This document shows, piece by piece, positions 1-64,000 of a stretch of 64,000 bases of DNA. The stretch is from the NCBI GenBank assembly GCA_949292905.1, contig CASFAV010000010.1:5074-69073 (forward strand), given 5' to 3'. Every line of letters starts with the position of its first letter. Within the stretch, counting starts at the first letter, position 1. The position numbers and the translations under genes are program-made. The notes below the pieces were generated by a model. It saw only the letters and a list, made by a program, of their open reading frames with translations. It was not told the DNA's origin and searched no databases. The stretch is from an uncultured Eubacteriales bacterium. Its GTDB lineage: Bacteria > Bacillota > Clostridia > Christensenellales > DTU072.

Positions 1-264
1 CGACGCGCCGTAGCTTCTTATATCGAATATCCTCTCCCCTTCGACAACGTATTCCGCACCGTCGGTGATATATTCGTCGCGCGGAATATCAGCAAGGAAA
101 AGCCCCTCCTCGTCCATATAATATTTACTCTCGAAAGGAGTGCCCTTCACGTCAAAGGTCGCCGCCTCTATGTACATCGCGGCGACGAAGGCGCCGAAAG
201 AGATACCCGCAAGCAATACCGTGCCGAGGACGACAGCCACCGTTATTTTCAGTTTCCTTTTCAT
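1..264 (-). CDS. hypothetical membrane-anchored protein (N-terminal part only; gene runs off the left edge)
   Basis: The ATG at 264..262 opens a frame that stays open to position 1 (MKRKLKITVAVVLGTVLLAGISFGAFVAAMYIEAATFDVKG...). It has a basic N-terminus plus one hydrophobic helix. It is absent from the ORF track because there is no in-window stop. Confidence 0.45.
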   Translation of the reverse strand, partial: MKRKLKITVAVVLGTVLLAGISFGAFVAAMYIEAATFDVKGTPFESKYYMDEEGLFLADIPRDEYITDGAEYVVEGERIFDIRSYGAS

Positions 265-370
265 CGCGAAGCGCCCCTTTCCGAAATATTTACGCCCGCA
301 CGATGCGCGGGCGTATGCGTTCGGCATATTCAGTTTAACCTTTATGCGTAGCCGATGTCAACGGCGTAGC

Positions 371-1669
371 CTAAATCGTTCTGACCGTTCCCGCAAAAAG
401 CGTCGTGCCGTAAGGATCGAGTATCACGAAGCCGAAGGCGCGATCGACGACGAAATCCTCGTACACGTTCCTGTACTCGCCGGGGTCCGACGACGTATTG
501 CCGGGCACCACGGTGACAGCCGCGCCCTCTATGCCCTTCCTGTCCACTTTAAGCTCCGTTACGTGTCTTAACTCGGAGCAGTACAGACCTCCGCCGGGCA
601 CAAGCGTGCCGAGATCGCAGGCACGCGCGTCGAAAAGGTCGGAGATACCGAATCCGCTACCGAGTACGCCCGCCACGTCCGCGTCGTAGCTACCGTTGAA
701 TTCGGGGAATACACAGCGCGTGAAATAACGTATCTTGTTGACGTCGTCGACGGCGTTATAGTCTTTATTCGAACCCGCTTCCGCAATGTTTTCTGCGGTG
801 AACGCTTCCGCGAGAGAATGTCCGTCTTTCGGCACTATGAATTTTAATTTGTAACCGTTTGCGGTAGCGGAGTAAAAACTTCTGTAAACTTCGCTCTCGT
901 ACGCCCTGCCGCCGGAATAGTATCCGCGCAAGAAATTCTTGTTTACGGTTCCCGAACCCGTGTCGAAAGAATACTTTTCGCCCGTTACTTCGAGATCTTT
1001 ACCGAGAGTATTCCAAACGTCTTTAAGGTAAAGCGTATTGAGCAGTACGAACGCCGTGCTCGTATCGAAGTTGAAATCTATGTCGATAAGTTTCCTCGTG
1101 CGTTCTTTGACGAAATTCTTTATCGCGATATTGGCTTTTTCGTTATCTCCCCTGAAGTCGGCGGAATAGGAATAACAATAATACTTATTAGCAAGAACGT
1201 CGAGGGTGTTTCGGTCGAAATTCACCGCGGAATCGAGCCATACCGAATTGGTGACCTCGCTCAAGCCGCCCGTATATTCTCGCATAACGGAGGAATATAA
1301 TTTGCCGAAATCGTTTAAGAGATTTTCTCTCGTAACGCCGAGGACGGTAAGCAGTTCCTCGCGCGTATTCCCCGCCGCGCTTTCCGCAGCGAGCGCGAGC
1401 GCCATATACACCGATATCGGCGACACCGTGAAATTCCCCTCTCCTTTATACGCGGAATAGGCTTCGGCGGCGAATTTCGCGCCGAAAGCTTCCGCCGAGG
1501 CATTCATCGCGATAAAGCCTTCGTCTTTTGCGTCGGCGTAACCGAACGCCGAGCTTTCGGCGGGCGAAGCAAGCAAATTACCTTTTATATTGTTCTTGCA
1601 TCCCGTAAGCGAAAAAACGAATATCGCCGTCAGTAAGACCGCGACCGACAAAAAAACGCCTTTTTTCAT
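371..1669 (-). CDS. serpin-family serine protease inhibitor, lipoprotein
   Basis: 432-aa ORF. The lipobox is LTGC after a hydrophobic signal. Serpin hallmarks are NFTVSPISVYMALALAAESAAGNTREEL, a hinge/RCL-like KGIEGAAVTVV...FVVDRAFGFVI, and an overall length of about 400 aa. Confidence 0.85.
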   Translation of the reverse strand: MKKGVFLSVAVLLTAIFVFSLTGCKNNIKGNLLASPAESSAFGYADAKDEGFIAMNASAEAFGAKFAAEAYSAYKGEGNFTVSPISVYMALALAAESAAGNTREELLTVLGVTRENLLNDFGKLYSSVMREYTGGLSEVTNSVWLDSAVNFDRNTLDVLANKYYCYSYSADFRGDNEKANIAIKNFVKERTRKLIDIDFNFDTSTAFVLLNTLYLKDVWNTLGKDLEVTGEKYSFDTGSGTVNKNFLRGYYSGGRAYESEVYRSFYSATANGYKLKFIVPKDGHSLAEAFTAENIAEAGSNKDYNAVDDVNKIRYFTRCVFPEFNGSYDADVAGVLGSGFGISDLFDARACDLGTLVPGGGLYCSELRHVTELKVDRKGIEGAAVTVVPGNTSSDPGEYRNVYEDFVVDRAFGFVILDPYGTTLFAGTVRTI

Positions 1670-1931
1670 ATAATTCCTCCTTATTTATCGGCTTTTACCG
1701 GTAAATATATTGATTTGATTGCCTTTACATAAACAACAACGGTAATTCCGATATGTTCGGCTCCATGTAAAACTTGATTTTCCGTAAATATTGTATATTA
1801 CCGCGGAATACCATGTCAATGCGCAACCGCACGCTATTTCAACCGAATTCCGATTACCGCTTGAATTTTATTTCGGCTGAGAGTATAATTATTTAACAAA
1901 TACAAATTTCATTTATGGATGGAGGTATTAT

Positions 1932-2456
1932 ATGGCAAAAAAAGCTACTACTGTCAATACTCATAACGATACCGTTATGGCGGCTCTCGCGTTCATCATT
2001 CTCGGCACGATACTCGTGTGCGAGCAATCCCTGAACATTGTCAAGCTTGCGGTAATAGTTTTCGGCGTCGCTCTGCTCACGCTCGGCGTGCTCGAACTCA
2101 TCAATAAAAATCTCATCGTCGCCATCTGCGAAATAGTGGTTGGCGTGGCGCTCATACTGCTCTCCGTTCTCGCGCCCGACATAGCCACTCTGGTGCTCGG
2201 CATCGCGCTGTGCCTGTACGCTATCTATTTCCTCGTCGTCAACTGGGGCTCCCTCACGGGCGGCAAACTCACTCTGCGTAAAGTCATCATTATTCTGATG
2301 ATACTTTTCGCTCTCGTGGCGGGCATCCTTCTCATCGTAGCCTATGCGGCAAGCGTAAGCAGCGACGTATATATCGCGGCGGGCGCGTTCGCTCTCGGCG
2401 CCGGCGCTATGATTATAGCTAAAAAAGCCGTTAACGAGATTAACCGCAATAAATAA
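1932..2456 (+). CDS. small multi-pass membrane protein (HdeD/DUF308-like, tentative)
   Basis: 174 aa, almost entirely hydrophobic helices. A GGAGG RBS lies 6 nt upstream, and a strong terminator follows directly. Confidence 0.7.
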   Translation: MAKKATTVNTHNDTVMAALAFIILGTILVCEQSLNIVKLAVIVFGVALLTLGVLELINKNLIVAICEIVVGVALILLSVLAPDIATLVLGIALCLYAIYFLVVNWGSLTGGKLTLRKVIIILMILFALVAGILLIVAYAASVSSDVYIAAGAFALGAGAMIIAKKAVNEINRNK

Positions 2457-2475
2457 TCGAAAATTCATCTTAAAA

Positions 2476-2505
2476 AGGACCCCGACGACGTCGGGGTCCT
2501 TTTTT
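2476..2505. terminator. rho-independent terminator, usable on both strands (between convergent genes)
   Basis: aggaccccgacg-acg-tcggggtcct followed by ttttt on the + strand and preceded by aaaaa. It sits between the + gene ending at 2456 and the - gene ending at 2572. Confidence 0.75.
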
Positions 2506-2571
2506 GCGTTATGTGGGGCTCGCGCTCATGCGCCGCGCTTTGCGCGCGTGAGAGCGCGGCTACATATCCTA

Positions 2572-3846
2572 TTATTTCGGCGCGTCGATATTTATCGTCG
2601 GATCGTCCTGTTTTTTACGGAAATATCTTCTGATTATCAGCAATACCGCCACCCCTATCAACGGGAATACCGCCGCCGACAATATGCCCGCTTTGATGCC
2701 TATCTGTTCGGCGGTGAGAGAAAGAGATGCGGAAAGCTCCCGTGCCACGGCGCTTACGGACACCGCGTCCACTATCACGCCGACCAACTGCGGCGCCACG
2801 GCGGCGCCGAAGTCGCCGCCCGCCGCGAGCAGAGCGTAAGCGCCCACTCCGGAGCGCGGAAGATTCTCTTCCATAAGTATGAGGGTGCCCGGCCACAGCA
2901 TAGAGGTGCATAAACCTACGAGCACGCAGGCTATCATCGCCACCGTACTGTTCAACGAAAGCCCCGCTACAACGTAAAATAACGCCGCCCCTACCATTCC
3001 GCACAGCAGAACGACGGATATGTTTTTACCGAACCTCGCATAAAGCGATCTTCCCGTGCCGAGAAGTATCGCGAACAGCGCCATTCCGAAAATATCTCCC
3101 CACAGCTTCGGGATACCGAGGGCGCTTTCGGCGTAGACTGATATCCAGTTGGTCATCGAGTTTTCCGCGGCGCTTCCCATGAAAATACATATCACGCAGA
3201 GCATGAGACCTACATTTCTTTTTTTGACGGCTTCGCCCGAAGCAGGTTCGACCATTTTTATTTCGGGCATCGGCGAAATGGCGAAAAGTACGAAAGAAAC
3301 TATCGGCAATGCCGCCCAGAACAGCGTAAGATACATCCAGTTCTCCGTACCGAAAAGCCAAAGGAAAAGGGAGCTCAACAGTATCACGCCGACGAGCCCG
3401 TATGCGTAGAGCGAATGGAGCGCGCTCATGTCGCGTTCGGGGTTATCGGAAGGAAGCGCGGCTACCGTGGGGCTCAGGAGCACTTCGCTGAGTCCCGCCG
3501 ACACCGAGAAGAGCACCGTCCCTGTCAGGAGCCCCACGTAAGCGTGTTCGGGGAAAAGCGCGGGCGCGAGCGCGTACACGCATAATCCCGCCGCCGTAAG
3601 CAAAGGCATGACGCGCACGGTGATTTTCAGATTGAATTTTTTATGGAAAAAAGTGAATATCAGATCGATCGAAAGCTGCGTCAGGAAATTGACGAGCACA
3701 AGCGTCCCGAGAAGGGTGTACGAAATACCGTACATATCGCGGAAAGCGGCGAAAAGAAGGGGCGGCAAGCCGAACGCCGACGACATGGCGACGTAAGTAT
3801 AGAAGCAAGCCCGTTTGGTACGTTTGTAATTGGGAGTATCCTTCAT
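2572..3846 (-). CDS. MFS-type transporter
   Basis: 424 aa, with about 12 hydrophobic segments in a 6+6 layout separated by a central charged loop (EIKMVEPASGEAVKKRN). Confidence 0.75.
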   Translation of the reverse strand: MKDTPNYKRTKRACFYTYVAMSSAFGLPPLLFAAFRDMYGISYTLLGTLVLVNFLTQLSIDLIFTFFHKKFNLKITVRVMPLLTAAGLCVYALAPALFPEHAYVGLLTGTVLFSVSAGLSEVLLSPTVAALPSDNPERDMSALHSLYAYGLVGVILLSSLFLWLFGTENWMYLTLFWAALPIVSFVLFAISPMPEIKMVEPASGEAVKKRNVGLMLCVICIFMGSAAENSMTNWISVYAESALGIPKLWGDIFGMALFAILLGTGRSLYARFGKNISVVLLCGMVGAALFYVVAGLSLNSTVAMIACVLVGLCTSMLWPGTLILMEENLPRSGVGAYALLAAGGDFGAAVAPQLVGVIVDAVSVSAVARELSASLSLTAEQIGIKAGILSAAVFPLIGVAVLLIIRRYFRKKQDDPTINIDAPK

Positions 3847-3860
3847 ATCGGCACGTTATC

Positions 3861-4988
3861 CTATATTTCCAAAGTTTCGCCGTAAGCGCTCAAGCCATTC
3901 AGCCCGGCTACGAGAGTTTTTTTGTTGCAAGCGTAGCCTATGCGGAAGCATTGAGGCTCGCCGAAGCAGTCTCCCGGCGTAACGAACACGCCTTGCGTTT
4001 CATACAGCCCGCGCGCGAAACGGTACGAAGGAATATCGTAATTATAATAGACGAGCGCTGTAGTTCCCGCAGAAGGCTTTATGTAATAGAAATTCTTTTC
4101 CCCTTTTATCCAGTCGTCGAGGATAGCAAGGTTTTCGCGCACTATGTTGCGGTTACGCGCGAATATCGCCTCTTGGTTTTTGAGCGCGAGCGCGGCGACG
4201 CGCTCGTCGAGCATACCGGAGCTAATGTGATCGTAGTCTCGGTGAGTAAGAAATCCGCGCATGGCTTTTTCGTCGCGCGTTGCGAGCCAGCCGAGCCTTA
4301 ATCCCGCCATCGAGAAGGTTTTCGACATGCTCCCTACCGAAATACCCTTCTCGTACATATCCGCTACGGACTCGGAGTAAGTATCGTCCTGCGTGAGATG
4401 ACGGTAAACTTCGTCCGCCATAAGGTACGCGCCTGCGCGGCGGGCGATCTCAACGATGTTTTCAAGCGTTTCCTCGTCTATCAACGCGCCCGAAGGATTG
4501 TTGGGATTGTTTATGCAGATAAGTGCGGTATCGTTGCCGACAAGCCTTCCGAGCTCTTCAAGATCGGGGAGAAAGGCGTTTTCTTTACGGAGTTTGAGTA
4601 TTTCCACGCGTGCGCCCAGCGAGCGCGGTATCGAATAAAGCTGTTGATAAGTGGGCATAACGCTCACGACCTTGTCGCCGGGCGAAAGAAGCGAAAGAAA
4701 GAGATGATGATTCGCTCCCGCCGCGCCGTGCGTAGTGATGACGTTTTCCCCTTTTAATCCGCGGTACAACGAAGCGATCCCCTCTTTGAGCGGCGGATAG
4801 CCGGTTATGTCGCCGTAAGTGAGTTTGAGCCCCGCAAGTTCGCTCATAAAAGCGGCTTCGTTCTCCCCCGAAAGCGCGCAAAGCTCCCTCAACGACATCG
4901 ACTCGACGCAGGTTTCGGCGATATTGTACTTCGCGCCGCCCTCGTATGCGTTCATCCACTCTTCCACTAAAAAAGGCTCGATATACAT
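3861..4988 (-). CDS. PLP-dependent aminotransferase, class I/II
   Basis: 375 aa. It carries the PLP-lysine motif SMSKTFSMAGLRLGW plus NNPNNPSG, both typical of fold-type I aminotransferases. Confidence 0.85.
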   Translation of the reverse strand: MYIEPFLVEEWMNAYEGGAKYNIAETCVESMSLRELCALSGENEAAFMSELAGLKLTYGDITGYPPLKEGIASLYRGLKGENVITTHGAAGANHHLFLSLLSPGDKVVSVMPTYQQLYSIPRSLGARVEILKLRKENAFLPDLEELGRLVGNDTALICINNPNNPSGALIDEETLENIVEIARRAGAYLMADEVYRHLTQDDTYSESVADMYEKGISVGSMSKTFSMAGLRLGWLATRDEKAMRGFLTHRDYDHISSGMLDERVAALALKNQEAIFARNRNIVRENLAILDDWIKGEKNFYYIKPSAGTTALVYYNYDIPSYRFARGLYETQGVFVTPGDCFGEPQCFRIGYACNKKTLVAGLNGLSAYGETLEI

Positions 4989-5120
4989 AGATCCCTCGTT
5001 CGCTTTATCGCCGCCGAAGCGACTTCCGTTTTATTCTAACACCGAATCCGCCTTATGTACAAACGTAATGAGCGTATTGCCCTTTTTGCCGAAGTTTGTT
5101 TTTTGCGTTTTGCATTAAAA

Positions 5121-5149
5121 TACGGGCTTGCGCGTTGCGTAAGCCCGTA
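5121..5149 (-). terminator. probable rho-independent terminator of the 5187..6704 gene
   Basis: On the minus strand this reads acgggcttacgc-aacgcgcaagcccgt followed by atttt, about 40 nt after the stop codon. Confidence 0.5.
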
Positions 5150-5186
5150 CCGATCGTTCGTCATCTATGCCTTCCGTTTTGACCGT

Positions 5187-6704
5187 TTAAGCCTCGGCAC
5201 CCTTTTTACGCGCTTCTTTCAGCGCCGCGAGATGAGCCCTCGCGGTATCCTCCGCTTCGGCTATCGCCGCTTCCATCTTTTCTTTTTCCGCGGTAAGTTT
5301 TTCGCTTACCTTCGCTTTTTTCTCGTTGAGCTCCGCAACTTCCTCCGCACTCAGCTCGTTTTCGAGTTTCACGCGGTATTCTTCGGATTTGGTCTCCAGC
5401 CTCTCCACATAATTTTTAAGTCCTTCCACGCTGAGTTCGCCGTTGGCGACGACCTCGTTGAGCTCCGCAAGTATGGCGCGCATATCGGCTACGCAACTCC
5501 TCAACTGCTCCTCTATATCGTCGTCGAGAAGCGCGGAGATCATGCCTTCCACTCCGTCCGCAACGAGCTTCGCGCTTGCACAGGCTTGCTCCAAAAGTTC
5601 GCGGTGTTCGTCGGTAAGCTTATATATTTCCGCTTTGACTTCCGCTTCGGCTTCGCCCAAAGCCGAAGCGAGTTCGCTTTTCATTCTTTCGAGCTCCTGC
5701 CCCGCTTCGGAATTCTTGAAGCGGATATCCGCGTAATTTTCTATACTTGCAAGAGTGACCTCGCCGTCGGCGTTCTTCAGAGGCTCGTAAGAGTCCAGAC
5801 CGAGTATCGCCGCAGCGTGCGCCGCCGTGGCTTCGTCGAGCGGATATTCGAAGGTGTCCGCCGCGTAATCGGCTATGTTCGCTATATAACCTAATCCCGT
5901 CGCTCCCGCGGAATACATCTGATACACGAGTCCGTAGTAAGCGGTCAAAGGTTCCGTGATAAGCCTGTCGTAGCAGTATTCCGAGTACACTCCGCATACC
6001 GCAAGCTCCACCGCTTTATCGTAGGCGGCGGACGCGGAAGCCTTGGCTCTCACATAAGCGTCGGTAGCGAATTCCTCGATGTTGTCGCTTGCGTTTTTAA
6101 GCATTTCGATAAGATCCTTATCGTTGAGCTCCGCCGCGGCGTCGATCGATATTCCGCAAGTTTCGGATACCGAAAGTACGAGTTTGAACTTCTGAGTACT
6201 CATATTTTGTACCGCGGCGCTGTCGGGATATTCAGCTTTGGCTTCCTCGAGACGCCTCAGGAGAGAGAATGCGCCCTCGTGGTCTATCGTAACCGTAATG
6301 CCCTTCGCGGAAGCCGTCGCCGTGACGCTCGCGTCTACGGTACTCTGTATCGACGCAATATTCGCGGAGTCCTGAGCCGCCACGAGCACGCTGACCGCTT
6401 TGTTGTCCTCGTTGAGATAGCCGTAATCCACGCTCAGTTCGATTATTCTCTTGACGGCTATATCGAGTTTCTCGCCGACTATACCTGTTTCGTTATACAG
6501 AAGTACATGTCCGTCCTCGTTCTCGCCGCGCACGTTTGTCACGACGTTTTCTCCGTCCGCTATCAATTCCACGGCGGGGTTTATATCGAGACTCACATAG
6601 GCGCGATCGGCTTCGTTGTTCTCTCCGTCATCCTTCGTGCAGGCGATCAGACAGGTCGAAACCACCGCAAGCAGTAATATCGCAATAAGTATTTTCTTTT
6701 TCAT
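5187..6704 (-). CDS. secreted lipoprotein with an RsgI/anti-sigma-like extracytoplasmic module and a coiled-coil C-terminus
   Basis: 505 aa with lipobox LIAC. The N-terminal module YVSLDINPAVELIADGENVV...EDGHVLL is paralogous to the one after the TM helix of the neighbouring anti-sigma factor. The C-terminal third is E/K/A-rich and heptad-like. Confidence 0.7.
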   Translation of the reverse strand: MKKKILIAILLLAVVSTCLIACTKDDGENNEADRAYVSLDINPAVELIADGENVVTNVRGENEDGHVLLYNETGIVGEKLDIAVKRIIELSVDYGYLNEDNKAVSVLVAAQDSANIASIQSTVDASVTATASAKGITVTIDHEGAFSLLRRLEEAKAEYPDSAAVQNMSTQKFKLVLSVSETCGISIDAAAELNDKDLIEMLKNASDNIEEFATDAYVRAKASASAAYDKAVELAVCGVYSEYCYDRLITEPLTAYYGLVYQMYSAGATGLGYIANIADYAADTFEYPLDEATAAHAAAILGLDSYEPLKNADGEVTLASIENYADIRFKNSEAGQELERMKSELASALGEAEAEVKAEIYKLTDEHRELLEQACASAKLVADGVEGMISALLDDDIEEQLRSCVADMRAILAELNEVVANGELSVEGLKNYVERLETKSEEYRVKLENELSAEEVAELNEKKAKVSEKLTAEKEKMEAAIAEAEDTARAHLAALKEARKKGAEA

Positions 6705-6762
6705 GACACGTCTCCTTTGCGTTTTTCGTGATGTACCCGTTAAACACCGCAGGATATGCGTT

Positions 6763-8250
6763 TTATTGCACGCCGACGTAATTTTTCCAAAAATTTTCCG
6801 TTGAGCCGTATTCGCGGGCTATCCTGTCTAAAAATGCCGAGTATTCCGCGTCGGTAAGCGCTTCGCGCGCCGTAGCGTAGCCTTCCGAGAATACCTTCGT
6901 CCTCGTCTCGTATATCGCGGTCACGACAGAGCGCATCTCGCTTATATATTCCGCTACCGTAGTCGGCGCCTGCGACAATGCTTCGGTAAGGTTCGGATCT
7001 ATTCCCGACTTTGCGAGTATCCCGCGGTATTCGGATAACGACGATAAGATCGTCTGCGGCGTTAAATCTTCCAGTATCTTACCGAAATCTATCGCGGCAA
7101 ATTCCTCGAAGGCTTCGAATATCGCCTGTGGATCGGTGATGCTCTCTATCGCGGACGAAGCGAGCGAGAAAACGAGATCCTCGAATTCTTTGCCCGCCAA
7201 AACGGCAAAATCGTATAATTCGTCGTAAAATTCGTCTTTGGAAGTAATATCGGCGCCGAAGTTCGCGGAATAATCCGTAAGAAGCGCCTTCATTCCGTCG
7301 GTAAGCGCTCTGAACTCGTCGCTGAAATAAGCTTCGTCGAATCTCTCCGTCACGCTCCAGTAATCGGTAAGCACGGCGCTCGGATTGTCCCTCGAAAAGG
7401 TTATTTTGAGATTGAGAATGCCTATTTCCGCTAAAGCTCGCGCATTGGAAACGAAATCGTCGGTCCCGGCGAGAAGCGCGGTACGAATGTAACCGTATAA
7501 TTGCGAATTTACGATATAACTTTCGTGTAAACTCTTAAGTCCTTCGGCATTTACGCCTGCGGCGAGCCTCTCGCCGTATGCTACGGCGGCGTCTTGCATG
7601 GCGCCGACAAGATCGCTCGTCTGCTTAGCGCCCGCGACTCCGAGAATTTCGCCCATCTCGCTTACTCCGACGACATCCTCCGCCACCGCGACGTACGCTC
7701 CCTTATCCTTGAAGTAACCGCACAGATTTTCCGCCGCGTCGGATAACAATTTTTGACATTTCCCCTCGCTTCCGCTCAGGCGCACCGCGCCCGCTGCGGT
7801 ATTGAGATCGAGATATCCGAGTCTTGCGGCGGTATCCGTATATGCGACTACGGCTTCGTCGAGAGATTTACCCTTTATCGCGTTCAACGTGCTTTCGTCC
7901 GATAATACGACGTCCGCGTCCGCGTTAAGGGAATTCACGCTCAATACCTTTCCTTCCGAATCGGTCACGAAGGAAACGGCGGGATTTATCTCGAAAGCGA
8001 AAACGTAAGTTTCTTTGCTATCCGCACCGCCGAAAACGCCCGCCAGAGCAAGCGTAACAAAGACTACGACGAGCACCGCCGCTACTCCCGCAAGCCCCCA
8101 GAAACCCGCTTTCCTTCCCGAATATGCGGACTTTTCCTCACGCTTGTATTCTTTGCGCTCAGTCAAAATGGGAGCGGTGCGGACTTCGTCCGACATTTCG
8201 GGCGCCAAGGCGTCGAATTCCTTATTCAACCGCTTTTTCCAGGATGTCAT
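6763..8250 (-). CDS. membrane-spanning anti-sigma factor (RsgI-like extracytoplasmic domain)
   Basis: 495 aa. Its start overlaps the stop of the sigma gene by 4 nt (ATGA coupling). It has a short cytoplasmic N-terminus, one TM helix (FWGLAGVAAVLVVVFVTLALAGVF), and then FEINPAVSFVTDSEGKVLSVNSLNADADVVL. Confidence 0.7.
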   Translation of the reverse strand: MTSWKKRLNKEFDALAPEMSDEVRTAPILTERKEYKREEKSAYSGRKAGFWGLAGVAAVLVVVFVTLALAGVFGGADSKETYVFAFEINPAVSFVTDSEGKVLSVNSLNADADVVLSDESTLNAIKGKSLDEAVVAYTDTAARLGYLDLNTAAGAVRLSGSEGKCQKLLSDAAENLCGYFKDKGAYVAVAEDVVGVSEMGEILGVAGAKQTSDLVGAMQDAAVAYGERLAAGVNAEGLKSLHESYIVNSQLYGYIRTALLAGTDDFVSNARALAEIGILNLKITFSRDNPSAVLTDYWSVTERFDEAYFSDEFRALTDGMKALLTDYSANFGADITSKDEFYDELYDFAVLAGKEFEDLVFSLASSAIESITDPQAIFEAFEEFAAIDFGKILEDLTPQTILSSLSEYRGILAKSGIDPNLTEALSQAPTTVAEYISEMRSVVTAIYETRTKVFSEGYATAREALTDAEYSAFLDRIAREYGSTENFWKNYVGVQ

Positions 8251-8777
8251 TTCGCTTCCTCCTTTAACGCCTCTTTCAGTTTATCCACGGCGCGCTTATA
8301 TTTCGAAGTCACCGTTCCTGTGGGACAGCCGATCATCGCGGCTATCTCTCTGTGCCTGTATCCCCACACGACGTGCAGTACAACGATGCGCTGTTCCTCT
8401 TCGTCGAGCGTCTCCCTCATCGTCGTGACGAGAAGATCTTTTAGCGCCGCCCTGTCCGCAACCTCGTCGGCAACGGTTCTGCCCTCGTAAAGCTGTTTTC
8501 GCCTGCTCGCCTCCGCGCGAAGTTCGTTCAGAGCCGTATTCTTCGCTATCTCCAGTATCCACGCGAGCCCGTTCGTCCCCGGTCGGTAACTCCGGATATT
8601 GCTTTTTATCTTGAGATAAACGTTCTGCACGGCGTCCTCCGTATCGAAGCGGTTGCCGAGGTAGGTGTACACAAAAGCGTATACCCCGCGCTTCGTCTCT
8701 ATGTACAGCCTCTCGAAGGCTTCGTTGTCGCCTGCGGCTATGCGCGTAAGCATAGCGTCTATCGTATGTTTTCTCAA
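8247..8777 (-). CDS. RNA polymerase sigma factor, sigma-70/ECF family
   Basis: 176 aa. Region 2 reads AFERLYIETKRGVYAFVYTYLGNRFDTEDAVQNVYLK. The region 4 HTH reads GYRHREIAAMIGCPTGTVTSKYKRAVDKLK. Confidence 0.9.
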   Translation of the reverse strand: MRKHTIDAMLTRIAAGDNEAFERLYIETKRGVYAFVYTYLGNRFDTEDAVQNVYLKIKSNIRSYRPGTNGLAWILEIAKNTALNELRAEASRRKQLYEGRTVADEVADRAALKDLLVTTMRETLDEEEQRIVVLHVVWGYRHREIAAMIGCPTGTVTSKYKRAVDKLKEALKEEAK

Positions 8778-8940
8778 TCTGTCACCTGTACGTTAAACAC
8801 GCCCCGAACTCGAATTGTTGCATAAGCGTGTGAAAATATTATATCACAAAAAGATCGAATACCCCGTTCGCCGCTTTTAAGCCGAATACTCCGAACTCAA
8901 TTTTTTTCTTTGATATAATCGACGAGCGTTACGCCGTCTT

Positions 8941-9375
8941 TTAACGTTCTCTCCGCGCCCGTCTTTTTGTAGCCGAGTTCTCGTACAAACGGCAATTACC
9001 TTTTTCCTGCCCGATCGTATCCAACCGCCAAACCTTAATTTCGGGATAATAGCTTTCTATCTGCCGAAGCGCGCTCTGCGCGATCCCCCTGTTTCGGAAT
9101 TCCGGAAGTACCGCAAGCGCCGAAACTCTGCAAATCGCGCCTTCTTTAACTATTCTTACGCACCCGACAAAGGCATTCTCCGACATGAACAGATACCCGT
9201 CGGTATCGTGTCGGGTATACTTCGCGAGTACGACTTCTTTGCTTTCGCAATAAGGATTGGTATCGAAATCGTTATACTTTATAAACAAAGGAAAATACGC
9301 TTCCCTTTGAATATCGTAGACGGTATCGAGGTATTTATCTGTAAATGGTATTACTTTTAATTCAGTATCGTGCAT
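8941..9375 (-). CDS. GNAT-family N-acetyltransferase, 3' end apparently frameshifted
   Basis: 144 aa. The acetyl-CoA motif is LAVLPEFRNRGIAQSAL. The tail ...LYENSATKRRARRER is unlike a GNAT, whereas a 1-nt frame change at about 8978 yields a canonical LGYKKTGAERTLKDGVTLVDYIKEKN ending at 8897. Confidence 0.8.
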   Translation of the reverse strand: MHDTELKVIPFTDKYLDTVYDIQREAYFPLFIKYNDFDTNPYCESKEVVLAKYTRHDTDGYLFMSENAFVGCVRIVKEGAICRVSALAVLPEFRNRGIAQSALRQIESYYPEIKVWRLDTIGQEKGNCRLYENSATKRRARRER

Positions 9376-9448
9376 GCAATTTATATGATTCAGCTTTTAG
9401 GTCGGGTGAATTTTAATAATTGTAATGGTAAAATACCACTTTGTCAAT

Positions 9449-9951
9449 ATTAAGGCGCGCCAAGAAAAAGGGAGTGCCTTGACGGTACTCCCGGCGCGCC
9501 TGTTCTTAAGGAACAGCGGCAGTTGCTTTTGTACGGATATATTCTTTTCGTCTTTGTATATTGTTTAGTTTTTGATATACTGTAGCAGTTTTCGCCGGGT
9601 TTCGCCCTATCGGGCGAAACTAACGCATCCCGCCGCAACGCATTTATTGCGTTGCGGCGGACAAGTGCTTATTAAGGCGCGCAAAAAAGGGAGCACCACG
9701 ACGGTGCTCCCTTTTGGCGCGCCTTAAGGAACAGCGGCAGTTGCTTTTGTACGGATATATTCTTTTCGTCTTTGTATATTTTTTGCTTTTTGATATGCTT
9801 CGGCGGTTTGCCGCCAGGTTTCGCCCTATCGGGCGAAACTAACGCATCCCCCCGCAACGCAATAAATGCGTTGCGGGGGACAAGTGCTTATTAAGGCGCG
9901 CAAAAAAGGGAGCACCACAACGGTGCTCCCTTTTGGCGCGCCTTAAGGAAC
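9449..9951. repeat. tandem ~220-bp repeat array (2 full units plus 1 partial) abutting tRNA-Arg
   Basis: Unit 1 spans 9449..9670, unit 2 spans 9671..9889, and partial unit 3 (9890..9951) runs into the tRNA. Each unit holds an 18-nt copy of the tRNA 3' end, which is degenerate in unit 1. Each also carries a terminator-like hairpin (gggagcacc/ggtgctccc), a 9-bp hairpin (gtttcgccc/gggcgaaac) and a 13-bp hairpin (ccgccgcaacgca/tgcgttgcggcgg). Confidence 0.9.
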
Positions 9952-10010
9952 TCGAATCCCTAACCTTTGGTTCCGTAGACCAACGCTCTATCCAATTGAG
10001 CTAAAGGCGC
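9934..10010 (-). tRNA. tRNA-Arg (anticodon ACG), CCA encoded
   Basis: The reverse complement is GCGCCTTTAGCTCAATTGGATAGAGCGTTGGTCTACGGAACCAAAGGTTAGGGATTCGAGTTCCTTAAGGCGCGCCA, which folds as a cloverleaf. It has a 7-bp acceptor stem, GCTC/GAGC D stem and TTGGT/ACCAA anticodon stem. The anticodon loop is CTACGGA, the T stem is AGGGA/TCCTT, and the T loop is TTCGAGT. Confidence 0.92.
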
Positions 10011-10108
10011 ATATTCGATGGCGCTCGCTTACCGAGCACAATCGATATTATAGCCGCTTATGCGGGCTTTGTCAAATATTTTCCTATCTTATTTTCAAAA
10101 CCTCTCGC

Positions 10109-11017
10109 TTACTTCGCGTAAAGCTCGTCGAGGAATTCGTAGACCGTCTTCATCGTCTCCTTGCTCGCCTTCGTCCAGTAATTGAAGTGGTAGCAATGGT
10201 TGTCGATGAGCTTCACAGAATGGGCTTCGCGCACGGGTACGCCCGCCGCTTTCAGTTTATCGAAAAGTATCTCGCCGTGTCCTTTGCAGAATACGTCCTT
10301 TTTCGCCATGGTGAGCACGGTAGGGCACCAATCGGAATTGACGAATACCGAAGGGCTCACCTCGTTGATATACTCGTAATCCCTGACGTTGGAAAAATCT
10401 TTCTTGAGCTTCATTCCGAGGAAGCTCTCCCCTATCGAACGCACCAGACCGAACGGGAGTTTAGCGCCCATCGCCGCCACGAGGTCGTACGGTCCGCAGA
10501 AGCATACCATTCCCGCGGGTTTCACGTTACATTCGGGCATTCCGAGTTTTGCGGAAAGCTCGGGATTGGTGATGACCGCTTCCGTTTCCGCCGCGGCGTA
10601 TGCGCCCGCGGAATCGCCCGTCGTCACCACTTTCGTGAGGTCGAGATCGTATTTCTCGGCAAGCTTCGGCAGGTAATTGAGCGCGTCGATGCAGTCCTCT
10701 ATCACGTCGGGGAAGGCGTATTTAGGGCTCAATCTGTAATTTATGTTCATTACGAACCATCCCCTGTCCGCGTAAAGATGCGATATGCTCTTACGGTGTT
10801 TCTTGTCGCCCTTGACGAAGCCGCCGCCGTGGATATTGACTATTACGGGCATCGGCTTTTTGGCGCCCTCTTTATAATAAACGTCGAATTTGCAATCTTC
10901 GTAACGGTCGTCGTAAGAAAAATTCTTCTCGCATATCACGCCCTTCCTGCTTATGTAGTTCTGCATCGGGTGGAATAGTACGTCTATCGCCGCGAAAATG
11001 AATTCTGCTCTGTTCAT
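10109..11017 (-). CDS. alpha/beta-hydrolase, esterase/lipase (HSL-like family)
   Basis: 302 aa. It has the oxyanion motif HGGGF and the nucleophile elbow GDSAG. Confidence 0.85.
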   Translation of the reverse strand: MNRAEFIFAAIDVLFHPMQNYISRKGVICEKNFSYDDRYEDCKFDVYYKEGAKKPMPVIVNIHGGGFVKGDKKHRKSISHLYADRGWFVMNINYRLSPKYAFPDVIEDCIDALNYLPKLAEKYDLDLTKVVTTGDSAGAYAAAETEAVITNPELSAKLGMPECNVKPAGMVCFCGPYDLVAAMGAKLPFGLVRSIGESFLGMKLKKDFSNVRDYEYINEVSPSVFVNSDWCPTVLTMAKKDVFCKGHGEILFDKLKAAGVPVREAHSVKLIDNHCYHFNYWTKASKETMKTVYEFLDELYAK

Positions 11018-11073
11018 TACGTTTCTCCTCCGTAAAAGTAATATATGCGCCGATAATTCTCGGGATAACGCGG

Positions 11074-11616
11074 TTATCTCTGGATCACGGTGATGAATTT
11101 TGCGAATTTCTCCATCGCGACCTGCGCGTGGGGAAGGGTAGCGTCGAAATAGAGGCTGTCGCCGCTACGGAGATAATATTCCTTCTCGCCCACTATGACG
11201 CGGAGCGAGCCCTCGAGCACGTAGTTGAATTCCTGTCCCGTGTGTTTGACAAGCTCCGGAGTGACTCCCTCTTCTATGGTCACTATCATGGGCTCAAGCT
11301 CGCGGTCGACGAAATCGGCGTTCAACGATATGAACGAATACCCCTCGTAACGCTGTATGCTGATGCCGTTGCCGCCGTAAACCGCGGTGGCGTCACGCTT
11401 GGTGGCGCCTTTGCCGAAAAGCACGAACGTGGGGTCGATCTCGAGCACCGTGGAAATATTATACAAAAGCCCTATCGGGATATCTTTTTCGCCCGATTCG
11501 TATTCCGCGTATTCTTCGGGGGTGATGCCCACTTTCTGAGCGAACTCCTCTATCGTGTAATCGGAGAATTCTCTGAGATCCTTTATTCTTGCCGAAACTT
11601 CTTTGATGTTATACAT
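11074..11616 (-). CDS. XRE-family HTH regulator with C-terminal cupin domain
   Basis: 180 aa. The N-terminal HTH is YTIEEFAQKVGITPEEYAEYESGEKDIPIGLLYNISTVLEID. The C-terminal cupin is GQEFNYVLEGSLRV...GDSLYFDATLPH. Confidence 0.85.
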   Translation of the reverse strand: MYNIKEVSARIKDLREFSDYTIEEFAQKVGITPEEYAEYESGEKDIPIGLLYNISTVLEIDPTFVLFGKGATKRDATAVYGGNGISIQRYEGYSFISLNADFVDRELEPMIVTIEEGVTPELVKHTGQEFNYVLEGSLRVIVGEKEYYLRSGDSLYFDATLPHAQVAMEKFAKFITVIQR

Positions 11617-11619
11617 ATT

Positions 11620-12177
11620 CTATCTCCCGTACGGAAATTGTTTGTTTCTGCGTCTTCCCTCTTTCATTTTGAACTTGGCGGGTTCTATTTTCTTTTTGAC
11701 GAACTCGCAGAATTCTATAAAAGTGCCGGTAGTCATATTGTCGTAGCGGATATAATACGCGAGCGCCGCGCCGCAATAGATATATACTCTGTCCTTGCGA
11801 AGCGCCACTCTTTCCACTCTGTCGTAGGAAAACTTTTCCGTATACGGCTTTTCGCCGTTCTCCTCGAGCGTTTCCACGGAGAATTCTTCTTCGTAAAAGG
11901 TGAATTTCCATTCGCGCGTGTTGCGTTTGACGAATTCCTCCCGGTAACCCTTACGCGCGAGCGCGATATACACGACGATAGCCGCCGCCATAAGAATGAC
12001 GGTAACGCCGCACAATACGAGGATAAGCCACTGGTTGAACGCGAAAAACAGCACCAGTCCTCCGATAAGCAGAAAGCCCACGAGGATATATTCCTTGACG
12101 CCTACGAACTTCTTGAGATAGTAGAGAGTGCAGGCGTTATAATCTTTCGCGTTGATGTCTACGGTAGCTTCGAACAT
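11620..12177 (-). CDS. YcxB-like two-TM membrane protein
   Basis: 185 aa. It has two adjacent TM helices followed by a soluble domain, and sits 3 nt upstream of the XRE-cupin gene. The family assignment comes from overall architecture only. Confidence 0.55.
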   Translation of the reverse strand: MFEATVDINAKDYNACTLYYLKKFVGVKEYILVGFLLIGGLVLFFAFNQWLILVLCGVTVILMAAAIVVYIALARKGYREEFVKRNTREWKFTFYEEEFSVETLEENGEKPYTEKFSYDRVERVALRKDRVYIYCGAALAYYIRYDNMTTGTFIEFCEFVKKKIEPAKFKMKEGRRRNKQFPYGR

Positions 12178-12188
12178 TTTTTCACCGA

Positions 12189-14159
12189 TCAGGAGAGCTT
12201 CAGAGTGGGATACACTCCGGCTTGCACGTTGAGGTTATTGAGATTCCAGTAATCGGTGCTGAAACCGAGGCTCGTCGTGTAGAAACTCGCGTTGTTGAGA
12301 TAGTTGTAACTTATTTCGTCCACGGAATTGTAGCCCGACGAAGTGTCGTATACCGCGCCGTTGCGGGTGACGGTAACGTCGGGCGCGACGTAAACTCTCA
12401 TGTAGTCGGCGCTCGAAGTAAGCGCCGTGCTGTGACCGACGAAGTTGTCGCCGTAAGCCACGTTATGCGTATAAGTCTCGTCGCCTACCGCGGCGTCGGA
12501 AGCGGAGCGGTGCGAAATGGCGTCGACGTCGCCGAAGCCCACGCAGTTACGGATATAAAGTTCGTATGCCTGACCTATGAAATTGCCCGCGAAAACGGCG
12601 TAGAAAACGTTTGCGGTATATTCGTTGCCTTCGTAATCCTTGAAAACGGTGGTGGAGGCGTTGGCTTCCACGGCGCCGTAAGCGAGGCAGTTCTCTATCA
12701 TGAAGAACGTCGTGGCGCTCGTGGCGTGCTCCGCGTCGTGGTCGTAAACGGTATCGTCGAAATCGGGTCTGCCGAGGTAAGGAAGATCGGAGACCGCCCT
12801 GCCCACGAGTCCGCCCGCGTATTCGGAAGCGAATACGTCGCCCGAGGCGTAGCAGTTCGAGATGGTGCCGCCTTCCGCGGTCTCGAAGTCGAAAATGTTG
12901 ACGCCGACGAGTCCGCCCGCGGTGCGCGCTTGCGCGTGACCGGTCGCGTAACAAGCGCTGATAGAACCCGCATTATAATTGTAAGCCACGAGACCGCCCG
13001 CGATAGCCGGATAAGAGAGCGAGCCCTCCACGTCTCCTATGGCGAAAGAGGCGCTCACCGTGCCGTTGTTGTAGCCGATGAGTCCGCCGGCGTATCTGCC
13101 GTAGACGGTAACCGCCGAATTGCAGTTGCTGAGCGAGCTCGGCTCGTGTATACTGACGTTCTCGCCTTCCTCGTCGTAGGAGCCCACGTACCCCGCAACT
13201 CCGCCGAAGTAAACGTTTTCTTCGTTGCTTTGGGAAGTGATCTTACCTTCGGTAGAGACCTTGGAGACGGTGCTGCCCTGCACGTAGCCCACGGCGCCGC
13301 CGCAATACAAACTCGTGGTCGGTTCCGCATAACTGCCGAGTAAGGAATCCCAAATGCCGCCTTCGTAGTCGATCTCTGGGTTATTGAATTCGCCTATCGC
13401 GACGCAATTGGACATGCTCGCGCGGCTCAACCAGCCGACAATGCCGCCTATGTAGAAGCGCGACTGGTCTCCGTCCAGCTCGATATAATAATCGACGAGC
13501 GTCACGTTACGGATGGTGCCGGTGACCTTGCCGAAAAGCCCTATCGGAAGATAATTGAATTCCTCGTCCGCTTCGAGACCTTTGATCGTCATACCGCTTA
13601 TGACGTAGCCGTTGCCGTCGAATGTGCCGGAGAATTCGTTACCCTCTTCGAAGCCTCCTATCGGCTCCCAGCTCTCTATCTGCGAAAGATCTATATCCGC
13701 GCCGAGCGCGTAATTTCCGGAAGGCTTCTGCGCTATGTCGGCGAGCTCTTCCGCGGTGGTTATCCTTATCGTGGTGTTGGCTATCCACTTGGCGTACAGC
13801 GTGGTGTTGCGCGTGAATTCGTATCCCGCGATGATCTTGCTTCCGGCGTAATCGGAAGTGAGATACCAGCCTTCGAATGTATAGCCGGGCTTGTTTTTTG
13901 CGTCAGGAGTGGGGATCTGAGACTGCAAAAGTATGCGCGTCTCTATCGCGGGGAAAGTTTCGGAGGTGCCCGTAACGAAGGAGATCACGTAGCTGACCTC
14001 GGCGGGAGGGTCGTCGTTTTGCGGCGCGTTCAGAAGCGCGGGCGTCACCTCGCTCTCGTCAGCGCTCGCGCCCCATGCGCCGCATCCCGTGAGCAGGACG
14101 CTTGCCGCAATTACCGCGACTAAAAGAATTAAGATGCTTTTACTTTTGAAACGGCGCAT
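12189..14159 (-). CDS. surface lipoprotein with a Listeria-Bacteroides repeat and GLUG-motif beta-helix region
   Basis: 656 aa with lipobox LTGC. One canonical repeat reads YVISFVTG...KPGYTFEGWYLTSDY...NTTLYAKW. It is followed by many GG(I/L/V)(V/A)G(Y/W) GLUG-type motifs (GGIVGW, GGAVGY, GGVAGY, GGLIGYN, GGLVAYN, GGLVGV, GGLVGR). Confidence 0.8.
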   Translation of the reverse strand: MRRFKSKSILILLVAVIAASVLLTGCGAWGASADESEVTPALLNAPQNDDPPAEVSYVISFVTGTSETFPAIETRILLQSQIPTPDAKNKPGYTFEGWYLTSDYAGSKIIAGYEFTRNTTLYAKWIANTTIRITTAEELADIAQKPSGNYALGADIDLSQIESWEPIGGFEEGNEFSGTFDGNGYVISGMTIKGLEADEEFNYLPIGLFGKVTGTIRNVTLVDYYIELDGDQSRFYIGGIVGWLSRASMSNCVAIGEFNNPEIDYEGGIWDSLLGSYAEPTTSLYCGGAVGYVQGSTVSKVSTEGKITSQSNEENVYFGGVAGYVGSYDEEGENVSIHEPSSLSNCNSAVTVYGRYAGGLIGYNNGTVSASFAIGDVEGSLSYPAIAGGLVAYNYNAGSISACYATGHAQARTAGGLVGVNIFDFETAEGGTISNCYASGDVFASEYAGGLVGRAVSDLPYLGRPDFDDTVYDHDAEHATSATTFFMIENCLAYGAVEANASTTVFKDYEGNEYTANVFYAVFAGNFIGQAYELYIRNCVGFGDVDAISHRSASDAAVGDETYTHNVAYGDNFVGHSTALTSSADYMRVYVAPDVTVTRNGAVYDTSSGYNSVDEISYNYLNNASFYTTSLGFSTDYWNLNNLNVQAGVYPTLKLS

Positions 14160-14195
14160 ACGCTCTCCCGAATATATATTTAATTATACGCGAAT

Positions 14196-14224
14196 AGTAT
14201 AGCACAACGGGTAAAGGCTTGCAA
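14196..14224 (-). promoter_or_regulatory. sigma-70-type promoter for the 12189..14159 operon
   Basis: The minus strand reads TTGCAA-17 nt-TATACT, about 35 nt upstream of the ATG at 14159. Confidence 0.55.
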
Positions 14225-14259
14225 TACTTTTTTTCGGCGATTTACTATTCATATACTTC

Positions 14260-15111
14260 CTATTCGCCGAGCGCGTCAAGGATATGTTCGGCGAATTTAC
14301 CCGCCACGTTGACGCCGCTCACGCTCTCTATACCCTCGAAATAGGCGTTGGAATTCACCTCGAGAAGCAATGGCTCGCCACGCTCGCCTTCGAGAAGATC
14401 CACGCCGCAGTAGTCGGCGCCCACGCGCGCGGCGGCGATCTCCGCCATACGGAAAAAGCTTGCGTCGGGCACGAATTTTTCCGCGGTGCCTCCCGCCGCG
14501 ATGTTGGAGAGGAACCCCGTAGTGTTACGCCTTCTCATAGACGCGACCGCCTTGCCGCCTATCACCGCTATACGCACGTCCGTACCCGCCGAAGAAGCGA
14601 CGAAGCGCTGATAATGATGCGGCACCGACGAAAATTCCGTCATCGCGGCTTCCAGCTCTTCCCTGCTTACGATAAGCCTCGTACCTATTCCCAAAGAGCC
14701 CACGTTCAATTTGAATATCATCGGCAATCCGAGCGTTTGTATAACCTTTTCCGCTTCTTCGGATACCCGTATACGCATTTTAGAAAGATCGCTGTAACAC
14801 AGCGGCGCATAGATCGTCTGCGGTACCGCCACGCCTTCTCCCTCCACGGCGAGGTAAGTTAAAGTTTTGTCCTCGCATATACGGATAGTTTCCGACGAGT
14901 TGAAAACGCGCATGCCTTTTTTCTCGAACTCCGCGGCGAGCCTGACGTCTTTGTCGAGGAATACGACAAAGTCCGCCGAAGGATATTCCGCGCAAAGCGC
15001 ATTGGGGAATACCTCCAATTCCGCGCCGAATCTTGAGAATTCTTCTTTGAGCCGCATTGCCTGTTGCGAGCCTATCCCGCTGTAACCGTTCACGATCGCT
15101 ATACCGTACAT
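14260..15111 (-). CDS. ATP-grasp ligase, RimK family
   Basis: ATP-grasp motifs are present (GLPMIFKLNVGSLGIGTRL, SNIAAGGTAEKF, GADYCGVDLL...LLLEVNSNAYFEG). I prefer the start at M12 (15111) because GAGGTG precedes it; the track ORF extends to 15144. Confidence 0.8.
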   Translation of the reverse strand: MYGIAIVNGYSGIGSQQAMRLKEEFSRFGAELEVFPNALCAEYPSADFVVFLDKDVRLAAEFEKKGMRVFNSSETIRICEDKTLTYLAVEGEGVAVPQTIYAPLCYSDLSKMRIRVSEEAEKVIQTLGLPMIFKLNVGSLGIGTRLIVSREELEAAMTEFSSVPHHYQRFVASSAGTDVRIAVIGGKAVASMRRRNTTGFLSNIAAGGTAEKFVPDASFFRMAEIAAARVGADYCGVDLLEGERGEPLLLEVNSNAYFEGIESVSGVNVAGKFAEHILDALGE

Positions 15112-15181
15112 TTCACACCTCGCGCTTATTTTAACACACTTCACGCGCTTTTACAAGCACGCGCCGCGCCGATTTTCCCTA

Positions 15182-15210
15182 TTGACGGCTAAATTTTTAT
15201 GGATTATAAT
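15182..15210 (+). promoter_or_regulatory. sigma-70-type promoter of the transketolase operon
   Basis: TTGACG-17 nt-TATAAT, about 70 nt upstream of the ATG at 15282. Confidence 0.65.
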
Positions 15211-15281
15211 GGAAAAAGCGGATTATCATACCCGTCCGCGTTTCATTAAAGGAAATTTATTCATAGGAGGGCAAATGCAAA

Positions 15282-16118
15282 ATGCCAAAAAACGTTTCTG
15301 TGCAGGAATTGAAGGGTAAGGCTAAAGAGTTGCGCTTGAATATCGTCAAGACAGCCAACTACGCCGGCAGCGGTCATCTCGGCGGCTCGCTCAGCTGCGC
15401 CGACATCCTCACCGCGCTCTATTTCAAATATCTGAACGTCGACAGCAAAGATCCCGACAAGTTCGACCGTGACAGATTCATTCTCAGTAAAGGTCACTGC
15501 GCTCTCGCGTACGTTCCCTGCCTTGCCATGGCGGGTTTCGTTCCCATGGAATCGCTCGAAACGTTCAACCATTACGAGTCCCCCTACGGAATGCACCCCG
15601 ACAGCAAGAAGGTACGCGGTTGCGACGCCTCCACCGGTTCGCTCGGACACGGACTGCCGATGGGCGTAGGCATGGCACTCGGTCTCCGTTATCAGAAAGT
15701 CAACGACGCCAAAGTTGTCGTTCTCATGGGCGACGGCGAGCAGAACGAAGGAAGCGTATGGGAAGCCGCGATGGCAGCGTCTCACTATAAACTCAAGAAC
15801 CTCATCGCCATCGTAGACCGCAACAAACTTATGATAGACGGTCCCACCGAAGAAGTCATGAGCATCGAGCCCATCGACAAGAAATACGAAGCTTTCGGCT
15901 TCAAAGTCATCGTCTGCAACGGCAACGACATGGAGTCTCTCGACAAAGCTCTCGCGGAAGCGTGGGCAAACGCCGAGGACAAGCCCGTGGCGATAATCGC
16001 TAAGACCGAGAAGGGATACGGCGTCAAACGCTTCCAGGGCAAAGTACCGTGGCACTACGGCGCGATGAACTCCGACCTCTTCAAAGAAGCGGTTGCGGAC
16101 ATAGAAGCAATGGATTAA
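15282..16118 (+). CDS. transketolase, N-terminal (TPP-binding) subunit
   Basis: 278 aa. It carries GSGHLGGSLSCADILTALYF and the GDGEQNEGSVWEA TPP motif, with the size typical of split transketolases. Confidence 0.9.
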   Translation: MPKNVSVQELKGKAKELRLNIVKTANYAGSGHLGGSLSCADILTALYFKYLNVDSKDPDKFDRDRFILSKGHCALAYVPCLAMAGFVPMESLETFNHYESPYGMHPDSKKVRGCDASTGSLGHGLPMGVGMALGLRYQKVNDAKVVVLMGDGEQNEGSVWEAAMAASHYKLKNLIAIVDRNKLMIDGPTEEVMSIEPIDKKYEAFGFKVIVCNGNDMESLDKALAEAWANAEDKPVAIIAKTEKGYGVKRFQGKVPWHYGAMNSDLFKEAVADIEAMD

Positions 16119-16131
16119 GGAGGTAACAGAA

Positions 16132-17139
16132 ATGGCAGAAGGCACTACTTGGACAACTTACGATGCCAATAAAATGGCGTCAAAAGAAATATACGGCAAA
16201 GTTCTCGCCGAGCTCGGTGAAAAGAACGACAAGATCGTAGGCGTCACCGCGGACCTTGCGAAATCCACGAACATAGGCAACTTCGGCGACAAATTCCCGG
16301 AGAGGATATTCAACGTGGGTATCGCGGAGCAAAACCTTTTCGGTGTGGCTGCGGGACTTGCGAAAACGGGACTTATCCCCTTCGCGTCCACGTTCGCGAT
16401 CTTCGCGTGTCTGCGCGGCGGCGAGCAGGTCCGCACGGATATAGCTTATCAGAACCTGCCCGTTAAGATCATCGCCACCCACGGCGGCTTGAGCTTCGGC
16501 ACGGCGGGCACCACCCACCACTGCACCGAAGACTACGCGATCATGAGAGCTATACCGAATATGACGGTCGTTATCCCCGCCGACGGCTTCGAAACAGCCA
16601 AAGCGGTACGCGCCTGCATAGACATTCCCGGACCATTCTATATGCGCGTCGGCAGAGGCTTCGAACCCCCGATGCACGACAACGAAGACTTCGAATTCAC
16701 CGTCGGTAAGGCGATAACCATACACGAAGGTTCCGATCTTACGATAATCACCTGCGGCACCCCCACCCTTCAGGCCCGCGAAGCGGCCAAAGACCTCGAA
16801 GCAGAAGGCATCAGCGTGCGCGTGTTGAACATGCACACCCTCAAGCCCATCGACAAGGACGCCATCATGCAGGCGGTCATGGATACTCGCAGGATCCTCA
16901 CTGTGGAGGAGCACAACGTTATAGGCGGACTGGGCGACGCGGTCGCGGCGGTCATAGCGGAATCGGGCAAAGGCTGCGCGTTCACCAAACTCGGCATCAA
17001 CGACGAATTCAGCGTGATCGGATATCCCGAAGATCTCTACGCGAGATACAAACTCGACGCCACCGGAATAGCGGAAACGGTTAAGGAGCTGCTTGGCAAG
17101 GAAATCGAAGCTGACGAAGACTGGACGGACGAAGATTAA
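16132..17139 (+). CDS. transketolase, C-terminal (pyrimidine-binding) subunit
   Basis: 335 aa. It carries FNVGIAEQNLFGVAAGLA and THHCTEDYAIMRAIPNMTVV, preceded by an AAGGAGG RBS. Confidence 0.9.
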   Translation: MAEGTTWTTYDANKMASKEIYGKVLAELGEKNDKIVGVTADLAKSTNIGNFGDKFPERIFNVGIAEQNLFGVAAGLAKTGLIPFASTFAIFACLRGGEQVRTDIAYQNLPVKIIATHGGLSFGTAGTTHHCTEDYAIMRAIPNMTVVIPADGFETAKAVRACIDIPGPFYMRVGRGFEPPMHDNEDFEFTVGKAITIHEGSDLTIITCGTPTLQAREAAKDLEAEGISVRVLNMHTLKPIDKDAIMQAVMDTRRILTVEEHNVIGGLGDAVAAVIAESGKGCAFTKLGINDEFSVIGYPEDLYARYKLDATGIAETVKELLGKEIEADEDWTDED

Positions 17140-17149
17140 GGAGGCAGAC

Positions 17150-18097
17150 ATGAGTAATATCGCTTCAGAAAACGACGTATTGGTAGCGAAGCTATACTTT
17201 ACCGCGGCTTTCCCCGCGATGAAGATACCGCTTACCGAAGATCCCGCGCAAGTCAAGAAATTCGCCAAGATAAACGCCGTCGTACAGTTCAAAGCCGCCG
17301 ACGACGTCAATCCCATCGCCTGCCATATCGTATTCCTTACGGAGGAGAAAGCGAACGAGCTCACCGAGAAAGCGAAAGCGGAAGCTCAGAATCCCGACGA
17401 AGTCAAGGCGGTCCCGCGCTTCAAAGTCTATCAGGGCGAATACGACGGCAGATACGATTTCTGCCAGTTCGTGAATCTGCAGTTCAAATCCATCAAGAGC
17501 CTGCTCGGAGTATTCAAAGGCAACTCCCCTCTCGAAATGCTCGGAATAGTCGCGCCGCTTCTCAAAAACATCACGAAGAAAGCGACGCTTCCCTTCCTCT
17601 TCCTGATGCTTTCGCTCACGAAGATGATGCCCGACAACAATCCGTCGATAGACGATCCGTGGGAGCAATATCTTAAAGTTAAGATGTCTCTCTACATGAT
17701 AACGACGGCGATGTCGAGCGCTACGAAACTCGGCTGGCAGCCCCTCGTGAGCTGGACGGCGAAGCAGACCGACAGGATCTATCAATTCAAAGTAGGCGCC
17801 ACCTACGACAGCAACGGCAAAGAGATATATCCCGCGATCGCGGCGTATCTCCGCGTCAAAGCGGGCAAGACGAAAGCGGGCAGAGGCGAATACACCCGCA
17901 AACGTCCCTTCGTGCTGTTCGACTTCCCCAATCCCGACGGCTGTCTCGCGGTATTGAGCGGAAGATACGAATTCGTCGAAGCCGCTACGAAAGGTTGCAT
18001 TACGGTCGTTGGTTCGGGAGACTCCTACGCGGTGCAGTTCAACAATATGATGACGCAACTGCAGAACATGTTGATACCTTCCAAATTCCTGAGCTGA
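17150..18097 (+). CDS. hypothetical protein, translationally coupled to split transketolase
   Basis: 315 aa from the ATG at 17150. Its AAGGAGG RBS overlaps the transketolase stop. The track ORF starts at 17093 inside the upstream gene. I recognise no family with confidence; the C-terminal GRYEFVEAATKGCITVVGSGDSYAVQFNNMM faintly recalls SCP2-type folds. Confidence 0.6.
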   Translation: MSNIASENDVLVAKLYFTAAFPAMKIPLTEDPAQVKKFAKINAVVQFKAADDVNPIACHIVFLTEEKANELTEKAKAEAQNPDEVKAVPRFKVYQGEYDGRYDFCQFVNLQFKSIKSLLGVFKGNSPLEMLGIVAPLLKNITKKATLPFLFLMLSLTKMMPDNNPSIDDPWEQYLKVKMSLYMITTAMSSATKLGWQPLVSWTAKQTDRIYQFKVGATYDSNGKEIYPAIAAYLRVKAGKTKAGRGEYTRKRPFVLFDFPNPDGCLAVLSGRYEFVEAATKGCITVVGSGDSYAVQFNNMMTQLQNMLIPSKFLS

Positions 18098-18113
18098 AAA
18101 CATTGACTTCTAT

Positions 18114-18143
18114 GATCGGCGCCCGTCGGGCGCCGATTTTTTT
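18114..18143 (+). terminator. rho-independent terminator of the transketolase operon
   Basis: atcggcgcc-cgtc-gggcgccgat followed by ttttttt. Confidence 0.8.
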
Positions 18144-18209
18144 GCGTAAACGTAAAGGGCGCGACATTGCCGCGCCCTTCTGAATTACGGAAAAACCGGT
18201 TGACTGCGC

Positions 18210-21173
18210 TTACGACCGATCCTCGATAAAGAACGTCCTTATTTCAAACGGTTTGAACGCGAGATCGTTAAGCTCCGCTTCTCCGATCACGTTCTCGAGA
18301 AGATCGGTCTCGTATACCTTGCCGTCGAGCGGAGTGGTTATCGTAGCGGTACGCGCGATGCCGGAATCTTCGTACACGCGCACGACGACGCCATTGCCGT
18401 TCTCGGCGCGTTTGACGGTCTCAACGACGATATGTGTATCTGAGGATACAAAATACGACGGTATATCGACCTCGTATTCGGTAATGAAGGGTCTATTGTT
18501 ATAGAGATATCCGTTACGCTGTATGTCGGCGTCGTTATGATCGCCGCCGTGCGGGCAGAGCGCGTAGCAAATGGTGTGCATACCCTTGTCGGCGTCGGGG
18601 GCGGGGAACATCGGGCTTCTCAGAAGGTTGAGCGAGATGAGCCCCTCCTTCACTCTGTAGCCGTACTTGCAGTCGGTGAGCACGCTTATGCCCCTGCCGC
18701 CGTCGCTCAAATCTATCCATTTATGGGCGCATATTTCGAACTGCGCTTTCTCCACCTTCGTATCGTCTGAGGTACTGCGCTTGAGGTTTCCGAGCTGTAT
18801 GTCGCAGGTCACCTGCTTCGAGAACACCGCGGGACGGAAGTCGGCGCGCAGCATCTTGTGCGTCTCCTGCCAGTCCACCGTGGTCACGAAGTCCACGATA
18901 GGTCTGCCCGCTACAAGCACTACCTTCTGACTGATACTGGAGCTTCCGTACTTATACATATTCTCTCTCACGACTGCGCCGTCAGTTATCGTGGTGTGCG
19001 AATCGATGAGCTTGAATTCGGCGGGGGCTTTTTTGGTGTACTTGATGTCGATATCCCATGCATTGTAGTGCAGGCGCTTGTCTCTGTACACGTTCAGCTT
19101 GTTCATGAAGCTTCCGCAGTATTCCTTGCCGTCGCGCTTGTCGATAAGGCTCTTGATGTTGCCGTAAGGATCGAACGTCACCGCGAATATATCGCTCTCG
19201 ATGGTATTGCCGTTTACGGAAAGCACGCTCTTACCTTCGGGTGCGTAAGGCGTGAGCGGAGCGCTCGAATAAGGCGCAACGTCCACAGAGTACCACTTGT
19301 CCTTATACGGCACCAGCCCTTTGAAGCGGTAAGAGTTCCCGTTGACGACGGTAAGGCGCTTCTTGCCTGCCGACAAGAATTCCAGAGCGCCGCGGCGCAT
19401 CTCCTGCAATTCCTCGAGCATCTTCTCGTATCTCGCGACGCTCTCCGTATATACGCGGGCAATCGACGAGCCGGGAATTATGTCGTGGAACTGATAAAGA
19501 AGCATTTCCTTCCATATCTTGTCGAGCTTCTCTTTGGGATAAGGATAGCCCTTCGCCTCCGCTACCGCCAAGATGAATTCGGTATTGTGCAGAGAGAATT
19601 CTATCTTTCTGTTGTTGAGCTTGTTCTTGCCCTGAGTGGTATAGGTACCTTGATGCTTCTCGAGATACAATTCGCCTTTATGGCGCACCATAACGTCTTC
19701 CTGCTCCTTGAGCTTGTCGAAAAGGTCTATCGCTTTAGCCATTTTAACTTTCGGAAGCCCCTTCATGCTGCCCGCGCGGCGCACCATTTCTATGTGCCCT
19801 TCGCTCGGTCCGCCGCCGCCGTCGCCCACGCCGTAAAGCAAGCCGATGTTTTTGATCTTATCCCTTTCGGGGAAATTCTTGATCGCGTTAACGTAGCTCC
19901 ACGCGCTTCCTTCGCTGTTATAGGTCTCGTCCGGCGGCATGTGTACTATGACGCTGCTGTCGTCGATACCTTCCCATATAAACGCGCGATGAGGAAATTT
20001 ATTGTGTTCGTTCCAGCTCAATTTGATCGTTTCGAAATAATCCATACCGCACTTTTTAAGTATCTGCGGCAGGTTCCCGCTGAAGCCGAATACGTCGGGA
20101 AGCCAGCACATACGCATATCCTGTCCGAATTTTTCCTTCCAGTACTTCTTCCCGTAAAGGTTCTGCCTGATAAGGCTCTCGCCCGAAGTGACGTTGGTGT
20201 CGCATTCTACCCACATTCCGCCCTGAAGCTCGAGCTGTCCCGATGCCACTTTCTCCTTTATCTTCTCGAAGAGCTCGGGGTGACGTTCCTCCATCCACTC
20301 GAATTGTTGCGGTTGAGAGGCGCCGAATACGTAATCGGGATACTTGTCCATATTCCAGACCTGATTGGCGAACGTGCGCGCCGCTTTGCGCTTCGTCTCC
20401 CTTATGGGCCACAGCCACGCGAGATCGAGATGCGCGTGCCCCGTGGCGTAGAACGTGTACGGACTGTCTACGCCGGTATCCGCTTCCTTTTTAAGGATTG
20501 CGCGCGCGCCTTCGAGATCGCCCGCAAAGTATTTCCTGAGCGCCGCTTTCACCGAAGCCGCTATGGACGATACTTTACCGTCGCCTTTCCCCGCCACGGA
20601 CTGCTGGAAAAGAAGCGCGAGCACGTCGTAATACAGCGCTTTCACGTCATCGTGCACGACGACGATGTCCGCCTGCTTCAGTTTTGCCTGTTTACAGGGA
20701 AGGGTGGGCAGTTTATTATTGCCTGCGTCCATAAAAATATCTATTTCCTCGCCGCCCTCGGCGCGCTCGGCAACTTCGTAATACCGTTTGCCGATATGCG
20801 GCTGGGCAAAATCGATGAACGCGCCTATATCCGTAATACCTTTCACGGGCACCCCCGCTTCGTCGTATATACAGCCTTCTCCGCCGTCGGAGATGAGCAA
20901 CGCGACCTTCTCGCCTTTGGCGGTAGCGGGCACTTTGCCTTTCAGGCGGAACCAGGCGCAACCGTAGCTCTCGTTGCTCCATACCTGTCCCACGCGGATA
21001 GGCTTGTATGTAAGGGAATCCTTATCTTCGAAAGGCACAGGTTCCGCGCTCCACGCATAAGACGCTTCGAGGGCGCCTACCTTGGTATAACACTCTTTGC
21101 GCAACCTGCGCAGTGAGCCCATTATGCCCATTTTGACGACGAATTTAATGATATTCGGAATATAACTACTCAT
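18210..21173 (-). CDS. GH38 alpha-mannosidase
   Basis: About 987 aa. GH38 core motifs are HAHLDLAWLWPIRETKRKAARTF, WLPDVFGFSGNLPQI and YLEKHQGTYTTQ. I prefer the start at 21173, which has AAGGAG 5 nt upstream; the track ORF extends to 21194. Confidence 0.9.
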   Translation of the reverse strand: MSSYIPNIIKFVVKMGIMGSLRRLRKECYTKVGALEASYAWSAEPVPFEDKDSLTYKPIRVGQVWSNESYGCAWFRLKGKVPATAKGEKVALLISDGGEGCIYDEAGVPVKGITDIGAFIDFAQPHIGKRYYEVAERAEGGEEIDIFMDAGNNKLPTLPCKQAKLKQADIVVVHDDVKALYYDVLALLFQQSVAGKGDGKVSSIAASVKAALRKYFAGDLEGARAILKKEADTGVDSPYTFYATGHAHLDLAWLWPIRETKRKAARTFANQVWNMDKYPDYVFGASQPQQFEWMEERHPELFEKIKEKVASGQLELQGGMWVECDTNVTSGESLIRQNLYGKKYWKEKFGQDMRMCWLPDVFGFSGNLPQILKKCGMDYFETIKLSWNEHNKFPHRAFIWEGIDDSSVIVHMPPDETYNSEGSAWSYVNAIKNFPERDKIKNIGLLYGVGDGGGGPSEGHIEMVRRAGSMKGLPKVKMAKAIDLFDKLKEQEDVMVRHKGELYLEKHQGTYTTQGKNKLNNRKIEFSLHNTEFILAVAEAKGYPYPKEKLDKIWKEMLLYQFHDIIPGSSIARVYTESVARYEKMLEELQEMRRGALEFLSAGKKRLTVVNGNSYRFKGLVPYKDKWYSVDVAPYSSAPLTPYAPEGKSVLSVNGNTIESDIFAVTFDPYGNIKSLIDKRDGKEYCGSFMNKLNVYRDKRLHYNAWDIDIKYTKKAPAEFKLIDSHTTITDGAVVRENMYKYGSSSISQKVVLVAGRPIVDFVTTVDWQETHKMLRADFRPAVFSKQVTCDIQLGNLKRSTSDDTKVEKAQFEICAHKWIDLSDGGRGISVLTDCKYGYRVKEGLISLNLLRSPMFPAPDADKGMHTICYALCPHGGDHNDADIQRNGYLYNNRPFITEYEVDIPSYFVSSDTHIVVETVKRAENGNGVVVRVYEDSGIARTATITTPLDGKVYETDLLENVIGEAELNDLAFKPFEIRTFFIEDRS

Positions 21174-21247
21174 ATCTGCTCCTTCCCGCGACATTGAGCC
21201 GCTCGTAAAGTTCGGTAGAATAATATTAACATAATTCCGCGCTTATT

Positions 21248-21280
21248 ACAATACGAAATGCCGAAATACTTACTGTATTC
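21248..21280. terminator. hairpin terminator downstream of potD
   Basis: atgccgaaatac-ttact-gtattccggcat forms a 12-bp stem with one mismatch. It has a T-run on the + side, lies about 40 nt after the potD stop, and its orientation is ambiguous. Confidence 0.45.
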
Positions 21281-21318
21281 CGGCATTTTTGCGTCAATAA
21301 TATGCGGGTATGAGACGG

Positions 21319-22740
21319 TTATTCTTTATCGCTATCGCTCTCCGCTTCCTCTTCGGACTCGGCGCTTTCGTCCTCTCCGTCGTCGACTTTCGCTACGGCT
21401 TTACGCACCATTCTGCGCGAGCCTTTCTTCTTCACGACGAGGAAATAGATCGCTACGCCGATAGCGGCGGCACCCACCACGCCGAGCACTACCCACAGTA
21501 TCCAGAGAAGGCTCTGATTGCTGCTCTTGACGTTCTCCCACATCGTGACCGCGGCTTCGTTCATCGTGCCGAAATCCTTCATAACGCCGAGCTTTTCGGT
21601 CGCTTCGGGATAACGTATCTCGTCTGCGAAGAATTCTTCTGCGTCGTATTCGTTGTCGGCGAGAATGGCTAAAGCCACCTCGTCGTTACGCAGTACCTCT
21701 TTGTCCACCGCGGAGGTGTAGCCTATCGCCATTGAGTTGCTCATCGCTACGTCGGGACGGCAGAGATAATCGAGGAACATATAAGCCGCCGCTTCGTTCT
21801 TCGCGGTCTTGGGCATTACCCAGCCGTCGAACCAGATGTTGCCGCCTATCTCGGGTACGAAATAGTTGAGGTTGTCGGCGTCTTCCATAGCCCACAGCGC
21901 GTCGCCAGACCAGGCGAGGTCAACGTAGGCTTTACCGGAAGTCATGTCGGCTTTACCGAAATCGACTTCGTATCCGCTCAATACTTCACCCTGCTCTATA
22001 AGCACTTCCTGTACCTCGTTAAGCAGTTCGTCGTCGATCGTATTAATGAGGTTTTCGATACTTAAAGAAGCATATTGGGAGCCCAATCTTCCGGTTTCTT
22101 TGAGATAAAGCACCGCCGCCACATAGGCGTCGCGGATACTGTCTTTCATAAGTATCTTGCCGTTGAGCTTCTCGTTGCCCGCCGCGTTCCAGAGGAGTCC
22201 GTAGCCTTTGGCGAGGTCGGCTTCGGTGACGACGTCGGTATTGTAGAGGATACCGAGGGTGCCCCACATATAGGGCACGAAGTAATCGCTCATTTTCTCC
22301 GTTTCGCCCACGCCGGGAACGTTGATAGCGGTGAAAACTTCGTCGACCTTCGTATAGATCATATCGTCCACGTTGACGTCGTTGGCAATTTTGCTCTTGT
22401 CGAGCTTCTTGATGAGCCCTTTCTGCATGAGGCGCTGTATGGCGTACTCGGAGGGGCAAACGAGGTCGATGGTCTCCTCGCCCTTCTCAAGGTTGGTAAG
22501 CATTATTTCGTTGGTGTCGAACGTGGAATATACCACTTCGATCGTTTTACCGGTGGCTTCGGCGTAATAGACTTCGAAGCTGTCGATAACGCTTTCGTCG
22601 ATGTAATCGCCCCAGTTGTAAACAATGAGCTGTTCGTCCGTCGCAGCTTCTGCGGTTACGGCGCCGTCGGTAAGGACAACGCCCGCGAGCATTGCGCATA
22701 CCATAGCGAGAACAAGCGCGATACTACCTGCTTTTTTCAT
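21319..22740 (-). CDS. potD: spermidine/putrescine ABC transporter substrate-binding protein with C-terminal TM anchor
   Basis: 473 aa. The PotD-like core includes IVYNWGDYIDESVI and LVCPSEYAIQRL. An about 65-aa C-terminal extension follows, made of a TM helix (LLWILWVVLGVVGAAAIGVAIYFLVV) and an acidic tail. Confidence 0.85.
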   Translation of the reverse strand: MKKAGSIALVLAMVCAMLAGVVLTDGAVTAEAATDEQLIVYNWGDYIDESVIDSFEVYYAEATGKTIEVVYSTFDTNEIMLTNLEKGEETIDLVCPSEYAIQRLMQKGLIKKLDKSKIANDVNVDDMIYTKVDEVFTAINVPGVGETEKMSDYFVPYMWGTLGILYNTDVVTEADLAKGYGLLWNAAGNEKLNGKILMKDSIRDAYVAAVLYLKETGRLGSQYASLSIENLINTIDDELLNEVQEVLIEQGEVLSGYEVDFGKADMTSGKAYVDLAWSGDALWAMEDADNLNYFVPEIGGNIWFDGWVMPKTAKNEAAAYMFLDYLCRPDVAMSNSMAIGYTSAVDKEVLRNDEVALAILADNEYDAEEFFADEIRYPEATEKLGVMKDFGTMNEAAVTMWENVKSSNQSLLWILWVVLGVVGAAAIGVAIYFLVVKKKGSRRMVRKAVAKVDDGEDESAESEEEAESDSDKE

Positions 22741-23548
22741 TCTTTTTCTCCTTTTCCGTTCCGACCTTCTTATAGGAACGCAAATTTATTATCAATACCG
22801 CCGCTACCACGACGACAATGATTATCGAAAATACGGGAAGCCACAACGGTCTCAAGCCGCTCGCGTTGCGGAGCGAGGAATAGAGATATGTCGAGAGCGT
22901 GTCTATTCCCGTCGAAGCGCCTTTGTTGAGCTGAGTTATGATGAAATCGTCGAGCGAAATGGTGAACGCCATCGCGAATCCCGAAACGATCCCCGGAAAA
23001 ATTATCGGCAGAATGACCTTGAAAAGCGCTTTTATCGGGCTTGCGCCGAGATCCAGTGCCGCTTCGTAGATATTGGGGTCCATCTGCATGAGGCGGGGCA
23101 TCACCGACAGCACCACGTAAGGCGTGCAGAACGATATATGCCCTATTATCAGTCTCACGTAGCCCTGCGGGAAAGCGAACGTCGAGAAGAACAGCATCAA
23201 CGACACCGCCATAACGATTTCGGAATTGATTATGGGGAGCTGGTTGATGTTTTCGACGACTTTGCGCACGCGGGGTTTCAGATTGAAGATACCTACCGCC
23301 GCTATCGAGCCTATCAAAGTGGACGCGACCGAGGAAACGACCGCGATGACAACGGTGTTTTTAAGGCTGTCCCAGAGTTTGGCGGGCGCCGACGTGAACA
23401 GCGACTTATACGCTTCGAGAGTGAATCCGTCGGGGAACGTGAAGTTGGTGGTATTCGAGAAGGAGAACACTATCACCATCACTATGGGCGCGTACATAAG
23501 CGCGAGAATAAGGAAAATATAACCTCTTTCGGCAAGTTTCTTTACCAT
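22724..23548 (-). CDS. potC: spermidine/putrescine ABC transporter permease
   Basis: 274 aa, six TM segments, with an EAA-type loop (EAALDLGASPIKALFKVILP). Confidence 0.85.
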   Translation of the reverse strand: MVKKLAERGYIFLILALMYAPIVMVIVFSFSNTTNFTFPDGFTLEAYKSLFTSAPAKLWDSLKNTVVIAVVSSVASTLIGSIAAVGIFNLKPRVRKVVENINQLPIINSEIVMAVSLMLFFSTFAFPQGYVRLIIGHISFCTPYVVLSVMPRLMQMDPNIYEAALDLGASPIKALFKVILPIIFPGIVSGFAMAFTISLDDFIITQLNKGASTGIDTLSTYLYSSLRNASGLRPLWLPVFSIIIVVVVAAVLIINLRSYKKVGTEKEKKNEKSR

Positions 23549-24357
23549 AAGTTACGCGCCGCCTCCCCTTTATTGATCTTACCGATAATGAAATTGGATA
23601 TGAGCACCAGAACGAGCATGAGAAGGCTCATCACGGAACCGACGCCGTATAACTGGTTGGTAAACTTGAGATTGATGCTGTCGCCGAAAAGCATGATACT
23701 GTTTTTAGAAAGAAGCTCCGAAATGGCGAAAGCGGATATCGTGGGAATGAATACCATCGTAATACCGCTTATTATTCCGGGCATTGAGAGCGGGAGCGTG
23801 GTTTTCAGGAAGGTCACGACGGGATTCGCGCCGAGGTCCTGCGCCGCTTCGGCGTAGCACTTGTCTATATTCGTTATAGTGGTGTGCAACGGCATTATCA
23901 TATACGGAATGAAGTTATACACCATACCGAAAATGACCGTACCCATACCGAGCTTGATACCGATACCTTCGAAAATATTTTGCAATGCGTAAGTGCGGAT
24001 AAGGAAATTCACCCACATCGGCAGGATGATAAGCACCACTATTATGCTGCCCGAAGACCACTTGCTGAGTATATACGCGACGGGATAGCCGATAACGAAG
24101 CACAATACCGTCGTAATGACGCCTACCGCGAGCGAAGTGGCGAGCACGCTCAGGCTGCTCGCGTCGGTGAAGAACGCTCCGAAATTGCGGAAAGAGAAGT
24201 GTCCGTCGTATATGAATGCGTTGACGAGCACGATGACGAGCGGCGTCACGACGAATATCAACATGAAAATTATATACGGATAGGAAAACACGCTCCGCGT
24301 GAGACGGAAGTGTTTTACTTTCCCTATCAGTTTTTTGCCGAATTCTTTTGCTTTCAT
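23542..24357 (-). CDS. potB: spermidine/putrescine ABC transporter permease
   Basis: 271 aa from the ATG at 24357, which overlaps the potA stop (TGATG). It has the EAA loop AEAAQDLGANPVVTFLKTTLP. The track ORF's 46-aa R-rich N-terminal extension lies inside potA and is rejected. Confidence 0.85.
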   Translation of the reverse strand: MKAKEFGKKLIGKVKHFRLTRSVFSYPYIIFMLIFVVTPLVIVLVNAFIYDGHFSFRNFGAFFTDASSLSVLATSLAVGVITTVLCFVIGYPVAYILSKWSSGSIIVVLIILPMWVNFLIRTYALQNIFEGIGIKLGMGTVIFGMVYNFIPYMIMPLHTTITNIDKCYAEAAQDLGANPVVTFLKTTLPLSMPGIISGITMVFIPTISAFAISELLSKNSIMLFGDSINLKFTNQLYGVGSVMSLLMLVLVLISNFIIGKINKGEAARNLW

Positions 24358-25823
24358 CACTTGTTGTCGGTATCGGGCAACGCCTCTATGATAAGTTTTT
24401 CGGGAGCGACGCTTATGCCCACTCTGTCGCCCTTCAGCCAGTCGTCGTCGGTATCGACGAAGAAATTGTAATGGTTGTCGGCACGTACTATGCACTGATA
24501 ATAACTGCCCTTGTAAATACTGCTCACGACTTCGCCGCCGATGATGCCGTCCTCCTCATCGTCGAATACCATGACGTCGTCGAAATCGATACTGACTTTG
24601 ACGCGCGTGCCGCCGGGAAGATCGGAATTGCAGGGGAATTTCCCGCCGCAGATCTCCACCACTCCGGTATCCCACATTTCCGTTTCGATCTCGTTGATGA
24701 TGCGCGCTTTATGCATGATATGGAGATCAAACGGCTTGATAAAGATACCTATTTCGTCGTTTACCTTAACTTCGGTCGTGTCGTGGATAAGGAGTTCGTT
24801 TTCGCCGTCGATGAGCGCGAGTATCTGATAATGATCGCCTTTGAACACGCAACTCGTGACCTTGCCCGTCATCATCGAAGCGGAATTGTCAGGAGGAAGC
24901 ACGTAGACGTCTTCGGGACGGATTATGACGTCGATGGGCTCGTTGTGCTTGAAGCCTTTGTCCACGCACTCGAAGGTCTTGCCGAAAAACTCCACCTTGA
25001 AGTCCTCTATCATCACTCCCGAGAAAATGTTGCTCTCCCCGATGAAGTCCGCTACAAAAGCGTTGGCGGGTTCGTCGTAGATCTTCTGCGGAGCGGCTAT
25101 CTGCTGTATCACGCCGTCGCGCATGACCACTATCGTATCGCTCATAGTGAGCGCTTCTTCCTGGTCGTGCGTAACGTATATAAAGGTGATGCCTATCTTC
25201 TTATGCATATTCATAAGCTCGATCTGCATGTCTTTACGCATCTTGAGATCGAGCGCGCCCAAAGGTTCGTCGAGAAGAAGCACTTCCGGTTCGTTGACCA
25301 AGGCTCGCGCTATCGCCACGCGCTGCTGCTGTCCGCCGCTCAGACTGTTCACGTTGCGGTGACCGTAATCTTCGAGGTCCACGAGCTTGAGCGCCGCGTT
25401 CACCTTGTCGGTTATCTCCTGCTTGGTGAGCTTACGCATTTTCTCGTACTCGTTGCCCGCTTTGTCGGTATAAGTCTCGCCGGACGGTATCCTCTTGAGC
25501 TTCAAGCCGAACGCTATATTTTTGAACACGTTTAGGTGTGGGAAAAGCGCGTATTTCTGGAAAACGGTATTCACGTTGCGCAGATGCGGCGGAAGCGTGG
25601 TGATATCTTCGCCGTTGAAATACACCGTGCCCGACGTGGGTTTCTCGAAACCCGCTATCATACGGAGCGTGGTGGTTTTGCCGCACCCCGACGGTCCGAG
25701 GAACGTGACGAATTCGCCGCGCTTGATGGACATGCTGACGTTTTTGACGGCGGGTTTGCCGTTATAGTCTTTGCATACGTTCTTCAGTTCGATAATTACG
25801 TTTTTCTTCTTCTTGGGAGCCAT
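24357..25823 (-). CDS. potA: spermidine/putrescine ABC transporter ATPase with extended C-terminal regulatory region
   Basis: 488 aa. It has Walker A (GPSGCGKTT), the signature [15 protein letters not shown] and Walker B (LLLDEPL). The C-terminus is about 100 aa longer than I expect for PotA. Confidence 0.9.
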
Positions 25824-25832
25824 TTCTTCCTC

Positions 25833-26366
25833 TCAGAAATTGCTGGGCGTGGTCACCCAAAGTATTTTTGCGTCGCGCGTGCCCGCGTTGATTATCTTAT
25901 GTTCGTGCGCACCGTCTATATAGAAAGCCTCGCCCTTCTTGGCGGTATAGGTCTTACCCTCCACTTCGAGCGTTATCCTTCCCTCCATAACGTATCCGAA
26001 TTCCTCGCCCTCGAAAGGCACCCGCGTTTCGCTCTCGCCACCTTCGGGCAACACGAGCATGATGGGTTCCATTTCGTTTTTCTGTGAATTCGGGATAAGC
26101 CAGGTGCTCTCGCCGTCGCCCGAGGCGGAAACGAAGAAATCGGATTTGCCGAAAACTATCTGCTCTTCCTTCTCCTCCGCAAAAAACGCCGGCAAAGTAA
26201 CGCCCAGTACGTTCAGAATGTCCTGAAGCGTGGCGATGGAAGGGCTCGCGAGCTCGTTCTCGAGCTGGCTGATATAGCCTTTCGTGAGTTCGCAACGGGT
26301 GGCAAGTTCCTCCTGCGTGAGCCCGCGGCGCAATCTTATAGCTTTTATTTTAGACCCTATTTCCAT
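25833..26366 (-). CDS. XRE-family HTH regulator with cupin domain (PuuR-like), first gene of the pot operon
   Basis: 178 aa from the ATG at 26366, which has GGAGGAG upstream. The HTH is LTQEELATRCELTKGYISQLENELASPSIATLQDIL and the cupin is GYVMEGRITLEVEGKTYTAKKGEAFYIDGAHEH. It is a paralogue of 11074..11616. Confidence 0.8.
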   Translation of the reverse strand: MEIGSKIKAIRLRRGLTQEELATRCELTKGYISQLENELASPSIATLQDILNVLGVTLPAFFAEEKEEQIVFGKSDFFVSASGDGESTWLIPNSQKNEMEPIMLVLPEGGESETRVPFEGEEFGYVMEGRITLEVEGKTYTAKKGEAFYIDGAHEHKIINAGTRDAKILWVTTPSNF

Positions 26367-26554
26367 ACTCCTCCGCATTCCGCGCGACCCGTATGCCGCG
26401 ACGGTAAGAATATCATACAGTATAGCCGCGACAGTGTCAAACAATTTGATTAAAATTATTAAACTTTTATTTGTAAGATTTTACTAAACTTTTTGTCAAA
26501 AATTTTCTAACACGCCCCGTGCGGCGCTCAGACTCGCGCCGTATGCCGATAACG

Positions 26555-26600
26555 GAAAAAAATACGCGCTCCGTTGATTTCGCGGAGCGCGTTCTTTTTG
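26555..26600. terminator. bidirectional rho-independent terminator after the giant ORF
   Basis: acgcgctccg-ttgatttcg-cggagcgcgt, flanked by aaaaaaa on one side and tcttttt on the other. It lies about 30 nt after the stop at 26619. Confidence 0.75.
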
Positions 26601-26618
26601 CTTTCGTTCGAGCTTGCT

Positions 26619-29600
26619 TTACTTGTTGGCAGTAGTGATTTCGATGTATCTCAGGTTGCCCGTGTAGTTCCACGTATACTTCCACAACAATTCCACCGTG
26701 CCGCCCGTCTTCTCGCAATCGGGGGAATATACTGCGTTGTCTCCCGCAAGATCCTCGATGTTTGTGCCGTCGATGTCGTGCGGTACGACAGAAGACACGG
26801 AACCGGTGATACCCACGTAAGTCACGGTAGCTTTTCCGAACAAATATCCCGTAGCGTAGAAATACCAGGTAAATCCGGCTTCGACTTTCCCCGGAGTGTA
26901 TTCTCCCGAACCGCCTCCGCAATATTCCGCCGTGGCGAAATTAGGCGCAGATACGAAATTGGATTCGGCAGAACCTTCGTTATCGCCGTATACGCCGCCC
27001 ATATTTAAGTACTGCATTTCCTGCTTATCGGAGCCGGATTGCACGACGTACACGTAATGGAAGAACTTGATGCCCCACTCGTTCGCGGATATGTTGCCGA
27101 GCGATCCTCCGGCAGCGTTATAGCCTACGCCCGCGGCGATATAGCTCATATTGCTCGTGGCGTCCGACGAACGCCTGTTGAACATAAGTTTACCTACGAA
27201 AGTCGCCGTATTGATCGTCGCCCTGTTATATCCCGCGATACCGCCGATATAAACCGTAGTGCCGTCCGCGAATACGCCGGGCTCGTGCATGGGAGCGTTC
27301 TGTCCGGAAGTGGGCGTATAATAATTACCGTTGTTGGTGATCACTTCGAGCGCCGCGCTGCCGGCATCGTAATTGTTCCCCACGCTGCCCGCGCTGAAAC
27401 TGACGTTGGACACGGTGCCGCTCCAGTTGACGCCCACGATACCGCCGTAACTGCCGCCCGCATATACCGACGAACCTGCGGCACGAGAAGAGTACATCCT
27501 TACCGAAGACGAGACGCTTTCGATAGTGCCGAAGTTGACGCCCACTATTCCGCCCACTATGCTTCCGATATAAGTAACGGTATAGTCGCCCGTGGTGCCC
27601 GCTACGCCGGCGTTTCTGACAATACCGCTATTGTGTCCGGCTATGCCGCCCGCGCCGAGCAGATAAATATTCGTTTCGGTGGGCTCTTTGAAGTTAGCGG
27701 TACCGCTCGCGGTCGCGCTTGCTGAATATATCGTGGCATTCTTGGTAAGCACGAGATAACTGTAGCTCACCACCCTGCGTTGTCCTATCGAGCCGATCAC
27801 GCCGCCTATCGCTATGCCGTTGATAAACGAATTCAATACGGGGTCTATTGCGACCGCGTAGGATACGGCGCGCTGTTCGCTTGTGCCGTCCGCGGACGAA
27901 TCGCCCGCTATCGTACCCGCAATGCCGCCTGCGCCGGTAGAGGATATGACGGTCACCTCTTTCGCATAAGTACCCGCTTCGGGATTGCTCTCCGAAACGC
28001 TCTGCGAGCTCGTCACATATGCGTACAGCCCTATCTGTCCCACTATGCCGCCGGCGCCGCCGGTAAATCCGCTAACTTCGTCGTTCACTGCGCCCGACGC
28101 CGCCGTGAGCGTGATGCCGGTAACGGTCACGTCGACAAGCTCGGTACTGTTGTTCCTGTCCGCGCGGATATAGCCCGCGATACCGCCGACGTTATTATTT
28201 CCGGTAATGCTGTTGCCTATGGAGTTGTCGATAACGTCGACGTTCCTGATGACGGTATTGACCGCTTCGCCCACCAAAGCGCCTACGTTGACGCCGCCCG
28301 TGACGTTCACGCCGGCAAGCACCACGTTTTCTATCACGGCGCCGCTCGAAGTAGCCGCAAATAATCCGACGTTGGTAGCAGAAGACATATAGAGATTCAG
28401 ATTATTGAGCGTGTGTCCGCCTCCGTCGAAATGTCCGTTGAAGCCGCCGGTACGTTCTACGCCGTTCGCGTCGGTGTACGGCGCGCAAAGAGGCGCGAGC
28501 AACGCGTTACCCGGTTCGTTGAGCTCGATATTGGCTATAACTCTGAAATACACTTCTCCGAGTTCTGCGTTACAGCCGCGATGCAGCGCGTCGACGTTCT
28601 TCAAGTGATCTATCGTCGCGATAAGGAAAGGTTCGGACGCGCTTCCTTTGCCCGCGGATTCGTTGTCGCCTTCGGCGAACGGATACTGTTGCAGACTCTC
28701 TAAAGTGACTTCTTGGGCTACGAATTCGATATTTTCGGCTTCCCAAACGTATTGAGTTAAAGTTTTACTGCCGTAGTAAACTATTTTCTGCAGCTTGCTG
28801 AAGCCGTCCGAAGAACCGTTGAAATTGATGCCGAAGCTCGTATAATCGCTCGCTATGGGTCCGTAGCCCGCGAGCAATCTGTTACCGTAATCGCCGGACT
28901 TGACGCCGTCGTAATTGGCGCCGGGAAGTATCGGGATATTCTTGATAGCGATGACGCCGTTCACCGTGCCGTCGCCGTCGAACTCGCCGCCGTCGCTGAT
29001 GTACTTGCCGCCAACGCCGTTCTCGCTGTTATTGTCGCCGATGGCGGTCGCGAGCGTTTCGGGCAGTTTTATCGCGGAGCCCCAGTATACGTTATGCAGT
29101 TCGAGTTCGCCGTAAGCGCTGAAATTGATGCTTACGCGCTTGTTGCGGTTCGCTCTCACGATGACGTACATGGCTTCCATCGCGGCGTTATACCCGTCGG
29201 GATCGGTATGATCGAGAGTCGCGGGAGGCAGGCCGTCCTTACTCAATTCGTAATCTCCGCCCGTCATGAATATATCGTTGTTGTTGTCGTCGTAAACGAT
29301 GACGCTCGAATATCTGTCGAACCTCGGATTGAAGTTGTTAAGATCGTCGGGATTGCCCGTATAACCGGTTTCGAGCATGATCTTTATGCGACTGCCTACG
29401 CGCGCGTCGGTGAGAGTAATGGTACGCTGATCCGTATATGCGTCTCCGGTCACCAAGCGCCAGCCGCCTTCCGCAGTAGCGTCCTCGACGTAATACTTGA
29501 GATACGGAAGCGCTACCGTGAGTCCCGCGGCGGAGCCGGAAAGACTGGCTATCTCGAGCGTTACCGTATATATGCGGATGTATCTTGCGTAGATGACGTA

Positions 29601-32600
29601 AGAGCCGAGCATACGCAGCATGAGCGTTCCCGTCGAGGCGTTGTAATTATAGTAGATCGTCTCCGAAGTGTCCGTTCCGTCGGAATTCTGGATATAATCC
29701 CCTACGTAAGTGATGTTGTCCACGACTTCGTCGGGCAGTCCGCTGTCGGAAGAGGTAAGGTCGAGAGCCTGTCTGCCGCCCGCGCCGCCGTTGTCGACGA
29801 TGTACCAACCCGCGAATTCGTATCCGCTTATCACGGAAGGCAACAGAGTCTGCACCGTTCCGTAATTGAAGCTTCCGTACGACAGGCTCGTGGATTCGAT
29901 CTTGGGCTCCACCATGCCTTCGCCGTCTATAAACAGGCTTTCGTCCTCGATCGCCGTGGACTTGACGAGCTCAAGAGTTTCGACTTTCTGGTAAACGGGA
30001 CGGATTATTATGGCGGGAATGGAGGTGCTGCTCACGTAATTGCCCGCGGTATCGTAATTCGAAGCGTTATAGTAGAAACCCTGATCGACCGTACCGTCGA
30101 ATCTGACGTATGCCGCGTACGAGGTATCGAATAAACAGCTTATCGGGAAATTGAAACTACTGCGCGTCACGACGTTGGTACTGTCGGACGGGTCTACGTA
30201 AGGGATATTCTTCCAGGAATACGAAGTGCCGTCAAAAGCGTAATATTGCCATGACAGGAACCTGTAAGTCGGGGAAGAGGTCTCCCAATACAGCGAAATT
30301 CTGTTATCCGTCCAAGTATTGTACGGGGAATTCGCGCCCGAAACTCCGCTCGTGGCTATCGAATTGAGTTTGCCGAGCATACTGAATGCCTTGTCGGTAT
30401 GTCCGTCCGCGGAAGTAAGCGCCGCCACGTTATACGCGCTCGCATAATACTGCGGCATCGACGAATTGTACGACGCGGCGGTGGCGACCACGGTGCCGGT
30501 ATCGAGATATTCGTTCTCGTACTCGTAGACGTTCTCCACTACCACGTTGTACACCGGTACGAATCTTGCCACGACGTCCACGACGAATTCGGTGACCGCC
30601 GACGTACCGCTGCCCGTCCTTCTTTCGACGATATTCACGCCGTCGGAAAGCCCGTCGAGATCGTTCAATACGAACGCCCCCGTCGTAGTTCCGGGATAAT
30701 ACTGACCGAGTTGCGTATAGCTGTTGACGCCGTTGATGAAGTAGCCCACGAACTGATAATATCTCGACCACTCGCCTTGCGCGGTCAACGACTCGGAGAT
30801 ATAGAACGCGACAGTATCGTTGTAATCGTAAATGCCGTCGGGCGAACTGCCGTCTATGGAGCTGAATTCGATGGAATATTCCGGCTCAATGGTGCTCTCG
30901 TCGGTTACGAACGAAATACTGCCGGTGAGCGTTATCAGTTTGCGGAAGCTTACTTTCAGAATGATGTTTTCCGTGATCTCTTTGACGGTGAGCACCACTT
31001 TCGAGAATCTTCCTTCGAACGAGGGAAGATCGGACGCATACACCACGTTACCGTTCTCGTCGTAATAGGTGAGCGTGACATTGCCGCTCGAGGTGTCGAA
31101 CTGCTCGTAACGGTCGGTAAACTGCCTGTAGCCGTTGGCGTCGGGAACGTCGAGCGAATAGAGATATCCCACGCTCTCGAAGCGGTAACCGCTGTTGGGC
31201 GTCATCGTGATCTGTACGGTGCTTCCCGCCGAAGTCACGAGCGAGTTGTCGCGCAGGCTCGTAACGGTGGCGTTATTGACCACGTAGCTCATGGTGCCGC
31301 CCGCGCCGGACGACGAGGAACCTATCGTTTCCATCGCAAGGCTGACGTACAGGCTGTTGTTGGCGTACGAATATACCGTCTTATCCCCTTCTATCACTTC
31401 GCCGTCGGTGCCGTAGGTGGCGTTCACGGTCGTCTGCGTTCCGCCTTCCGTGACCACATTCTTATAAGAGAAGCTCTGCGTGGCGTTATTGGATATATAC
31501 CTGTCCGCTCCGCGCAGATAGAGCGTCGCTCCGCTTCTTACGTAATACACGTACATCGCGTCGTTCGCGTCGGTGTCGGAATCGGTAAGTATTTCGCGGT
31601 TGCTCGTAAGATCGGGAAGCGGTACGCCGTTGGCGGCGGACTCCGCATATACCGCTTCCGCCGTCATATCGGAATACAGACGGTAAAGCATTTCGGCGGG
31701 GTTGTAAGAAATAAACGAGCCCGAATAATATTTGAATTCGGGATGTATCTCCACCGCCACACGGTACAGACGGAAGAATACGGCGCGGAAAACGCGCGAA
31801 CTCTGAATGACGTATTCCATGACGTAACCGTCCGACATAAGCGTTATGCCGTTGACGCCGTCTCTCACGTACACCCATTGTCCGTCGATATATTCCTGGA
31901 AGCCTTCAAAATTGTATTTATTCGCGCCGTAAGCGGTTATGTTGGCGGTAAATCTCGCACTCGTGCCGTATACGTGCGTCGAACCGGCGGGCTTGTTGTC
32001 GCCGAAAGAAACGCCGATATAGAATTCGCTTTCGTATGCGTTGCCGATCACTTCTGAGCCTTTGTTGGAGCCGTCGTCGGCGGTCACGAGATAATTGGCG
32101 ACGCTGCTGTCGTATTCGTCCTGCGTCACCGAATAATATATCCTCAACGTACTCTTGTTGGCGTCTTCGAAATCCATATATCTCAATATCTCTTCGGTGA
32201 GCATTATACGGATGCTGTCGCCTTTGGCGGAATAAGTGTTGTAGCCGGTGCCCGCGGGCAGACTGATGTTGTCCTTACCTTCGCCGTTCACGCCCACGGC
32301 GTTGCACAGCCAAACGCCGGAAATGCTGTATCCCGCGCTTAACGTGTGAGTGATGACAGCCGCGTTGTCCGCGTCGTAAATGACGCTGTTGTTTTCGAGC
32401 GCCAGCCCGAGAGTGCCGTCGGAAGAATACCACACGCCGCCGTTCTGGACCGCCGCAACGTTATTCACGTAGAATACGACGTTGAAATATTGTCTGCCGT
32501 ATTCCGGCGTGACCGTTATCGAGGTGCGGTTATTGACGAGCGCGGCGTTCACGAGAAGCTTCGTTCCGTCCGCCGCGTCGGTAGTGTAACGATAGCTCGC

Positions 32601-35600
32601 TCCCTGTTTCGAATTCGTGGTGCCCACGGTCTGTCCGTTGACGGTCACCGAACTGAGATAATATCCCGTATCGGAGAGCACGGTGACGCTGAGCGCGTCG
32701 TAATAACTCAACGTGGTCGCGGTATAATCCGTATAACTTCCTCCGGAGCGCGTTTCGTACGTTACTTTATATTGTTTTATCGCGTACGCAACATAGACGT
32801 ACACGTTGCCCGTCACGTTATCTATAGTATACGAACGCATGCCGGTACCGTCGTCCGCGGTAAGTCCCGACGGATCGGAGACGAGCGCTCCGCTCCTGCC
32901 GTCCATGGTTATCGATACGGAAACCACTTCGTAGCCTTCGGGCGGCATGAGCCTTATGGAAAGCTTGTCGTTGAAACGCAATCCTATATATTCGCCGTCG
33001 GGATCGGGTCTGCCGATGAGGGTACCCGAACGAAGGTCGATGCCTCCTGAATCGGAATAGAATTCCCTCTTGATCTGACCGTAAACGTTCTCGTTGATAA
33101 CGGCGCCCGCCACCGCGTTGAGCGTGAATTTCTTGCCGTTACCGTCCGTGATGTCGTACGTTCTGCTGTAGTCGCCGCTGAACGTGACGTCGTAACCTCT
33201 CCTTTCGACGGTCAGTATAACGGAAACGTCGGCGCGTACGTTATATAAGGTGTAAGCTCTGCCGGCGGAGAGGAGCGACAACGCTTCCTGAGAGACTTCC
33301 GAAACGCCGTTCGTTACAAATTCCACCCCGGACAGCACGTATCCCGCGTCGAGCGCATTGCCTACAAGGCTTATGGACGTGGAGTTGCCCCACACTACGG
33401 TTTCGGGCGAAGCGGTTGCCTTACCTCCCTCGAACGCTACGATATTTATGTCGTATGTGTAGACCTTGAACGTCAAATCCGCAACGGCGTCGGACGTAAG
33501 AGTGTATTGGAAAGAGTTTTCGACGCTTCCGTCGGCAACGTTGTAAGGACTGTTGTTGATGACGAATTTGTCTATGCCGTAGCCGGCATCGCCGTAAGAC
33601 GGGATCGCCGCGAATACGAATCGCGTATTATAGGTGGCTGTGATCGCGCCGGTGGACTTGTCTATCCAGATCTTACCGCTCGGCGTGCTCTGCTCGGAAT
33701 ATACGAAGTCGCCCGAAGCGGGAGGAGCCGCCCCGATATCGATAACGGTGACGCTCTTTCTCCAGACGAGATCTCCGAGCTCGTTCATTATGTAATAAGT
33801 GCCGCCCGCATTTGCGTTATATTCGACGGAATAGACGAGGATGCTGTACTGCACCTCGATGAGCAGGTCGGACGAAATGATGGCGGAATAGTTATTCGCT
33901 CTTACCGCGCTCGAACGGTCTTCTCCGTTGACGTTGAATACCGTACGGGAATATCCCGTGCCGGGGTTGACGTTGACGGTGAAGCTCAGTCCGTATTCGT
34001 ATTTGCCGTCCTCGGTGACTACCGTGTCGGAAGCGGAATACGGATTGGCGAAGGTGACGGTCACTCCGGAAGCGCAAAGATACGGCGAACCGAGAGACTC
34101 GGTCGTGAGTCTGTGCTCGTAGGTATACGTTCTGCGCTTGAATTCGACGTTAAGAGCGATTATGTCGGACGACAGCGACTGGAGTATGTAGGAACCGCCG
34201 TCGGGATTGATCGAGGAGGTCAGATTGACGGTGGTATTGGCTCCGTCGCCGTACACCACCTCGAATAACGAGATGTAATATCCGCGGGCAGTGCGCGGAG
34301 CAATCGTGATCCTGACGTTTGCGCCGTGGTTGATCCCTCTGTAAACGTTATCCGCGTCCGCGGTATAGCCGGAGATCGTGACCGTGCCGAAAGTCGTGGG
34401 CGCGACGTCGTAAGAGGCGAAATTGAGACTCTTGTTGGTCGCGTTGACGGCGACGGAATACTCGTTGACAGCATAAGTCACCCTCAGAGTGACGTTGCCT
34501 TCTATGACCGCGGCTTCGAAATATACTTCCGAGAAGTCGTTGACGTTGACCGAAGGATCGAACCAATCGTTATTCACCGTGCCGTTGATGCGCAGTTCTG
34601 AGAGATGATATCCGCTCTCCGCGTTCATCTTGAGCCAGAGCGTGTCGCCGGCTCCGAACGTGACGGTGCGCGCGTCGACGTATGCCGTGGAGGTGCCGTC
34701 GACGGAAACTTTCTTGACATAAGTCACTCCGCCCGCCGATTCCGCTACGGTAACGGTGTATGCGTTGGGCGTAAAGACGATCGCGATGTCCGTGTCGCCG
34801 GTGATTTCCGTGGAAAGGATGCCGGACACGAAATTGTTCGTTTCCGGATCGATGACCGCGCCGAAAAGCGACGAAGCCGCCAATCCGAGACCGTTGATGC
34901 TGACCGAGCCGATATAGTAACCGTCGAACGCGTTAAGGTCGAGGCTGAACGCGGTGCCGTATTCCACGGAGATAGTTTCTCCCGCATACGCGCCGCCTAC
35001 TGTACCGTTGCCGGAATAATCGACGTGCACGTTATATTTTATAGGCGTAAACACGGCGTCTACGGTCACATCGCCGTTCACGTAGCTTTCGGGGACGGTG
35101 TAATCGAACACGCCGCCCGCCGCGGAAACTCCGAGATCGGGGTGATACGTGGCGTTACCTATCACCAAAGTGAACGAAGTGAGCGCATATCCCGTTGAAG
35201 GAATGAATCTTATATCGAAAGAAGTATTCGCGGCAACGCTCGTGACTGTTGTATTGACAATGCCGTGCGTAACGCCGTTGACCGCTATCAAGTATTCTTT
35301 TTCTTCGAATATCGCATAAGCGGACACGTCCGAATTAACGGTCACGGTATAAGTGCCGCCGACGACTTCAACTTCTTGTCCGTTGACGATGAGGGCTTTA
35401 AGCTCGTAGCCGGGTTCCGGAGTAGCGGTGAAAGTTACCTGCGTGCCCTCCGCTACGGGACCCGTAGCGGTCGCGGTGAGCGAACCTTCGCCGACGTGCG
35501 AAACGCTTACCGAAGGTTGGGCGCCGACGGTGGAATCGAGTCTTACGAAGATATCGATCTCGGTGTCTATATCGGAAATGCTGAGCGTGTCGGAGGCGAC

Positions 35601-38600
35601 GAGCGAATACTGTCCTCTCGAATCGGATGGAGTGAAAGCGCCCGTGACCGCCTCGTAGTAATAATCGGTGCCCTCTCTGTTGACGACTCTGACGCCGTCG
35701 GCGGAAACGGTCTTGCCGCCGAGCGTGAACTGCACGTTAAGAGTGCTTCCGAAAACGAGTTCGCCGTTGTACGTGAGCATCTTGCCGTCGTAGGAAGGCT
35801 GCGCCGACACGTCGAAGCCGTCTATCTTTATAGAAGCGCCGCTGTCGGTGCCGAGCAGGTAAACGGTATAGCCGAGCTCGATATATACGAAAGTGACCGA
35901 AACTTCATAATCTTTGGAGAGATCGTCGATCCTGAAAGTGTGCGAAGTCGCGCGGTAACCTATTATCTCCGAGACAGTCGCTCCGTCCGCTACGGAAGTG
36001 AACGAAACGGCGTTGACGTAATAGCCTTCGGGAGCCGTTACCGTGAATTCGGCGTTGGTGCCGGTGGAGATATCCGCGAAAGTGCGTCCCTGCATGCCGT
36101 ACGGGTAAGAAACGCCGTTATAAAGTATGCTCGCGCCGTTGTCGTCCGCTCCGGTACCGCTCAGGAAAGAAACGATATGCGTAGATCTCGAGAAACTGAA
36201 TATCACGTCGTAATCCTTCTTCACGCCGTTCACGGTAAACACCTGCGAAGAATTCATATCACTGTAATTCATTTTTTCGCCGTTGACGGTGAGCGCCGCG
36301 ACGTAATATTCCGTGACCGTCTCGGCAAGGACATTGACCGTGGCGCCGTAATCGACTACGGAGCTCGCGCTTACGCTTCCCACGCCTTCGGCGGCGGTAT
36401 TTATGTAATAATATATAGGCGCGATATCCACTTCGAATACGATATCGCGATAGATGCCGTCCACGGTAAGGGTGAACGAAGTCACGCGGGAGTCGTATTC
36501 GCCGTCGATCGCGGCTTCGCCGTTCACGAGAACGTCGTCGATCATGTAATCTTCCGAAGTGAAGTACGGATCCACTATGCTGCCGTTAGCGCGCAAAGCG
36601 CGGATATAATATCCTTCGTCCGCGCCGACATAGAAAACGGGACTCTCGCCGCCGTTGTACTGCGTGACCGAAGCGGCGGCTTCGATATAGCCGTGCTCGA
36701 GCGAAGACGACGACGGGAGCGTGACGGAATAGGTGGTCTCGTTATACACCACGGTCACCACTCTGTCGGCGGATATGCGGTCAATGACAAGAGTGTAATA
36801 GACGGCTCCCTGCGGGACTGCGCTCTGAACGCCGTTGACGGAAACAGAGGATATGAAATAATTCGCGGGCGCGGAGATCTCGAGATTCACGCTCACGCCG
36901 TCGTCCGCGCGGAAAGCGAAGTTGACGTCGGAAGAGGTCTGCTTGAGAGCTTCGCTCGCTCCGGCAACGTTGTAAGTTATCGATCCCGCGGCGAGCGAGG
37001 AGCCGTTCACGACGGCTATCTCGTACTGCGAGAGAGAGAAGGTCACGTGCAGATAATAATCGGAAGCTATCACGGCGGGTATGACCGTTTCGTAATACGC
37101 GCCTGCGTCGATGAGCTCGTTAGAGATATCCTCTCCGTTGAGTTCCGCTCCCGTCACGCCGTAATCGGTGCCGGGACGGATGCGTATGACGAAATCCTCG
37201 GTAACGGGCATCTGCACTTCTCCCGCGACGACTTTTTCTTCGTATTCTTCGTATTGCTCGTTGTATTCGAGGTAATACACGTTGCCGGAGCCTTCGGCAT
37301 TGACGATGAGTTTACGGGTATTGACTTCGAATACGGGCACGAAATAGGCTATCTCTTTGTCGATCTTGTAATTTCTGTCGATGACGTAATCGGTGGGCTG
37401 CATCGCGTCGTCCGCGAGATACCAGCCTTTGAACGTATAATTCTCGCGAACGGGCAAAGTCTCGGGGAAAGTTCCCGAGAGAGCTCCCGCAAGGCTGTCC
37501 TGATAATAGACCTCGAGCACCCTGCCGCCCAGCTCTTCGTCGTAGCCCGTCGCGGGATCGGTGAACGACGCGTCCTCGTTATCCCCTTTCAGGAATACGG
37601 CGAGGAAAATGCGTTTTTCCCAGTAAGCCACGAGCTCGGTGGGACGGGTAAATACGGCGTCGTTGGTAAGGAGCGCGGGAGAACCGTCGGGATTGTAAGG
37701 ATTGTCGGCGTCGTACCAGCCCTTGAATTCGTAGCCGGTAGCGACGAGCTTGGTAAGGTCCTCGACGTCGAATATCTCCCCTATCGGAGTACCGTAAGGA
37801 AGTACCAGCGGCTCGAATACCGAAGCCGACATGCTCGAGAAAGATATCTCGCTTTCTTCGTAAACGAAATTGGCTTTGAGATATATCTCGTTGACGTTTG
37901 GACGCAGATCGTTATCCTGCGGCGGGGTGAACGCGAGGACGTATTCCTCGCTCGTTCCCGTCTGAGAAGTACGGAACGAAACGTAATTGTCTTCCGCGAG
38001 TTCCACGGTTATCTCGTCGTCTTTTATCTCGAGCTCGATACAGTTCCCGGAAACGTCGCGCACCGACCAGCCCACGAAATCCATACCGGCGTTGGCGGTG
38101 ATACGGAGCACCGCTTCGGTACCCTTCGGATAATACGCCATGAGATCTTGTATCTTACCGAGAGCGACGCCCTCTCTGTCGGTGGTGAATTCGACGAAAA
38201 GATCGGTTGCGTTCTTCTCGAAAATGGGATAGATGTTGGTATCCTTGGTGATGCTCGTGTAATCGGTATCCCAGCCCACGAAAGTATAGCCGTAAAGTTG
38301 CATGTTATGTTCGTCGGGGCGCGGAACCCTCGTGGGGGATTGACCGTAAGGCACTATCTCCTCTCTCGCCGTGGTTCCGTCGGGATAATAGAACACGACG
38401 GTATAATTCATTTTGCGGAAAACGGCTATGAGCTTGGTGGATTTGCTTATTTTCGTATCCATACGGCTCGCACTGCTGTATCCGTCGCTCCAGCCGTCGA
38501 AATAATAACCTTCGTTGGGTATGGCTTCCACTCTCGTGGCGTCCGCGCCGGCGGTAACGTGCTGTAAAGTTTCTCCGTCTATCCGACCGCCCGTGCTGGG

Positions 38601-39023
38601 AACGTACTCAACGGTGAGCGTGGTGGGCACGACGTTGTACGTGACCGTCTGCTTGAATCCGCCGAAATCGAGCACGACGTTGTCTACGGTACCTTCCTCG
38701 GAAGTGTCCAGACCTTCCACGACGAGTTCGGAGAGCGCGACTTTCTCCGAAGAACCGTCGCTGTACTTGACGGTCACGAATACTTGGGTAAGATCGGCAT
38801 TGACGCTTATCTGCCCTTCGTTGTCGAGGACTATGGCTTCGACGTCGGGACGACGGTAACCGCCGTTCGCTCTTTCCGCGCCCTCGTGCCCTTCCACCAT
38901 GCCCGGCAGGATCGCCGCCGCAAGAGCTAAGGAAACGACGGCTATAGCGAAAACGACTATCAGACTGATGCCGAAAATGCTTTTTCGCGTATAACGCTTA
39001 CCCGAAATTCTGTATTTTGCCAT
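26619..39023 (-). CDS. giant (4,134 aa) membrane-anchored cell-surface repeat protein: Listeria-Bacteroides / divergent InlB-B-repeat modules plus a C-terminal GLUG beta-helix region
   Basis: - It is an uninterrupted 12,405-nt ORF with an AAGGAG RBS.
- The N-terminus has a basic stretch and one TM helix (IFGISLIVVFAIAVVSLALAAAIL).
- Canonical repeats include EGYYFDGWSDG...KLIAVF, YGYTFVGWDTDY...IYPIF, GYEFKGWYDADNPYNPDG and YTFKGWYLADD.
- A long series of roughly 90-100-aa modules follows, of the type ...PEPGYELKALIVNGQEV...YAIFEEKEY.
- The last about 680 aa (26619..~28650) begin EPFLIATIDHLKNV.
- That region carries many GLUG-type motifs (GALVGE, GGIAGY, GGIVGQ, GAGGIAGT, IGGVIGS, GGIVGVN, IGGIAGYN). 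Confidence 0.9.
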   Translation of the reverse strand: MAKYRISGKRYTRKSIFGISLIVVFAIAVVSLALAAAILPGMVEGHEGAERANGGYRRPDVEAIVLDNEGQISVNADLTQVFVTVKYSDGSSEKVALSELVVEGLDTSEEGTVDNVVLDFGGFKQTVTYNVVPTTLTVEYVPSTGGRIDGETLQHVTAGADATRVEAIPNEGYYFDGWSDGYSSASRMDTKISKSTKLIAVFRKMNYTVVFYYPDGTTAREEIVPYGQSPTRVPRPDEHNMQLYGYTFVGWDTDYTSITKDTNIYPIFEKNATDLFVEFTTDREGVALGKIQDLMAYYPKGTEAVLRITANAGMDFVGWSVRDVSGNCIELEIKDDEITVELAEDNYVSFRTSQTGTSEEYVLAFTPPQDNDLRPNVNEIYLKANFVYEESEISFSSMSASVFEPLVLPYGTPIGEIFDVEDLTKLVATGYEFKGWYDADNPYNPDGSPALLTNDAVFTRPTELVAYWEKRIFLAVFLKGDNEDASFTDPATGYDEELGGRVLEVYYQDSLAGALSGTFPETLPVRENYTFKGWYLADDAMQPTDYVIDRNYKIDKEIAYFVPVFEVNTRKLIVNAEGSGNVYYLEYNEQYEEYEEKVVAGEVQMPVTEDFVIRIRPGTDYGVTGAELNGEDISNELIDAGAYYETVIPAVIASDYYLHVTFSLSQYEIAVVNGSSLAAGSITYNVAGASEALKQTSSDVNFAFRADDGVSVNLEISAPANYFISSVSVNGVQSAVPQGAVYYTLVIDRISADRVVTVVYNETTYSVTLPSSSSLEHGYIEAAASVTQYNGGESPVFYVGADEGYYIRALRANGSIVDPYFTSEDYMIDDVLVNGEAAIDGEYDSRVTSFTLTVDGIYRDIVFEVDIAPIYYYINTAAEGVGSVSASSVVDYGATVNVLAETVTEYYVAALTVNGEKMNYSDMNSSQVFTVNGVKKDYDVIFSFSRSTHIVSFLSGTGADDNGASILYNGVSYPYGMQGRTFADISTGTNAEFTVTAPEGYYVNAVSFTSVADGATVSEIIGYRATSHTFRIDDLSKDYEVSVTFVYIELGYTVYLLGTDSGASIKIDGFDVSAQPSYDGKMLTYNGELVFGSTLNVQFTLGGKTVSADGVRVVNREGTDYYYEAVTGAFTPSDSRGQYSLVASDTLSISDIDTEIDIFVRLDSTVGAQPSVSVSHVGEGSLTATATGPVAEGTQVTFTATPEPGYELKALIVNGQEVEVVGGTYTVTVNSDVSAYAIFEEKEYLIAVNGVTHGIVNTTVTSVAANTSFDIRFIPSTGYALTSFTLVIGNATYHPDLGVSAAGGVFDYTVPESYVNGDVTVDAVFTPIKYNVHVDYSGNGTVGGAYAGETISVEYGTAFSLDLNAFDGYYIGSVSINGLGLAASSLFGAVIDPETNNFVSGILSTEITGDTDIAIVFTPNAYTVTVAESAGGVTYVKKVSVDGTSTAYVDARTVTFGAGDTLWLKMNAESGYHLSELRINGTVNNDWFDPSVNVNDFSEVYFEAAVIEGNVTLRVTYAVNEYSVAVNATNKSLNFASYDVAPTTFGTVTISGYTADADNVYRGINHGANVRITIAPRTARGYYISLFEVVYGDGANTTVNLTSSINPDGGSYILQSLSSDIIALNVEFKRRTYTYEHRLTTESLGSPYLCASGVTVTFANPYSASDTVVTEDGKYEYGLSFTVNVNPGTGYSRTVFNVNGEDRSSAVRANNYSAIISSDLLIEVQYSILVYSVEYNANAGGTYYIMNELGDLVWRKSVTVIDIGAAPPASGDFVYSEQSTPSGKIWIDKSTGAITATYNTRFVFAAIPSYGDAGYGIDKFVINNSPYNVADGSVENSFQYTLTSDAVADLTFKVYTYDINIVAFEGGKATASPETVVWGNSTSISLVGNALDAGYVLSGVEFVTNGVSEVSQEALSLLSAGRAYTLYNVRADVSVILTVERRGYDVTFSGDYSRTYDITDGNGKKFTLNAVAGAVINENVYGQIKREFYSDSGGIDLRSGTLIGRPDPDGEYIGLRFNDKLSIRLMPPEGYEVVSVSITMDGRSGALVSDPSGLTADDGTGMRSYTIDNVTGNVYVYVAYAIKQYKVTYETRSGGSYTDYTATTLSYYDALSVTVLSDTGYYLSSVTVNGQTVGTTNSKQGASYRYTTDAADGTKLLVNAALVNNRTSITVTPEYGRQYFNVVFYVNNVAAVQNGGVWYSSDGTLGLALENNSVIYDADNAAVITHTLSAGYSISGVWLCNAVGVNGEGKDNISLPAGTGYNTYSAKGDSIRIMLTEEILRYMDFEDANKSTLRIYYSVTQDEYDSSVANYLVTADDGSNKGSEVIGNAYESEFYIGVSFGDNKPAGSTHVYGTSARFTANITAYGANKYNFEGFQEYIDGQWVYVRDGVNGITLMSDGYVMEYVIQSSRVFRAVFFRLYRVAVEIHPEFKYYSGSFISYNPAEMLYRLYSDMTAEAVYAESAANGVPLPDLTSNREILTDSDTDANDAMYVYYVRSGATLYLRGADRYISNNATQSFSYKNVVTEGGTQTTVNATYGTDGEVIEGDKTVYSYANNSLYVSLAMETIGSSSSGAGGTMSYVVNNATVTSLRDNSLVTSAGSTVQITMTPNSGYRFESVGYLYSLDVPDANGYRQFTDRYEQFDTSSGNVTLTYYDENGNVVYASDLPSFEGRFSKVVLTVKEITENIILKVSFRKLITLTGSISFVTDESTIEPEYSIEFSSIDGSSPDGIYDYNDTVAFYISESLTAQGEWSRYYQFVGYFINGVNSYTQLGQYYPGTTTGAFVLNDLDGLSDGVNIVERRTGSGTSAVTEFVVDVVARFVPVYNVVVENVYEYENEYLDTGTVVATAASYNSSMPQYYASAYNVAALTSADGHTDKAFSMLGKLNSIATSGVSGANSPYNTWTDNRISLYWETSSPTYRFLSWQYYAFDGTSYSWKNIPYVDPSDSTNVVTRSSFNFPISCLFDTSYAAYVRFDGTVDQGFYYNASNYDTAGNYVSSTSIPAIIIRPVYQKVETLELVKSTAIEDESLFIDGEGMVEPKIESTSLSYGSFNYGTVQTLLPSVISGYEFAGWYIVDNGGAGGRQALDLTSSDSGLPDEVVDNITYVGDYIQNSDGTDTSETIYYNYNASTGTLMLRMLGSYVIYARYIRIYTVTLEIASLSGSAAGLTVALPYLKYYVEDATAEGGWRLVTGDAYTDQRTITLTDARVGSRIKIMLETGYTGNPDDLNNFNPRFDRYSSVIVYDDNNNDIFMTGGDYELSKDGLPPATLDHTDPDGYNAAMEAMYVIVRANRNKRVSINFSAYGELELHNVYWGSAIKLPETLATAIGDNNSENGVGGKYISDGGEFDGDGTVNGVIAIKNIPILPGANYDGVKSGDYGNRLLAGYGPIASDYTSFGINFNGSSDGFSKLQKIVYYGSKTLTQYVWEAENIEFVAQEVTLESLQQYPFAEGDNESAGKGSASEPFLIATIDHLKNVDALHRGCNAELGEVYFRVIANIELNEPGNALLAPLCAPYTDANGVERTGGFNGHFDGGGHTLNNLNLYMSSATNVGLFAATSSGAVIENVVLAGVNVTGGVNVGALVGEAVNTVIRNVDVIDNSIGNSITGNNNVGGIAGYIRADRNNSTELVDVTVTGITLTAASGAVNDEVSGFTGGAGGIVGQIGLYAYVTSSQSVSESNPEAGTYAKEVTVISSTGAGGIAGTIAGDSSADGTSEQRAVSYAVAIDPVLNSFINGIAIGGVIGSIGQRRVVSYSYLVLTKNATIYSASATASGTANFKEPTETNIYLLGAGGIAGHNSGIVRNAGVAGTTGDYTVTYIGSIVGGIVGVNFGTIESVSSSVRMYSSRAAGSSVYAGGSYGGIVGVNWSGTVSNVSFSAGSVGNNYDAGSAALEVITNNGNYYTPTSGQNAPMHEPGVFADGTTVYIGGIAGYNRATINTATFVGKLMFNRRSSDATSNMSYIAAGVGYNAAGGSLGNISANEWGIKFFHYVYVVQSGSDKQEMQYLNMGGVYGDNEGSAESNFVSAPNFATAEYCGGGSGEYTPGKVEAGFTWYFYATGYLFGKATVTYVGITGSVSSVVPHDIDGTNIEDLAGDNAVYSPDCEKTGGTVELLWKYTWNYTGNLRYIEITTANK

Positions 39024-39079
39024 TGAAAGTAAACTCCTTGTCGCGCGTGAGTTTACCGAGCGTGTGCGTCGGTGCTTAA

Positions 39080-39109
39080 ATTATATATAATAAATAATAA
39101 CCGGCGCAA
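39080..39109 (-). promoter_or_regulatory. candidate sigma-70-type promoter of the giant ORF
   Basis: The minus strand reads TTGCGC-18 nt-TATAAT in the AT-rich spacer, about 55 nt upstream of the ATG at 39023. Confidence 0.4.
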
Positions 39110-39253
39110 GAGATTCCCGTTAATTTTGCTATACTTTTACCGTGCGGGCGCATACGTCCGTCCGTTGCGCGACATAGACGGCGGGCGCGCCCCGCGCGCC
39201 CGCCTCCGGAACGGTAGTCCGTTGCCTTTGCAAAAGCGCTCGCGACACCGAAC

Positions 39254-41242
39254 TTATTTTTTTCGTTTCCACCCCGTCTTGACGGTTTGCCTGGATCTGG
39301 CTATGCAGAGCGCTTCCGGGGGCACGTTTTCCGTGACCGTGCTCCCTCCCGCGATATAAGCTCCGTCTCCAACCTCCACGGGAGCTATCAGGTTGGCGTT
39401 GCAGCCGATGAAAACCTCTTTGCCCACTCGCGTGGTCTGCTTGACGGAACCGTTATAATTGGCGAAAACGGTGCCGCAACCGACGTTGGTCCTTTCTCCC
39501 ACTTCCGCGTCGCCTATATAAGCGAGATGAGCCGCTTTGACTCCGTCGGCAAGCACGGAGTTTTTCACTTCCACGAAGTCGCCTACCCTGCAACCGTCCC
39601 CTATGACCGCGCCTTTACGCAGACAGGCGAACGGTCCAACGGTAGTACGCGCGCCTATCCTCGCGCCTATGGCGTAAACGGAACGCAGATCGGAATTGTC
39701 CCCCACCACGGTATCGGTAATGTCGGTAAAAGAATATATCTTTACGTTCTCGCCTATCACGCACCTTCCCTGAAGAACGCACATCGGATAAATCACCGTG
39801 CCCGCGCCTATTACGCATTCTTCGTCGATATACGTCGTCGCGGGATCCGTCACGCGCACGCCGCGCGCCGTGAGCGCGGCGAGAATACTTTTGCGTTTTT
39901 CGTCGTTAAGGTAACCCAAACAATTATATTCGGTTGATTTATTTTCACTTTTTGCGTTGACGTAAGCGTCCACGAAATCACGCACCTTATCCAGTATTTC
40001 ACGCGCTTTCTCGTACCGCTCCGCTTCCGCCATAAGCCTTATTTTAGGCTCGGTGCCGCTCGCTCTCGCTATTATCCTCCCGGGAAACTCCGCGCGCGTT
40101 TTTTCGATGAAACTCTTTACTTGCTCGTCGTCGAAACGCCCGATACCCTCCGCGTCCGTGTCGATATTGCAGGAAGCCGACGGATATTCGACGCGGTCGT
40201 CGAGGTTCTCGAGTCCCCTCTCGCGCTCGACTACGCACATAATGAGCGAGGTGAGCAAGCCGTCGCCGGTATTCTGATACGCTCTGAAAATAAGATGACC
40301 GCTCGCTTCTCCGCCTATCAGAGCGCCTTCTTCGATCATCGCTTCGCTGACGTATTTGTCGCCCACGGGAGTGCGCCTGAACGATATCCCGTTACGCCTG
40401 AACGACAGCTCGGTGCCCATATTGGTCATCACGGTACCCACCGCCGCAGGCGGTGAAAGCACCCCCTTTTCCGCAAAATACCGCGCCGCCACGTACAGCA
40501 TGGCGTCGCCGTCGTAAAGCTTGCCGTTTTTCACGCACATCACTCTGTCGCCGTCGCCGTCGAAGGTGAACCCTATGTCGTACTCGCCGTTTTTCATCGC
40601 CTCGAGCAGCTTTTCCGGATGAGTCGCGCCGCAATCCACGTTGATGCGTTCGCCGTCGGTCTCTGCGTTTATAACGACGGGTATCGCACCGAGTCGGGAA
40701 TACAGCTTCTCCGCTATCGCCGACACAGCGCCGTTGGCGGCGTCCAGCAACACTCTCATCCCTTTAACGGAAGGCGCCACCCGCGCGGCGAAATGGGCGC
40801 AGTATTCGTCGCTTCCGTCCACGCTCAGCGTTTCGCCGCGCTCTTTTTCGGGAGGAGCGGCAGCGTCGATGGCGGCTTCCAGCTCCCTTTCCTCGTCCGT
40901 GGTTATTTTCGCGCCGTCGCGCGAGAAGAATTTTATACCGTTGTATTCGGGCGGATTGTGGGAAGCCGAAATCATCGCCCCGAGCCCCGCGCCGTAGGAA
41001 CGCGTGAGATATGCCAGCACCGGCGTGGGGATCATGCCCGCGTCTATCACTCTCAGACCGCACGCGCTCCACGCGGCGGCGAGCGTATTCGCGATTCTCT
41101 CCCCGCTTCTTCTCGTATCCCTGCCGATCACAACGGAGATCCTGCCGTATCTTGCCACGACAGCCCAGGCGATTTTCTCAAGGAAATCGACCGTGAAAAT
41201 TTTTTCGTTCCCTCTTATCCCGTCTGTACCGAAATATTTCAT
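39254..41242 (-). CDS. glmM: fusion protein: phosphoglucosamine mutase (GlmM) plus GlmU-type GlcN-1-P N-acetyltransferase (LbH) domain
   Basis: 662 aa.
- Residues 1 to about 445 are GlmM-like: MKYFGTDGIRG, the catalytic SASHNPPEYNGIKFF, GFTFDGDGDR, GGEASGH and RASGTEPKIRLMAE.
- Residues about 455-662 align in my reading with the C-terminal half of GlmU. Matching stretches are GPFACLRKGAVIGDGCRVGDFVEVKNS, AAHLAYIGDAEVG, NVGCGTVFANYNG, FIGCNANLIAPV and SRQTVKTGWKRKK.
- No nucleotidyltransferase domain is present. Confidence 0.85.
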   Translation of the reverse strand: MKYFGTDGIRGNEKIFTVDFLEKIAWAVVARYGRISVVIGRDTRRSGERIANTLAAAWSACGLRVIDAGMIPTPVLAYLTRSYGAGLGAMISASHNPPEYNGIKFFSRDGAKITTDEERELEAAIDAAAPPEKERGETLSVDGSDEYCAHFAARVAPSVKGMRVLLDAANGAVSAIAEKLYSRLGAIPVVINAETDGERINVDCGATHPEKLLEAMKNGEYDIGFTFDGDGDRVMCVKNGKLYDGDAMLYVAARYFAEKGVLSPPAAVGTVMTNMGTELSFRRNGISFRRTPVGDKYVSEAMIEEGALIGGEASGHLIFRAYQNTGDGLLTSLIMCVVERERGLENLDDRVEYPSASCNIDTDAEGIGRFDDEQVKSFIEKTRAEFPGRIIARASGTEPKIRLMAEAERYEKAREILDKVRDFVDAYVNAKSENKSTEYNCLGYLNDEKRKSILAALTARGVRVTDPATTYIDEECVIGAGTVIYPMCVLQGRCVIGENVKIYSFTDITDTVVGDNSDLRSVYAIGARIGARTTVGPFACLRKGAVIGDGCRVGDFVEVKNSVLADGVKAAHLAYIGDAEVGERTNVGCGTVFANYNGSVKQTTRVGKEVFIGCNANLIAPVEVGDGAYIAGGSTVTENVPPEALCIARSRQTVKTGWKRKK

Positions 41243-41291
41243 AAATCCTCCGAACGGGACATTTTATTCAGAAAACGTTCGGCGCGTTACC

Positions 41292-41321
41292 GAAAAAAAC
41301 GGACGGCGCCGAGCCGTCCGT
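41292..41321 (-). terminator. rho-independent terminator after mtnN
   Basis: The minus strand reads acggacggc-tcggc-gccgtccgt followed by ttttttt. Confidence 0.8.
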
Positions 41322-41353
41322 AAGAGACATAAATATTAAAATACGGCGTTTTA

Positions 41354-42016
41354 TTATCTGCCGCGCGTCGCGGCGACGGCTTCGAGCGCGGCGCGCGCGT
41401 TGATACGGCAGGCTTTCTCCGCAAATTCCTCGTAACCTGTTTCGGCGCCGTCTTCCGCGCCGTCGCTAACGACTTTCAGGGCGGCGAAAGGCACTCCCGC
41501 CGCGGCGCAAGCCTGAGCCACGGCGGCACATTCCATATCGCAGAGCGACGCGCCGAAAGTTTCCGCTATATTACGCGCCTTTCCCGCGTCCGCGATAAAA
41601 GAGTCGCCCGTCGCTATCACGGCCGTTCTCGCCCCGTTTACGGCTTTCATCAGGGTAGCAGTGAGTGCGGCGTCGCTTCTGCCGCAATACTTCCCAGCGG
41701 CTTCGCCGAAAGCCGTGAGATCGAAGTCGTGTTGCCACGCTTCGCTGACGACGGCGACGTCTCCCTGCGACAGAACGCCCAATCCGCCCGCTATCCCGGT
41801 ATTTATGACGGCTTCGGGAGAGTATCGCATCAAGGTAACGGCGGTCGTATACGCCGCCGCGACTTTACCTATACCGGCTTCCGCTACCACGACGTCCGTT
41901 CCGCGATAACTTCCGATAAAGAATTTTATGCCCGAATACTCTTCGCACACGCAGCCTTCAAGCTCGGAAGTTATGTATTTCCTCTCTTTCTCCATCGCGA
42001 CGATGACCGCTATCAT
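41354..42016 (-). CDS. mtnN: 5'-methylthioadenosine/S-adenosylhomocysteine nucleosidase
   Basis: 220 aa. It carries IAVIVAMEKE, GIGKVAAAYTTAVTL, INTGIAGGL and DMECAAVAQAC, typical of Pfs/MtnN. Confidence 0.85.
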   Translation of the reverse strand: MIAVIVAMEKERKYITSELEGCVCEEYSGIKFFIGSYRGTDVVVAEAGIGKVAAAYTTAVTLMRYSPEAVINTGIAGGLGVLSQGDVAVVSEAWQHDFDLTAFGEAAGKYCGRSDAALTATLMKAVNGARTAVIATGDSFIADAGKARNIAETFGASLCDMECAAVAQACAAAGVPFAALKVVSDGAEDGAETGYEEFAEKACRINARAALEAVAATRGR

Positions 42017-42020
42017 ACGC

Positions 42021-43070
42021 TTACTCCGCTTGCGCTACGTCGTCCGCCGTGTAGGTGATCAGGGTGAGGAAGTGATCGCCGAGCCCCGCGTTGCCGTACC
42101 GCTCGCTGCCGGCAGTCACTTCGTCGCCGTTCTGTACGGATGCGGTGCCTATCCTGCCGAGATTGTTGATGACCGAAGCGAAAGCTTTCAGGATTTCGGC
42201 GTTTATGTCGTTTTTGTCGCTTACGTCTATCGCGTCGGCGTTATCGCCCGCCGCGTCCGCCGCGCTGTCGGCAAGGACTGCGAATATCGCGTCTGCGACG
42301 GCATTCTCTACGTCGTTGACGCGGATATCCTGCGGAACGGTAACAAGCCTGCCCTCTCCGTCCGCGGAGATCGTAGCGTAACTCACTATGTATATCCTGT
42401 CGGGGATCTTGATCAATGACTGCGGGATTTTCGCATCCGCCAAAGCGTTTTTGAGTTCATCCTGCAAGGTCTCGAGCGAAATGCTCGCCACTATACGCAG
42501 AGTATACCCGTTGCCGCTTGCGCTTATCGTCACTTCGTTGACGTTAGCGTTTATGTCGCGAAGGAACTTGACGCCCGTGGAATCGGGATCGCCTTCCGCT
42601 TCGACACCATTTTCGGCGGAAGATATCATCGAGTCGAACATATACGCCAGGGTGGTGTCGAGATAACGTTTAAGATATACTTTGTCGTAAACGACTTTTC
42701 CGCTCACGGCAGAAGAAAAATCGTAACTTCCGTCCTCTTTGAGGATACTGCTGTTGGCGGCGTTGCTCTGCGCGGCGGGTTTATCGGTCGATTCGTCGAA
42801 ACGGTTGGTGATTATCTTGTCTTCGTCGGGATTCATTATTTCCTTGAAAAGCTTGACCGCTTCTTTGAGTTTGACGTCGGCAAGTCCGTAATCGCGCAAA
42901 GTCTTGCCGCCCAGGAAGTCGAACGCTATATCCGCTATGCCGAGCCGATCGGGCGTCATATTAAGAACGACAGCCACGGATACGCCGATAAGCACCACGA
43001 CGAGCAGTACTATGATCAATATCGTCAAACAACAACCTTTAAGGCATTTCGGGGTTGCAGGCTGAGCCAT
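42021..43070 (-). CDS. hypothetical N-terminally membrane-anchored extracytoplasmic protein
   Basis: About 349 aa from M6, which has a GGAGGAA RBS; the track ORF starts at 43085. It has one TM helix (CCLTILIIVLLVVVLIGVSVAVVL). I recognise no family. It ends 4 nt before mtnN. Confidence 0.6.
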   Translation of the reverse strand: MAQPATPKCLKGCCLTILIIVLLVVVLIGVSVAVVLNMTPDRLGIADIAFDFLGGKTLRDYGLADVKLKEAVKLFKEIMNPDEDKIITNRFDESTDKPAAQSNAANSSILKEDGSYDFSSAVSGKVVYDKVYLKRYLDTTLAYMFDSMISSAENGVEAEGDPDSTGVKFLRDINANVNEVTISASGNGYTLRIVASISLETLQDELKNALADAKIPQSLIKIPDRIYIVSYATISADGEGRLVTVPQDIRVNDVENAVADAIFAVLADSAADAAGDNADAIDVSDKNDINAEILKAFASVINNLGRIGTASVQNGDEVTAGSERYGNAGLGDHFLTLITYTADDVAQAE

Positions 43071-43116
43071 AATCCATTCCTCCATAAACGATTATTTTGC
43101 ACACGCTCAATGTCCG

Positions 43117-43149
43117 TATAAAATATTATCGCGCCTTATGCGCGATAAT
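43117..43149 (-). terminator. probable terminator after the second Ig-like/beta-helix gene
   Basis: The minus strand reads attatcgcgc-ataag-gcgcgataat followed by atttta. Confidence 0.5.
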
Positions 43150-43189
43150 GTCAATAGTTTGAAGAATAAAACTTTTTATTTAAGGCGGT

Positions 43190-45820
43190 CTACTCGGTTG
43201 CGCCGCCGGCGCCGGAAGTGAGCCTGTCGTAAAGAGCCTGATCGTTCGGGACGGGATCTCCGGGCTTGATATCGGGTTCTCTGCCGTTGGAATAGTCGCT
43301 CGAAATGAACAACGCGGGATGCGTGAAAGTGATGCCCGGCAATTTAAGGAAGAGATTCACCACGCTTTCGACGCCCGCCATGCTTCCGATAGGATCGCCG
43401 TTCTCGTCGCGGAAATTCAGCACGAGCTTCTGCATTTTCGCTTCCTCCGAGATCGTGAAAGCGTTTTCGTCGACATAACACGTCAATCCCATAACGAACA
43501 TGCAGGGCGAAGCGTATTCCTTGCCGTTATAGCTATAGAACAACGAATCGTTCTGCGGCTGATTGATGACGCTGTCCGCTATTTCCGAAAGCATATCCGT
43601 GACCAGATCGCGCGCGTCGCCGCCGAGGTATCTCTCGCTTACGAGAGTGAGGAACGCCGCGCTGAACGCGCTCTTGAGATTATCGCGTTCCACCCAGTTA
43701 TAAGTATCCATGAAGCCTTCGACGACGACCTCCGGGGTAAGCACCTGATTGATATTGCTCTCGTTGATTGCGCGAGGTATGAACTGTATCGAAGGACCGG
43801 TGGTGTTCTTGAAAACGTTGTTACGGAAAGTGACCTTGCACTGAGTGGCATAGAAAGGCTGACCGTTTATCCAGTCCTCGATATTCTCGTATCCGAGCTC
43901 GAAAGAACAGTTATAGTTATCGCCCAGGATACAGCCTTCGACTATTAGATTATGCAAGCCGTGCGCCTGGATCCCTCTCGCGGTATTGTAAATCTGGCAG
44001 TATCTGAAGGTGACGGGCGTTTGAATGTCGCGCAACTGCACCATACACGCGGTGCTTTCCGCTTCCTCCAAAGAAGGCGCGCCCGTTATGGACAGATCTT
44101 CGAAAAGCAACTCGCCTCCTATGGGCGCGTAACCGCTTGCCTGGAATATGAACTGAACGTCCTGACCTGCGGCAAGCACGTACGAGGAGTAATCGAAAAC
44201 GAAGCCGTTGCCGTAAATACTCGCGGAAAGCCCGATATTGAGTCTGGTGTCGTTATAGAATACGTCGGACTGCATAACTATCTGCTTGTCGCGCATATCG
44301 GCTACGGTGCGCATCTGTTCCCAGTTATAAACGTTGACGGCGTCCTCGTCTATGACGTTGAAAGTGAAGCTGCGTCTCACGTTCGCTATCGGGCGCTTAT
44401 TGACCACGAGAGTCGCCGTGACGGTCACGGATTGCCCGCGCGAAGCTTCGAGGAAGGTAATGTCGACGGACTGCGTGCCGTCGCCCGTAGGCGTGAGAGT
44501 AACGAGTTCCTCGCCGTTTTCGCCCGTCGAAACGGTCCAGGCTATATCGAAAGCGTTACGGTCGTTAAGTATCCCGAAAGTAAACGTAGAAGTGAGCGCG
44601 CCGTTCTCGTCGAACCAGTAATTGCCCCACTTGCGCGTCATCTGGATACCGAGCTTCGCGTCCGCGCTCTGCATCTCCAGTTCGAATGCGACGGGACGTT
44701 CGCGAACGGTTATCTCTTTTTGCTTATACTCGCCGTTGAACGTGACCGTGAGCGTCACGACGCCCGCTTTGACGGGTATCAGCTCGCCGTAAGAGCTTAC
44801 CGTCATTATCGAGTTGTCGCTGCTTGCGTAAGTAACGCCCGACTCGATGTCCTCTCCGCTCACGAGATATCCGATCGTGGTGTAATACGGTCCGTTCGCG
44901 GTATATATCGTTTCGAGATTGTCCGTGAAACCCCAGTCGGATTCGTCGCATTGCACGACTTTGACTTCGGCAGTCACCTGCTCGTCCTCCACTACGCTCG
45001 TCAACAGATACGTGTCGTTGCCTATGTATTCCACGTCGGTCTCGTCGGGAGCCACCGCGACGTTGGTCTTTATCCAATCCAACGTGATCGAAGTGACGTC
45101 CGCCACGTACACGACGTCCGCATTGGCGACCGCGCCGTTCGTGTTTATCGTGACGTCCGCGTGATGGATGTTGCCGTCTTTGTCTTTGGCGGTCACCCTT
45201 ATTTCGCCGTATCCGCGCGAAACGGGCGTTACGGTACCGTTTTTGCTCACTACCGCCACGTCTTCGAAAGTGCTCGACCATACGGCGTCGTTGTTGCTCA
45301 GCGCGTCTATGGGATAGATATCGTAGTATAGACGTTCTTTACCGGTTATATTGTATATCCCTTCGATCGTGGCGCCTTCGCCGTTATAAAGCGTTATGCG
45401 CTCTATCGTATCCGCCGTGACCTGCACGGTGACCGTGGCGTATACGTTGATATTCGCCTTGGCGCGGATTATAAGCTTCGTAACGCCCATTTTCTTGGGC
45501 AACAGACGGTATCTGTTGGTACTGCCTTCGACTTTCTCCAGCTCCACCACGCCGTCGCCGGCTTCTTCGTCGCGCTCGTAGGTGATCTCCTTGCTCGGAG
45601 TCATGTTCGGCAGGATATTCACGATTATGAATTCCTCGGTATCCCGTATGTCCACCTTGACTATGTCGTCTCTGTCCAAGATGTTGTTGGACGAATCGCG
45701 CAATTCCATTCCCGTAGGATTTACGGGCGTGGTCATTACGATTATCGTGCTCGTCACGCTCAAAGCGAGTACTACCACGATAGGGATCACAAATATTATC
45801 GCTATAAGAAATTTCTTCAT
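43190..45820 (-). CDS. membrane-anchored surface protein: Ig-like (Big_2-type) domains plus C-terminal right-handed beta-helix-like region (paralogue B)
   Basis: 876 aa. The N-terminal TM anchor is FLIAIIFVIPIVVVLALSVTSTIIVM. Big_2-like segments include AVWSSTFEDVAVVSKNGTVTPVSRGYGEIRVTAKDKDGN and VTYASSDNSIMTVSSYGELIPVKAGVVTLTVTF. The C-terminal part has IYGNGFVFD and RNNVFKNTTGPSIQF, which are beta-helix-like. It is paralogous to 45849..48644 throughout. Confidence 0.8.
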   Translation of the reverse strand: MKKFLIAIIFVIPIVVVLALSVTSTIIVMTTPVNPTGMELRDSSNNILDRDDIVKVDIRDTEEFIIVNILPNMTPSKEITYERDEEAGDGVVELEKVEGSTNRYRLLPKKMGVTKLIIRAKANINVYATVTVQVTADTIERITLYNGEGATIEGIYNITGKERLYYDIYPIDALSNNDAVWSSTFEDVAVVSKNGTVTPVSRGYGEIRVTAKDKDGNIHHADVTINTNGAVANADVVYVADVTSITLDWIKTNVAVAPDETDVEYIGNDTYLLTSVVEDEQVTAEVKVVQCDESDWGFTDNLETIYTANGPYYTTIGYLVSGEDIESGVTYASSDNSIMTVSSYGELIPVKAGVVTLTVTFNGEYKQKEITVRERPVAFELEMQSADAKLGIQMTRKWGNYWFDENGALTSTFTFGILNDRNAFDIAWTVSTGENGEELVTLTPTGDGTQSVDITFLEASRGQSVTVTATLVVNKRPIANVRRSFTFNVIDEDAVNVYNWEQMRTVADMRDKQIVMQSDVFYNDTRLNIGLSASIYGNGFVFDYSSYVLAAGQDVQFIFQASGYAPIGGELLFEDLSITGAPSLEEAESTACMVQLRDIQTPVTFRYCQIYNTARGIQAHGLHNLIVEGCILGDNYNCSFELGYENIEDWINGQPFYATQCKVTFRNNVFKNTTGPSIQFIPRAINESNINQVLTPEVVVEGFMDTYNWVERDNLKSAFSAAFLTLVSERYLGGDARDLVTDMLSEIADSVINQPQNDSLFYSYNGKEYASPCMFVMGLTCYVDENAFTISEEAKMQKLVLNFRDENGDPIGSMAGVESVVNLFLKLPGITFTHPALFISSDYSNGREPDIKPGDPVPNDQALYDRLTSGAGGATE

Positions 45821-45848
45821 ATTTACCTTTCATGCGGGTTAGCGGATC

Positions 45849-48644
45849 TTATTCCGCCTGTCCCGTCAGTTTTGCGTATAACTCCTTACTGTTGGGTACC
45901 GGATCTCCCGGCTTTATCTCGGGCTCGCCGCGCGAAAAATCGTTGGCGATGAGATAGGAAGGCTTGGATATCGAAGATATCTTCGGGTATATTTTCCTCA
46001 CCGCAAACTCTATGCTCTGCAACGCGCCTATGGTATTGCCCTGCGCGTCGCGGAAAGGCAGAACAAGCGCGTTGACGTCGTCGGACTTTATCGTCACGGT
46101 CGCCGGATCCCACGTGAGCGGAGCTCCCAAGCCCATTATGCCGAGCGCGGTATACTCCTTCCCGCCGTAAGAATAGAACAGCGAATCGAGGTTTTCGTGT
46201 TGCACGACTTCGTCTATCATGTTCGCGAACGTGTCGCGGAACAAATCGATCAGCCCCTGCCCCGCGCCGTCGCTCTCGTTGGCGGCAAGCTCAACAAGGT
46301 ATTTGAGAATGAATATCGAAAGCATATCGCTGAATTCTTCTCTTGTTTTCCAGTTGTAGATGTCGCAGGTGCCTTCTATGGTAAGGTTGGGCGCGCAGTT
46401 CATGTCGAAAGACTCTTTATACGCGGGCGATGCGAAAACCACTGCGGGCGCTCCGTGCATTTTGAATACGTTATTGCGTAAAGTAACGTTGGAGCCGTCC
46501 TCGAATTTACGGTGCTCGACTCCGTAATAGTATGCGAAAATGCCGTGGCGCACGTTGTCGCCGAATATACAGCCTTCGATCAGAAGGTCGCTTATATAAC
46601 CCAGTTCTACTCCTTTATCGGCATTGTAGACTTGGAGGTATTTGAGATTTACGGGCGGATCCCGCGGGATGTCTTTCTTACCGGGTTCGTTCTCTCCCCA
46701 GAGCATTTCGACGTACAAAACGGCGTTTCTGCCATCGGCCTCGTCGAGCGTAGCAGCGCACCTCATCGAAATATCCACGTAATCGAGAGTAAATTGAGTA
46801 TACGGTATGCCGGCTGCGGCGTTGGCGGCGAACACTTCGGCGTGCGACTCGTTGAAAGCCCGGATCTCTTGCCAGACCTGTTCGTAATTGAAACGCAACA
46901 ATCCGCCCTGGAAACCGAGCTGTCTGCGCACCTCTTCGGATTCGGGCACGCCCGAACCGTCGTAAAGGAAGCCGTTGCCGTAAATGCCTCCGCGTATATT
47001 GTCGACGACGTGTTCCGCGTAAATATTCTGTTGCATGACCACGTCGTAGCAGGAGAAGCGTTCTCCGCCGCCCCACTTGGCGTCTTTGGACAACACCATC
47101 GCCAACTGCGCGAAATCGTATACGTTCACGCTCTCTTTCTTGGGATTGATATTGAAAGTGAAGCTGCGCTTTACGGAATTTATCGCGCGGTTGTCCACCA
47201 TAAGTACCGCGGTGACGGTGACGCTCTTGCCTATCGCGCTTTCGAGGAAAGTAAGCGTAATGCCCTGAGTGCCGTCGTTGCGGCGGACGAACGTGGCGAG
47301 TTCTTCGCCGTCGGCGCCCGCGGAAACGCTCCAGGCGACGTCGAAGGCGTTGACGTCTCCGGCGATGCCGAAATCGTACGAAGAAGTGAGTTCGCCCGAC
47401 TCCGTCAGCCAGTAATAGCCCCACACGCGCGTCATCTGAATACCCAGACGCGCGTCGGCGGACTGAATGTCCAGATTGAACGTAGCCGGTCTTTCGCGTA
47501 CAGTAAAGGATACCTGTTTGAAAGAATCGCCGTAGGACACTCTCAGAAGCGCCTGACCGGGCTTCAGAGGCGTGATCACGCCGTTCTCGGTCACGGACGC
47601 GATGTCGGGAGTTTCGCTCGTATATACGGGTTTAAGCGCTTCCTCGCCCCGTTCGCCGTCGTCCTTACCGGATTCGTCGTCGTCCGCTTCGGGCGCTTCG
47701 ATTATTTCGGTGACGAGATGAGAAGGACCGTTGCCGGTGTAAAGCACTTCCGGCGGATTAAGGACCACTATTTCGCCCGCGACGCAACTTACCGCGGTAA
47801 CCTCCGCGGAAGCTCCGTTATCCGTGCGCCTGAGCAGATATCTCCCTTCGTCAAGATATTCGACTTCGGTGACCTCGGGATTGACCGCCGCATTGTCGCG
47901 TATCCACGAAACGGTGATCTCCTCGGCGGTGTAGACCGTAGACGATCTCGCCACCGCGCCCGAAGTATCCACTACTATCATGGCGCTGTGCGTTTCTCCC
48001 GCCTTATCGCGTACCACGGCTTCTATGCCCGCTTTGCCTTCGCTGACGGGGGTAACGTTGCCGTTGGCGTCCACCTTGGCGATTTTGGAGTCGGAAGAAC
48101 GCCATATCACTCCGCTCGCGTTCATGGCGTCAACGGGATAGACGTCCATAAAAAATCTTTCCTGTCCCGCGAGCGTATATTCGTCTGCAATCGGTTCGCC
48201 CGACGAATTGTATATCGCGGCGGTCTCCACGGAATCCGAAGTGATCTGTACCGTCAGTACGCAATATACGTTGACGTTGGCTTTGGCGCGCACGATTATC
48301 TGGGTAAGTCCCGGGGTCATCGGTCGGAGCGAATAACGGTTATTGCTTCCTTCGACCTTGACGAGCTCTACCCGCCCCTGACCGTAATCGTCCTCACGTT
48401 CGTAGGTGATGCTCTTGTCGGGAGTCATCGACGGATAAATGTCGACGATAATGAATTCGTCACCGTCGCTTATATCCACTTTGACGATGTCGTCGTCAGC
48501 GATTATTTCGTTGTTTGAGTTGCGTATCTGCATTCCGGACGGGTTGACCGGAGTCGCCATGAGGATTATATCGCTCGTAACGCTCAACGCCAGCACCACC
48601 ACTATCGGGATTATGCATATAACGCCTATCAAAAATTTCTTCAT
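45849..48644 (-). CDS. membrane-anchored surface protein: Ig-like (Big_2-type) domains plus C-terminal beta-helix-like region (paralogue A)
   Basis: 931 aa. The N-terminal about 90 aa are nearly superimposable on paralogue B (MKKFLIGVICIIPIVVVLALSVTSDIILMATPVNPSGMQIRNSNNE...). A Big_2-like segment reads VIWRSSDSKIAKVDANGNVTPVSEGKAGIEAVVRDKAGE. It has an extra acidic insert, EAPEADDDESGKDDGERGEE. Confidence 0.8.
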   Translation of the reverse strand: MKKFLIGVICIIPIVVVLALSVTSDIILMATPVNPSGMQIRNSNNEIIADDDIVKVDISDGDEFIIVDIYPSMTPDKSITYEREDDYGQGRVELVKVEGSNNRYSLRPMTPGLTQIIVRAKANVNVYCVLTVQITSDSVETAAIYNSSGEPIADEYTLAGQERFFMDVYPVDAMNASGVIWRSSDSKIAKVDANGNVTPVSEGKAGIEAVVRDKAGETHSAMIVVDTSGAVARSSTVYTAEEITVSWIRDNAAVNPEVTEVEYLDEGRYLLRRTDNGASAEVTAVSCVAGEIVVLNPPEVLYTGNGPSHLVTEIIEAPEADDDESGKDDGERGEEALKPVYTSETPDIASVTENGVITPLKPGQALLRVSYGDSFKQVSFTVRERPATFNLDIQSADARLGIQMTRVWGYYWLTESGELTSSYDFGIAGDVNAFDVAWSVSAGADGEELATFVRRNDGTQGITLTFLESAIGKSVTVTAVLMVDNRAINSVKRSFTFNINPKKESVNVYDFAQLAMVLSKDAKWGGGERFSCYDVVMQQNIYAEHVVDNIRGGIYGNGFLYDGSGVPESEEVRRQLGFQGGLLRFNYEQVWQEIRAFNESHAEVFAANAAAGIPYTQFTLDYVDISMRCAATLDEADGRNAVLYVEMLWGENEPGKKDIPRDPPVNLKYLQVYNADKGVELGYISDLLIEGCIFGDNVRHGIFAYYYGVEHRKFEDGSNVTLRNNVFKMHGAPAVVFASPAYKESFDMNCAPNLTIEGTCDIYNWKTREEFSDMLSIFILKYLVELAANESDGAGQGLIDLFRDTFANMIDEVVQHENLDSLFYSYGGKEYTALGIMGLGAPLTWDPATVTIKSDDVNALVLPFRDAQGNTIGALQSIEFAVRKIYPKISSISKPSYLIANDFSRGEPEIKPGDPVPNSKELYAKLTGQAE

Positions 48645-48723
48645 CGTGATCGTTGTCCTATTGTTTTCACAATTTTTTAATTTTACCCCTTTCTCCGGTA
48701 TCCCTTACGTTACGTTAAGGATA

Positions 48724-50376
48724 CTATTTTGCAATCTTGTTGTAAGCGTATTTCAACCTGAACAGATAGCCGACGATCGACGACACGAGAAGGACCGCGG
48801 CTATACCGGAGCACACGTAGAACATTACTTCCGAGGTGAATTCCACGATATAACCGTTCTCGAGAACGAACGACAGCTTGATGTCCGCAAGGTAGGAAAG
48901 GAGCATGCAGAGTATGCCCTCGGTGAGCGCGACCAGGAAACCCGCCGCGACCGAAAGAGTGGTACTAGCATTGTTGTTGACGACCTCGCCTTCGCCCGAC
49001 AGGTTGAAGTAAGGTCTGTTGATGTCCATTCTCATGGAAATGAGAGTGAGCGCGATCGAACAGCTTTCCGCCACCGCGAACAGCCACAGCGAAGTATTGA
49101 AATCGAACTGTTTGGTCGAGAACAATACTATCGCGCACACGCCGTTGGCGAGCGCGGACACTATGACGTACATAAGGAATTTGGCGGCGAGCTGGGTATG
49201 CACGGAAACGGGGGCGACCTTGGTGTGATAGAAGTTATCGCCCTCTCTGCTCGTTGAAGTCGCCGCGAAGGAAGTGATGACCGTCGCGAAAATGAGCATA
49301 ACGAGCAAAGACATGCCGAGCGCTATCTGTTCGCCTATCTGATTCTGTCCGAGCTGAATGGTGATGTTGTTGCAGAAATACACCATTACCGGCATCGCGC
49401 ATGCGAGCACGAAATATTGGAAAGAATAGTTTACCGAACGGAAGACCTGCAGGAATTCCTTATGCAGCAGCGTGACGAATATGGGTCTGCGCCTGTTGCG
49501 GGTAACGTGACGGAAGGCACTGCCTTCGACCTCGACGTTGTTGAGGAGCGTCTTGGGGTAGAGCTTCACTATGACGAGAATGGTCCCGATGAGGGTGAGT
49601 CCGGTGAGCATGATGAGCACGGGATACGCGATATACAGCTCCTCCCCTACCATTATGTCCGCAAAATATTTCATCGGTATGAGATATTTGCACACCTTGC
49701 CTATGCCCTCGACGATGGCGTCGTCGAAAACGGAGAACTCTTTGTCGTTCATGAAGGTCACCATGCTGTTGAACAACACCATATATACCGCGAAAAGCAC
49801 GGTCACCAACACCGCGAGCCCTATGATTATCAATGCGAACTTGTTGCGTATTTTATTGGTAAGCTGCATGATCGGTATCGCGAGTATGTTGCTGAGGAAG
49901 AACGTGATCAACACGAGGAACACTATCGGCACCGGTATCGTAGCGTAGAAAGCGACGCCCAGTCCGCTGACCTTAGCGTACGCGACGAGGAAGGGAGCCA
50001 CTATCACGGCGGTCACGAGCACCTGGTTGATGAAAAGGAACAAAGTCTTGCTTATGAAGACTTCTTCGCCCGAAACGGGATAGCGCATGAGTATCTCGTT
50101 GTCGCCTTTATAATAGAGGACCTTGATGTTGCTGCTCACGCCCGCCACGCACATGAAAATGAACACCGCGGAAACGAGCATCACGAGAGCTTCGTAAATG
50201 ATACCCGCCTTGTCGAACATTTCGAAGAAAAGCTCCGCCACGCGGTACACGCCGTATACGACCGCGGCGAGCAAAAGTAACGTGGTGAACAGTTTGAAAT
50301 AAGATTTGACGCTGTTCAGCGAGTAATTGGAAAATTTGTTTTTGATTTCCAGTTTTAAAAGAGTTTTGATATTCAT
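48724..50376 (-). CDS. multi-pass ABC exporter permease (ABC-2-like)
   Basis: 550 aa with at least 10 hydrophobic segments. It starts 15 nt after the ABC ATPase gene. Confidence 0.7.
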   Translation of the reverse strand: MNIKTLLKLEIKNKFSNYSLNSVKSYFKLFTTLLLLAAVVYGVYRVAELFFEMFDKAGIIYEALVMLVSAVFIFMCVAGVSSNIKVLYYKGDNEILMRYPVSGEEVFISKTLFLFINQVLVTAVIVAPFLVAYAKVSGLGVAFYATIPVPIVFLVLITFFLSNILAIPIMQLTNKIRNKFALIIIGLAVLVTVLFAVYMVLFNSMVTFMNDKEFSVFDDAIVEGIGKVCKYLIPMKYFADIMVGEELYIAYPVLIMLTGLTLIGTILVIVKLYPKTLLNNVEVEGSAFRHVTRNRRRPIFVTLLHKEFLQVFRSVNYSFQYFVLACAMPVMVYFCNNITIQLGQNQIGEQIALGMSLLVMLIFATVITSFAATSTSREGDNFYHTKVAPVSVHTQLAAKFLMYVIVSALANGVCAIVLFSTKQFDFNTSLWLFAVAESCSIALTLISMRMDINRPYFNLSGEGEVVNNNASTTLSVAAGFLVALTEGILCMLLSYLADIKLSFVLENGYIVEFTSEVMFYVCSGIAAVLLVSSIVGYLFRLKYAYNKIAK

Positions 50377-50391
50377 ATCGGTTTACCTTGA

Positions 50392-51147
50392 TCAGTTTCT
50401 GCGCAGCAGGGTCAATTCGTTGATGTGATCCTGTTCGGTAGCCGTGATCTCGCAGAAAGTTTTTTCGAGAGTTTCTTTATTCCCTTTGATATGCAGATCG
50501 ATGACGTCTTGAAGTTTACCGTCCTTGATGATGGCGGCGCGGTCGCATATCTTCGCGACGAGATCGAGGTTGTGGCTGGAGAAGAACACCGTGTTGCCTT
50601 CGGCGCAATGGTCGTCCATCCTCTTGAGTATCTCCACCATCGACTGATGATCGAGTCCCATCATCGGTTCGTCGAGCACCCACAGTTTCGGGTTATGGAT
50701 GAGCGCCGCGATGATGCATATCTTCTGTTTCATGCCGTGAGAATATGATTTGATCTGATTGTCGACGGCTTTGGTGAGCTTGAACTGGCTGACGTAACGA
50801 TCGAATCTTTCGTCGCGGTCGCGCTTGCTCACTTTGTAGAGATCGGCGGTGTAGTTGACGTACTCCCTGCCGGTAAGCTTCTCGTAAACCGAGTGGTTGT
50901 CGGGCACGTATCCCATATTGAGCTTGGCGTTGATCGGATCTTTCGCGATATCGTAGCCGCAGATCGTTATCTTGCCGGAATTGAAAGGATATATGCCGGT
51001 AAGGCACTTGATCGTCGTGGATTTACCTGCGCCGTTCTGACCGAGGAATCCGAAAATTTCGCCGGGACGCAACGACAGATTGAGGTCTTCGACCGAAAAT
51101 CTTTCGGAATTCATATATTTTTTATAAAGATGACTGATTTCGAGCAT
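50392..51147 (-). CDS. ABC transporter ATP-binding protein
   Basis: It has Walker A (GQNGAGKSTT), the signature YSHGMKQKICIIAALI and Walker B (LWVLDEPMMGLD). I prefer the start at M6 (51147), with AAGGAG 7 nt upstream; the track ORF starts at 51162. Confidence 0.9.
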   Translation of the reverse strand: MLEISHLYKKYMNSERFSVEDLNLSLRPGEIFGFLGQNGAGKSTTIKCLTGIYPFNSGKITICGYDIAKDPINAKLNMGYVPDNHSVYEKLTGREYVNYTADLYKVSKRDRDERFDRYVSQFKLTKAVDNQIKSYSHGMKQKICIIAALIHNPKLWVLDEPMMGLDHQSMVEILKRMDDHCAEGNTVFFSSHNLDLVAKICDRAAIIKDGKLQDVIDLHIKGNKETLEKTFCEITATEQDHINELTLLRRN

Positions 51148-51215
51148 TATTTTCTCCTTCATATTGCGCGTGCATGCCTATACGCGCGCGCGTGCGTTTA
51201 TATATTGATACAAAG

Positions 51216-51244
51216 AGTTTATCACAGAGCTATTTCTATGTCAA
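51216..51244 (-). promoter_or_regulatory. sigma-70-type promoter of the ABC/Ig-like operon
   Basis: The minus strand reads TTGACA-17 nt-(TGa)TAAACT, an extended -10, about 65 nt upstream of the start. Confidence 0.6.
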
Positions 51245-51328
51245 CCGATTTGAACTTACAATTTAAGGCACGAGCTCTCGAAACGCCTTTTTCGGCGTCC
51301 CTAAAAGGCTTGATGAAGAAAAATTGCG

Positions 51329-51357
51329 TTGCAATCGGCGCCGATATGTGTTAAAAT
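51329..51357 (+). promoter_or_regulatory. sigma-70-type promoter of nagB with a palindrome in the spacer
   Basis: TTGCAA-17 nt-TAAAAT. The spacer contains the perfect 12-bp palindrome atcggcgccgat (51334..51345). Confidence 0.55.
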
Positions 51358-51396
51358 ACGTAACACACGAATAAATTTATTTTCAGGAGAACGATC

Positions 51397-52125
51397 ATGA
51401 TAGTTATTCAGACAAGCAGTTACGAAGAACTGAGTCGTAAAGCCTACGAGCTGATGCGCCCCGTGCTCATCGAAAAGCCCGACGCGGTACTCGGACTCGC
51501 CACCGGTTCCAGCCCTATCGGACTATATAAAGAAATGATCGCCGACTATAAAGCAGGCAACGTGAGCTATAAAAAAATGATATCGATAAATCTCGACGAA
51601 TACGCCGATCTGCCCGTGGAGCATCCCGAGAGTTACCGCAGCTTCATGAACCGCAATCTTTTCGACCATATAGATATAGATAAAGCGAACACCCACGTTC
51701 CCGACGGACTCGCCGCCGACAAGGAAGCCGCCTGCAACGAATACACCGCGTTTGCCGCAGCGCATCCCATCGACGTACAGATACTCGGTATCGGCGCGAA
51801 CGGACACATCGGCTTCAACGAACCCGGTACCTCCTTCGACGCGCACACCCACCTCGTGGAGCTCAAAGAAGGCACCCGTCGCGACAACGCACGCTTCTTC
51901 GACAACGATATCGACAAAGTACCCACTCACGCGGTGACGCTGGGACTAGCGGACATCATGCAGGCGAAAATGATCATACTCATCGCCAACGGAACCGCGA
52001 AGGCGGAAGCCGTGAGACGCATGATACAGGGTCCCGTGGACACCGCCTGCCCCGCCAGCGTGCTCCAGACTCACCCCTGCGTGTACGTCGTCGTAGACGA
52101 AGCGGCAGGATACTACGTCAAATAA
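51397..52125 (+). CDS. nagB: glucosamine-6-phosphate deaminase
   Basis: 242 aa. It carries VLGLATGSSP, INLDEY and LGIGANGHIGFNEPGTSF. Confidence 0.9.
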   Translation: MIVIQTSSYEELSRKAYELMRPVLIEKPDAVLGLATGSSPIGLYKEMIADYKAGNVSYKKMISINLDEYADLPVEHPESYRSFMNRNLFDHIDIDKANTHVPDGLAADKEAACNEYTAFAAAHPIDVQILGIGANGHIGFNEPGTSFDAHTHLVELKEGTRRDNARFFDNDIDKVPTHAVTLGLADIMQAKMIILIANGTAKAEAVRRMIQGPVDTACPASVLQTHPCVYVVVDEAAGYYVK

Positions 52126-52188
52126 TCGGCGTATATTTTGTATCCGAAGATACCGAATAGCTACAGAATCTTAAATCGACAACGTTCC

Positions 52189-52219
52189 GGAACGGCTCCT
52201 CGCGGGAGCCGTTCCTTTT
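52189..52219 (+). terminator. rho-independent terminator of nagB
   Basis: ggaacggctcc-tcgcg-ggagccgttcc followed by tttt. Confidence 0.75.
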
Positions 52220-52258
52220 GCGCCGCAAGGAGCGAGCGGAGCCTTATCGGGGCATGAA

Positions 52259-52282
52259 AAAGCCGCCTTGAAAGGCGGCTTT
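52259..52282 (-). terminator. rho-independent terminator after rpsI
   Basis: The minus strand reads aagccgcc-tttcaa-ggcggctt followed by ttt, about 40 nt after the rpsI stop. Confidence 0.65.
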
Positions 52283-52323
52283 TCCGTTCGGATAATATAA
52301 TAAGAATAATAGGAATATCTTGA

Positions 52324-52740
52324 TTATCTCTTCGAGAACTGAGGAGCTTTACGCGCTTTGTGCAGACCGTATTTCTTACGCTCTTTCATTCTCGGATCGC
52401 GGGTCATGAAGCCTGCCGCTTTGAGCGCGGGACGGTATTCGGGATCCGCCATGACGAGCGCTCTGGAGATGCCGTGACGAATGGCGCCCGCCTGTCCGGT
52501 AGGTCCGCCGCCTCTTACGTTGACCGCTACGTCGTACTTGTCGAGAGTCGCGGTGAGATTGAGCGGTTGACGGACGATGAACTTGAGGGTCTCGAGTCCG
52601 AAGTAATCGTCGATGCTTCTCTTGTTGATGACTATGTTGCCTTCGCCGCCGGGAATAAGACGAACGCGCGCGATGGCTTTTTTACGTCTGCCGGTTCCCC
52701 AGTATTGAACTTTCTTCTTTAACACTTTTTTGGTTGCCAT
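52324..52740 (-). CDS. rpsI: 30S ribosomal protein S9
   Basis: 138 aa. It carries [31 protein letters not shown] and the C-terminal [11 protein letters not shown]. Confidence 0.95.
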
Positions 52741-52754
52741 ATTTCACCTCGCGA

Positions 52755-53186
52755 TTACTTGAGCTTAAGCTCTTCGGGCTTCTGCGCCGCGTGTTTGTGC
52801 TCGGCTCCGCTGTAGACGAAAAGCTTGCTTATCATCTGTCTGCCGATGGAATTCTTCGGAAGCATACCTTTGACGGCTTTGGTCACGACGAATTCGGGCT
52901 TGGTAGCCATAAGCTTGTCGTAGCGCACCTCTTTGAGGCCGCCGACGTAACCGGTATGATAACGGTAGAACTTCTGCTCGGCTTTCTTGCCGGTGAGTTT
53001 GACCTTATCGCAATTTACTACTATAACGTAATCACCCGTATCCACGTTGGGGGTGAAAGTGGGTTTATTCTTACCGCGGAGAATCATAGCGACCTGCGCC
53101 GCAAGTCTGCCGAGGACCATGCCTTCGGCGTCTACGACGTACCACTTCCTTTCAACGGTTCCGGGCTTTGCCATATATGATTTCAT
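52755..53186 (-). CDS. rplM: 50S ribosomal protein L13
   Basis: 143 aa from the ATG at 53186, with GGAGGA upstream. It carries [16 protein letters not shown] and [12 protein letters not shown]-like ([14 protein letters not shown]) stretches. The track ORF's extension to 53291 is rejected. Confidence 0.95.
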
Positions 53187-53321
53187 GGTAAATCCTCCAA
53201 TTGTTTCTGCGGTTCCCGCCGCCGAGGGGCTAGTTCTTCGTCGAAAATCCGCGTGCCTATCTATAATATTATATAAAAGCCGATAAGTCAATCAAAATAC
53301 GATACTTTCTACACGCAAACG

Positions 53322-54074
53322 TTAATTTTTCTTCTCGGTATCGGGATAAAGCACCTTCTCGAGAGTGAGCGCGCAGGCGGGGAAAGTCTTACCGCCGAGC
53401 TTACGCTCTCCGGTAACGAGCATGCGTTCGATATTTCCTTCCGGGAGTTTGCCCTTCCCTATAAAAGCGAGCGTCCCCGCTATGATGCGTACCATATTAT
53501 ACAGAAATCCGTTACCGGTGACGGTGAGTATTATTTCGTCGCCTTCCGAAGCCACGTCGACGGCGTAGAGGGTGCGCACCGTGGTCTGAGCTGAACTGCC
53601 GGTGGAACAAAACGCCTTGAAATCGTGAGTGCCTACGAGTTTGGCGGCGGCGCGGCGCATGGCGTCCGCGTCGACGGGCGGAAGTACCCGCGTGTAATAA
53701 AGCCTGCGCAACGGCGAAAGCGTGTTGCCGACGTACATTTTATACGAATAGGTTTTGGAAATAACGTCGTACTGCGCGTGAAAGTCGTCGGAGACTCTGC
53801 GCATATCCGCGATGCGCACGTCCTCGGGAAGCACGGAATTGACGGCGAAACGTATCTTATGCGCGGGTATCTCGGAAGCGGTATCGAAATGAGCCACCTG
53901 CCCCGCGGCGTGCACGCCGCGGTCCGTCCTGCCGCTAGCGTGAAGCACCACCTTTTCTTTGAGGAAATCGGATAGCGCGTCCTCCAATACCTGTTGTACC
54001 GAAAGCGCGTTGAGCTGTCTCTGCCAGCCGGAATAGTTCGTGCCGTCGTATTCGACGGTTATCGCGTACCTCAT
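53322..54074 (-). CDS. truA: tRNA pseudouridine(38-40) synthase
   Basis: It carries MRYAITVEYDGTNYSGWQRQ and ASGRTDRGVHAAGQVAHF, which contains the catalytic Asp motif. The start at 54074 overlaps the ecfT stop (ATGA). Confidence 0.9.
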   Translation of the reverse strand: MRYAITVEYDGTNYSGWQRQLNALSVQQVLEDALSDFLKEKVVLHASGRTDRGVHAAGQVAHFDTASEIPAHKIRFAVNSVLPEDVRIADMRRVSDDFHAQYDVISKTYSYKMYVGNTLSPLRRLYYTRVLPPVDADAMRRAAAKLVGTHDFKAFCSTGSSAQTTVRTLYAVDVASEGDEIILTVTGNGFLYNMVRIIAGTLAFIGKGKLPEGNIERMLVTGERKLGGKTFPACALTLEKVLYPDTEKKN

Positions 54075-54916
54075 GAGAATAACCACCACAGACTTTCCGG
54101 CGGAACGTACGCTCCCCAGAAATTCATATTGAGGGCTATCACGAGCACCATGAACGCCGCCGTGCCGATGACGGCTATAAGATCGCGGTACGTCGGGCGC
54201 ATAACCTGATAGCGGGTGCGGTTGGGAGTGGCGTTATAACAGCGCGCGTCGAGGGCGAGCGCAAGCTCGTCCGCCCTGCGGAATGCGGACACGAAAAGCG
54301 GTATCAATACGGGAAGCAACGCTTTGGCGCGCTTGACTATGCCGCCCGAATCGAAGCTCGCTCCGCGCGCTTTCTGCGCCATCATTATCTTATCGACTTC
54401 CTCGGAAAGTATCGGTATGAAGCGTAACGCTATACTCATTATCACCGCTATGTCGTGAGTGGGAACTTTGATGAGCTTGAGCGGATACATCAGAGATTCC
54501 ATTCCGTCGGTGAGTCCCGTGGGCGTAGTCGTGTAAGTAAGCAGCGTCGTGCCCATCACGAGCAGGATGAGCCGAAGCGCCATTTTCAACGAAAAGAAGA
54601 TTCCTTCGAGGGAGATACTTATCCTCCACCACGACCACAATACCGTATCGCCTTTATAGAACAACAGATTGAGCGCTGCGGTGAATATGACAAGGAAGAT
54701 TATCGTTTTTATACTCTTTAGTACCTTTGATATCGGTATACGGGATACCAAAGTACCTGAAACGACGCATACGATGACCGCTGCGTAAGCTATGAGATTC
54801 TTGACAAGGAACACCGTTACGATGAACGCGACGACGAGCACGAGCTTCACTCTCGGGTCGAGCTTATGCGTGAAAGAGTCTGCCGGATAATACTGTCCGA
54901 GGGTGATGTCTCTCAT
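54071..54916 (-). CDS. ecfT: energy-coupling factor transporter transmembrane component
   Basis: 281 aa. It begins MRDITLGQYYPADSFTHKLDPRVKL and carries the coupling-helix motif MAQKARG. It sits in the conserved position after two ecfA genes. Confidence 0.9.
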   Translation of the reverse strand: MRDITLGQYYPADSFTHKLDPRVKLVLVVAFIVTVFLVKNLIAYAAVIVCVVSGTLVSRIPISKVLKSIKTIIFLVIFTAALNLLFYKGDTVLWSWWRISISLEGIFFSLKMALRLILLVMGTTLLTYTTTPTGLTDGMESLMYPLKLIKVPTHDIAVIMSIALRFIPILSEEVDKIMMAQKARGASFDSGGIVKRAKALLPVLIPLFVSAFRRADELALALDARCYNATPNRTRYQVMRPTYRDLIAVIGTAAFMVLVIALNMNFWGAYVPPESLWWLFS

Positions 54917-55764
54917 GAGCAGTACCTCCTTTTCAGAGCGTCGAGCAACGACTCCGCGTCGAGAGCGTCGGTGTCGAGCGATATGCCTTTTGCTTCGAGC
55001 AAGCGCTTGATATGCACCGAATGAGGGTAACCGAGATCGGTCAAGGCTATAGCCTCGGGATCGGCGAAAAGCTCCGCGGGAGTGGTGTCGTAGAGCAGCT
55101 TGCCTTCGTGCAATACTATCACGCGGTTACAGTTGGCGGCGATCTCGTCCATATTGTGCGAGATCATTATCACCGTTTTGCAGAAGGATTTTTTTAGTTC
55201 CCCTACGAGTTCGAGTATCTCCCGCTTGCCTATAGGATCGAGCCCCGCCGTGGGCTCGTCGAGCACGAGCACGGAAGGCTTCGACGCTATCACGCCCGCT
55301 ATCGCGGCGCGCCTTTTCTCGCCTCCGGAAAGTTCGAACGGCGACTTGTCCTTCACTTCGCGGTAGTCCATGCCCACCATTTCGAGGGCTTCTTGCGCGA
55401 GCCTTGCGGCTTCTTCCCTGCCGTAACCGAAATTAAGCGGTCCGAATTGCACGTCTTTAGCCACCGTGTCGTCGAAAAGCTGGTATTCGGGAAATTGGAA
55501 AAGCATCCCTATCTGCTTGCGAAGGGCGATAAGGTTCGTTTTTTTGGAAGAAATATCGACGTCTCCCACGTAAATTTTGCCGTGAGTAACTCTGATGAGC
55601 GCGTTGAAATGCTGACAAAGCGTCGATTTACCGCTTCCGGTGGAGCCGATTATCCCTATCGTATCCCCTTCGTTGACGGTGAAGCTCACTCCGTCGAGCG
55701 CCACCTTTTCGAAAGGAGTCTTGGGAGAATACACATAGGAGAGATCTTCTACTTTAATCTGCAT
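54913..55764 (-). CDS. ecfA2: energy-coupling factor transporter ATPase
   Basis: 283 aa with Walker A (GSTGSGKST), signature LSGGEKRRAAIAG and Walker B (VLVLDEPTAGLD). Confidence 0.9.
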   Translation of the reverse strand: MQIKVEDLSYVYSPKTPFEKVALDGVSFTVNEGDTIGIIGSTGSGKSTLCQHFNALIRVTHGKIYVGDVDISSKKTNLIALRKQIGMLFQFPEYQLFDDTVAKDVQFGPLNFGYGREEAARLAQEALEMVGMDYREVKDKSPFELSGGEKRRAAIAGVIASKPSVLVLDEPTAGLDPIGKREILELVGELKKSFCKTVIMISHNMDEIAANCNRVIVLHEGKLLYDTTPAELFADPEAIALTDLGYPHSVHIKRLLEAKGISLDTDALDAESLLDALKRRYCS

Positions 55765-56618
55765 AATCCCTCCGCAAGTTCTTCGTCGGTAAGCGCAAAC
55801 GGTATGTCGAGCCCCGCGCGCCTCAGTTCCGCGGATATTTTGCTCGCCACCGGCAATTCCAGCTTCGCCTCAGCTATCTTATCGGTGGAGGAGAAAACCT
55901 CGCGAGGCGTGCCTTCGAGTATCACGCTCCCTTCGTTCATCACGAATATCCTGTCTGCGCCTATCGCTTCGTCCATGTAATGCGTGATAAGTATCACGGT
56001 TAGTCCTTTCTCTTTGTTGAGCCGCAATATGGTCTCCATTATCTCCGCGCGACCTTTCGGATCCAGCATCGCCGTCGATTCGTCGAGGATAAGCACCTCG
56101 GGATACATCGCCAGTATCGCGGCTATCGCTATGCGCTGTTTCTGTCCCCCCGAAAGCTTGTTGGGACTGCGCTTACGGTGTTCGCTCATATTGACGGCGT
56201 CGAGCGCCCACGTTATGCGTTTCTCTATCTCTTCGCGCGGCACGCCGAGATTTTCGGGTCCGAAAGCTATGTCGTTCTCTATCACGGACGCCACCATCTG
56301 GTTGTCTGCATTCTGGAATACCATTCCCACTTTGGCACGCAGTTCGTATATGCGGTCGTTGTCGCGGGTGTCTATCCCTTCGACGGTAACGGTGCCTTCG
56401 TCGGGGACGACGAATCCGTTGAGCAATTTCGCGAGCGTGGACTTGCCGGAACCGTTGTGCCCGAGCAGCACGACGAATTCGCCCCTGTCTACGGTGAGGC
56501 TCACGTTACGCACTCCGCGCGAAACGTGTTCGCCGCTACGGTAATCGTAGCTGACGTTGTCTACTCGGATAATGGCGCCCGCCGCCGCGGGCATTGATTC
56601 GCGTTCCGTTCCGCTCAT
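55749..56618 (-). CDS. ecfA1: energy-coupling factor transporter ATPase
   Basis: 289 aa with Walker A (GHNGSGKST), signature LSGGQKQRIAIAA and Walker B (VLILDESTAMLD). Confidence 0.9.
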   Translation of the reverse strand: MSGTERESMPAAAGAIIRVDNVSYDYRSGEHVSRGVRNVSLTVDRGEFVVLLGHNGSGKSTLAKLLNGFVVPDEGTVTVEGIDTRDNDRIYELRAKVGMVFQNADNQMVASVIENDIAFGPENLGVPREEIEKRITWALDAVNMSEHRKRSPNKLSGGQKQRIAIAAILAMYPEVLILDESTAMLDPKGRAEIMETILRLNKEKGLTVILITHYMDEAIGADRIFVMNEGSVILEGTPREVFSSTDKIAEAKLELPVASKISAELRRAGLDIPFALTDEELAEGLCRLK

Positions 56619-56685
56619 AATTCAATAGTCTATCATAACGTAGGAATTTACACAATTAAATTAAGGGCACAACCCGTAAATTAAC

Positions 56686-56711
56686 AAAAAAAACGCCGCT
56701 TATTTACGGCG
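56686..56711 (-). terminator. short hairpin plus U8 tract overlapping the CYTH stop codon
   Basis: The minus strand reads cgccg-taaataag-cggcg followed by tttttttt. Confidence 0.45.
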
Positions 56712-57206
56712 CGGAAATTCCTCGGGAGCGGGCGCTCGCACCGCGAGCGCTTTGTTGGTGAAGCGTTTGTCCGTGGTCACGTCCGCCAGCACCTCGACGC
56801 CGTCGGGAAGTTCGAGAGACTCGTTCTCGCTTCCGAGTTCCGCTTCGAGAACGGCATATCCTTCCCAAAACGGGAATACGTCGATCTCGATAACGTGTCC
56901 GCGGTAACGGTAAACGTAACGCGTCTTGACGATCCCTCCCGCAGCGGGGTCGCGTTCCGCTAGCAACGCCTTGTATTCGTCCTCTGAGATCTCGCGCTCG
57001 TTCTCAATGCGAGTGAAGCCCGACAAAAGCCTCTTCTCCGTATAGGTATATACCGTCTTCCCGCAAGTCGTCCGCGCCCGTACCCTGCGCGTGTCGTAGC
57101 CGCCGGCGGGCAACAGAAAATACTGCTCTATGCGGCTCGCTTCCGTCCCTTCCGGAAACGACGAAGGCTTGACGATTATGAATTTCTTTTCGATCTCTCT
57201 GCCCAT
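56700..57206 (-). CDS. CYTH-domain protein (triphosphate tunnel metalloenzyme family)
   Basis: 168 aa. It has the N-terminal EIEKKF signature (the ExExK motif of CYTH) and a later EIDVF...EAE pattern. It begins 1 nt after the histidine kinase stop. Confidence 0.7.
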   Translation of the reverse strand: MGREIEKKFIIVKPSSFPEGTEASRIEQYFLLPAGGYDTRRVRARTTCGKTVYTYTEKRLLSGFTRIENEREISEDEYKALLAERDPAAGGIVKTRYVYRYRGHVIEIDVFPFWEGYAVLEAELGSENESLELPDGVEVLADVTTDKRFTNKALAVRAPAPEEFPRRK

Positions 57207-57207
57207 T

Positions 57208-58680
57208 TCAACACTTCGGAAGCTCCACGTAGAATGTGCTGCCTTCGCCTACGCTCGTCACCACCCCGTACACGCCTCCGGGGTGCTTATCCATTACGGT
57301 TTTGACGATTGAGAGTCCCAGACCGGTACCTACGGTAGCCCGTCTGTGGGATTTCTCCGATTTATAATATCTGTCCCATATATGCGGCAACACGTTCACG
57401 TCGATACCTTCGCCCTTGTCGATGACCTCGATGCGGACGTTGCCGTGTCGGGTATATTCCCTGACGGTGACCGTCTTGTCGTCGCCGCAGTAATTGATGG
57501 CATTGTTGATGAGATTATACACGACCTGCATGAGCTTGGTCTCGTCCGCGTAGACGACGGCGGACTCCTCGTGCTCGTATTCGAGTTTATAGCCGAGATG
57601 CTCTATGAGTTTGCCGTGCCTCGATATAAGCTCGTCGAGCATTCCCACGACGTCGAAGCGCTTGAGCTTCAATCCGCCGCCCGACTCCTGCAATTTGCTC
57701 AGATCGAGCATTTCGTTGACAAGGTCGGTGAGTCTGGAGGCTTCGTCTATCACCACCTGCAGGTTCTCCGGCCGCGCTTCGTCGGGTATGTCCCGCATCA
57801 TCTCGGAGTAACCCTTGATGAGCGTGAGCGGGGTGCGCAGATCGTGGCTCACGTTCGCGATAAGTTCGCGTCGGTAGTGCTCCAACTCCGCCACTTCGTT
57901 GGCGGCGTACTGCAGCCCTTCCTTCAATTCGTTTATTTCGCGATAACCGCCGCTTTCGCTTATTGTGATACCGACGTTGCCTTTGCTTATTTCCTTGGCG
58001 GCGTCGGTAAGCGTGGCTATCGGCCGCGCGACGTATCGCGCTATCGCCGCGGCGAGCGCCGCGGCAAGCAGCAGTAGCATTCCCGTTATCATACCGAGCA
58101 TCGCTATCCAAGTCACCCGCGTGCTCTCCTCCGGAGTTACCACCGATTCGGCAAGAACGAGCACCTCCGCGCCGTTACGTTCCGCCACGCAGGCGTATAA
58201 CGCCGCTTTGACCTTCCCCGCCGCGTCATCGGGTACTTTCCCTTCGAATTCCGTCTGCTCGTAATTGTCGTTGAAGCCCTCGAGTTCTATTTCTTCTTTA
58301 TAGATCCCGTCGTTTTCTTTTACCTTATCGAAATACGCTATCCTGTTTTCGGCAGAAATATTGTGTATGGTGCAATCGGTCCGCACCGCCTGCGAATACA
58401 ATTCGTTGCCGTCCGCGTCGCAAATGAGCACGCAGGCGTTGTCGTGATATGCAAGATGTTTGATGAGTATATTGAGGTCTTCGCTCGCGATGTTTTCGGA
58501 AACGGTTTCAACGCAGTTCTTAAGCTCCCTCGAAGCTATGCTCTCATATACCGTGTCGAGAAAAACGAGGTCGAATATCCATAAAAACACGAACAACGAG
58601 ATCACCGCGACGACAAACGCGACTATGAGCTTATGCTTAAGCGGGGCGTCCCCCCACGAAACGCGCGCGGATCTACGCAT
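57208..58680 (-). CDS. sensor histidine kinase
   Basis: 490 aa with two TM helices flanking an extracytoplasmic loop and a HAMP-like segment. The H-box is NVSHDLRTPLT. The HATPase motifs are NNAINY and GTGLGLSIV. Confidence 0.9.
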   Translation of the reverse strand: MRRSARVSWGDAPLKHKLIVAFVVAVISLFVFLWIFDLVFLDTVYESIASRELKNCVETVSENIASEDLNILIKHLAYHDNACVLICDADGNELYSQAVRTDCTIHNISAENRIAYFDKVKENDGIYKEEIELEGFNDNYEQTEFEGKVPDDAAGKVKAALYACVAERNGAEVLVLAESVVTPEESTRVTWIAMLGMITGMLLLLAAALAAAIARYVARPIATLTDAAKEISKGNVGITISESGGYREINELKEGLQYAANEVAELEHYRRELIANVSHDLRTPLTLIKGYSEMMRDIPDEARPENLQVVIDEASRLTDLVNEMLDLSKLQESGGGLKLKRFDVVGMLDELISRHGKLIEHLGYKLEYEHEESAVVYADETKLMQVVYNLINNAINYCGDDKTVTVREYTRHGNVRIEVIDKGEGIDVNVLPHIWDRYYKSEKSHRRATVGTGLGLSIVKTVMDKHPGGVYGVVTSVGEGSTFYVELPKC

Positions 58681-59338
58681 CGAAGCGATATCCCATACCT
58701 CTCAACGTGACGATGTATTCCGCGCATACGCCGAGGCTTTTACGCAACAGTTTGATATGGGTGTCGAGGGTGCGGTCGTCGCCGTAGAAATCGTATCCCC
58801 ATACTTCGTTGAGCAATTTTTCGCGCGACAGCGCGATACCCTTGTTCTTGACCATGAAGAAGAGCAACTCGTATTCTTTCGGCGAAAGATCGACGGGCTT
58901 ACCGTCCACGTAGACGATGCGCGCCGTGAAATCGACTTTGAGCTTACCCGACTCGAAAACCTCCGAAACCGGTCGCGAAGCGCTCCTGCTCATTACCGCG
59001 TTGATGCGGAGCATGAGTTCTTTGGGCGAGAACGGTTTGGATATATAATCGTCAGCGCCTATCTCGAAACCGTGTATCTTGTCGTAAGTCTCCGTTCTCG
59101 CGCTGAGCATGATCACGGGAATATTGCTGAATTTGCGTATCTCGCGCACGGCGGAAAAGCCGTCCAGTTCGGGCATCATCACGTCCATGATTATTATGTC
59201 GTAACCGCCCTGTTTGGCTTTTTCTATCGCTTCGAGCCCGTCTCCCGCCTCTCCGTAAGTATAACCTTCGAGCTGGCAGTATTTGGCGATAAGTTCTCTT
59301 ATGGCTTTTTCGTCGTCCACTATCAATACTTTATACAT
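58673..59338 (-). CDS. OmpR-family response regulator
   Basis: 221 aa. The receiver domain (LIVDDE...IIMDVMMPELDG) is followed by a winged-helix C-terminus (LSPKEYELLFFMVKNKG...TLRGMGYRF). Confidence 0.9.
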   Translation of the reverse strand: MYKVLIVDDEKAIRELIAKYCQLEGYTYGEAGDGLEAIEKAKQGGYDIIIMDVMMPELDGFSAVREIRKFSNIPVIMLSARTETYDKIHGFEIGADDYISKPFSPKELMLRINAVMSRSASRPVSEVFESGKLKVDFTARIVYVDGKPVDLSPKEYELLFFMVKNKGIALSREKLLNEVWGYDFYGDDRTLDTHIKLLRKSLGVCAEYIVTLRGMGYRFDA

Positions 59339-59378
59339 TGTCTCCTCCGTAGACCGGGCGCCTTTGCCGCCCGCGGCT

Positions 59379-60566
59379 TTAAGTGTCGTAACCTTCCCTC
59401 TGCGTCAAAGTGAGAGTCGCAACGCGCTGTTGCGAACCGTAATTATATACTATTTCCACGGTGGATTTGGGCTGTTTGCGGTTCAACACGTTTTTCCATT
59501 CCGCTACCGTCTTGACCTGTACTCCGTCCACGCTTACGATGTACGCCCCTATCGGTATATCCGTGGCAACCTTACTGTTCTTGAGATACAGCCCCACGTT
59601 CGGAAGCGATATGGTGGGCATTTTTATTTCGCGGAATTCGAATACTTCGGTGTCCACTCTGCCGTCCACGTAGCCGAGTTGCATGAGATCTTCCGCCACG
59701 CCGTAAGCGGTGTCTATCGGAATGGCGAAGCCTATCCCTTCTACGTCCTCGGCTATACTTTTCGCGTTGACTATGCCTATCAGCGCGCCGTACATGTTGA
59801 AAAGTCCTCCGCCCGAATTACCGGGGTTGACGGAAGCGTCTATCTGGATAAGAGTCATGGTCTGCGAATCCACGGTGATCTCTCTTTGGACAGCGGACAC
59901 CACGCCTTTGGTGACGCTTCCGCCGAGCTCGCCCAGAGGATTGCCGATAGCTATGACTTCCTGACCCGCCTGCACGGTATCCGATCTGCCCACTACCGCG
60001 GCGTTAGCCGTACTTGCGTTGATTTTGATGATTGCGGTATCCGTAACCGCGTCTCCGCGTACCCATTCCGCCTTAAACGACTGACCGTCGTAAAGAGTAA
60101 CGGTTATGTTGGCGGCTTCGGCGCCTTCGATAACGTGGTAATTGGTGATGATGTGACCGGAGTCGCTTATGATGACGCCGGAGCCCGCTCCGGAAGTTAT
60201 GTAGGTGCCGCCGAATATACCGCCGCCGTAAGAAACCGATTCGGTGACGACCTCAACCACGCTCTGCTCCGCAAGCGCGGTGACCTGTTCGGAAGTGAAC
60301 TTCTCCCCCGTGACTCCGAGGTTGGAAGTATCTTCCGACCTGTCGGTCACGTCGCGGTAAACGACGGAAGTGGTTTCGTTGGCGAGCTCCTCGCTGAATT
60401 TACCGTATGCAAGGCGCGCGCCGAGAAAGCCGCACCCTATAAGCGCTCCGAGCGCCAGAACAACACCAAGGAAAATTATGAACGGCGAAGTGCGCGATTT
60501 GACGGGAACGACAACGCGCGGGACCCTCGATCTGACTTCGTACGAATACCTGTTTTTGTCGTACAT
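59379..60566 (-). CDS. htrA: HtrA/DegP-family serine protease with PDZ domain, membrane-anchored
   Basis: 395 aa with an N-terminal TM helix. The trypsin-like triad context is TNYHV, D...AIIK and GNSGGGLFN. A PDZ-like C-terminus follows. Confidence 0.9.
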   Translation of the reverse strand: MYDKNRYSYEVRSRVPRVVVPVKSRTSPFIIFLGVVLALGALIGCGFLGARLAYGKFSEELANETTSVVYRDVTDRSEDTSNLGVTGEKFTSEQVTALAEQSVVEVVTESVSYGGGIFGGTYITSGAGSGVIISDSGHIITNYHVIEGAEAANITVTLYDGQSFKAEWVRGDAVTDTAIIKINASTANAAVVGRSDTVQAGQEVIAIGNPLGELGGSVTKGVVSAVQREITVDSQTMTLIQIDASVNPGNSGGGLFNMYGALIGIVNAKSIAEDVEGIGFAIPIDTAYGVAEDLMQLGYVDGRVDTEVFEFREIKMPTISLPNVGLYLKNSKVATDIPIGAYIVSVDGVQVKTVAEWKNVLNRKQPKSTVEIVYNYGSQQRVATLTLTQREGYDT

Positions 60567-60689
60567 TTTACCTCACACGCAGCGCGCGAAGCACGCAGGC
60601 GATAATTTTAATATTACCACTATATAGCAATAATATGAATTTTGTTTGAAGCCGTCGTGAAAGTTATCTTTGCATATGCGGAACGGAAG

Positions 60690-61220
60690 CTATTTACCGA
60701 ACTTCTCGTCGTAAGCTTTCATCGCTTCGCGTATCGTGCGCTTGGCGACTTCGGCGTTCTCCACTTTCACCACGGCGGTCTGCTTGCCTTCGAGAGACTT
60801 ATACACGGTGAAGAAGTGACTTATTTCTTCCATCGTGTGCGCGGGAAATTCCGAAATGTCTTTATAATTGTTCCAGCTCGGATCCTTGAAGGGGATTGCC
60901 ACTATCTTCGAATCCACGTATCCGTCGTCGATCATGGTTACCATGCCGACGGGATAGCAACGGCACAACGCGAGCGGACGTATCGTCTCGCTGCAGATGA
61001 CAAGCACGTCGAGCGGGTCGAGATCTTCCGAATACGTGCGCGGGATAAAGCCGTAGTTGGCGGGATAATGCGTGGAAGTGTACAAAACTCTGTCGAGGAT
61101 AAGGAATCCCGTTTCTTTGTCGAGCTCGTATTTGTTTTTACTGCCTTCGGAAATCTCTATGACCGTAAGGAAATCTTCGGGAGTTATTCTTTCTGGTCTG
61201 ACGTCATGCCATATATTCAT
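60690..61220 (-). CDS. ppa: inorganic pyrophosphatase, family I
   Basis: 176 aa. It carries EISEGSKNKYELDKETG, YPANYGFIPRT and DLDPLDVLV. Confidence 0.95.
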   Translation of the reverse strand: MNIWHDVRPERITPEDFLTVIEISEGSKNKYELDKETGFLILDRVLYTSTHYPANYGFIPRTYSEDLDPLDVLVICSETIRPLALCRCYPVGMVTMIDDGYVDSKIVAIPFKDPSWNNYKDISEFPAHTMEEISHFFTVYKSLEGKQTAVVKVENAEVAKRTIREAMKAYDEKFGK

Positions 61221-61291
61221 AAATACAATTCTCCTTGTAGTAGATTTTCGCAGGTTTATTAGCCGTGAGCTACCTGATCGTTTCGGATAGC

Positions 61292-61870
61292 TCAGTCGTC
61301 TTCGTCAAGGTAAGTCGCCAAGAGATCCGCCGCGTGCACGAGGGCGCAGAACGGGAATTTGGAATAGGCGTTGGACATCGTATAGCCGCCCGACCTGTTG
61401 CGCTCGTCGAAGCTTCCCATATGCCAGTTGATCGCAAGCGCCTCTTCCCGCGTAAGGCGCATGAAGCCGTTGATGATATAAACGGATTTTTCGCCGTGCC
61501 CGTAAGGAAGCTTTTCGTCGGTGGTGTAATAAGGAACTTTTTCCCAAGAGCCGTCGGGCTGCTTCTGATTGCGGTAATCCACCGCGTAAAGATCTATCTT
61601 GCAAAGATCGTGCAGAAGTCCGCATATAGCCACGGTTTCGGGAGTGATGCGCTCCGACCACTCCGCCTTTTCGCGCTCCACAAGCTCTTTGAGACGGTAA
61701 TATACGTTTAGGCTGTGCTCGCAAAGACCGCCCTTTTTCGCCAGGTGGAATTTAGTGGAAGCGGGAGCGTCGAAAAAGTCGCTCGACTTTATATATTCGA
61801 GCAATTTGGCGCTTCCTTCGCGGGTGATCTCCCGCTCGTAGATCTCGATGAAAGCATCTTTGAAACTCAT
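61292..61870 (-). CDS. HD-domain phosphohydrolase
   Basis: 192 aa. It has H...HD metal-binding motifs (FHLAKKGGLCEHSL, GLLHDLCK), and the overall size is typical of small HD proteins. Confidence 0.7.
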   Translation of the reverse strand: MSFKDAFIEIYEREITREGSAKLLEYIKSSDFFDAPASTKFHLAKKGGLCEHSLNVYYRLKELVEREKAEWSERITPETVAICGLLHDLCKIDLYAVDYRNQKQPDGSWEKVPYYTTDEKLPYGHGEKSVYIINGFMRLTREEALAINWHMGSFDERNRSGGYTMSNAYSKFPFCALVHAADLLATYLDEDD

Positions 61871-61921
61871 ATTTCAATACCTCCGCGGGTTTGCCCGCAA
61901 ACTTCCGACGACCTTCCGCCG

Positions 61922-63160
61922 TCAGATCTCGTAACAGGAATAATCGATATACGCAAGTCCGTTTGCGTTTACCGACAATACCCTTCCGCTCATAGCGACT
62001 GCGGGCAGAACGAGCGCGAATTTCCCTTCGGCAAGGAAAATTTCCGAATACTCTCTCCGCAACACCGCGTCGAAGCGCAGCCTGTCGCCCTCGTAAGGAT
62101 ATTCCGAATACGTCTCGCCGCAACGGCAGAACACGACGGCTTTGTCTTTGTCCGCGCCCACGGTCAGCTTCTCTCCGGAAGCGGAAGAAAAAGAGACCGA
62201 AGCCTCGCTCGCCTTGGACAGACGGACGGAAAAAGCGTAAGCGCAGTCCGATGCGGGGGTGTCGACAGGCTCGAAACATTCCGCGGCTTCGGCGTCGCTC
62301 ACTCCCCCGGTATATTTACGGGCTTCGAGAAGCACGACGGGCGCGCGCCACTTGACGCCTTCCGTTCCCGCGGTCATCTCGCGGAAAATAACGCTCGAGC
62401 CGAATCTCGCGTAAAGCAGCGGCCTGTCCGGTCCGAGCATCACGGTGCGCACGGGGCAAGCGTTGTCGAAAAACTCCGCTTCTCCGTCGGCAGTAAATCT
62501 CCCGCCTTCAGCGTCAAGTTTGCCGCTTACGCGGTACGTCTTGCCGGAGCGCGCGTAAAACATAAAGCACCTTCCCTGCGCACCGATGAGATTGGGGTAT
62601 TCGACGTCACCGTCGAGCCCCTCGATTTTGATATTATGAGGCTCCCAGACTATACAGTTTGGTGACCTGAACGCGCATAATTCGCCTTTTACCGAATTGC
62701 CGACGAGGTAGAACGAACCGCCGGAATACGTAAGCTTGGCGCCTCGCGGCGCACCTTTGGGAATGACCGCCAGCGGGTAGGTTTCGAAACGTTCTCCGTC
62801 ACGGGATTGCGCGAGTCTGCATTTCCCGGTGATGCCGCAGACGTACACGAGGAAGATCTTTCCGTTCCTCACCGCGGCGGAAACGGAGTCCAACATGTAT
62901 TCTCCTTTTACCGCGTCGCCGAGTCTTCTCCATAAGCACAGATCCTCGGATACGTACTGTGCCACGTCGCAGAGAAACCCGCGTTTCACCGTAAGAAACA
63001 TGCGATACAAGCCTTCGGAATATACGAGGCTGAAACCTGCCGCCGCGCCGAATCCCGGGATATCGGTAAAGTTAGCGGGCGCGGCGCTCCCTCCTGTTTT
63101 TCTTATGCGTTCCACATTACACCTCTCGTTTATTCTATACCATTTCGGCGGCTTCGTCAA
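61922..63160 (-). CDS. GH32/GH43-like beta-propeller protein with C-terminal beta-sandwich (family uncertain)
   Basis: 412 aa. Blade-like repeats are present (GKIFLVYV, SRDGERFET, GSFYLVG, GRCFMFYA). The C-terminal EYSEIFLAEGKFALV resembles the GH32 beta-sandwich end. I do not see the canonical N-terminal NDPNG nucleophile motif. Confidence 0.45.
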   Translation of the reverse strand: MTKPPKWYRINERCNVERIRKTGGSAAPANFTDIPGFGAAAGFSLVYSEGLYRMFLTVKRGFLCDVAQYVSEDLCLWRRLGDAVKGEYMLDSVSAAVRNGKIFLVYVCGITGKCRLAQSRDGERFETYPLAVIPKGAPRGAKLTYSGGSFYLVGNSVKGELCAFRSPNCIVWEPHNIKIEGLDGDVEYPNLIGAQGRCFMFYARSGKTYRVSGKLDAEGGRFTADGEAEFFDNACPVRTVMLGPDRPLLYARFGSSVIFREMTAGTEGVKWRAPVVLLEARKYTGGVSDAEAAECFEPVDTPASDCAYAFSVRLSKASEASVSFSSASGEKLTVGADKDKAVVFCRCGETYSEYPYEGDRLRFDAVLRREYSEIFLAEGKFALVLPAVAMSGRVLSVNANGLAYIDYSCYEI

Positions 63161-63176
63161 TTACAAAATATTATAC

Positions 63177-63205
63177 TTGCGCGTGCGCGCACCTTATGTT
63201 ATAAT
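63177..63205 (+). promoter_or_regulatory. sigma-70-type promoter (extended -10) immediately upstream of the GH2 start codon
   Basis: TTGCGC-17 nt-(TGt)TATAAT. The -10 element ends 6 nt before the ATG at 63212. Confidence 0.5.
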
Positions 63206-63211
63206 GCGGGT

Positions 63212-64000
63212 ATGCAGAGAGAAGATTATCCGAGACCGGACGCGGTGCGTCCGCGATTAAGAATCCTCGACGGCGAATGGTCGTTTGCCGCAGATCCCGC
63301 CGAGGCTGCGGACGTCGTGAACGTGCCCGCAAGCGCAGTCGCCGTCCGCGTACCATACGCGCCGGGAACGAGCCTTTCGGGCATAAAAGATCTCCCGCTT
63401 TCGCGCGAATGGCGCTATTACCGCAAATTTGCCCTCAGCCCTTTCGAATGCGCGGGCTCGGTGATATTGAATTTCAACAATATAGACGGATATTTCGAGA
63501 TCTATCTCAACGGCTCCCCCGTAGGCGCGGGAACGGGCGCTTTCGCGTCCTCTCATTACGACGTGAGCGCGCTCTGCAAACAGGGCGAAAACATACTCTG
63601 CGTGATCGTACGGGCGGGAAAAGATGACGTTTTCCGCGGGATATGGGGAAACGTATGGCTCGAATTCGCCGCACGAAGTTATTTCGCCTTCGTGCGCGCC
63701 ACCCTCGTATACGCAGACAAAAAGCTTTACGTCCAAGGTAACCTTGCAGGCGACGCCGAAGGTCTCAAGATCAGAACGGAGATAGCTTTCCGCGGCAAGC
63801 AGATAGCTTCGTACGATTATAAGGCTTCCGCGAATTTCACTCTCTGCGCCCCTCTCGATCGCGATATCGAGCCGTGGCAGATAGGCGCGCCGGCGCTATA
63901 CGACGTCCGTCTTACTCTCTATAACGCTAAAGGCGGCGTATGCGACACCCTGTATACTTATACGGCGTTCCGTGAAATCAAAATTTTCGAGAACAAGCTT
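63212..64000 (+). CDS. GH2-family glycoside hydrolase (N-terminal part; runs off the right edge)
   Basis: The frame is open from the ATG at 63212 to the window end (263 codons). GH2 sugar-binding-domain motifs are RILDGEWSFAAD, FNNIDGYFEIYLNG, GIWGNVWLE, PALYDVRLTL and YTAFREIKI. It is not in the ORF track because there is no in-window stop. Confidence 0.75.
   Translation, partial: MQREDYPRPDAVRPRLRILDGEWSFAADPAEAADVVNVPASAVAVRVPYAPGTSLSGIKDLPLSREWRYYRKFALSPFECAGSVILNFNNIDGYFEIYLNGSPVGAGTGAFASSHYDVSALCKQGENILCVIVRAGKDDVFRGIWGNVWLEFAARSYFAFVRATLVYADKKLYVQGNLAGDAEGLKIRTEIAFRGKQIASYDYKASANFTLCAPLDRDIEPWQIGAPALYDVRLTLYNAKGGVCDTLYTYTAFREIKIFENKL

What the first reader, a model, noticed from the sequence alone, without database searches (positions are those of the whole stretch)
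9449..10010. ~220-bp tandem repeat array fused to tRNA-Arg(ACG), each unit re-copying the tRNA 3' end, with compensatory hairpin changes
**Array layout**
- Immediately downstream of the tRNA on the minus strand lie two full units and one partial unit (9449..9670, 9671..9889, 9890..9951).
- The 18 nt TGGCGCGCCTTAAGGAAC at 9934..9951 (T-loop end, T stem, acceptor 3' strand and CCA) recur exactly at 9715..9732. They recur again with a 5-nt insertion at about 9493..9514.
- Every unit also copies the terminator hairpin after the tRNA, a 9-bp hairpin and a 13-bp hairpin.

**Evidence that structure is conserved between units**
- The terminator stem changes from gggagTGcc/ggTActccc to gggagCAcc/ggTGctccc.
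- The 13-bp stem changes from ccGccgc.../...gcggCgg to ccCccgc.../...gcggGgg.
- Its 5-nt loop is exactly reverse-complemented between units (tttat versus ataaa).
- A fourth hairpin (ggcgg-tttg-ccgcc) exists only in unit 2.

**End pairing and interpretation**
- Each unit starts GCGCGCCTTAA and ends TTAAGGCGCGCCA on the minus strand, so its ends can pair like an extended acceptor stem.
- These features fit none of a simple att scar, a CRISPR array or a known riboswitch.
- The array could be serial recombination scars at a tRNA attachment site, or an array of tRNA-linked structured RNAs.
Basis: seen in the sequence. Interest (0 to 1): 0.6.

Follow-up and report, generated by a model that had tools for sequence, protein, structure and literature searches.

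The report
Structured tRNA-derived repeats behind tRNA-Arg
A tRNA-Arg gene in an uncultured gut Clostridia genome is followed by tandem 219-bp copies of a folded, tRNA-derived trailer that keep re-copying the tRNA's 3' end; related units lie behind the same tRNA in other gut bacteria, and the layout matches the poorly understood RtT repeats behind tRNA-Tyr in E. coli.

Summary
tRNA-Arg(ACG) lies at 9934..10010 on the minus strand. It is followed by two 219-bp units (92% alike) and a degenerate third start.

Each unit holds, in order: an exact 17-nt copy of the tRNA 3' end, a terminator hairpin, an inverted (5'-acceptor-like) copy of that end, and two to three GC-rich hairpins.

It is not an att scar, a CRISPR array, a dispersed element or an assembly artefact.

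Orthologous loci in related MAGs carry the same trailer with 0 to 3 repeats, and each re-copied end matches its own tRNA's acceptor variant.

A metagenome scan of tRNA-Arg(ACG) genes found a direct re-copy of the 3' end in 18 of 64 loci, against 0 of 21 other tRNAs. The units there have periods of 121-181 nt and form a five-helix fold:
- 94% of cells are paired.
- 13 pairs carry double changes.
- G·U outnumbers A·C by 58 to 13, which favours RNA made from the tRNA strand.

A covariance model built from those units hits the window's units only weakly. No Rfam family matches.

The closest known thing is E. coli tyrT/RtT, which has the same architecture but no homology. Whether the units are transcribed, and what they do, is untested. 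I rate this a new variant of a known kind, of moderate to high interest.

The parts
10047..10075 (-). Promoter of the tRNA gene: TTGACA, 17 nt, TATAAT
   Evidence: 12 of 12 consensus match. It is conserved in L001, L007 and L113.
9934..10010 (-). tRNA-Arg(ACG) gene with encoded CCA. Acceptor stem is GCGCCTT/AAGGCGC.
   Evidence: ARAGORN. Rfam tRNA model, 64.4 bits.
9902..9933 (-). Terminator hairpin 1: AAAGGGAGCACC-GTTGT-GGTGCTCCCTTTTTT
   Evidence: Inverted repeat I14 and the sequence. The simple terminator scan did not call it, probably because A/T pairs extend the stem into the T-run.
9891..9901 (-). Unit A 5' strand of closing helix P1: GCGCGCCTTAA. It is complementary to the tRNA 3' end and resembles the tRNA 5' acceptor strand.
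   Evidence: An isolated unit folds with this 11-bp closure.
9849..9879 (-). Unit A hairpin hp2: 13-bp stem, loop TTTAT. It corresponds to P2/P3 of the wider family.
   Evidence: Inverted repeat I16. The R2 alignment places it on P2/P3.
9818..9839 (-). Unit A hairpin hp3: GTTTCGCCC-GATA-GGGCGAAAC. It corresponds to P5.
   Evidence: Covariation across related loci: 7 of 12 pairs with double changes.
9802..9815 (-). Hairpin found in unit A only: GGCGG-CAAA-CCGCC on the minus strand
   Evidence: It is absent from unit B.
9733..9801 (-). A+T-rich segment of unit A. Its last ~50 nt are identical in unit B.
   Evidence: family D2.
9715..9731 (-). First exact re-copy of the tRNA 3' end (TTCCTTAAGGCGCGCCA). 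It forms the 3' strand of unit A's closing helix.
   Evidence: direct copy at +219 with 0 mismatches.
9685..9714 (-). Terminator hairpin 2 (loop GTCGT)
   Evidence: Inverted repeat I13.
9672..9682 (-). Unit B 5' strand of P1: GCGCGCCTTAA
9630..9660 (-). Unit B hairpin hp2. The loop is inverted (ATAAA) and one stem pair is flipped relative to unit A.
   Evidence: Inverted repeat I15.
9599..9620 (-). Unit B hairpin hp3
   Evidence: Inverted repeat I5. The R2 hit 9590..9687 aligns it to P5.
9515..9598 (-). Variable plus A+T-rich segment of unit B
9493..9514 (-). Degenerate second re-copy of the tRNA 3' end: TTCCTTAAG-AACAG-GCGCGCC, with no terminal A
9466..9492 (-). Terminator hairpin 3: GGGAGTACC-GTCAA-GGCACTCCC plus a T-run. 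It has one A·C mismatch on this strand.
   Evidence: Family D3.
9450..9461 (-). Terminal inverted copy GGCGCGCCTTAA. This is the end of the array.
9419..9447 (-). Promoter-like site (TTGACA, 17 nt, TACAAT) for the next gene, a GNAT acetyltransferase at 8941..9375. It is not part of the repeat but abuts it.

Best explanation
**What it is.** The region is a tRNA-Arg(ACG) gene followed by tandem copies of a structured trailer unit that descends from an old duplicate of the tRNA gene.

**What each unit keeps.** Each unit retains the two acceptor-stem strands of the parent tRNA:
- a 5'-acceptor-like strand placed right after the terminator T-run;
- the last 17-21 nt of the tRNA at the unit's 3' end.

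The interior has been replaced by GC-rich hairpins.

**How the array changes (inferred).**
- Units are gained and lost by unequal recombination or replication slippage between units.
- Gene conversion, selection or both keep the re-copied ends identical to the functional tRNA.

**How it probably works (inferred, not shown).**
1. RNA polymerase sometimes reads through the terminator after the tRNA.
2. Each unit folds on the tRNA-sense strand, its two ends pairing into an acceptor-like closing helix around the internal hairpins.
3. tRNA-processing enzymes release it as a stable tRNA-mimicking RNA, as is reported for RtT RNA from the E. coli tyrT operon.

Its cellular role is unknown. Candidates are modulation of tRNA processing or of the starvation response.
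For: **Anatomy.**

**Vertical inheritance with variable repeat number.** Orthologous esterase-tRNA loci at 63-97% esterase identity carry the same order of elements: terminator, inverted copy, hp2, then the motif GGGATGC..GTTT-hairpin-AAAC CTGAYGA.

| Locus | State |
|---|---|
| L012, L110, L113 | no re-copy |
| L011 | re-copy at +217 |
| L108/L109 (two independent assemblies) | three units |

**Concerted evolution.** The re-copied end matches its own tRNA across at least five acceptor variants: AAGG, AAGC, AGGG, ATGG and CGGG.

**Specificity.** The re-copy occurs in 18 of 64 tRNA-Arg(ACG) loci and in 0 of 21 other tRNAs. Chance expectation is about 0.001 per locus, by my calculation.

**Structure.**
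- 12 units: 96.9% of cells paired and 7 pairs with double changes, against at most 1 in the slid controls.
- 22 units: 94.1% paired, with 13 pairs and 58 cells carrying double changes, against at most 7 pairs and 8 cells in the slid controls.
- hp3 in the window's own clade: 7 of 12 pairs with double changes.

**Strand.** 58 G·U cells against 13 A·C cells, giving 94.1% paired on the sense strand and 87.0% on the antisense.

**Link to the window.** Model R2 hits 9715..9908 (21.4 bits) and 9590..9687 (18.2 bits). The second is the best hit in the whole 64-kb window, E = 0.003.

**tRNA descent.**
- Type II units contain AGGGATTCGTGCTC, matching the tRNA T-arm AGGGATTCGAGYTC.
- Type I units begin GCGCCC..AGCTCGAGTTGG, matching the tRNA's GCGCCCTTAGCTCAATTGG.
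- The unit models weakly hit the true tRNA genes, 15-21 bits.

**Operon-like arrangement in L068.** The inner units have lost the left arm of the terminator, and a fresh terminator follows the last unit.

**Precedent.** At E. coli tyrT the tRNA-Tyr 3' 19-mer recurs exactly, with three copies at 178-bp spacing downstream of tyrV. rttR ends at the first copy's CCA. PMC4986893 and PMC3318445, citing Bösl and Kersten 1991, report that RtT is released from tRNA operon transcripts.
Against: - There is no expression data of any kind.
- In the window every unit is preceded by a strong-looking terminator (9-13 bp stem, T6), and no promoter-like site lies inside the units. Transcription would therefore depend on read-through.
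- In a tRNA-plus-unit transcript the minimum-energy fold prefers the local palindrome (tRNA 3' end, terminator, inverted copy) over the closing helix.
- Some relatives (L012, L110, L113, L026) keep the trailer without any re-copied 3' end, so the closing helix is not universal.
- The terminal CCA is lost in many inner units.
- Homology between the window's 219-nt units and the compact 105-135-nt units rests on weak scores and shared element order.
- The A3 alignment was fitted to the model, which inflates paired percentages somewhat.
- Hairpin 'covariation' within a genome can arise from DNA palindrome correction, as the hybrid stem in L007 and L113 shows.
Confidence: 0.6

Rival explanations
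1. The units are decaying pseudogenes. A tRNA-Arg gene and its terminator were duplicated in tandem. The extra copies are neutral DNA, kept partly uniform by gene conversion and by palindrome correction at the DNA level. No RNA product matters.
For: - Repeat number varies from 0 to 3 among relatives, and several lineages have truncated or reduced trailers.
- CCA is often lost in inner units.
- Terminators separate the units in the window.
- The hybrid, mismatched hp2 in L007 and L113 is the kind of intermediate expected from template-switch correction of a quasi-palindrome.
Against: - New helices that are not part of a tRNA (P2-P5) keep pairing through double substitutions across many lineages.
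- The G·U over A·C excess is strand-specific, which DNA-level processes do not predict.
- Sequence blocks such as GGGATGC and AAACCTGA are invariant across loci whose neighbouring esterase is only 63-73% identical.
Confidence: 0.25
2. The units are serial att scars, or miniature non-autonomous integrative elements. Each unit would be the remnant of an element that integrated into the T-loop/3' end of tRNA-Arg and duplicated that end, as in tandem islands at tRNA or tmRNA genes.
For: - The re-copied segment (17-21 nt, from T-loop to CCA) is the size of a T-loop-type att duplication.
- This tRNA is used as an integration site in related bacteria.
  - A partial tRNA-Arg copy plus a unit lies next to a MobA/VirD2 relaxase gene in L076, on the same contig as the intact gene in L037.
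  - Copies starting at the anticodon loop occur in L057, L089 and L094.
- Tandem islands bounded by 20-bp repeats of the ssrA 3' end are documented in Dehalococcoides (PMC3146451).
Against: - The units are 121-330 bp and hold no credible gene.
- They are paralogues of one another (92% in the window).
- They are orthologous at the same locus across species.
- The nine neighbouring ORFs scanned against Pfam (5187..15144) include no integrase.
- Viral-contig hits to the 17-mer are chance coding matches, and the hairpin 22-mer gives none.
- Phage and plasmid BLAST matches cover only the tRNA.
- The closing strand, the internal helices and the G·U bias are not explained.
Confidence: 0.08
3. The tandem array is an assembly artefact, and the real locus has a single trailer.
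For: - A near-identical assembly (L001) shows one unit only.
- Short-read contigs break in the region.
- All the data are metagenome assemblies.
Against: - Units A and B differ at 17 substitutions and 4 gapped positions, so they are not a duplicated read path.
- The junction 'A+T-rich segment -> perfect 3' copy -> terminator' can only exist if a second unit follows.
- Unit B joined to the terminal copy is seen in an independent assembly, 297/297 identical (L004).
- Equivalent arrays occur in unrelated assemblies and species: L011, L108 = L109, L068, L079, L048 and L032.
Confidence: 0.04

Closest known systems
RtT RNA / the 178-bp repeats of the E. coli tyrT-tyrV operon (Rfam RF00391; gene rttR)
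   Same: - A tRNA gene is followed, on the same strand, by tandem units of about 180-220 bp.
- Each unit ends in an exact copy of the last 17-19 nt of the tRNA, including CCA.
- Each unit has an internal segment complementary to that copy: GGGGAAGGAT pairs with ATCCTTCCCC in RtT, and GCGCGCCTTAA pairs with TTAAGGCGCGC here.
- Both have a T-arm-like remnant upstream of the copy: AAGGTTCGACTC in RtT and AGGGATTCGTGCTC in type II units.
- RtT is reported to be released from tRNA operon transcripts by processing (PMC4986893 and PMC3318445, citing Bösl and Kersten 1991).
   Different: - There is no sequence or model similarity. RF00391 gives no hit here even at E up to 10, while it scores 133-137 bits on E. 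coli.
- The parent tRNA differs: Arg-ACG here, Tyr in E. coli.
- The phylum differs: Clostridia here, Gammaproteobacteria there.
- In the window an intrinsic terminator hairpin is part of every unit.
- No tpr-like ORF is conserved here.
Tandem genomic islands bounded by repeats of a tRNA or tmRNA 3' end (for example Dehalococcoides ssrA islands, PMC3146451)
   Same: Direct repeats of the 3' end of a small-RNA gene recur downstream of the intact gene. The duplicated segment starts in the T-loop.
   Different: - Those repeats bound kilobase-sized islands that are not duplicated within a strain and often carry integrase modules.
- Here the intervals are 121-330 bp, non-coding, mutually homologous and structured.
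tRNA-like RNA domains (tmRNA, YrlA-type Y RNAs)
   Same: An acceptor-like helix is formed by the 5' and 3' ends of a longer RNA, with tRNA-derived sequence at the 3' end.
   Different: - ARAGORN finds only the one tRNA-Arg and no tmRNA, and no Rfam family other than that tRNA reaches its gathering score here.
- The window's units have no intact T-arm.
- The units are tandemly repeated next to the parent tRNA.

Membership tests
RtT RNA (Rfam RF00391) | A match to the RF00391 covariance model at or above its gathering score of 45 bits | tested here: not met
   There is no RtT hit in 9000..10500 even at E up to 10, nor in nine related loci. As a positive control, four hits of 133-137 bits were found at the E. 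coli tyrT locus.
RtT RNA (Rfam RF00391) | Tandem units downstream of a tRNA gene on the same strand, each ending in an exact copy of the tRNA 3' end | tested here: met
   In the window the 17-mer recurs at +219 with 0 mismatches and again in degenerate form at about +438. In E. coli the tRNA-Tyr 19-mer recurs exactly, three times at 178-bp spacing downstream of tyrV.
RtT RNA (Rfam RF00391) | Released as a discrete RNA from the tRNA operon transcript | not testable with these tools
   This needs RNA-seq, Northern blots or end mapping. For RtT it is known only from the literature (PMC4986893, PMC3318445).
tRNA-Arg(ACG)-linked structured repeat family defined here (models R1/R2) | A significant match to the five-helix covariance model built from 22 units | tested here: inconclusive
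   Window 9715..9908 scores 21.4 bits (E about 1e-5 in 2.5 kb). Window 9590..9687 scores 18.2 bits and is the best hit in the whole window, E = 0.003. Compact units score 45-107 bits. E-values are rough because calibration was shortened.
tRNA-Arg(ACG)-linked structured repeat family defined here (models R1/R2) | The same order of elements after the tRNA: A-run, terminator, T-run, strand complementary to the tRNA 3' end, long hairpin, GGGAT(T)CG-type block, TTTGC..GCAAA hairpin, CCT | tested here: met
   Direct comparison of the window with L041, L077 and L091 and with L011-L013, L108 and L110.
Serial att scars / tandem integrative elements at a tRNA gene | Intervals between the repeated 3' ends are unrelated cargo DNA, usually with an integrase or other mobility genes | tested here: not met
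   The intervals are 219-bp paralogues, 92% alike. Their only ORFs start at TTG and run through the hairpins. The nine neighbouring ORFs scanned encode an esterase, a GNAT, an ECF sigma factor, RsgI-like proteins and the like, and none is an integrase.
Serial att scars / tandem integrative elements at a tRNA gene | A matching attP in a phage, plasmid or other mobile element | tested here: not met
   Viral contigs gave three chance coding matches to the 17-mer and none to the hairpin 22-mer. In phage and plasmid BLAST only the tRNA itself matches.
Dispersed repeat (MITE / REP-like element) | Many copies at unrelated sites in the genome | tested here: inconclusive
   In the 64-kb window the motif occurs only in the array. 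The palindrome pattern found a single locus among 185,579 species genomes. The hairpin 22-mer is absent from the metagenome contigs. The complete source genome was not available.
CRISPR array | Short (24-48 nt) identical repeats separated by unique spacers of similar length | tested here: not met
   The whole 219-bp period is repeated at 92% identity. There are no unique spacers.
tRNA gene | A cloverleaf recognised by ARAGORN or by Rfam RF00005 | tested here: not met
   Only one tRNA is called in the window and in each related locus. The units are not called.

The most novel reading that the evidence does not exclude
The units may belong to a widespread, undescribed family of tRNA-derived, tRNA-mimicking RNAs in gut Clostridia. 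On this reading they are made by read-through of the tRNA-Arg terminator and cut out by tRNA-processing enzymes. They would have arisen independently of E. coli RtT but share its design: acceptor strands retained, hairpins inserted in the T-loop region, and tandem amplification. That would point to a general and still unexplained function for 'tRNA shadows' behind tRNA genes, for example titrating a tRNA-binding enzyme or sensor.
Probability: 0.4. Interest if true: 0.75.

Novelty: new variant of a known kind. Interest (0 to 1): 0.6.

Why it matters
RtT, the repeat RNA behind E. coli tRNA-Tyr, was described in 1991 (Bösl and Kersten), and a 2024 preprint still calls its mode of action unknown. 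A second, unrelated family with the same design gives a comparative handle on what such tRNA-derived trailers do. This one sits in another phylum, behind another tRNA, with clear covariation.

It also matters for practice:
- These arrays break short-read assemblies at tRNA-Arg loci.
- They could be mistaken for att scars when genomic islands are mapped.
- They are not covered by Rfam, so they go unannotated in gut metagenome genomes.

Tried and rejected
- **Hammerhead-like core.** The conserved CTGAYGA after hp3 looked like a hammerhead core. No stem II, GAAA or cleavage-site arrangement fits, and Rfam hammerhead models give nothing.
- **Small ORFs in the units.** ORFs at 9672..9857 and 9450..9638 on the minus strand start at TTG, run through hairpins and terminators, and are not conserved in other unit types.
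- **Phage attP.** The three viral-contig hits to the 17-mer lie inside unrelated sequence with no tRNA.
- **Exact 22-mer of hp3.** It gave no hit in viral or metagenome contigs, so a tRNA-based pattern was used instead.
- **Esterase orthologues at 66-67% identity** (L014-L020). They have no tRNA next to the gene and were not informative.
- **MAFFT alignment of units against the tRNA**. It misplaced the T-arm, so the claim of tRNA descent rests on directly visible 12-of-14 and 19-of-24 matches, not on that alignment.
- **R2 hit at 56513..56625.** It lies inside a coding gene and is taken as chance.
- **Internal promoter.** None was found inside the units.
- **Bösl and Kersten 1991.** The paper could not be read because it is not held.
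Full report
**1. What is in the sequence**

A single tRNA gene, tRNA-Arg(ACG), lies at 9934..10010 on the minus strand (ARAGORN; Rfam tRNA model, 64.4 bits). A perfect TTGACA-17-TATAAT promoter sits at 10075..10047.

Reading on along the minus strand, the tRNA is followed by these elements:
- a hairpin with flanking A- and T-runs (AAAGGGAGCACC-GTTGT-GGTGCTCCCTTTTTT);
- the 11-mer GCGCGCCTTAA, the exact reverse complement of the tRNA's TTAAGGCGCGC;
- a 13-bp hairpin;
- a 9-bp hairpin;
- a short variable hairpin;
- about 70 nt of A+T-rich sequence;
- an exact copy of the last 17 nt of the tRNA, TTCCTTAAGGCGCGCCA.

The whole series then repeats. A third copy of the tRNA end is degenerate (5-nt insertion, no final A). 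It is followed by a variant terminator and a last inverted copy, and this abuts the promoter of the next gene, a GNAT acetyltransferase.

TRF reports a 219-bp period, 2.0 copies, 92% identity. Two small corrections concern the third terminator and the weight given to the 'compensatory' changes within the array; both are in the observation check.

**2. Is the array real?**

Units A and B differ at 17 substitutions and 4 gapped positions.

| Assembly | What it shows |
|---|---|
| L004 | Starts inside unit B and runs into the GNAT gene; 297/297 identical |
| L001 | Flanks differ at 4 of 8.2 kb; tRNA, unit A, then the terminal copy, so one unit fewer |
| Several Logan contigs and L007 | Contigs stop inside the tRNA or the repeat |

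The last ~50 nt of A and B are identical, so L001 may simply be a collapsed assembly.

The junction 'A+T-rich segment, perfect 3' copy, terminator' can only exist if a second unit follows. Equivalent junctions occur in unrelated assemblies (L011; L108 and L109, which agree with each other).

The array is real. Its exact copy number in the population is open.

**3. Relatives at the same locus**

The neighbouring esterase gene was used to fetch orthologous loci. In the subclade where the tRNA follows the esterase (63-97% protein identity), the same series of elements is present:
- an A-run, a hairpin and a T-run, with a different stem sequence in each species;
- a strand complementary to that species' own tRNA 3' end;
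- a hairpin ending ...GGG;
- the invariant blocks GGGATGC and GTTT...AAAC CTGAYGA.

In these species the acceptor stem is GCGGCTT/AAGCCGC, not GCGCCTT/AAGGCGC. Both the inverted strand and the re-copied 3' end follow that change.

Repeat number varies:

| Locus | State |
|---|---|
| L012, L110 | No re-copy |
| L113 | Trailer cut after the second hairpin, next to a TIR/NACHT gene |
| L011 | A re-copy at +217, then the contig ends |
| L108/L109 | Three units, one enlarged by an internal ~20-nt tandem repeat |

The trailer is therefore inherited vertically at this locus, and the repeat number is labile.

hp3 shows double substitutions at 7 of 12 pairs across these loci.

L007 and L113 are two independent assemblies of a species whose esterase DNA is 89% identical to the window's over the 3' 500 nt compared (measured for L007). 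Both carry a mismatched hybrid of the A-type and B-type 13-bp stem. For this reason I do not count the A/B differences within the window as evidence for RNA selection. Correction of a quasi-palindrome during replication would produce the same pattern, including the inverted loop.

**4. A wider family behind tRNA-Arg(ACG)**

The second metagenome scan used a pattern for the T-arm and 3' end of this tRNA and returned 86 loci, many of them labelled human-gut metagenome.

- Among tRNA-Arg(ACG) genes with at least 150 nt of downstream sequence, the last 17 nt recur downstream (3 or fewer mismatches within 600 nt) in 18 of 64.
- The same test gives 0 of 21 for other tRNAs in the fetched loci.
- Chance expectation is about 0.001 per locus (my calculation from the 17-mer match probability).
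- Periods are 121-181 nt, with one to three units.
- ARAGORN calls at most one tRNA-Arg in each locus (none in L057 and L076, which carry only partial copies), so the copies are not full genes.
- The re-copied end matches its own tRNA in at least five acceptor variants.

Twelve compact units align well. They fold into a closing helix P1 (the strand after the T-run pairs with the re-copied tRNA end), a long arm P2/P3, and hairpins P4 and P5.

| Alignment | Cells paired | Double changes | Slid controls |
|---|---|---|---|
| 12 units (A1) | 96.9% | 7 pairs | at most 1 pair |
| 22 units (A3, model-fitted) | 94.1% | 13 pairs, 58 cells | at most 7 pairs, 8 cells |

G·U cells outnumber A·C cells 58 to 13, so the structure is better on the tRNA-sense strand (94.1% paired) than on its complement (87.0%). 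This is what an RNA made in the tRNA's direction predicts and what a DNA-level palindrome does not.

All strong model hits lie downstream of the tRNA on its strand.

In L068 the inner units have lost the left arm of the terminator, and a new terminator follows the last unit. That looks like one transcription unit behind a leaky first terminator.

**5. Are the window's units part of that family?**

Model R2, built from the 22 compact units, hits the window at two places:
- 9715..9908, 21.4 bits. P1 is aligned to GCGCGC.../...GGCGCGC and P2/P3 to the 13-bp hairpin.
- 9590..9687, 18.2 bits. P2/P3 is aligned to the 13-bp hairpin and P5 to the 9-bp hairpin.

The second is the best hit in the whole 64-kb window, E = 0.003. 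L013 scores 17.4 bits.

The order and spacing of elements match those of L041, L077 and L091 closely. I take this as probable distant homology. The window's units look like an enlarged version in which about 90 nt, mostly A+T-rich, separate P5 from the 3' copy.

**6. Origin**

Several unit types still show tRNA sequence beyond the 3' end.

| Unit type | Sequence in the unit | Matching tRNA sequence |
|---|---|---|
| L048, L041, L091 | AGGGATTCGTGCTC, then two inserted hairpins, then CTCCTTATGGCGCGC | T-stem and T-loop AGGGATTCGAGYTC |
| L032-type | Begins GCGCCC..AGCTCGAGTTGG | GCGCCCTTAGCTCAATTGG |
| L108, L011 | Mini T-arm GGAG-TGG-CTCC before the copy | T-arm |

The unit models also hit the true tRNA genes weakly.

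The simplest history has four steps:
1. A tandem duplication of the tRNA gene with its terminator.
2. Replacement of the interior of the downstream copy by new hairpins.
3. Retention of both acceptor strands.
4. Further tandem amplification and loss.

**7. Comparison with what is known**

No Rfam 15 family other than tRNA reaches its gathering score in the window region, and none other than tRNA matches nine related loci at E up to 0.1.

The closest known case is the E. coli tyrT operon. In K-12 the 19-nt 3' end of tRNA-Tyr recurs exactly six times:
- at the ends of tyrT and tyrV;
- once in the tyrT-tyrV spacer;
- three times at 178-bp spacing downstream.

The annotated sRNA rttR ends at the first downstream copy's CCA. 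Rfam's RtT model hits four units at 133-137 bits.

The RtT unit also contains a segment complementary to the copied end and a T-arm-like remnant, both visible in the sequence.

The literature held here describes RtT as released from tRNA operon transcripts during processing, with effects on the stringent response. Family members lie next to other tRNA genes in Pasteurellaceae (PMC4986893; PMC3318445, both citing Bösl and Kersten 1991, which I could not read).

The window's array works like RtT in its architecture, but it fails the RF00391 membership test and shares no sequence with it.

**8. Rivals**

- **Att scars.** This tRNA is an integration site in related bacteria. L076 holds a partial tRNA copy plus a unit beside a relaxase gene. 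But the units are short, non-coding and paralogous, the neighbours scanned include no integrase, and no phage or plasmid counterpart was found.
- **Neutral pseudogene decay.** This explains the variable copy number and the truncated versions. It does not explain the covariation in new helices or the G·U bias.
- **Assembly artefact.** Excluded for the existence of the array, but not for its exact copy number.

**9. What is shown and what is inferred**

Shown:
- the anatomy;
- inheritance at the locus;
- concerted evolution of the copied ends;
- a family of related units specific to tRNA-Arg(ACG) in this sample of loci;
- covariation and strand bias in the compact units;
- the architectural match to tyrT/RtT.

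Inferred:
- read-through transcription;
- folding with the closing helix, which in a tRNA-plus-unit transcript competes with the local palindrome;
- processing by tRNA enzymes;
- any cellular role.

**Verdict.** This is a real, RtT-like array of tRNA-derived structured trailer repeats, and a new variant of a known kind. Interest 0.6.

Noticed in passing
L076 6909..8866, on the same metagenome contig as L037: A partial tRNA-Arg copy lacks the true 5' acceptor strand, so ARAGORN does not call it. It is followed by a unit very similar to L037's, differing at only a few positions, and lies next to a MobA/VirD2-type relaxase gene. This suggests a mobilizable element integrated at tRNA-Arg that carries the tRNA 3' part together with the trailer unit.
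   Followed up: partly
L057, L089, L094, L051 (metagenome loci): These loci hold tRNA-Arg fragments that begin at the anticodon loop (…CTACGGAACCAAAGG…CCA), preceded by unrelated sequence. That is typical of att duplications by an anticodon-loop-type integrase. L057's fragment is also followed by a unit.
   Followed up: no
L113 4252..6909: In one strain of the sister species the trailer is cut right after the second hairpin. Beyond the cut is a large gene with Sel1, TIR and (weaker) NACHT matches on the opposite strand, which may be a defence-type insertion. The GNAT gene is not there.
   Followed up: no
L108 about 4440..4560: The second unit of this three-unit array contains its own internal tandem repeat of about 20-22 nt (GCATATCATCAATGC(R)AAGCATT…, several copies), which enlarges the unit to about 330 nt.
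   Followed up: no
window 9536..9583: TRF also reports a weak 19-nt tandem repeat (2.5 copies, 76% matches) inside the A+T-rich part of unit B.
   Followed up: no
window 5187..8777: Downstream of the GNAT gene lies an ECF-type sigma factor gene followed by two large paralogous proteins, each with an RsgI-like anti-sigma central domain.
   Followed up: no
L107 (E. coli K-12, NC_000913.3 1285800..1288200): Each RtT unit contains AAGGTTCGACTC, a near copy of the tRNA-Tyr T-arm. It also contains GGGGAAGGAT, which is complementary to the re-copied ATCCTTCCCC. RtT units therefore also look like degenerate tRNA copies with an insertion in the T-loop region.
   Followed up: partly
L048 7076..7160: The tRNA 3' end, the terminator and the inverted copy together form a palindrome of roughly 35 bp per arm, with a single mismatch I could find by eye (GTTCCTTATGGCGCGCCACGCAAAAGGGATACGGCA | CTGCCGTATCCCTTTTGCGTGGCGCGCCGTAAGGAAAC). 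In a read-through RNA this would be a long, nearly perfect duplex that includes the tRNA acceptor 3' strand.
   Followed up: no

Follow-up and report, generated by a model that had tools for sequence, protein, structure and literature searches.

GlmU is usually regarded as a universal, essential and bifunctional enzyme, and it is an antibiotic target. In the standard bacterial route, GlmM makes GlcN-1-P, which the C-terminal domain of GlmU acetylates and its N-terminal domain uridylylates. In the stretch of Clostridia DNA analyzed here (64 kb, hereafter the window), one open reading frame (ORF) appears to join GlmM to only the acetyltransferase half of GlmU. Is this arrangement real, how could it have arisen, and what would complete the pathway? 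Judging from sequence comparisons, we estimate a probability of roughly 0.85 that the gene encodes a bifunctional GlmM and GlmU-type acetyltransferase lacking a uridylyltransferase domain, that it originated by in-place decay followed by gene fusion, and that a separate uridylyltransferase finishes the pathway.

Architecture and conserved residues

The ORF list of the window contains the fusion gene as an unbroken ORF of 662 aa on the minus strand. Its features and those of its surroundings are as follows.

39254..41242 (-), whole fusion gene, 662 aa plus stop codon (ORF list, domain matches, 33-member family alignment)
39953..41242 (-), GlmM module, aa 1-430, four PGM/PMM domains (Pfam, TIGR01455, PDB GlmM, AF2)
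40961..40963 (-), codon of the catalytic phosphoserine S94 in SASHNP (invariant in 33/33 family members)
40544..40561 (-), metal-binding loop D228-G-D-G-D-R233 (invariant in the 33-member alignment; 125/125 fused proteins)
40295..40312 (-), sugar-binding loop G311-E-A-S-G-H316 (E312, S314, G315 and H316 invariant in the 33-member alignment)
40037..40066 (-), domain IV phosphate-binding loop R393-ASGTEPKI-R402 (R393, S395, G396, T397, E398 and R402 invariant)
39905..39952 (-), inter-domain linker, aa 431-446 (AKSENKSTEYNCLGYL), AT-rich and predicted to be disordered (GC, AF2, family comparison)
39866..39904 (-), GlmU helical-arm remnant, aa 447-459 (NDEKRKSILAALT) (GlmU profiles start at positions 229-232; AF2 helix; aligns with the E. 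coli GlmU arm)
39254..39865 (-), left-handed beta-helix, predicted GlcN-1-P N-acetyltransferase module, aa 460-662 plus stop codon (four Hexapep repeats, NF010934, PDB GlmU)
39440..39619 (-), acetyltransferase active-site stretch R542...K601 (E. coli GlmU alignment; invariant in the family)
41247..41251 (-), ribosome-binding site GGAGG, 6 nt upstream of the ATG (read from the sequence)
41299..41321 (-), terminator-like hairpin and T-run between mtnN and the fusion gene (consensus scan)
41354..42016 (-), mtnN (MTA/SAH nucleosidase), conserved in this clade as the upstream neighbor of glmM (TIGR01704, 122 bits versus a cut-off of 74)
51397..52125 (+), nagB (GlcN-6-P deaminase) (TIGR00502, 278 bits versus a cut-off of 237)

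A sequence-only reading of this DNA had described a complete phosphoglucosamine mutase with SASHNP, GDGDR and GEASGH motifs, and a domain search with phosphoglucomutase domains and a GlmU C-terminal profile assigned both halves of the protein as it had claimed. Pfam PGM_PMM domains I-IV occupy aa 2-422 and the motifs are invariant across the 33 family members, with SASHNP found in 123 of the 125 fused proteins. The NCBIfam glmM model TIGR01455, which belongs to the alpha-D-phosphohexomutase superfamily, matches aa 4-425 (391 bits, E=6e-117), which is below its equivalog cut-off of 447.55 bits; it is nevertheless the top family for the mutase half, more than 100 bits ahead. Among PDB entries, GlmMs match this half at 1e-81 (6gyz, aa 2-425, 1.8e-81) and PMM/PGM enzymes at 1e-32. 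GlmM structures cover aa 2-430 of the fusion protein, and GlmU structures only aa 444-661. The substrate specificity of the mutase half is predicted from these motifs and best matches.

The second half had been read as the GlmU helical arm and left-handed beta-helix joined in frame to the mutase, and as the acetyltransferase half alone. Both points are borne out by the GlmU models, all of which match solely at profile positions ~229 to 447, corresponding to aa 442-662; NF010934 matches aa 442-659 with 260 bits, and the PDB GlmU 9dqf matches at 2.8e-57. As expected with only half of the model present, scores fall short of the curated whole-protein cut-offs for bifunctional GlmU (TIGR01173 / NF010934), at 259.7 versus 450 and 248.4 versus 366.85 bits. 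Profile positions 1-228 have no match anywhere in the fusion protein, and the uridylyltransferase domain with its GxGTR(M) nucleotide loop is absent from it. The active-site residues for GlcN-1-P acetyl transfer are intact and under purifying selection: R542, E558, K560, H572, Y575, N586, N595 and K601 correspond to R333, E349, K351, H363, Y366, N377, N386 and K392 of E. coli GlmU, for which the reference sequence was confirmed to be identical to 1hv9. The counterpart of R440 is also conserved, and S405 is replaced by Cys, as in the nearest full-length GlmUs.

The AF2 model consists of two confident domains with a disordered linker between them; pLDDT is mostly >85 in the GlmM module and <50 across aa 432-445, and a helix is predicted at aa 447-459. 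The junction had been likened to an AT-rich fusion seam. Its AT-richness is clear (GC 0.29 for aa 431-447 versus 0.58 and 0.56 in the two domains), but the stretch is better described as a flexible linker. Across the family, linkers of 19-28 aa, variable and rich in K/N/E/T/Q, stay in frame and differ by substitutions. By its sequence, the AT-rich linker resembles in kind the K/E-rich N-terminal tail encoded by the presumed ancestral acetyltransferase-only (AT-only) gene, near the former stop/start overlap. Foreign DNA or a mobile insertion was ruled out as the source of the seam, given that all relatives encode a comparable K/N/E-rich linker.

The surroundings agree with the earlier description of a giant surface protein gene on one side, a surface-protein/ABC cluster on the other and nagB nearby. 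A giant Flg_new-type protein gene (4134 aa) lies downstream, the Flg_new family matches being those on homologues of this protein in related loci. Upstream are mtnN, likewise placed in loci L001, L088, L089, L091, L092 and L095, and Big_2/ABC genes. In the hairpin between mtnN and the fusion gene, 7 of the 9 base pairs of the stem are G-C, and a TTTTTTT run comes next. L088 has a Glucosamine_iso (PF01182) gene at its cut end, oriented divergently to the ABC cluster, which matches the arrangement in the window. The nagB product acts on GlcN-6-P, which is also the predicted substrate of the fusion enzyme.

Probable origin by in-place decay and fusion, and recurrence

Sister lineages display an evolutionary series in which the synteny is the same as in the window but glmM and the AT-only gene are separate, and fusion recurs in both domain orders. 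The two genes are 11 nt apart in L089 and overlap by 1 nt in L091, 4 nt in L095 and 8 nt in L092. In these four loci the acetyltransferase stands alone, whereas in the window it is in frame with GlmM and is not its own polypeptide. In length, the AT-only proteins grade from 392 through 331-336 and 274 to 229-234 aa. At the N-terminus, the extension that they carry retains the GlmU 'LYxDxPL' motif with D105 but has lost the GxGTR loop, K25, N169 and N227, and the nearest relatives of the acetyltransferase half in the window are stand-alone truncated GlmU-C proteins, of the type named 'DapH/DapD/GlmU-related protein'. The earlier suggestion that the mutase was coupled directly to acetylation with the nucleotidyltransferase omitted thus holds as to the absence of the uridylyltransferase; however, the size series and residue loss in the sister lineages indicate that the domain was not simply omitted, but decayed in place before fusion. 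In this scenario, the GlmU uridylyltransferase domain would have become dispensable in a Clostridia clade and decayed where it stood, leaving the surviving acetyltransferase gene right behind glmM, the stop codon of one overlapping the start codon of the other; once that boundary was lost, a single fused gene would have resulted.

At least 125 fused cluster representatives were collected, all from uncultured Clostridia: 58 are GlmM->AT (order A), 65 are AT->GlmM (order B) and 2 are GlmM->full-length GlmU. Within 33 order-A proteins (44-92% identity), no catalytic residue of either module varies, and the catalytic motifs of both are present in nearly all 125. In a neighbor-joining tree of the acetyltransferase domain that included nine order-B representatives, the AT->GlmM proteins branch together as a clade of their own, and the fusion of opposite order therefore appears to have an independent origin. 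Order-B fusions have a linker of 5-8 aa, adjacent to the acetyltransferase site, and are located in polysaccharide clusters that also encode Wzy, a flippase, glycosyltransferases, LicD and GlmS. A genome-collection scan with the fusion protein, in which matches were dominated by ordinary glmM genes, recovered a single fused locus, L003. The MAGs that carry the fusion include CALVOD01 (BRZ_AB__bin25), GCA_965353945.1 and GCA_965317525.1. A case of indel toggling between fused and split states in one lineage (P0164 versus P0012) was considered and rejected; the P0164 scaffold has unrelated upstream DNA and lacks glmM, and is a rearrangement or a chimeric scaffold rather than a frameshift.

In public records, the fused proteins are named "hypothetical protein" or "phosphoglucosamine mutase". 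No earlier description of a natural GlmM-AT fusion was found in the literature, only engineered glmM-glmU co-expression constructs. The fusion is a real, previously undescribed variant of a known pathway.

Alternative explanations and the final step

Two alternatives concern the gene itself. Sister lineages truly carry two genes with an overlap of only 1-8 nt, and one indel would fuse them, so an adjacent glmM and AT-only glmU might have been read as one gene through an overlooked stop codon or frameshift. However, no stop or frameshift, the lesion that would have split the gene in two, occurs at the junction, and the fused ORF, with its junction arranged in the same way, turns up in many independent assemblies (44-92% identity). 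Independent assemblies from ENA, Logan and NCBI share this ORF, with no change in linker length; P0001-P0005, which are 80-100% identical to the window protein, represent ~119 member sequences; and the fusion is retained in relatives as distant as 44% identity. With a linker that stays in frame and varies by substitution, and with at least 125 fused cluster representatives, an assembly or sequencing artefact is effectively refuted. It is also highly improbable that the beta-helix is some other hexapeptide acyltransferase with a different acceptor, such as a nucleotide sugar. Hexapeptide-repeat folds are widespread, the generic Pfam Hexapep model matches the C-terminal half, and the Hexapep_GlmU model is below its cut-off (18.3 versus 23.3 bits). 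Against this, full-length GlmU models score 200-260 bits over that half and NeuD/PglB, LpxD, LpxA and DapD models score at most 72 (GlmU 260, NeuD/PglB 72, LpxD 53), the sugar-1-phosphate residues R333, K351, K392, Y366, N377 and E349 of E. coli GlmU are all retained along with the catalytic H363, and the nearest full-length relatives are true GlmUs above the 450-bit cut-off (P0241, 548 bits; P0266, 510 bits).

If the gene is indeed a GlmM-acetyltransferase fusion, the final step must be accounted for. Neither the window nor the flanking DNA of related loci (up to 10 kb) was found to carry a uridylyltransferase. Pfam and NCBIfam scans of 51 likely-gene ORFs (≥150 aa) across the window yielded none, and no Pfam UDPGP match was obtained on these ORFs; phmmer with the E. 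coli GlmU N-domain found nothing in the window, and tblastn with human UAP1 gave no match in the window or in 92 loci (1.59 Mb in total). The sequences of both queries were verified. As far as can be tested, these results fit the earlier proposal of a separate uridylyltransferase acting afterwards, and a NagU-type (UAP1-like) enzyme is the leading candidate for that role in the fusion lineage.

It may instead be that the fusion is a specialized paralogue for surface-glycan synthesis, with a canonical glmM and full-length glmU elsewhere supplying UDP-GlcNAc for peptidoglycan. The gene always adjoins a giant surface-protein gene and, in sister lineages, comes after a PglF-like UDP-sugar 4,6-dehydratase, and the polysaccharide clusters that house order-B fusions count in the same direction; the view of the genome is the 64-kb window, and a second canonical glmU or glmM could lie outside it. 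This model is nonetheless unlikely. The uridylyltransferase domain of the orthologous gene decayed in place with the acetyltransferase residues invariant, as expected of the working acetyltransferase of the cell, whereas loss of both halves would be expected if the paralogue were redundant, and some species lack any full-length GlmU (Fong et al., bioRxiv 2026, 10.64898/2026.06.23.733835). Quite improbable, too, is a more elaborate model in which the clade lacks a GlmU uridylyltransferase and uses an enzyme that is neither GlmU-derived nor either of the two known substitutes, NagU/UAP1-like and GlmR/YvcK, while GlmM dimers and beta-helix trimers form a higher-order particle that channels GlcN-1-P.

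Proposed function and implications

Under the preferred reading of a bifunctional fusion with a separate uridylyltransferase, the N-terminal GlmM module would convert GlcN-6-P to GlcN-1-P using phosphoserine S94 and a Mg2+ ion coordinated by D228, D230 and D232. The C-terminal GlmU-type beta-helix would then convert GlcN-1-P and acetyl-CoA to GlcNAc-1-P, with H572 as the general base and R542 and K560 holding the sugar phosphate, and a separately encoded enzyme, not derived from the fusion gene, would uridylylate the product. Both activities are predictions from sequence, and any oligomeric state assigned to the protein is presumptive. The fusion probably fixes a 1:1 ratio and the proximity of two enzymes that share GlcN-1-P, for which we know of no other use. 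Substrate channelling might also be inferred, as the sequence-only reading had done, but co-expression and co-localization can be claimed more safely than a physical channel. Known GlmU structures have their acetyltransferase site towards the C-terminal end of the beta-helix. In the GlmM->AT order, the mutase would attach at the opposite, N-terminal end, far from that site, and a direct physical channel is thus not obvious.

Compared with canonical GlmM and bifunctional GlmU (E. coli, PDB 1hv9/2oi5; GlmM 6gyz, 7ojr), the fusion has the same two predicted chemistries, folds and catalytic residues and retains the helical arm before the beta-helix, but it has a mutase in place of the uridylyltransferase domain, which is absent, and both halves are under the curated equivalog cut-offs. 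Two trifunctional proteins, P0351 (886 aa) and P0485 (895 aa), known only from singleton metagenomic contigs, resemble it in having GlmM N-terminal to GlmU sequence on one polypeptide; unlike the window fusion, they keep a complete uridylyltransferase domain (GlmU part 530 bits versus the 450 cut-off). In the eukaryotic route (GNA1, AGM1, UAP1), the final monofunctional GlcNAc-1-P uridyltransferase is separate from the acetyltransferase, as proposed for the fusion lineage. However, eukaryotes acetylate GlcN-6-P and then mutate it, whereas the fusion would keep the bacterial order of mutase and then 1-phosphate acetylation, with GlmM/GlmU-type enzymes.

Many NagU-containing bacteria, sporadically including Clostridia, have a truncated GlmU (10.64898/2026.06.23.733835). 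These C-terminal-only proteins are likewise reduced to the acetyltransferase half, with another uridyltransferase thought to finish the pathway, but they stand alone, whereas the acetyltransferase in the window is fused to GlmM; that paper does not mention a GlmM fusion ('fusion' and 'fused' have 0 occurrences). Co-expressed E. coli GlmM and AT-only GlmU rescue Capnocytophaga canimorsus, a host with a separate GlcNAc-1-P uridyltransferase (Renzi et al. 2015, PMC4358021). There, too, mutase and acetyltransferase constitute a sufficient module, in that case shown experimentally, but with two separate engineered proteins in a Bacteroidetes host rather than a natural fusion.

The finding corrects the annotations 'hypothetical protein' and 'phosphoglucosamine mutase', and may provide metabolic engineering, a field that routinely co-expresses glmM and glmU, with a compact enzyme that makes GlcNAc-1-P in two steps. 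That GlmM and the GlmU acetyltransferase have been fused twice independently, in opposite orders, is a classic 'Rosetta stone' signal of enzymes working as a unit, and the decay series provides an unusually clear stepwise record of pathway rewiring. The whole fusion-bearing clade, probably gut- or digester-associated, would have dismantled GlmU, keeping the acetyltransferase and fusing it to the preceding enzyme while discarding the uridylyltransferase. This adds to the 2026 NagU finding, since it points to lineages in which an alternative uridyltransferase must be essential.

The fusion gene and its predicted product

The gene occupies a single reading frame and has its own translation start signal:

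41242 to 39254, minus strand: fusion gene, single ORF of 662 aa
Upstream of the ORF, minus strand: ribosome-binding site GGAGG belonging to the fusion gene
Between the upstream MTA/SAH nucleosidase gene (mtnN) and the fusion gene, minus strand: terminator-like hairpin

The sequence-only reading held that a complete GlmM is joined in frame to the acetyltransferase (AT) half of GlmU, and that the uridylyltransferase domain is missing. The domain search that it proposed bears out both points. In Pfam, PGM/PMM domains I-IV fall at aa 2-422, and the C-terminal third contains four hexapeptide repeats; the NCBIfam glmM model matches aa 4-425 (E=6e-117), while 13 GlmU models match aa 442-662, each starting only at model position ~229. 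A PDB search aligns GlmM structures with aa 2-430 and GlmU structures with aa 444-661, and returned no solved chain spanning both parts. The AT-rich junction is also real, as the linker has a GC fraction of 0.29 versus 0.58 and 0.56 in the flanking domains.

The protein retains the GlcN-1-P-binding and catalytic residues of E. coli GlmU (R333, E349, K351, H363, Y366, N377, N386, K392 and R440); S405 is replaced by cysteine, as in the nearest true GlmUs. In the mutase half, the phosphoserine, metal, sugar and phosphate loops are all present. AlphaFold2 predicts two confident domains (mean pLDDT 84.7) separated by a disordered linker (aa 432-445), followed by a helix (aa 447-459) that is the counterpart of the GlmU helical arm. 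Given these intact residues and loops and the predicted domains, the polypeptide is read as a two-step enzyme, which would carry out GlcN-6-P to GlcN-1-P to GlcNAc-1-P. In topology, GlmM replaces the uridylyltransferase of GlmU.

Recurrence in two domain orders

The fusion is not an assembly artefact. A missed stop codon or frameshift at the junction is contradicted by the recurrence of the same architecture across independent assemblies: the first homology search found it in ENA, Logan and NCBI assemblies, in dozens of clusters drawn at 90% identity, with matches from 92% down to ~36% identity. Among 33 aligned proteins that share the window's domain order, no catalytic element of either half varies; at the junction they differ by substitution, and their linkers are 19-28 aa long. 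When 1.84 billion representatives were searched exhaustively with HMMER, there were 4,916 strong GlmM-like matches, and these included ~14 fused representatives, counted at 50% identity. The survey of public proteomes suggested earlier now stands at 125 fused representatives among all the clusters collected, all members being metagenome or MAG sequences: 58 have GlmM before AT, 65 have AT before GlmM and 2 have GlmM before a full-length GlmU.

The opposite order is found in P0036, P0042, P0045 (a cluster of 2,857 member sequences), P0049 and P0066, among others, and its linker is only 5-8 residues long. In a simple neighbour-joining tree of AT domains, the nine representatives sampled form one clade, outside the group containing window-type fusions, stand-alone AT proteins and the nearest full-length GlmUs. 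This separation argues that GlmM and AT were fused independently at least twice, in opposite orders. Within the window's group, fused and stand-alone proteins interleave, which may reflect repeated events or noise. The very rare third form, which is trifunctional and lies outside the window, comprises P0351 (886 aa) and P0485 (895 aa), two singleton clusters with 47% identity, each from a short metagenomic contig; GlmM spans aa 4-431 and a complete GlmU aa 437-884 (530 bits, against a cut-off of 450 bits).

In published structures, the acetyltransferase site of GlmU is found nearer the C-terminal end of its beta-helix. Fusions with AT first therefore place GlmM beside that site, whereas the window's order does not. 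It is therefore safer to claim co-localisation and a fixed stoichiometry than a physical channel. Together, GlmM dimers and beta-helix trimers could build hexamers.

Unlike the window's gene, the P0036 fusion (loci L083 and L084) sits within a polysaccharide-synthesis cluster encoding a Wzy_C polymerase, Polysacc_synt flippase, GT4 glycosyltransferase, EpsG, two LicD proteins, GlmS and a PglF-like dehydratase. Also outside the window is a sizeable family of GlmM proteins of ~534-540 aa (P0548, P0551, P0553-P0589) with an additional helix-turn-helix domain (Pfam HTH_3, HTH_19, HTH_31). Several are named just "phosphoglucosamine mutase"; they would be mutases joined to a DNA-binding domain.

Split-gene relatives and decay of the uridylyltransferase domain

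The AT half has its nearest relatives in Clostridia MAGs, as stand-alone "GlmU-C only" proteins that measure either 215-250 aa or 325-345 aa. Many of them lie on contigs equal in length to those of the stand-alone GlmMs nearest to the mutase half. These contigs keep the window's gene order (ABC transporter, two Big_2 genes, an unknown gene, mtnN, glmM, AT, giant Flg_new gene), with glmM and the AT-only gene encoded separately in these sister lineages:

L089: 11 nt apart
L091: overlap of 1 nt
L095: overlap of 4 nt
L092-L094: overlap of 8 nt

In the 8-nt overlap, glmM ends GGC AAT GTG TAA and the AT gene starts ATG TGT AAA GAA. The short AT-only protein has a K/E-rich N-terminal tail (MCKEKKPEN...), similar in character to the linkers of the fusions (KSENKSTEYN..., NKIKEKVPEYE...).

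Longer stand-alone AT proteins (392, 331-336 and 274 aa) have additional N-terminal sequence, which goes unmatched by every GlmU profile. Aligned to E. coli GlmU (a reference identical to PDB 1hv9) and two nearby full-length GlmUs, this extension keeps an LYxDxPL motif with D105 and has lost the GxGTR nucleotide loop, K25, N169, N227 and the entire 170-225 region. The uridylyltransferase domain was thus eroded in place ahead of fusion. The size series and motif losses point to an order of events in which uridylyltransferase activity became dispensable, the domain eroded away entirely, the AT gene became translationally coupled to glmM, and the two finally fused. Decay in place suggests that uridylylation had probably passed to another enzyme by then, and not that the domain had been split off into a separate gene.

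Between mtnN and glmM, three split-gene loci (L089 6719-8563, L091 6845-8698, L095 6832-8706) have a 614-624-aa gene whose matches to CoA_binding_3 and Polysacc_synt_2 (Pfam) suggest a PglF/CapD-like UDP-sugar 4,6-dehydratase; this interval lacks it in the window and in its closest relatives (L001, L088, L092). The AT-only protein P0164 (L097 1-1469, ENA ERZ16268200 scaffold_1913) has an N-terminus near-identical to the linker of fused P0012. Its upstream DNA is unrelated and glmM is absent, the scaffold being either rearranged or chimeric.

Uridylylation, neighbouring genes and novelty

Domain scans and searches with verified E. coli GlmU and human UAP1 sequences found no GlmU-N-type or UAP1/NagU-type nucleotidyltransferase in the 64-kb window or in flanks of up to 10 kb at related loci (1.59 Mb examined). 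A second canonical glmM or glmU may lie elsewhere in the genome, beyond the window. GlmM and an AT-only GlmU suffice given a separate uridyltransferase (Renzi et al. 2015, PMC4358021). The UAP1-like NagU makes most UDP-GlcNAc in S. aureus, is present sporadically in Clostridia, and in many species accompanies a GlmU cut down to one domain (June 2026 preprint, bioRxiv 10.64898/2026.06.23.733835). On these precedents, NagU is the leading candidate for the final step; GlmR/YvcK is a further reported accessory uridyltransferase.

Other features of the window are as follows:

371..1669, minus strand: 432-aa protein with a full-length match to the serpin family (PF00079, E=1.6e-38), which is rarely met in bacteria
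5187..8777, minus strand: ECF-type sigma factor gene (176 aa), then a tandem pair of genes for RsgI-like anti-sigma factors (505 and 495 aa)
15261..18103, 42021..43085 and 61922..63160, minus strand: several ORFs of 294-412 aa with no Pfam or NCBIfam match
26619..39023, minus strand: 4134-aa ORF directly downstream of the fusion gene
35265..38567 and elsewhere, plus strand: very long ORFs inside minus-strand genes, antisense to, and wholly within, the 4134-aa ORF
60690..61220, minus strand: inorganic pyrophosphatase gene (PF00719, E=9e-58)

In related loci, the position of the 354-aa gene at 42021..43085, between the Big_2 genes and mtnN, is taken by an unannotated ORF of 311-349 aa. Homologues of the 4134-aa ORF carry Flg_new/Flg_new_2 (Listeria-Bacteroides repeat) domains, and its position is kept in relatives down to 48% fusion-protein identity and in split-gene lineages. 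Enclosed in an ORF whose homologues carry Pfam families, the long plus-strand ORFs (up to 1100 aa) are taken to be probable by-products of GC-rich composition. The pyrophosphatase matters here solely because pyrophosphate is released in the missing uridylyltransferase step, and no linkage is implied.

No published description of a natural GlmM-GlmU fusion was found in the literature, and the words "fusion" and "fused" are absent from the NagU preprint (bioRxiv 10.64898/2026.06.23.733835). Public names for the fusion proteins are "hypothetical protein [Clostridia bacterium]" or "phosphoglucosamine mutase [Eubacteriales bacterium]". The chemistry and the folds are already known, as is the truncated GlmU, lately described; what is new is the GlmM-AT fusion, together with the documentation of how it arose and the fact that it recurs in both orders.
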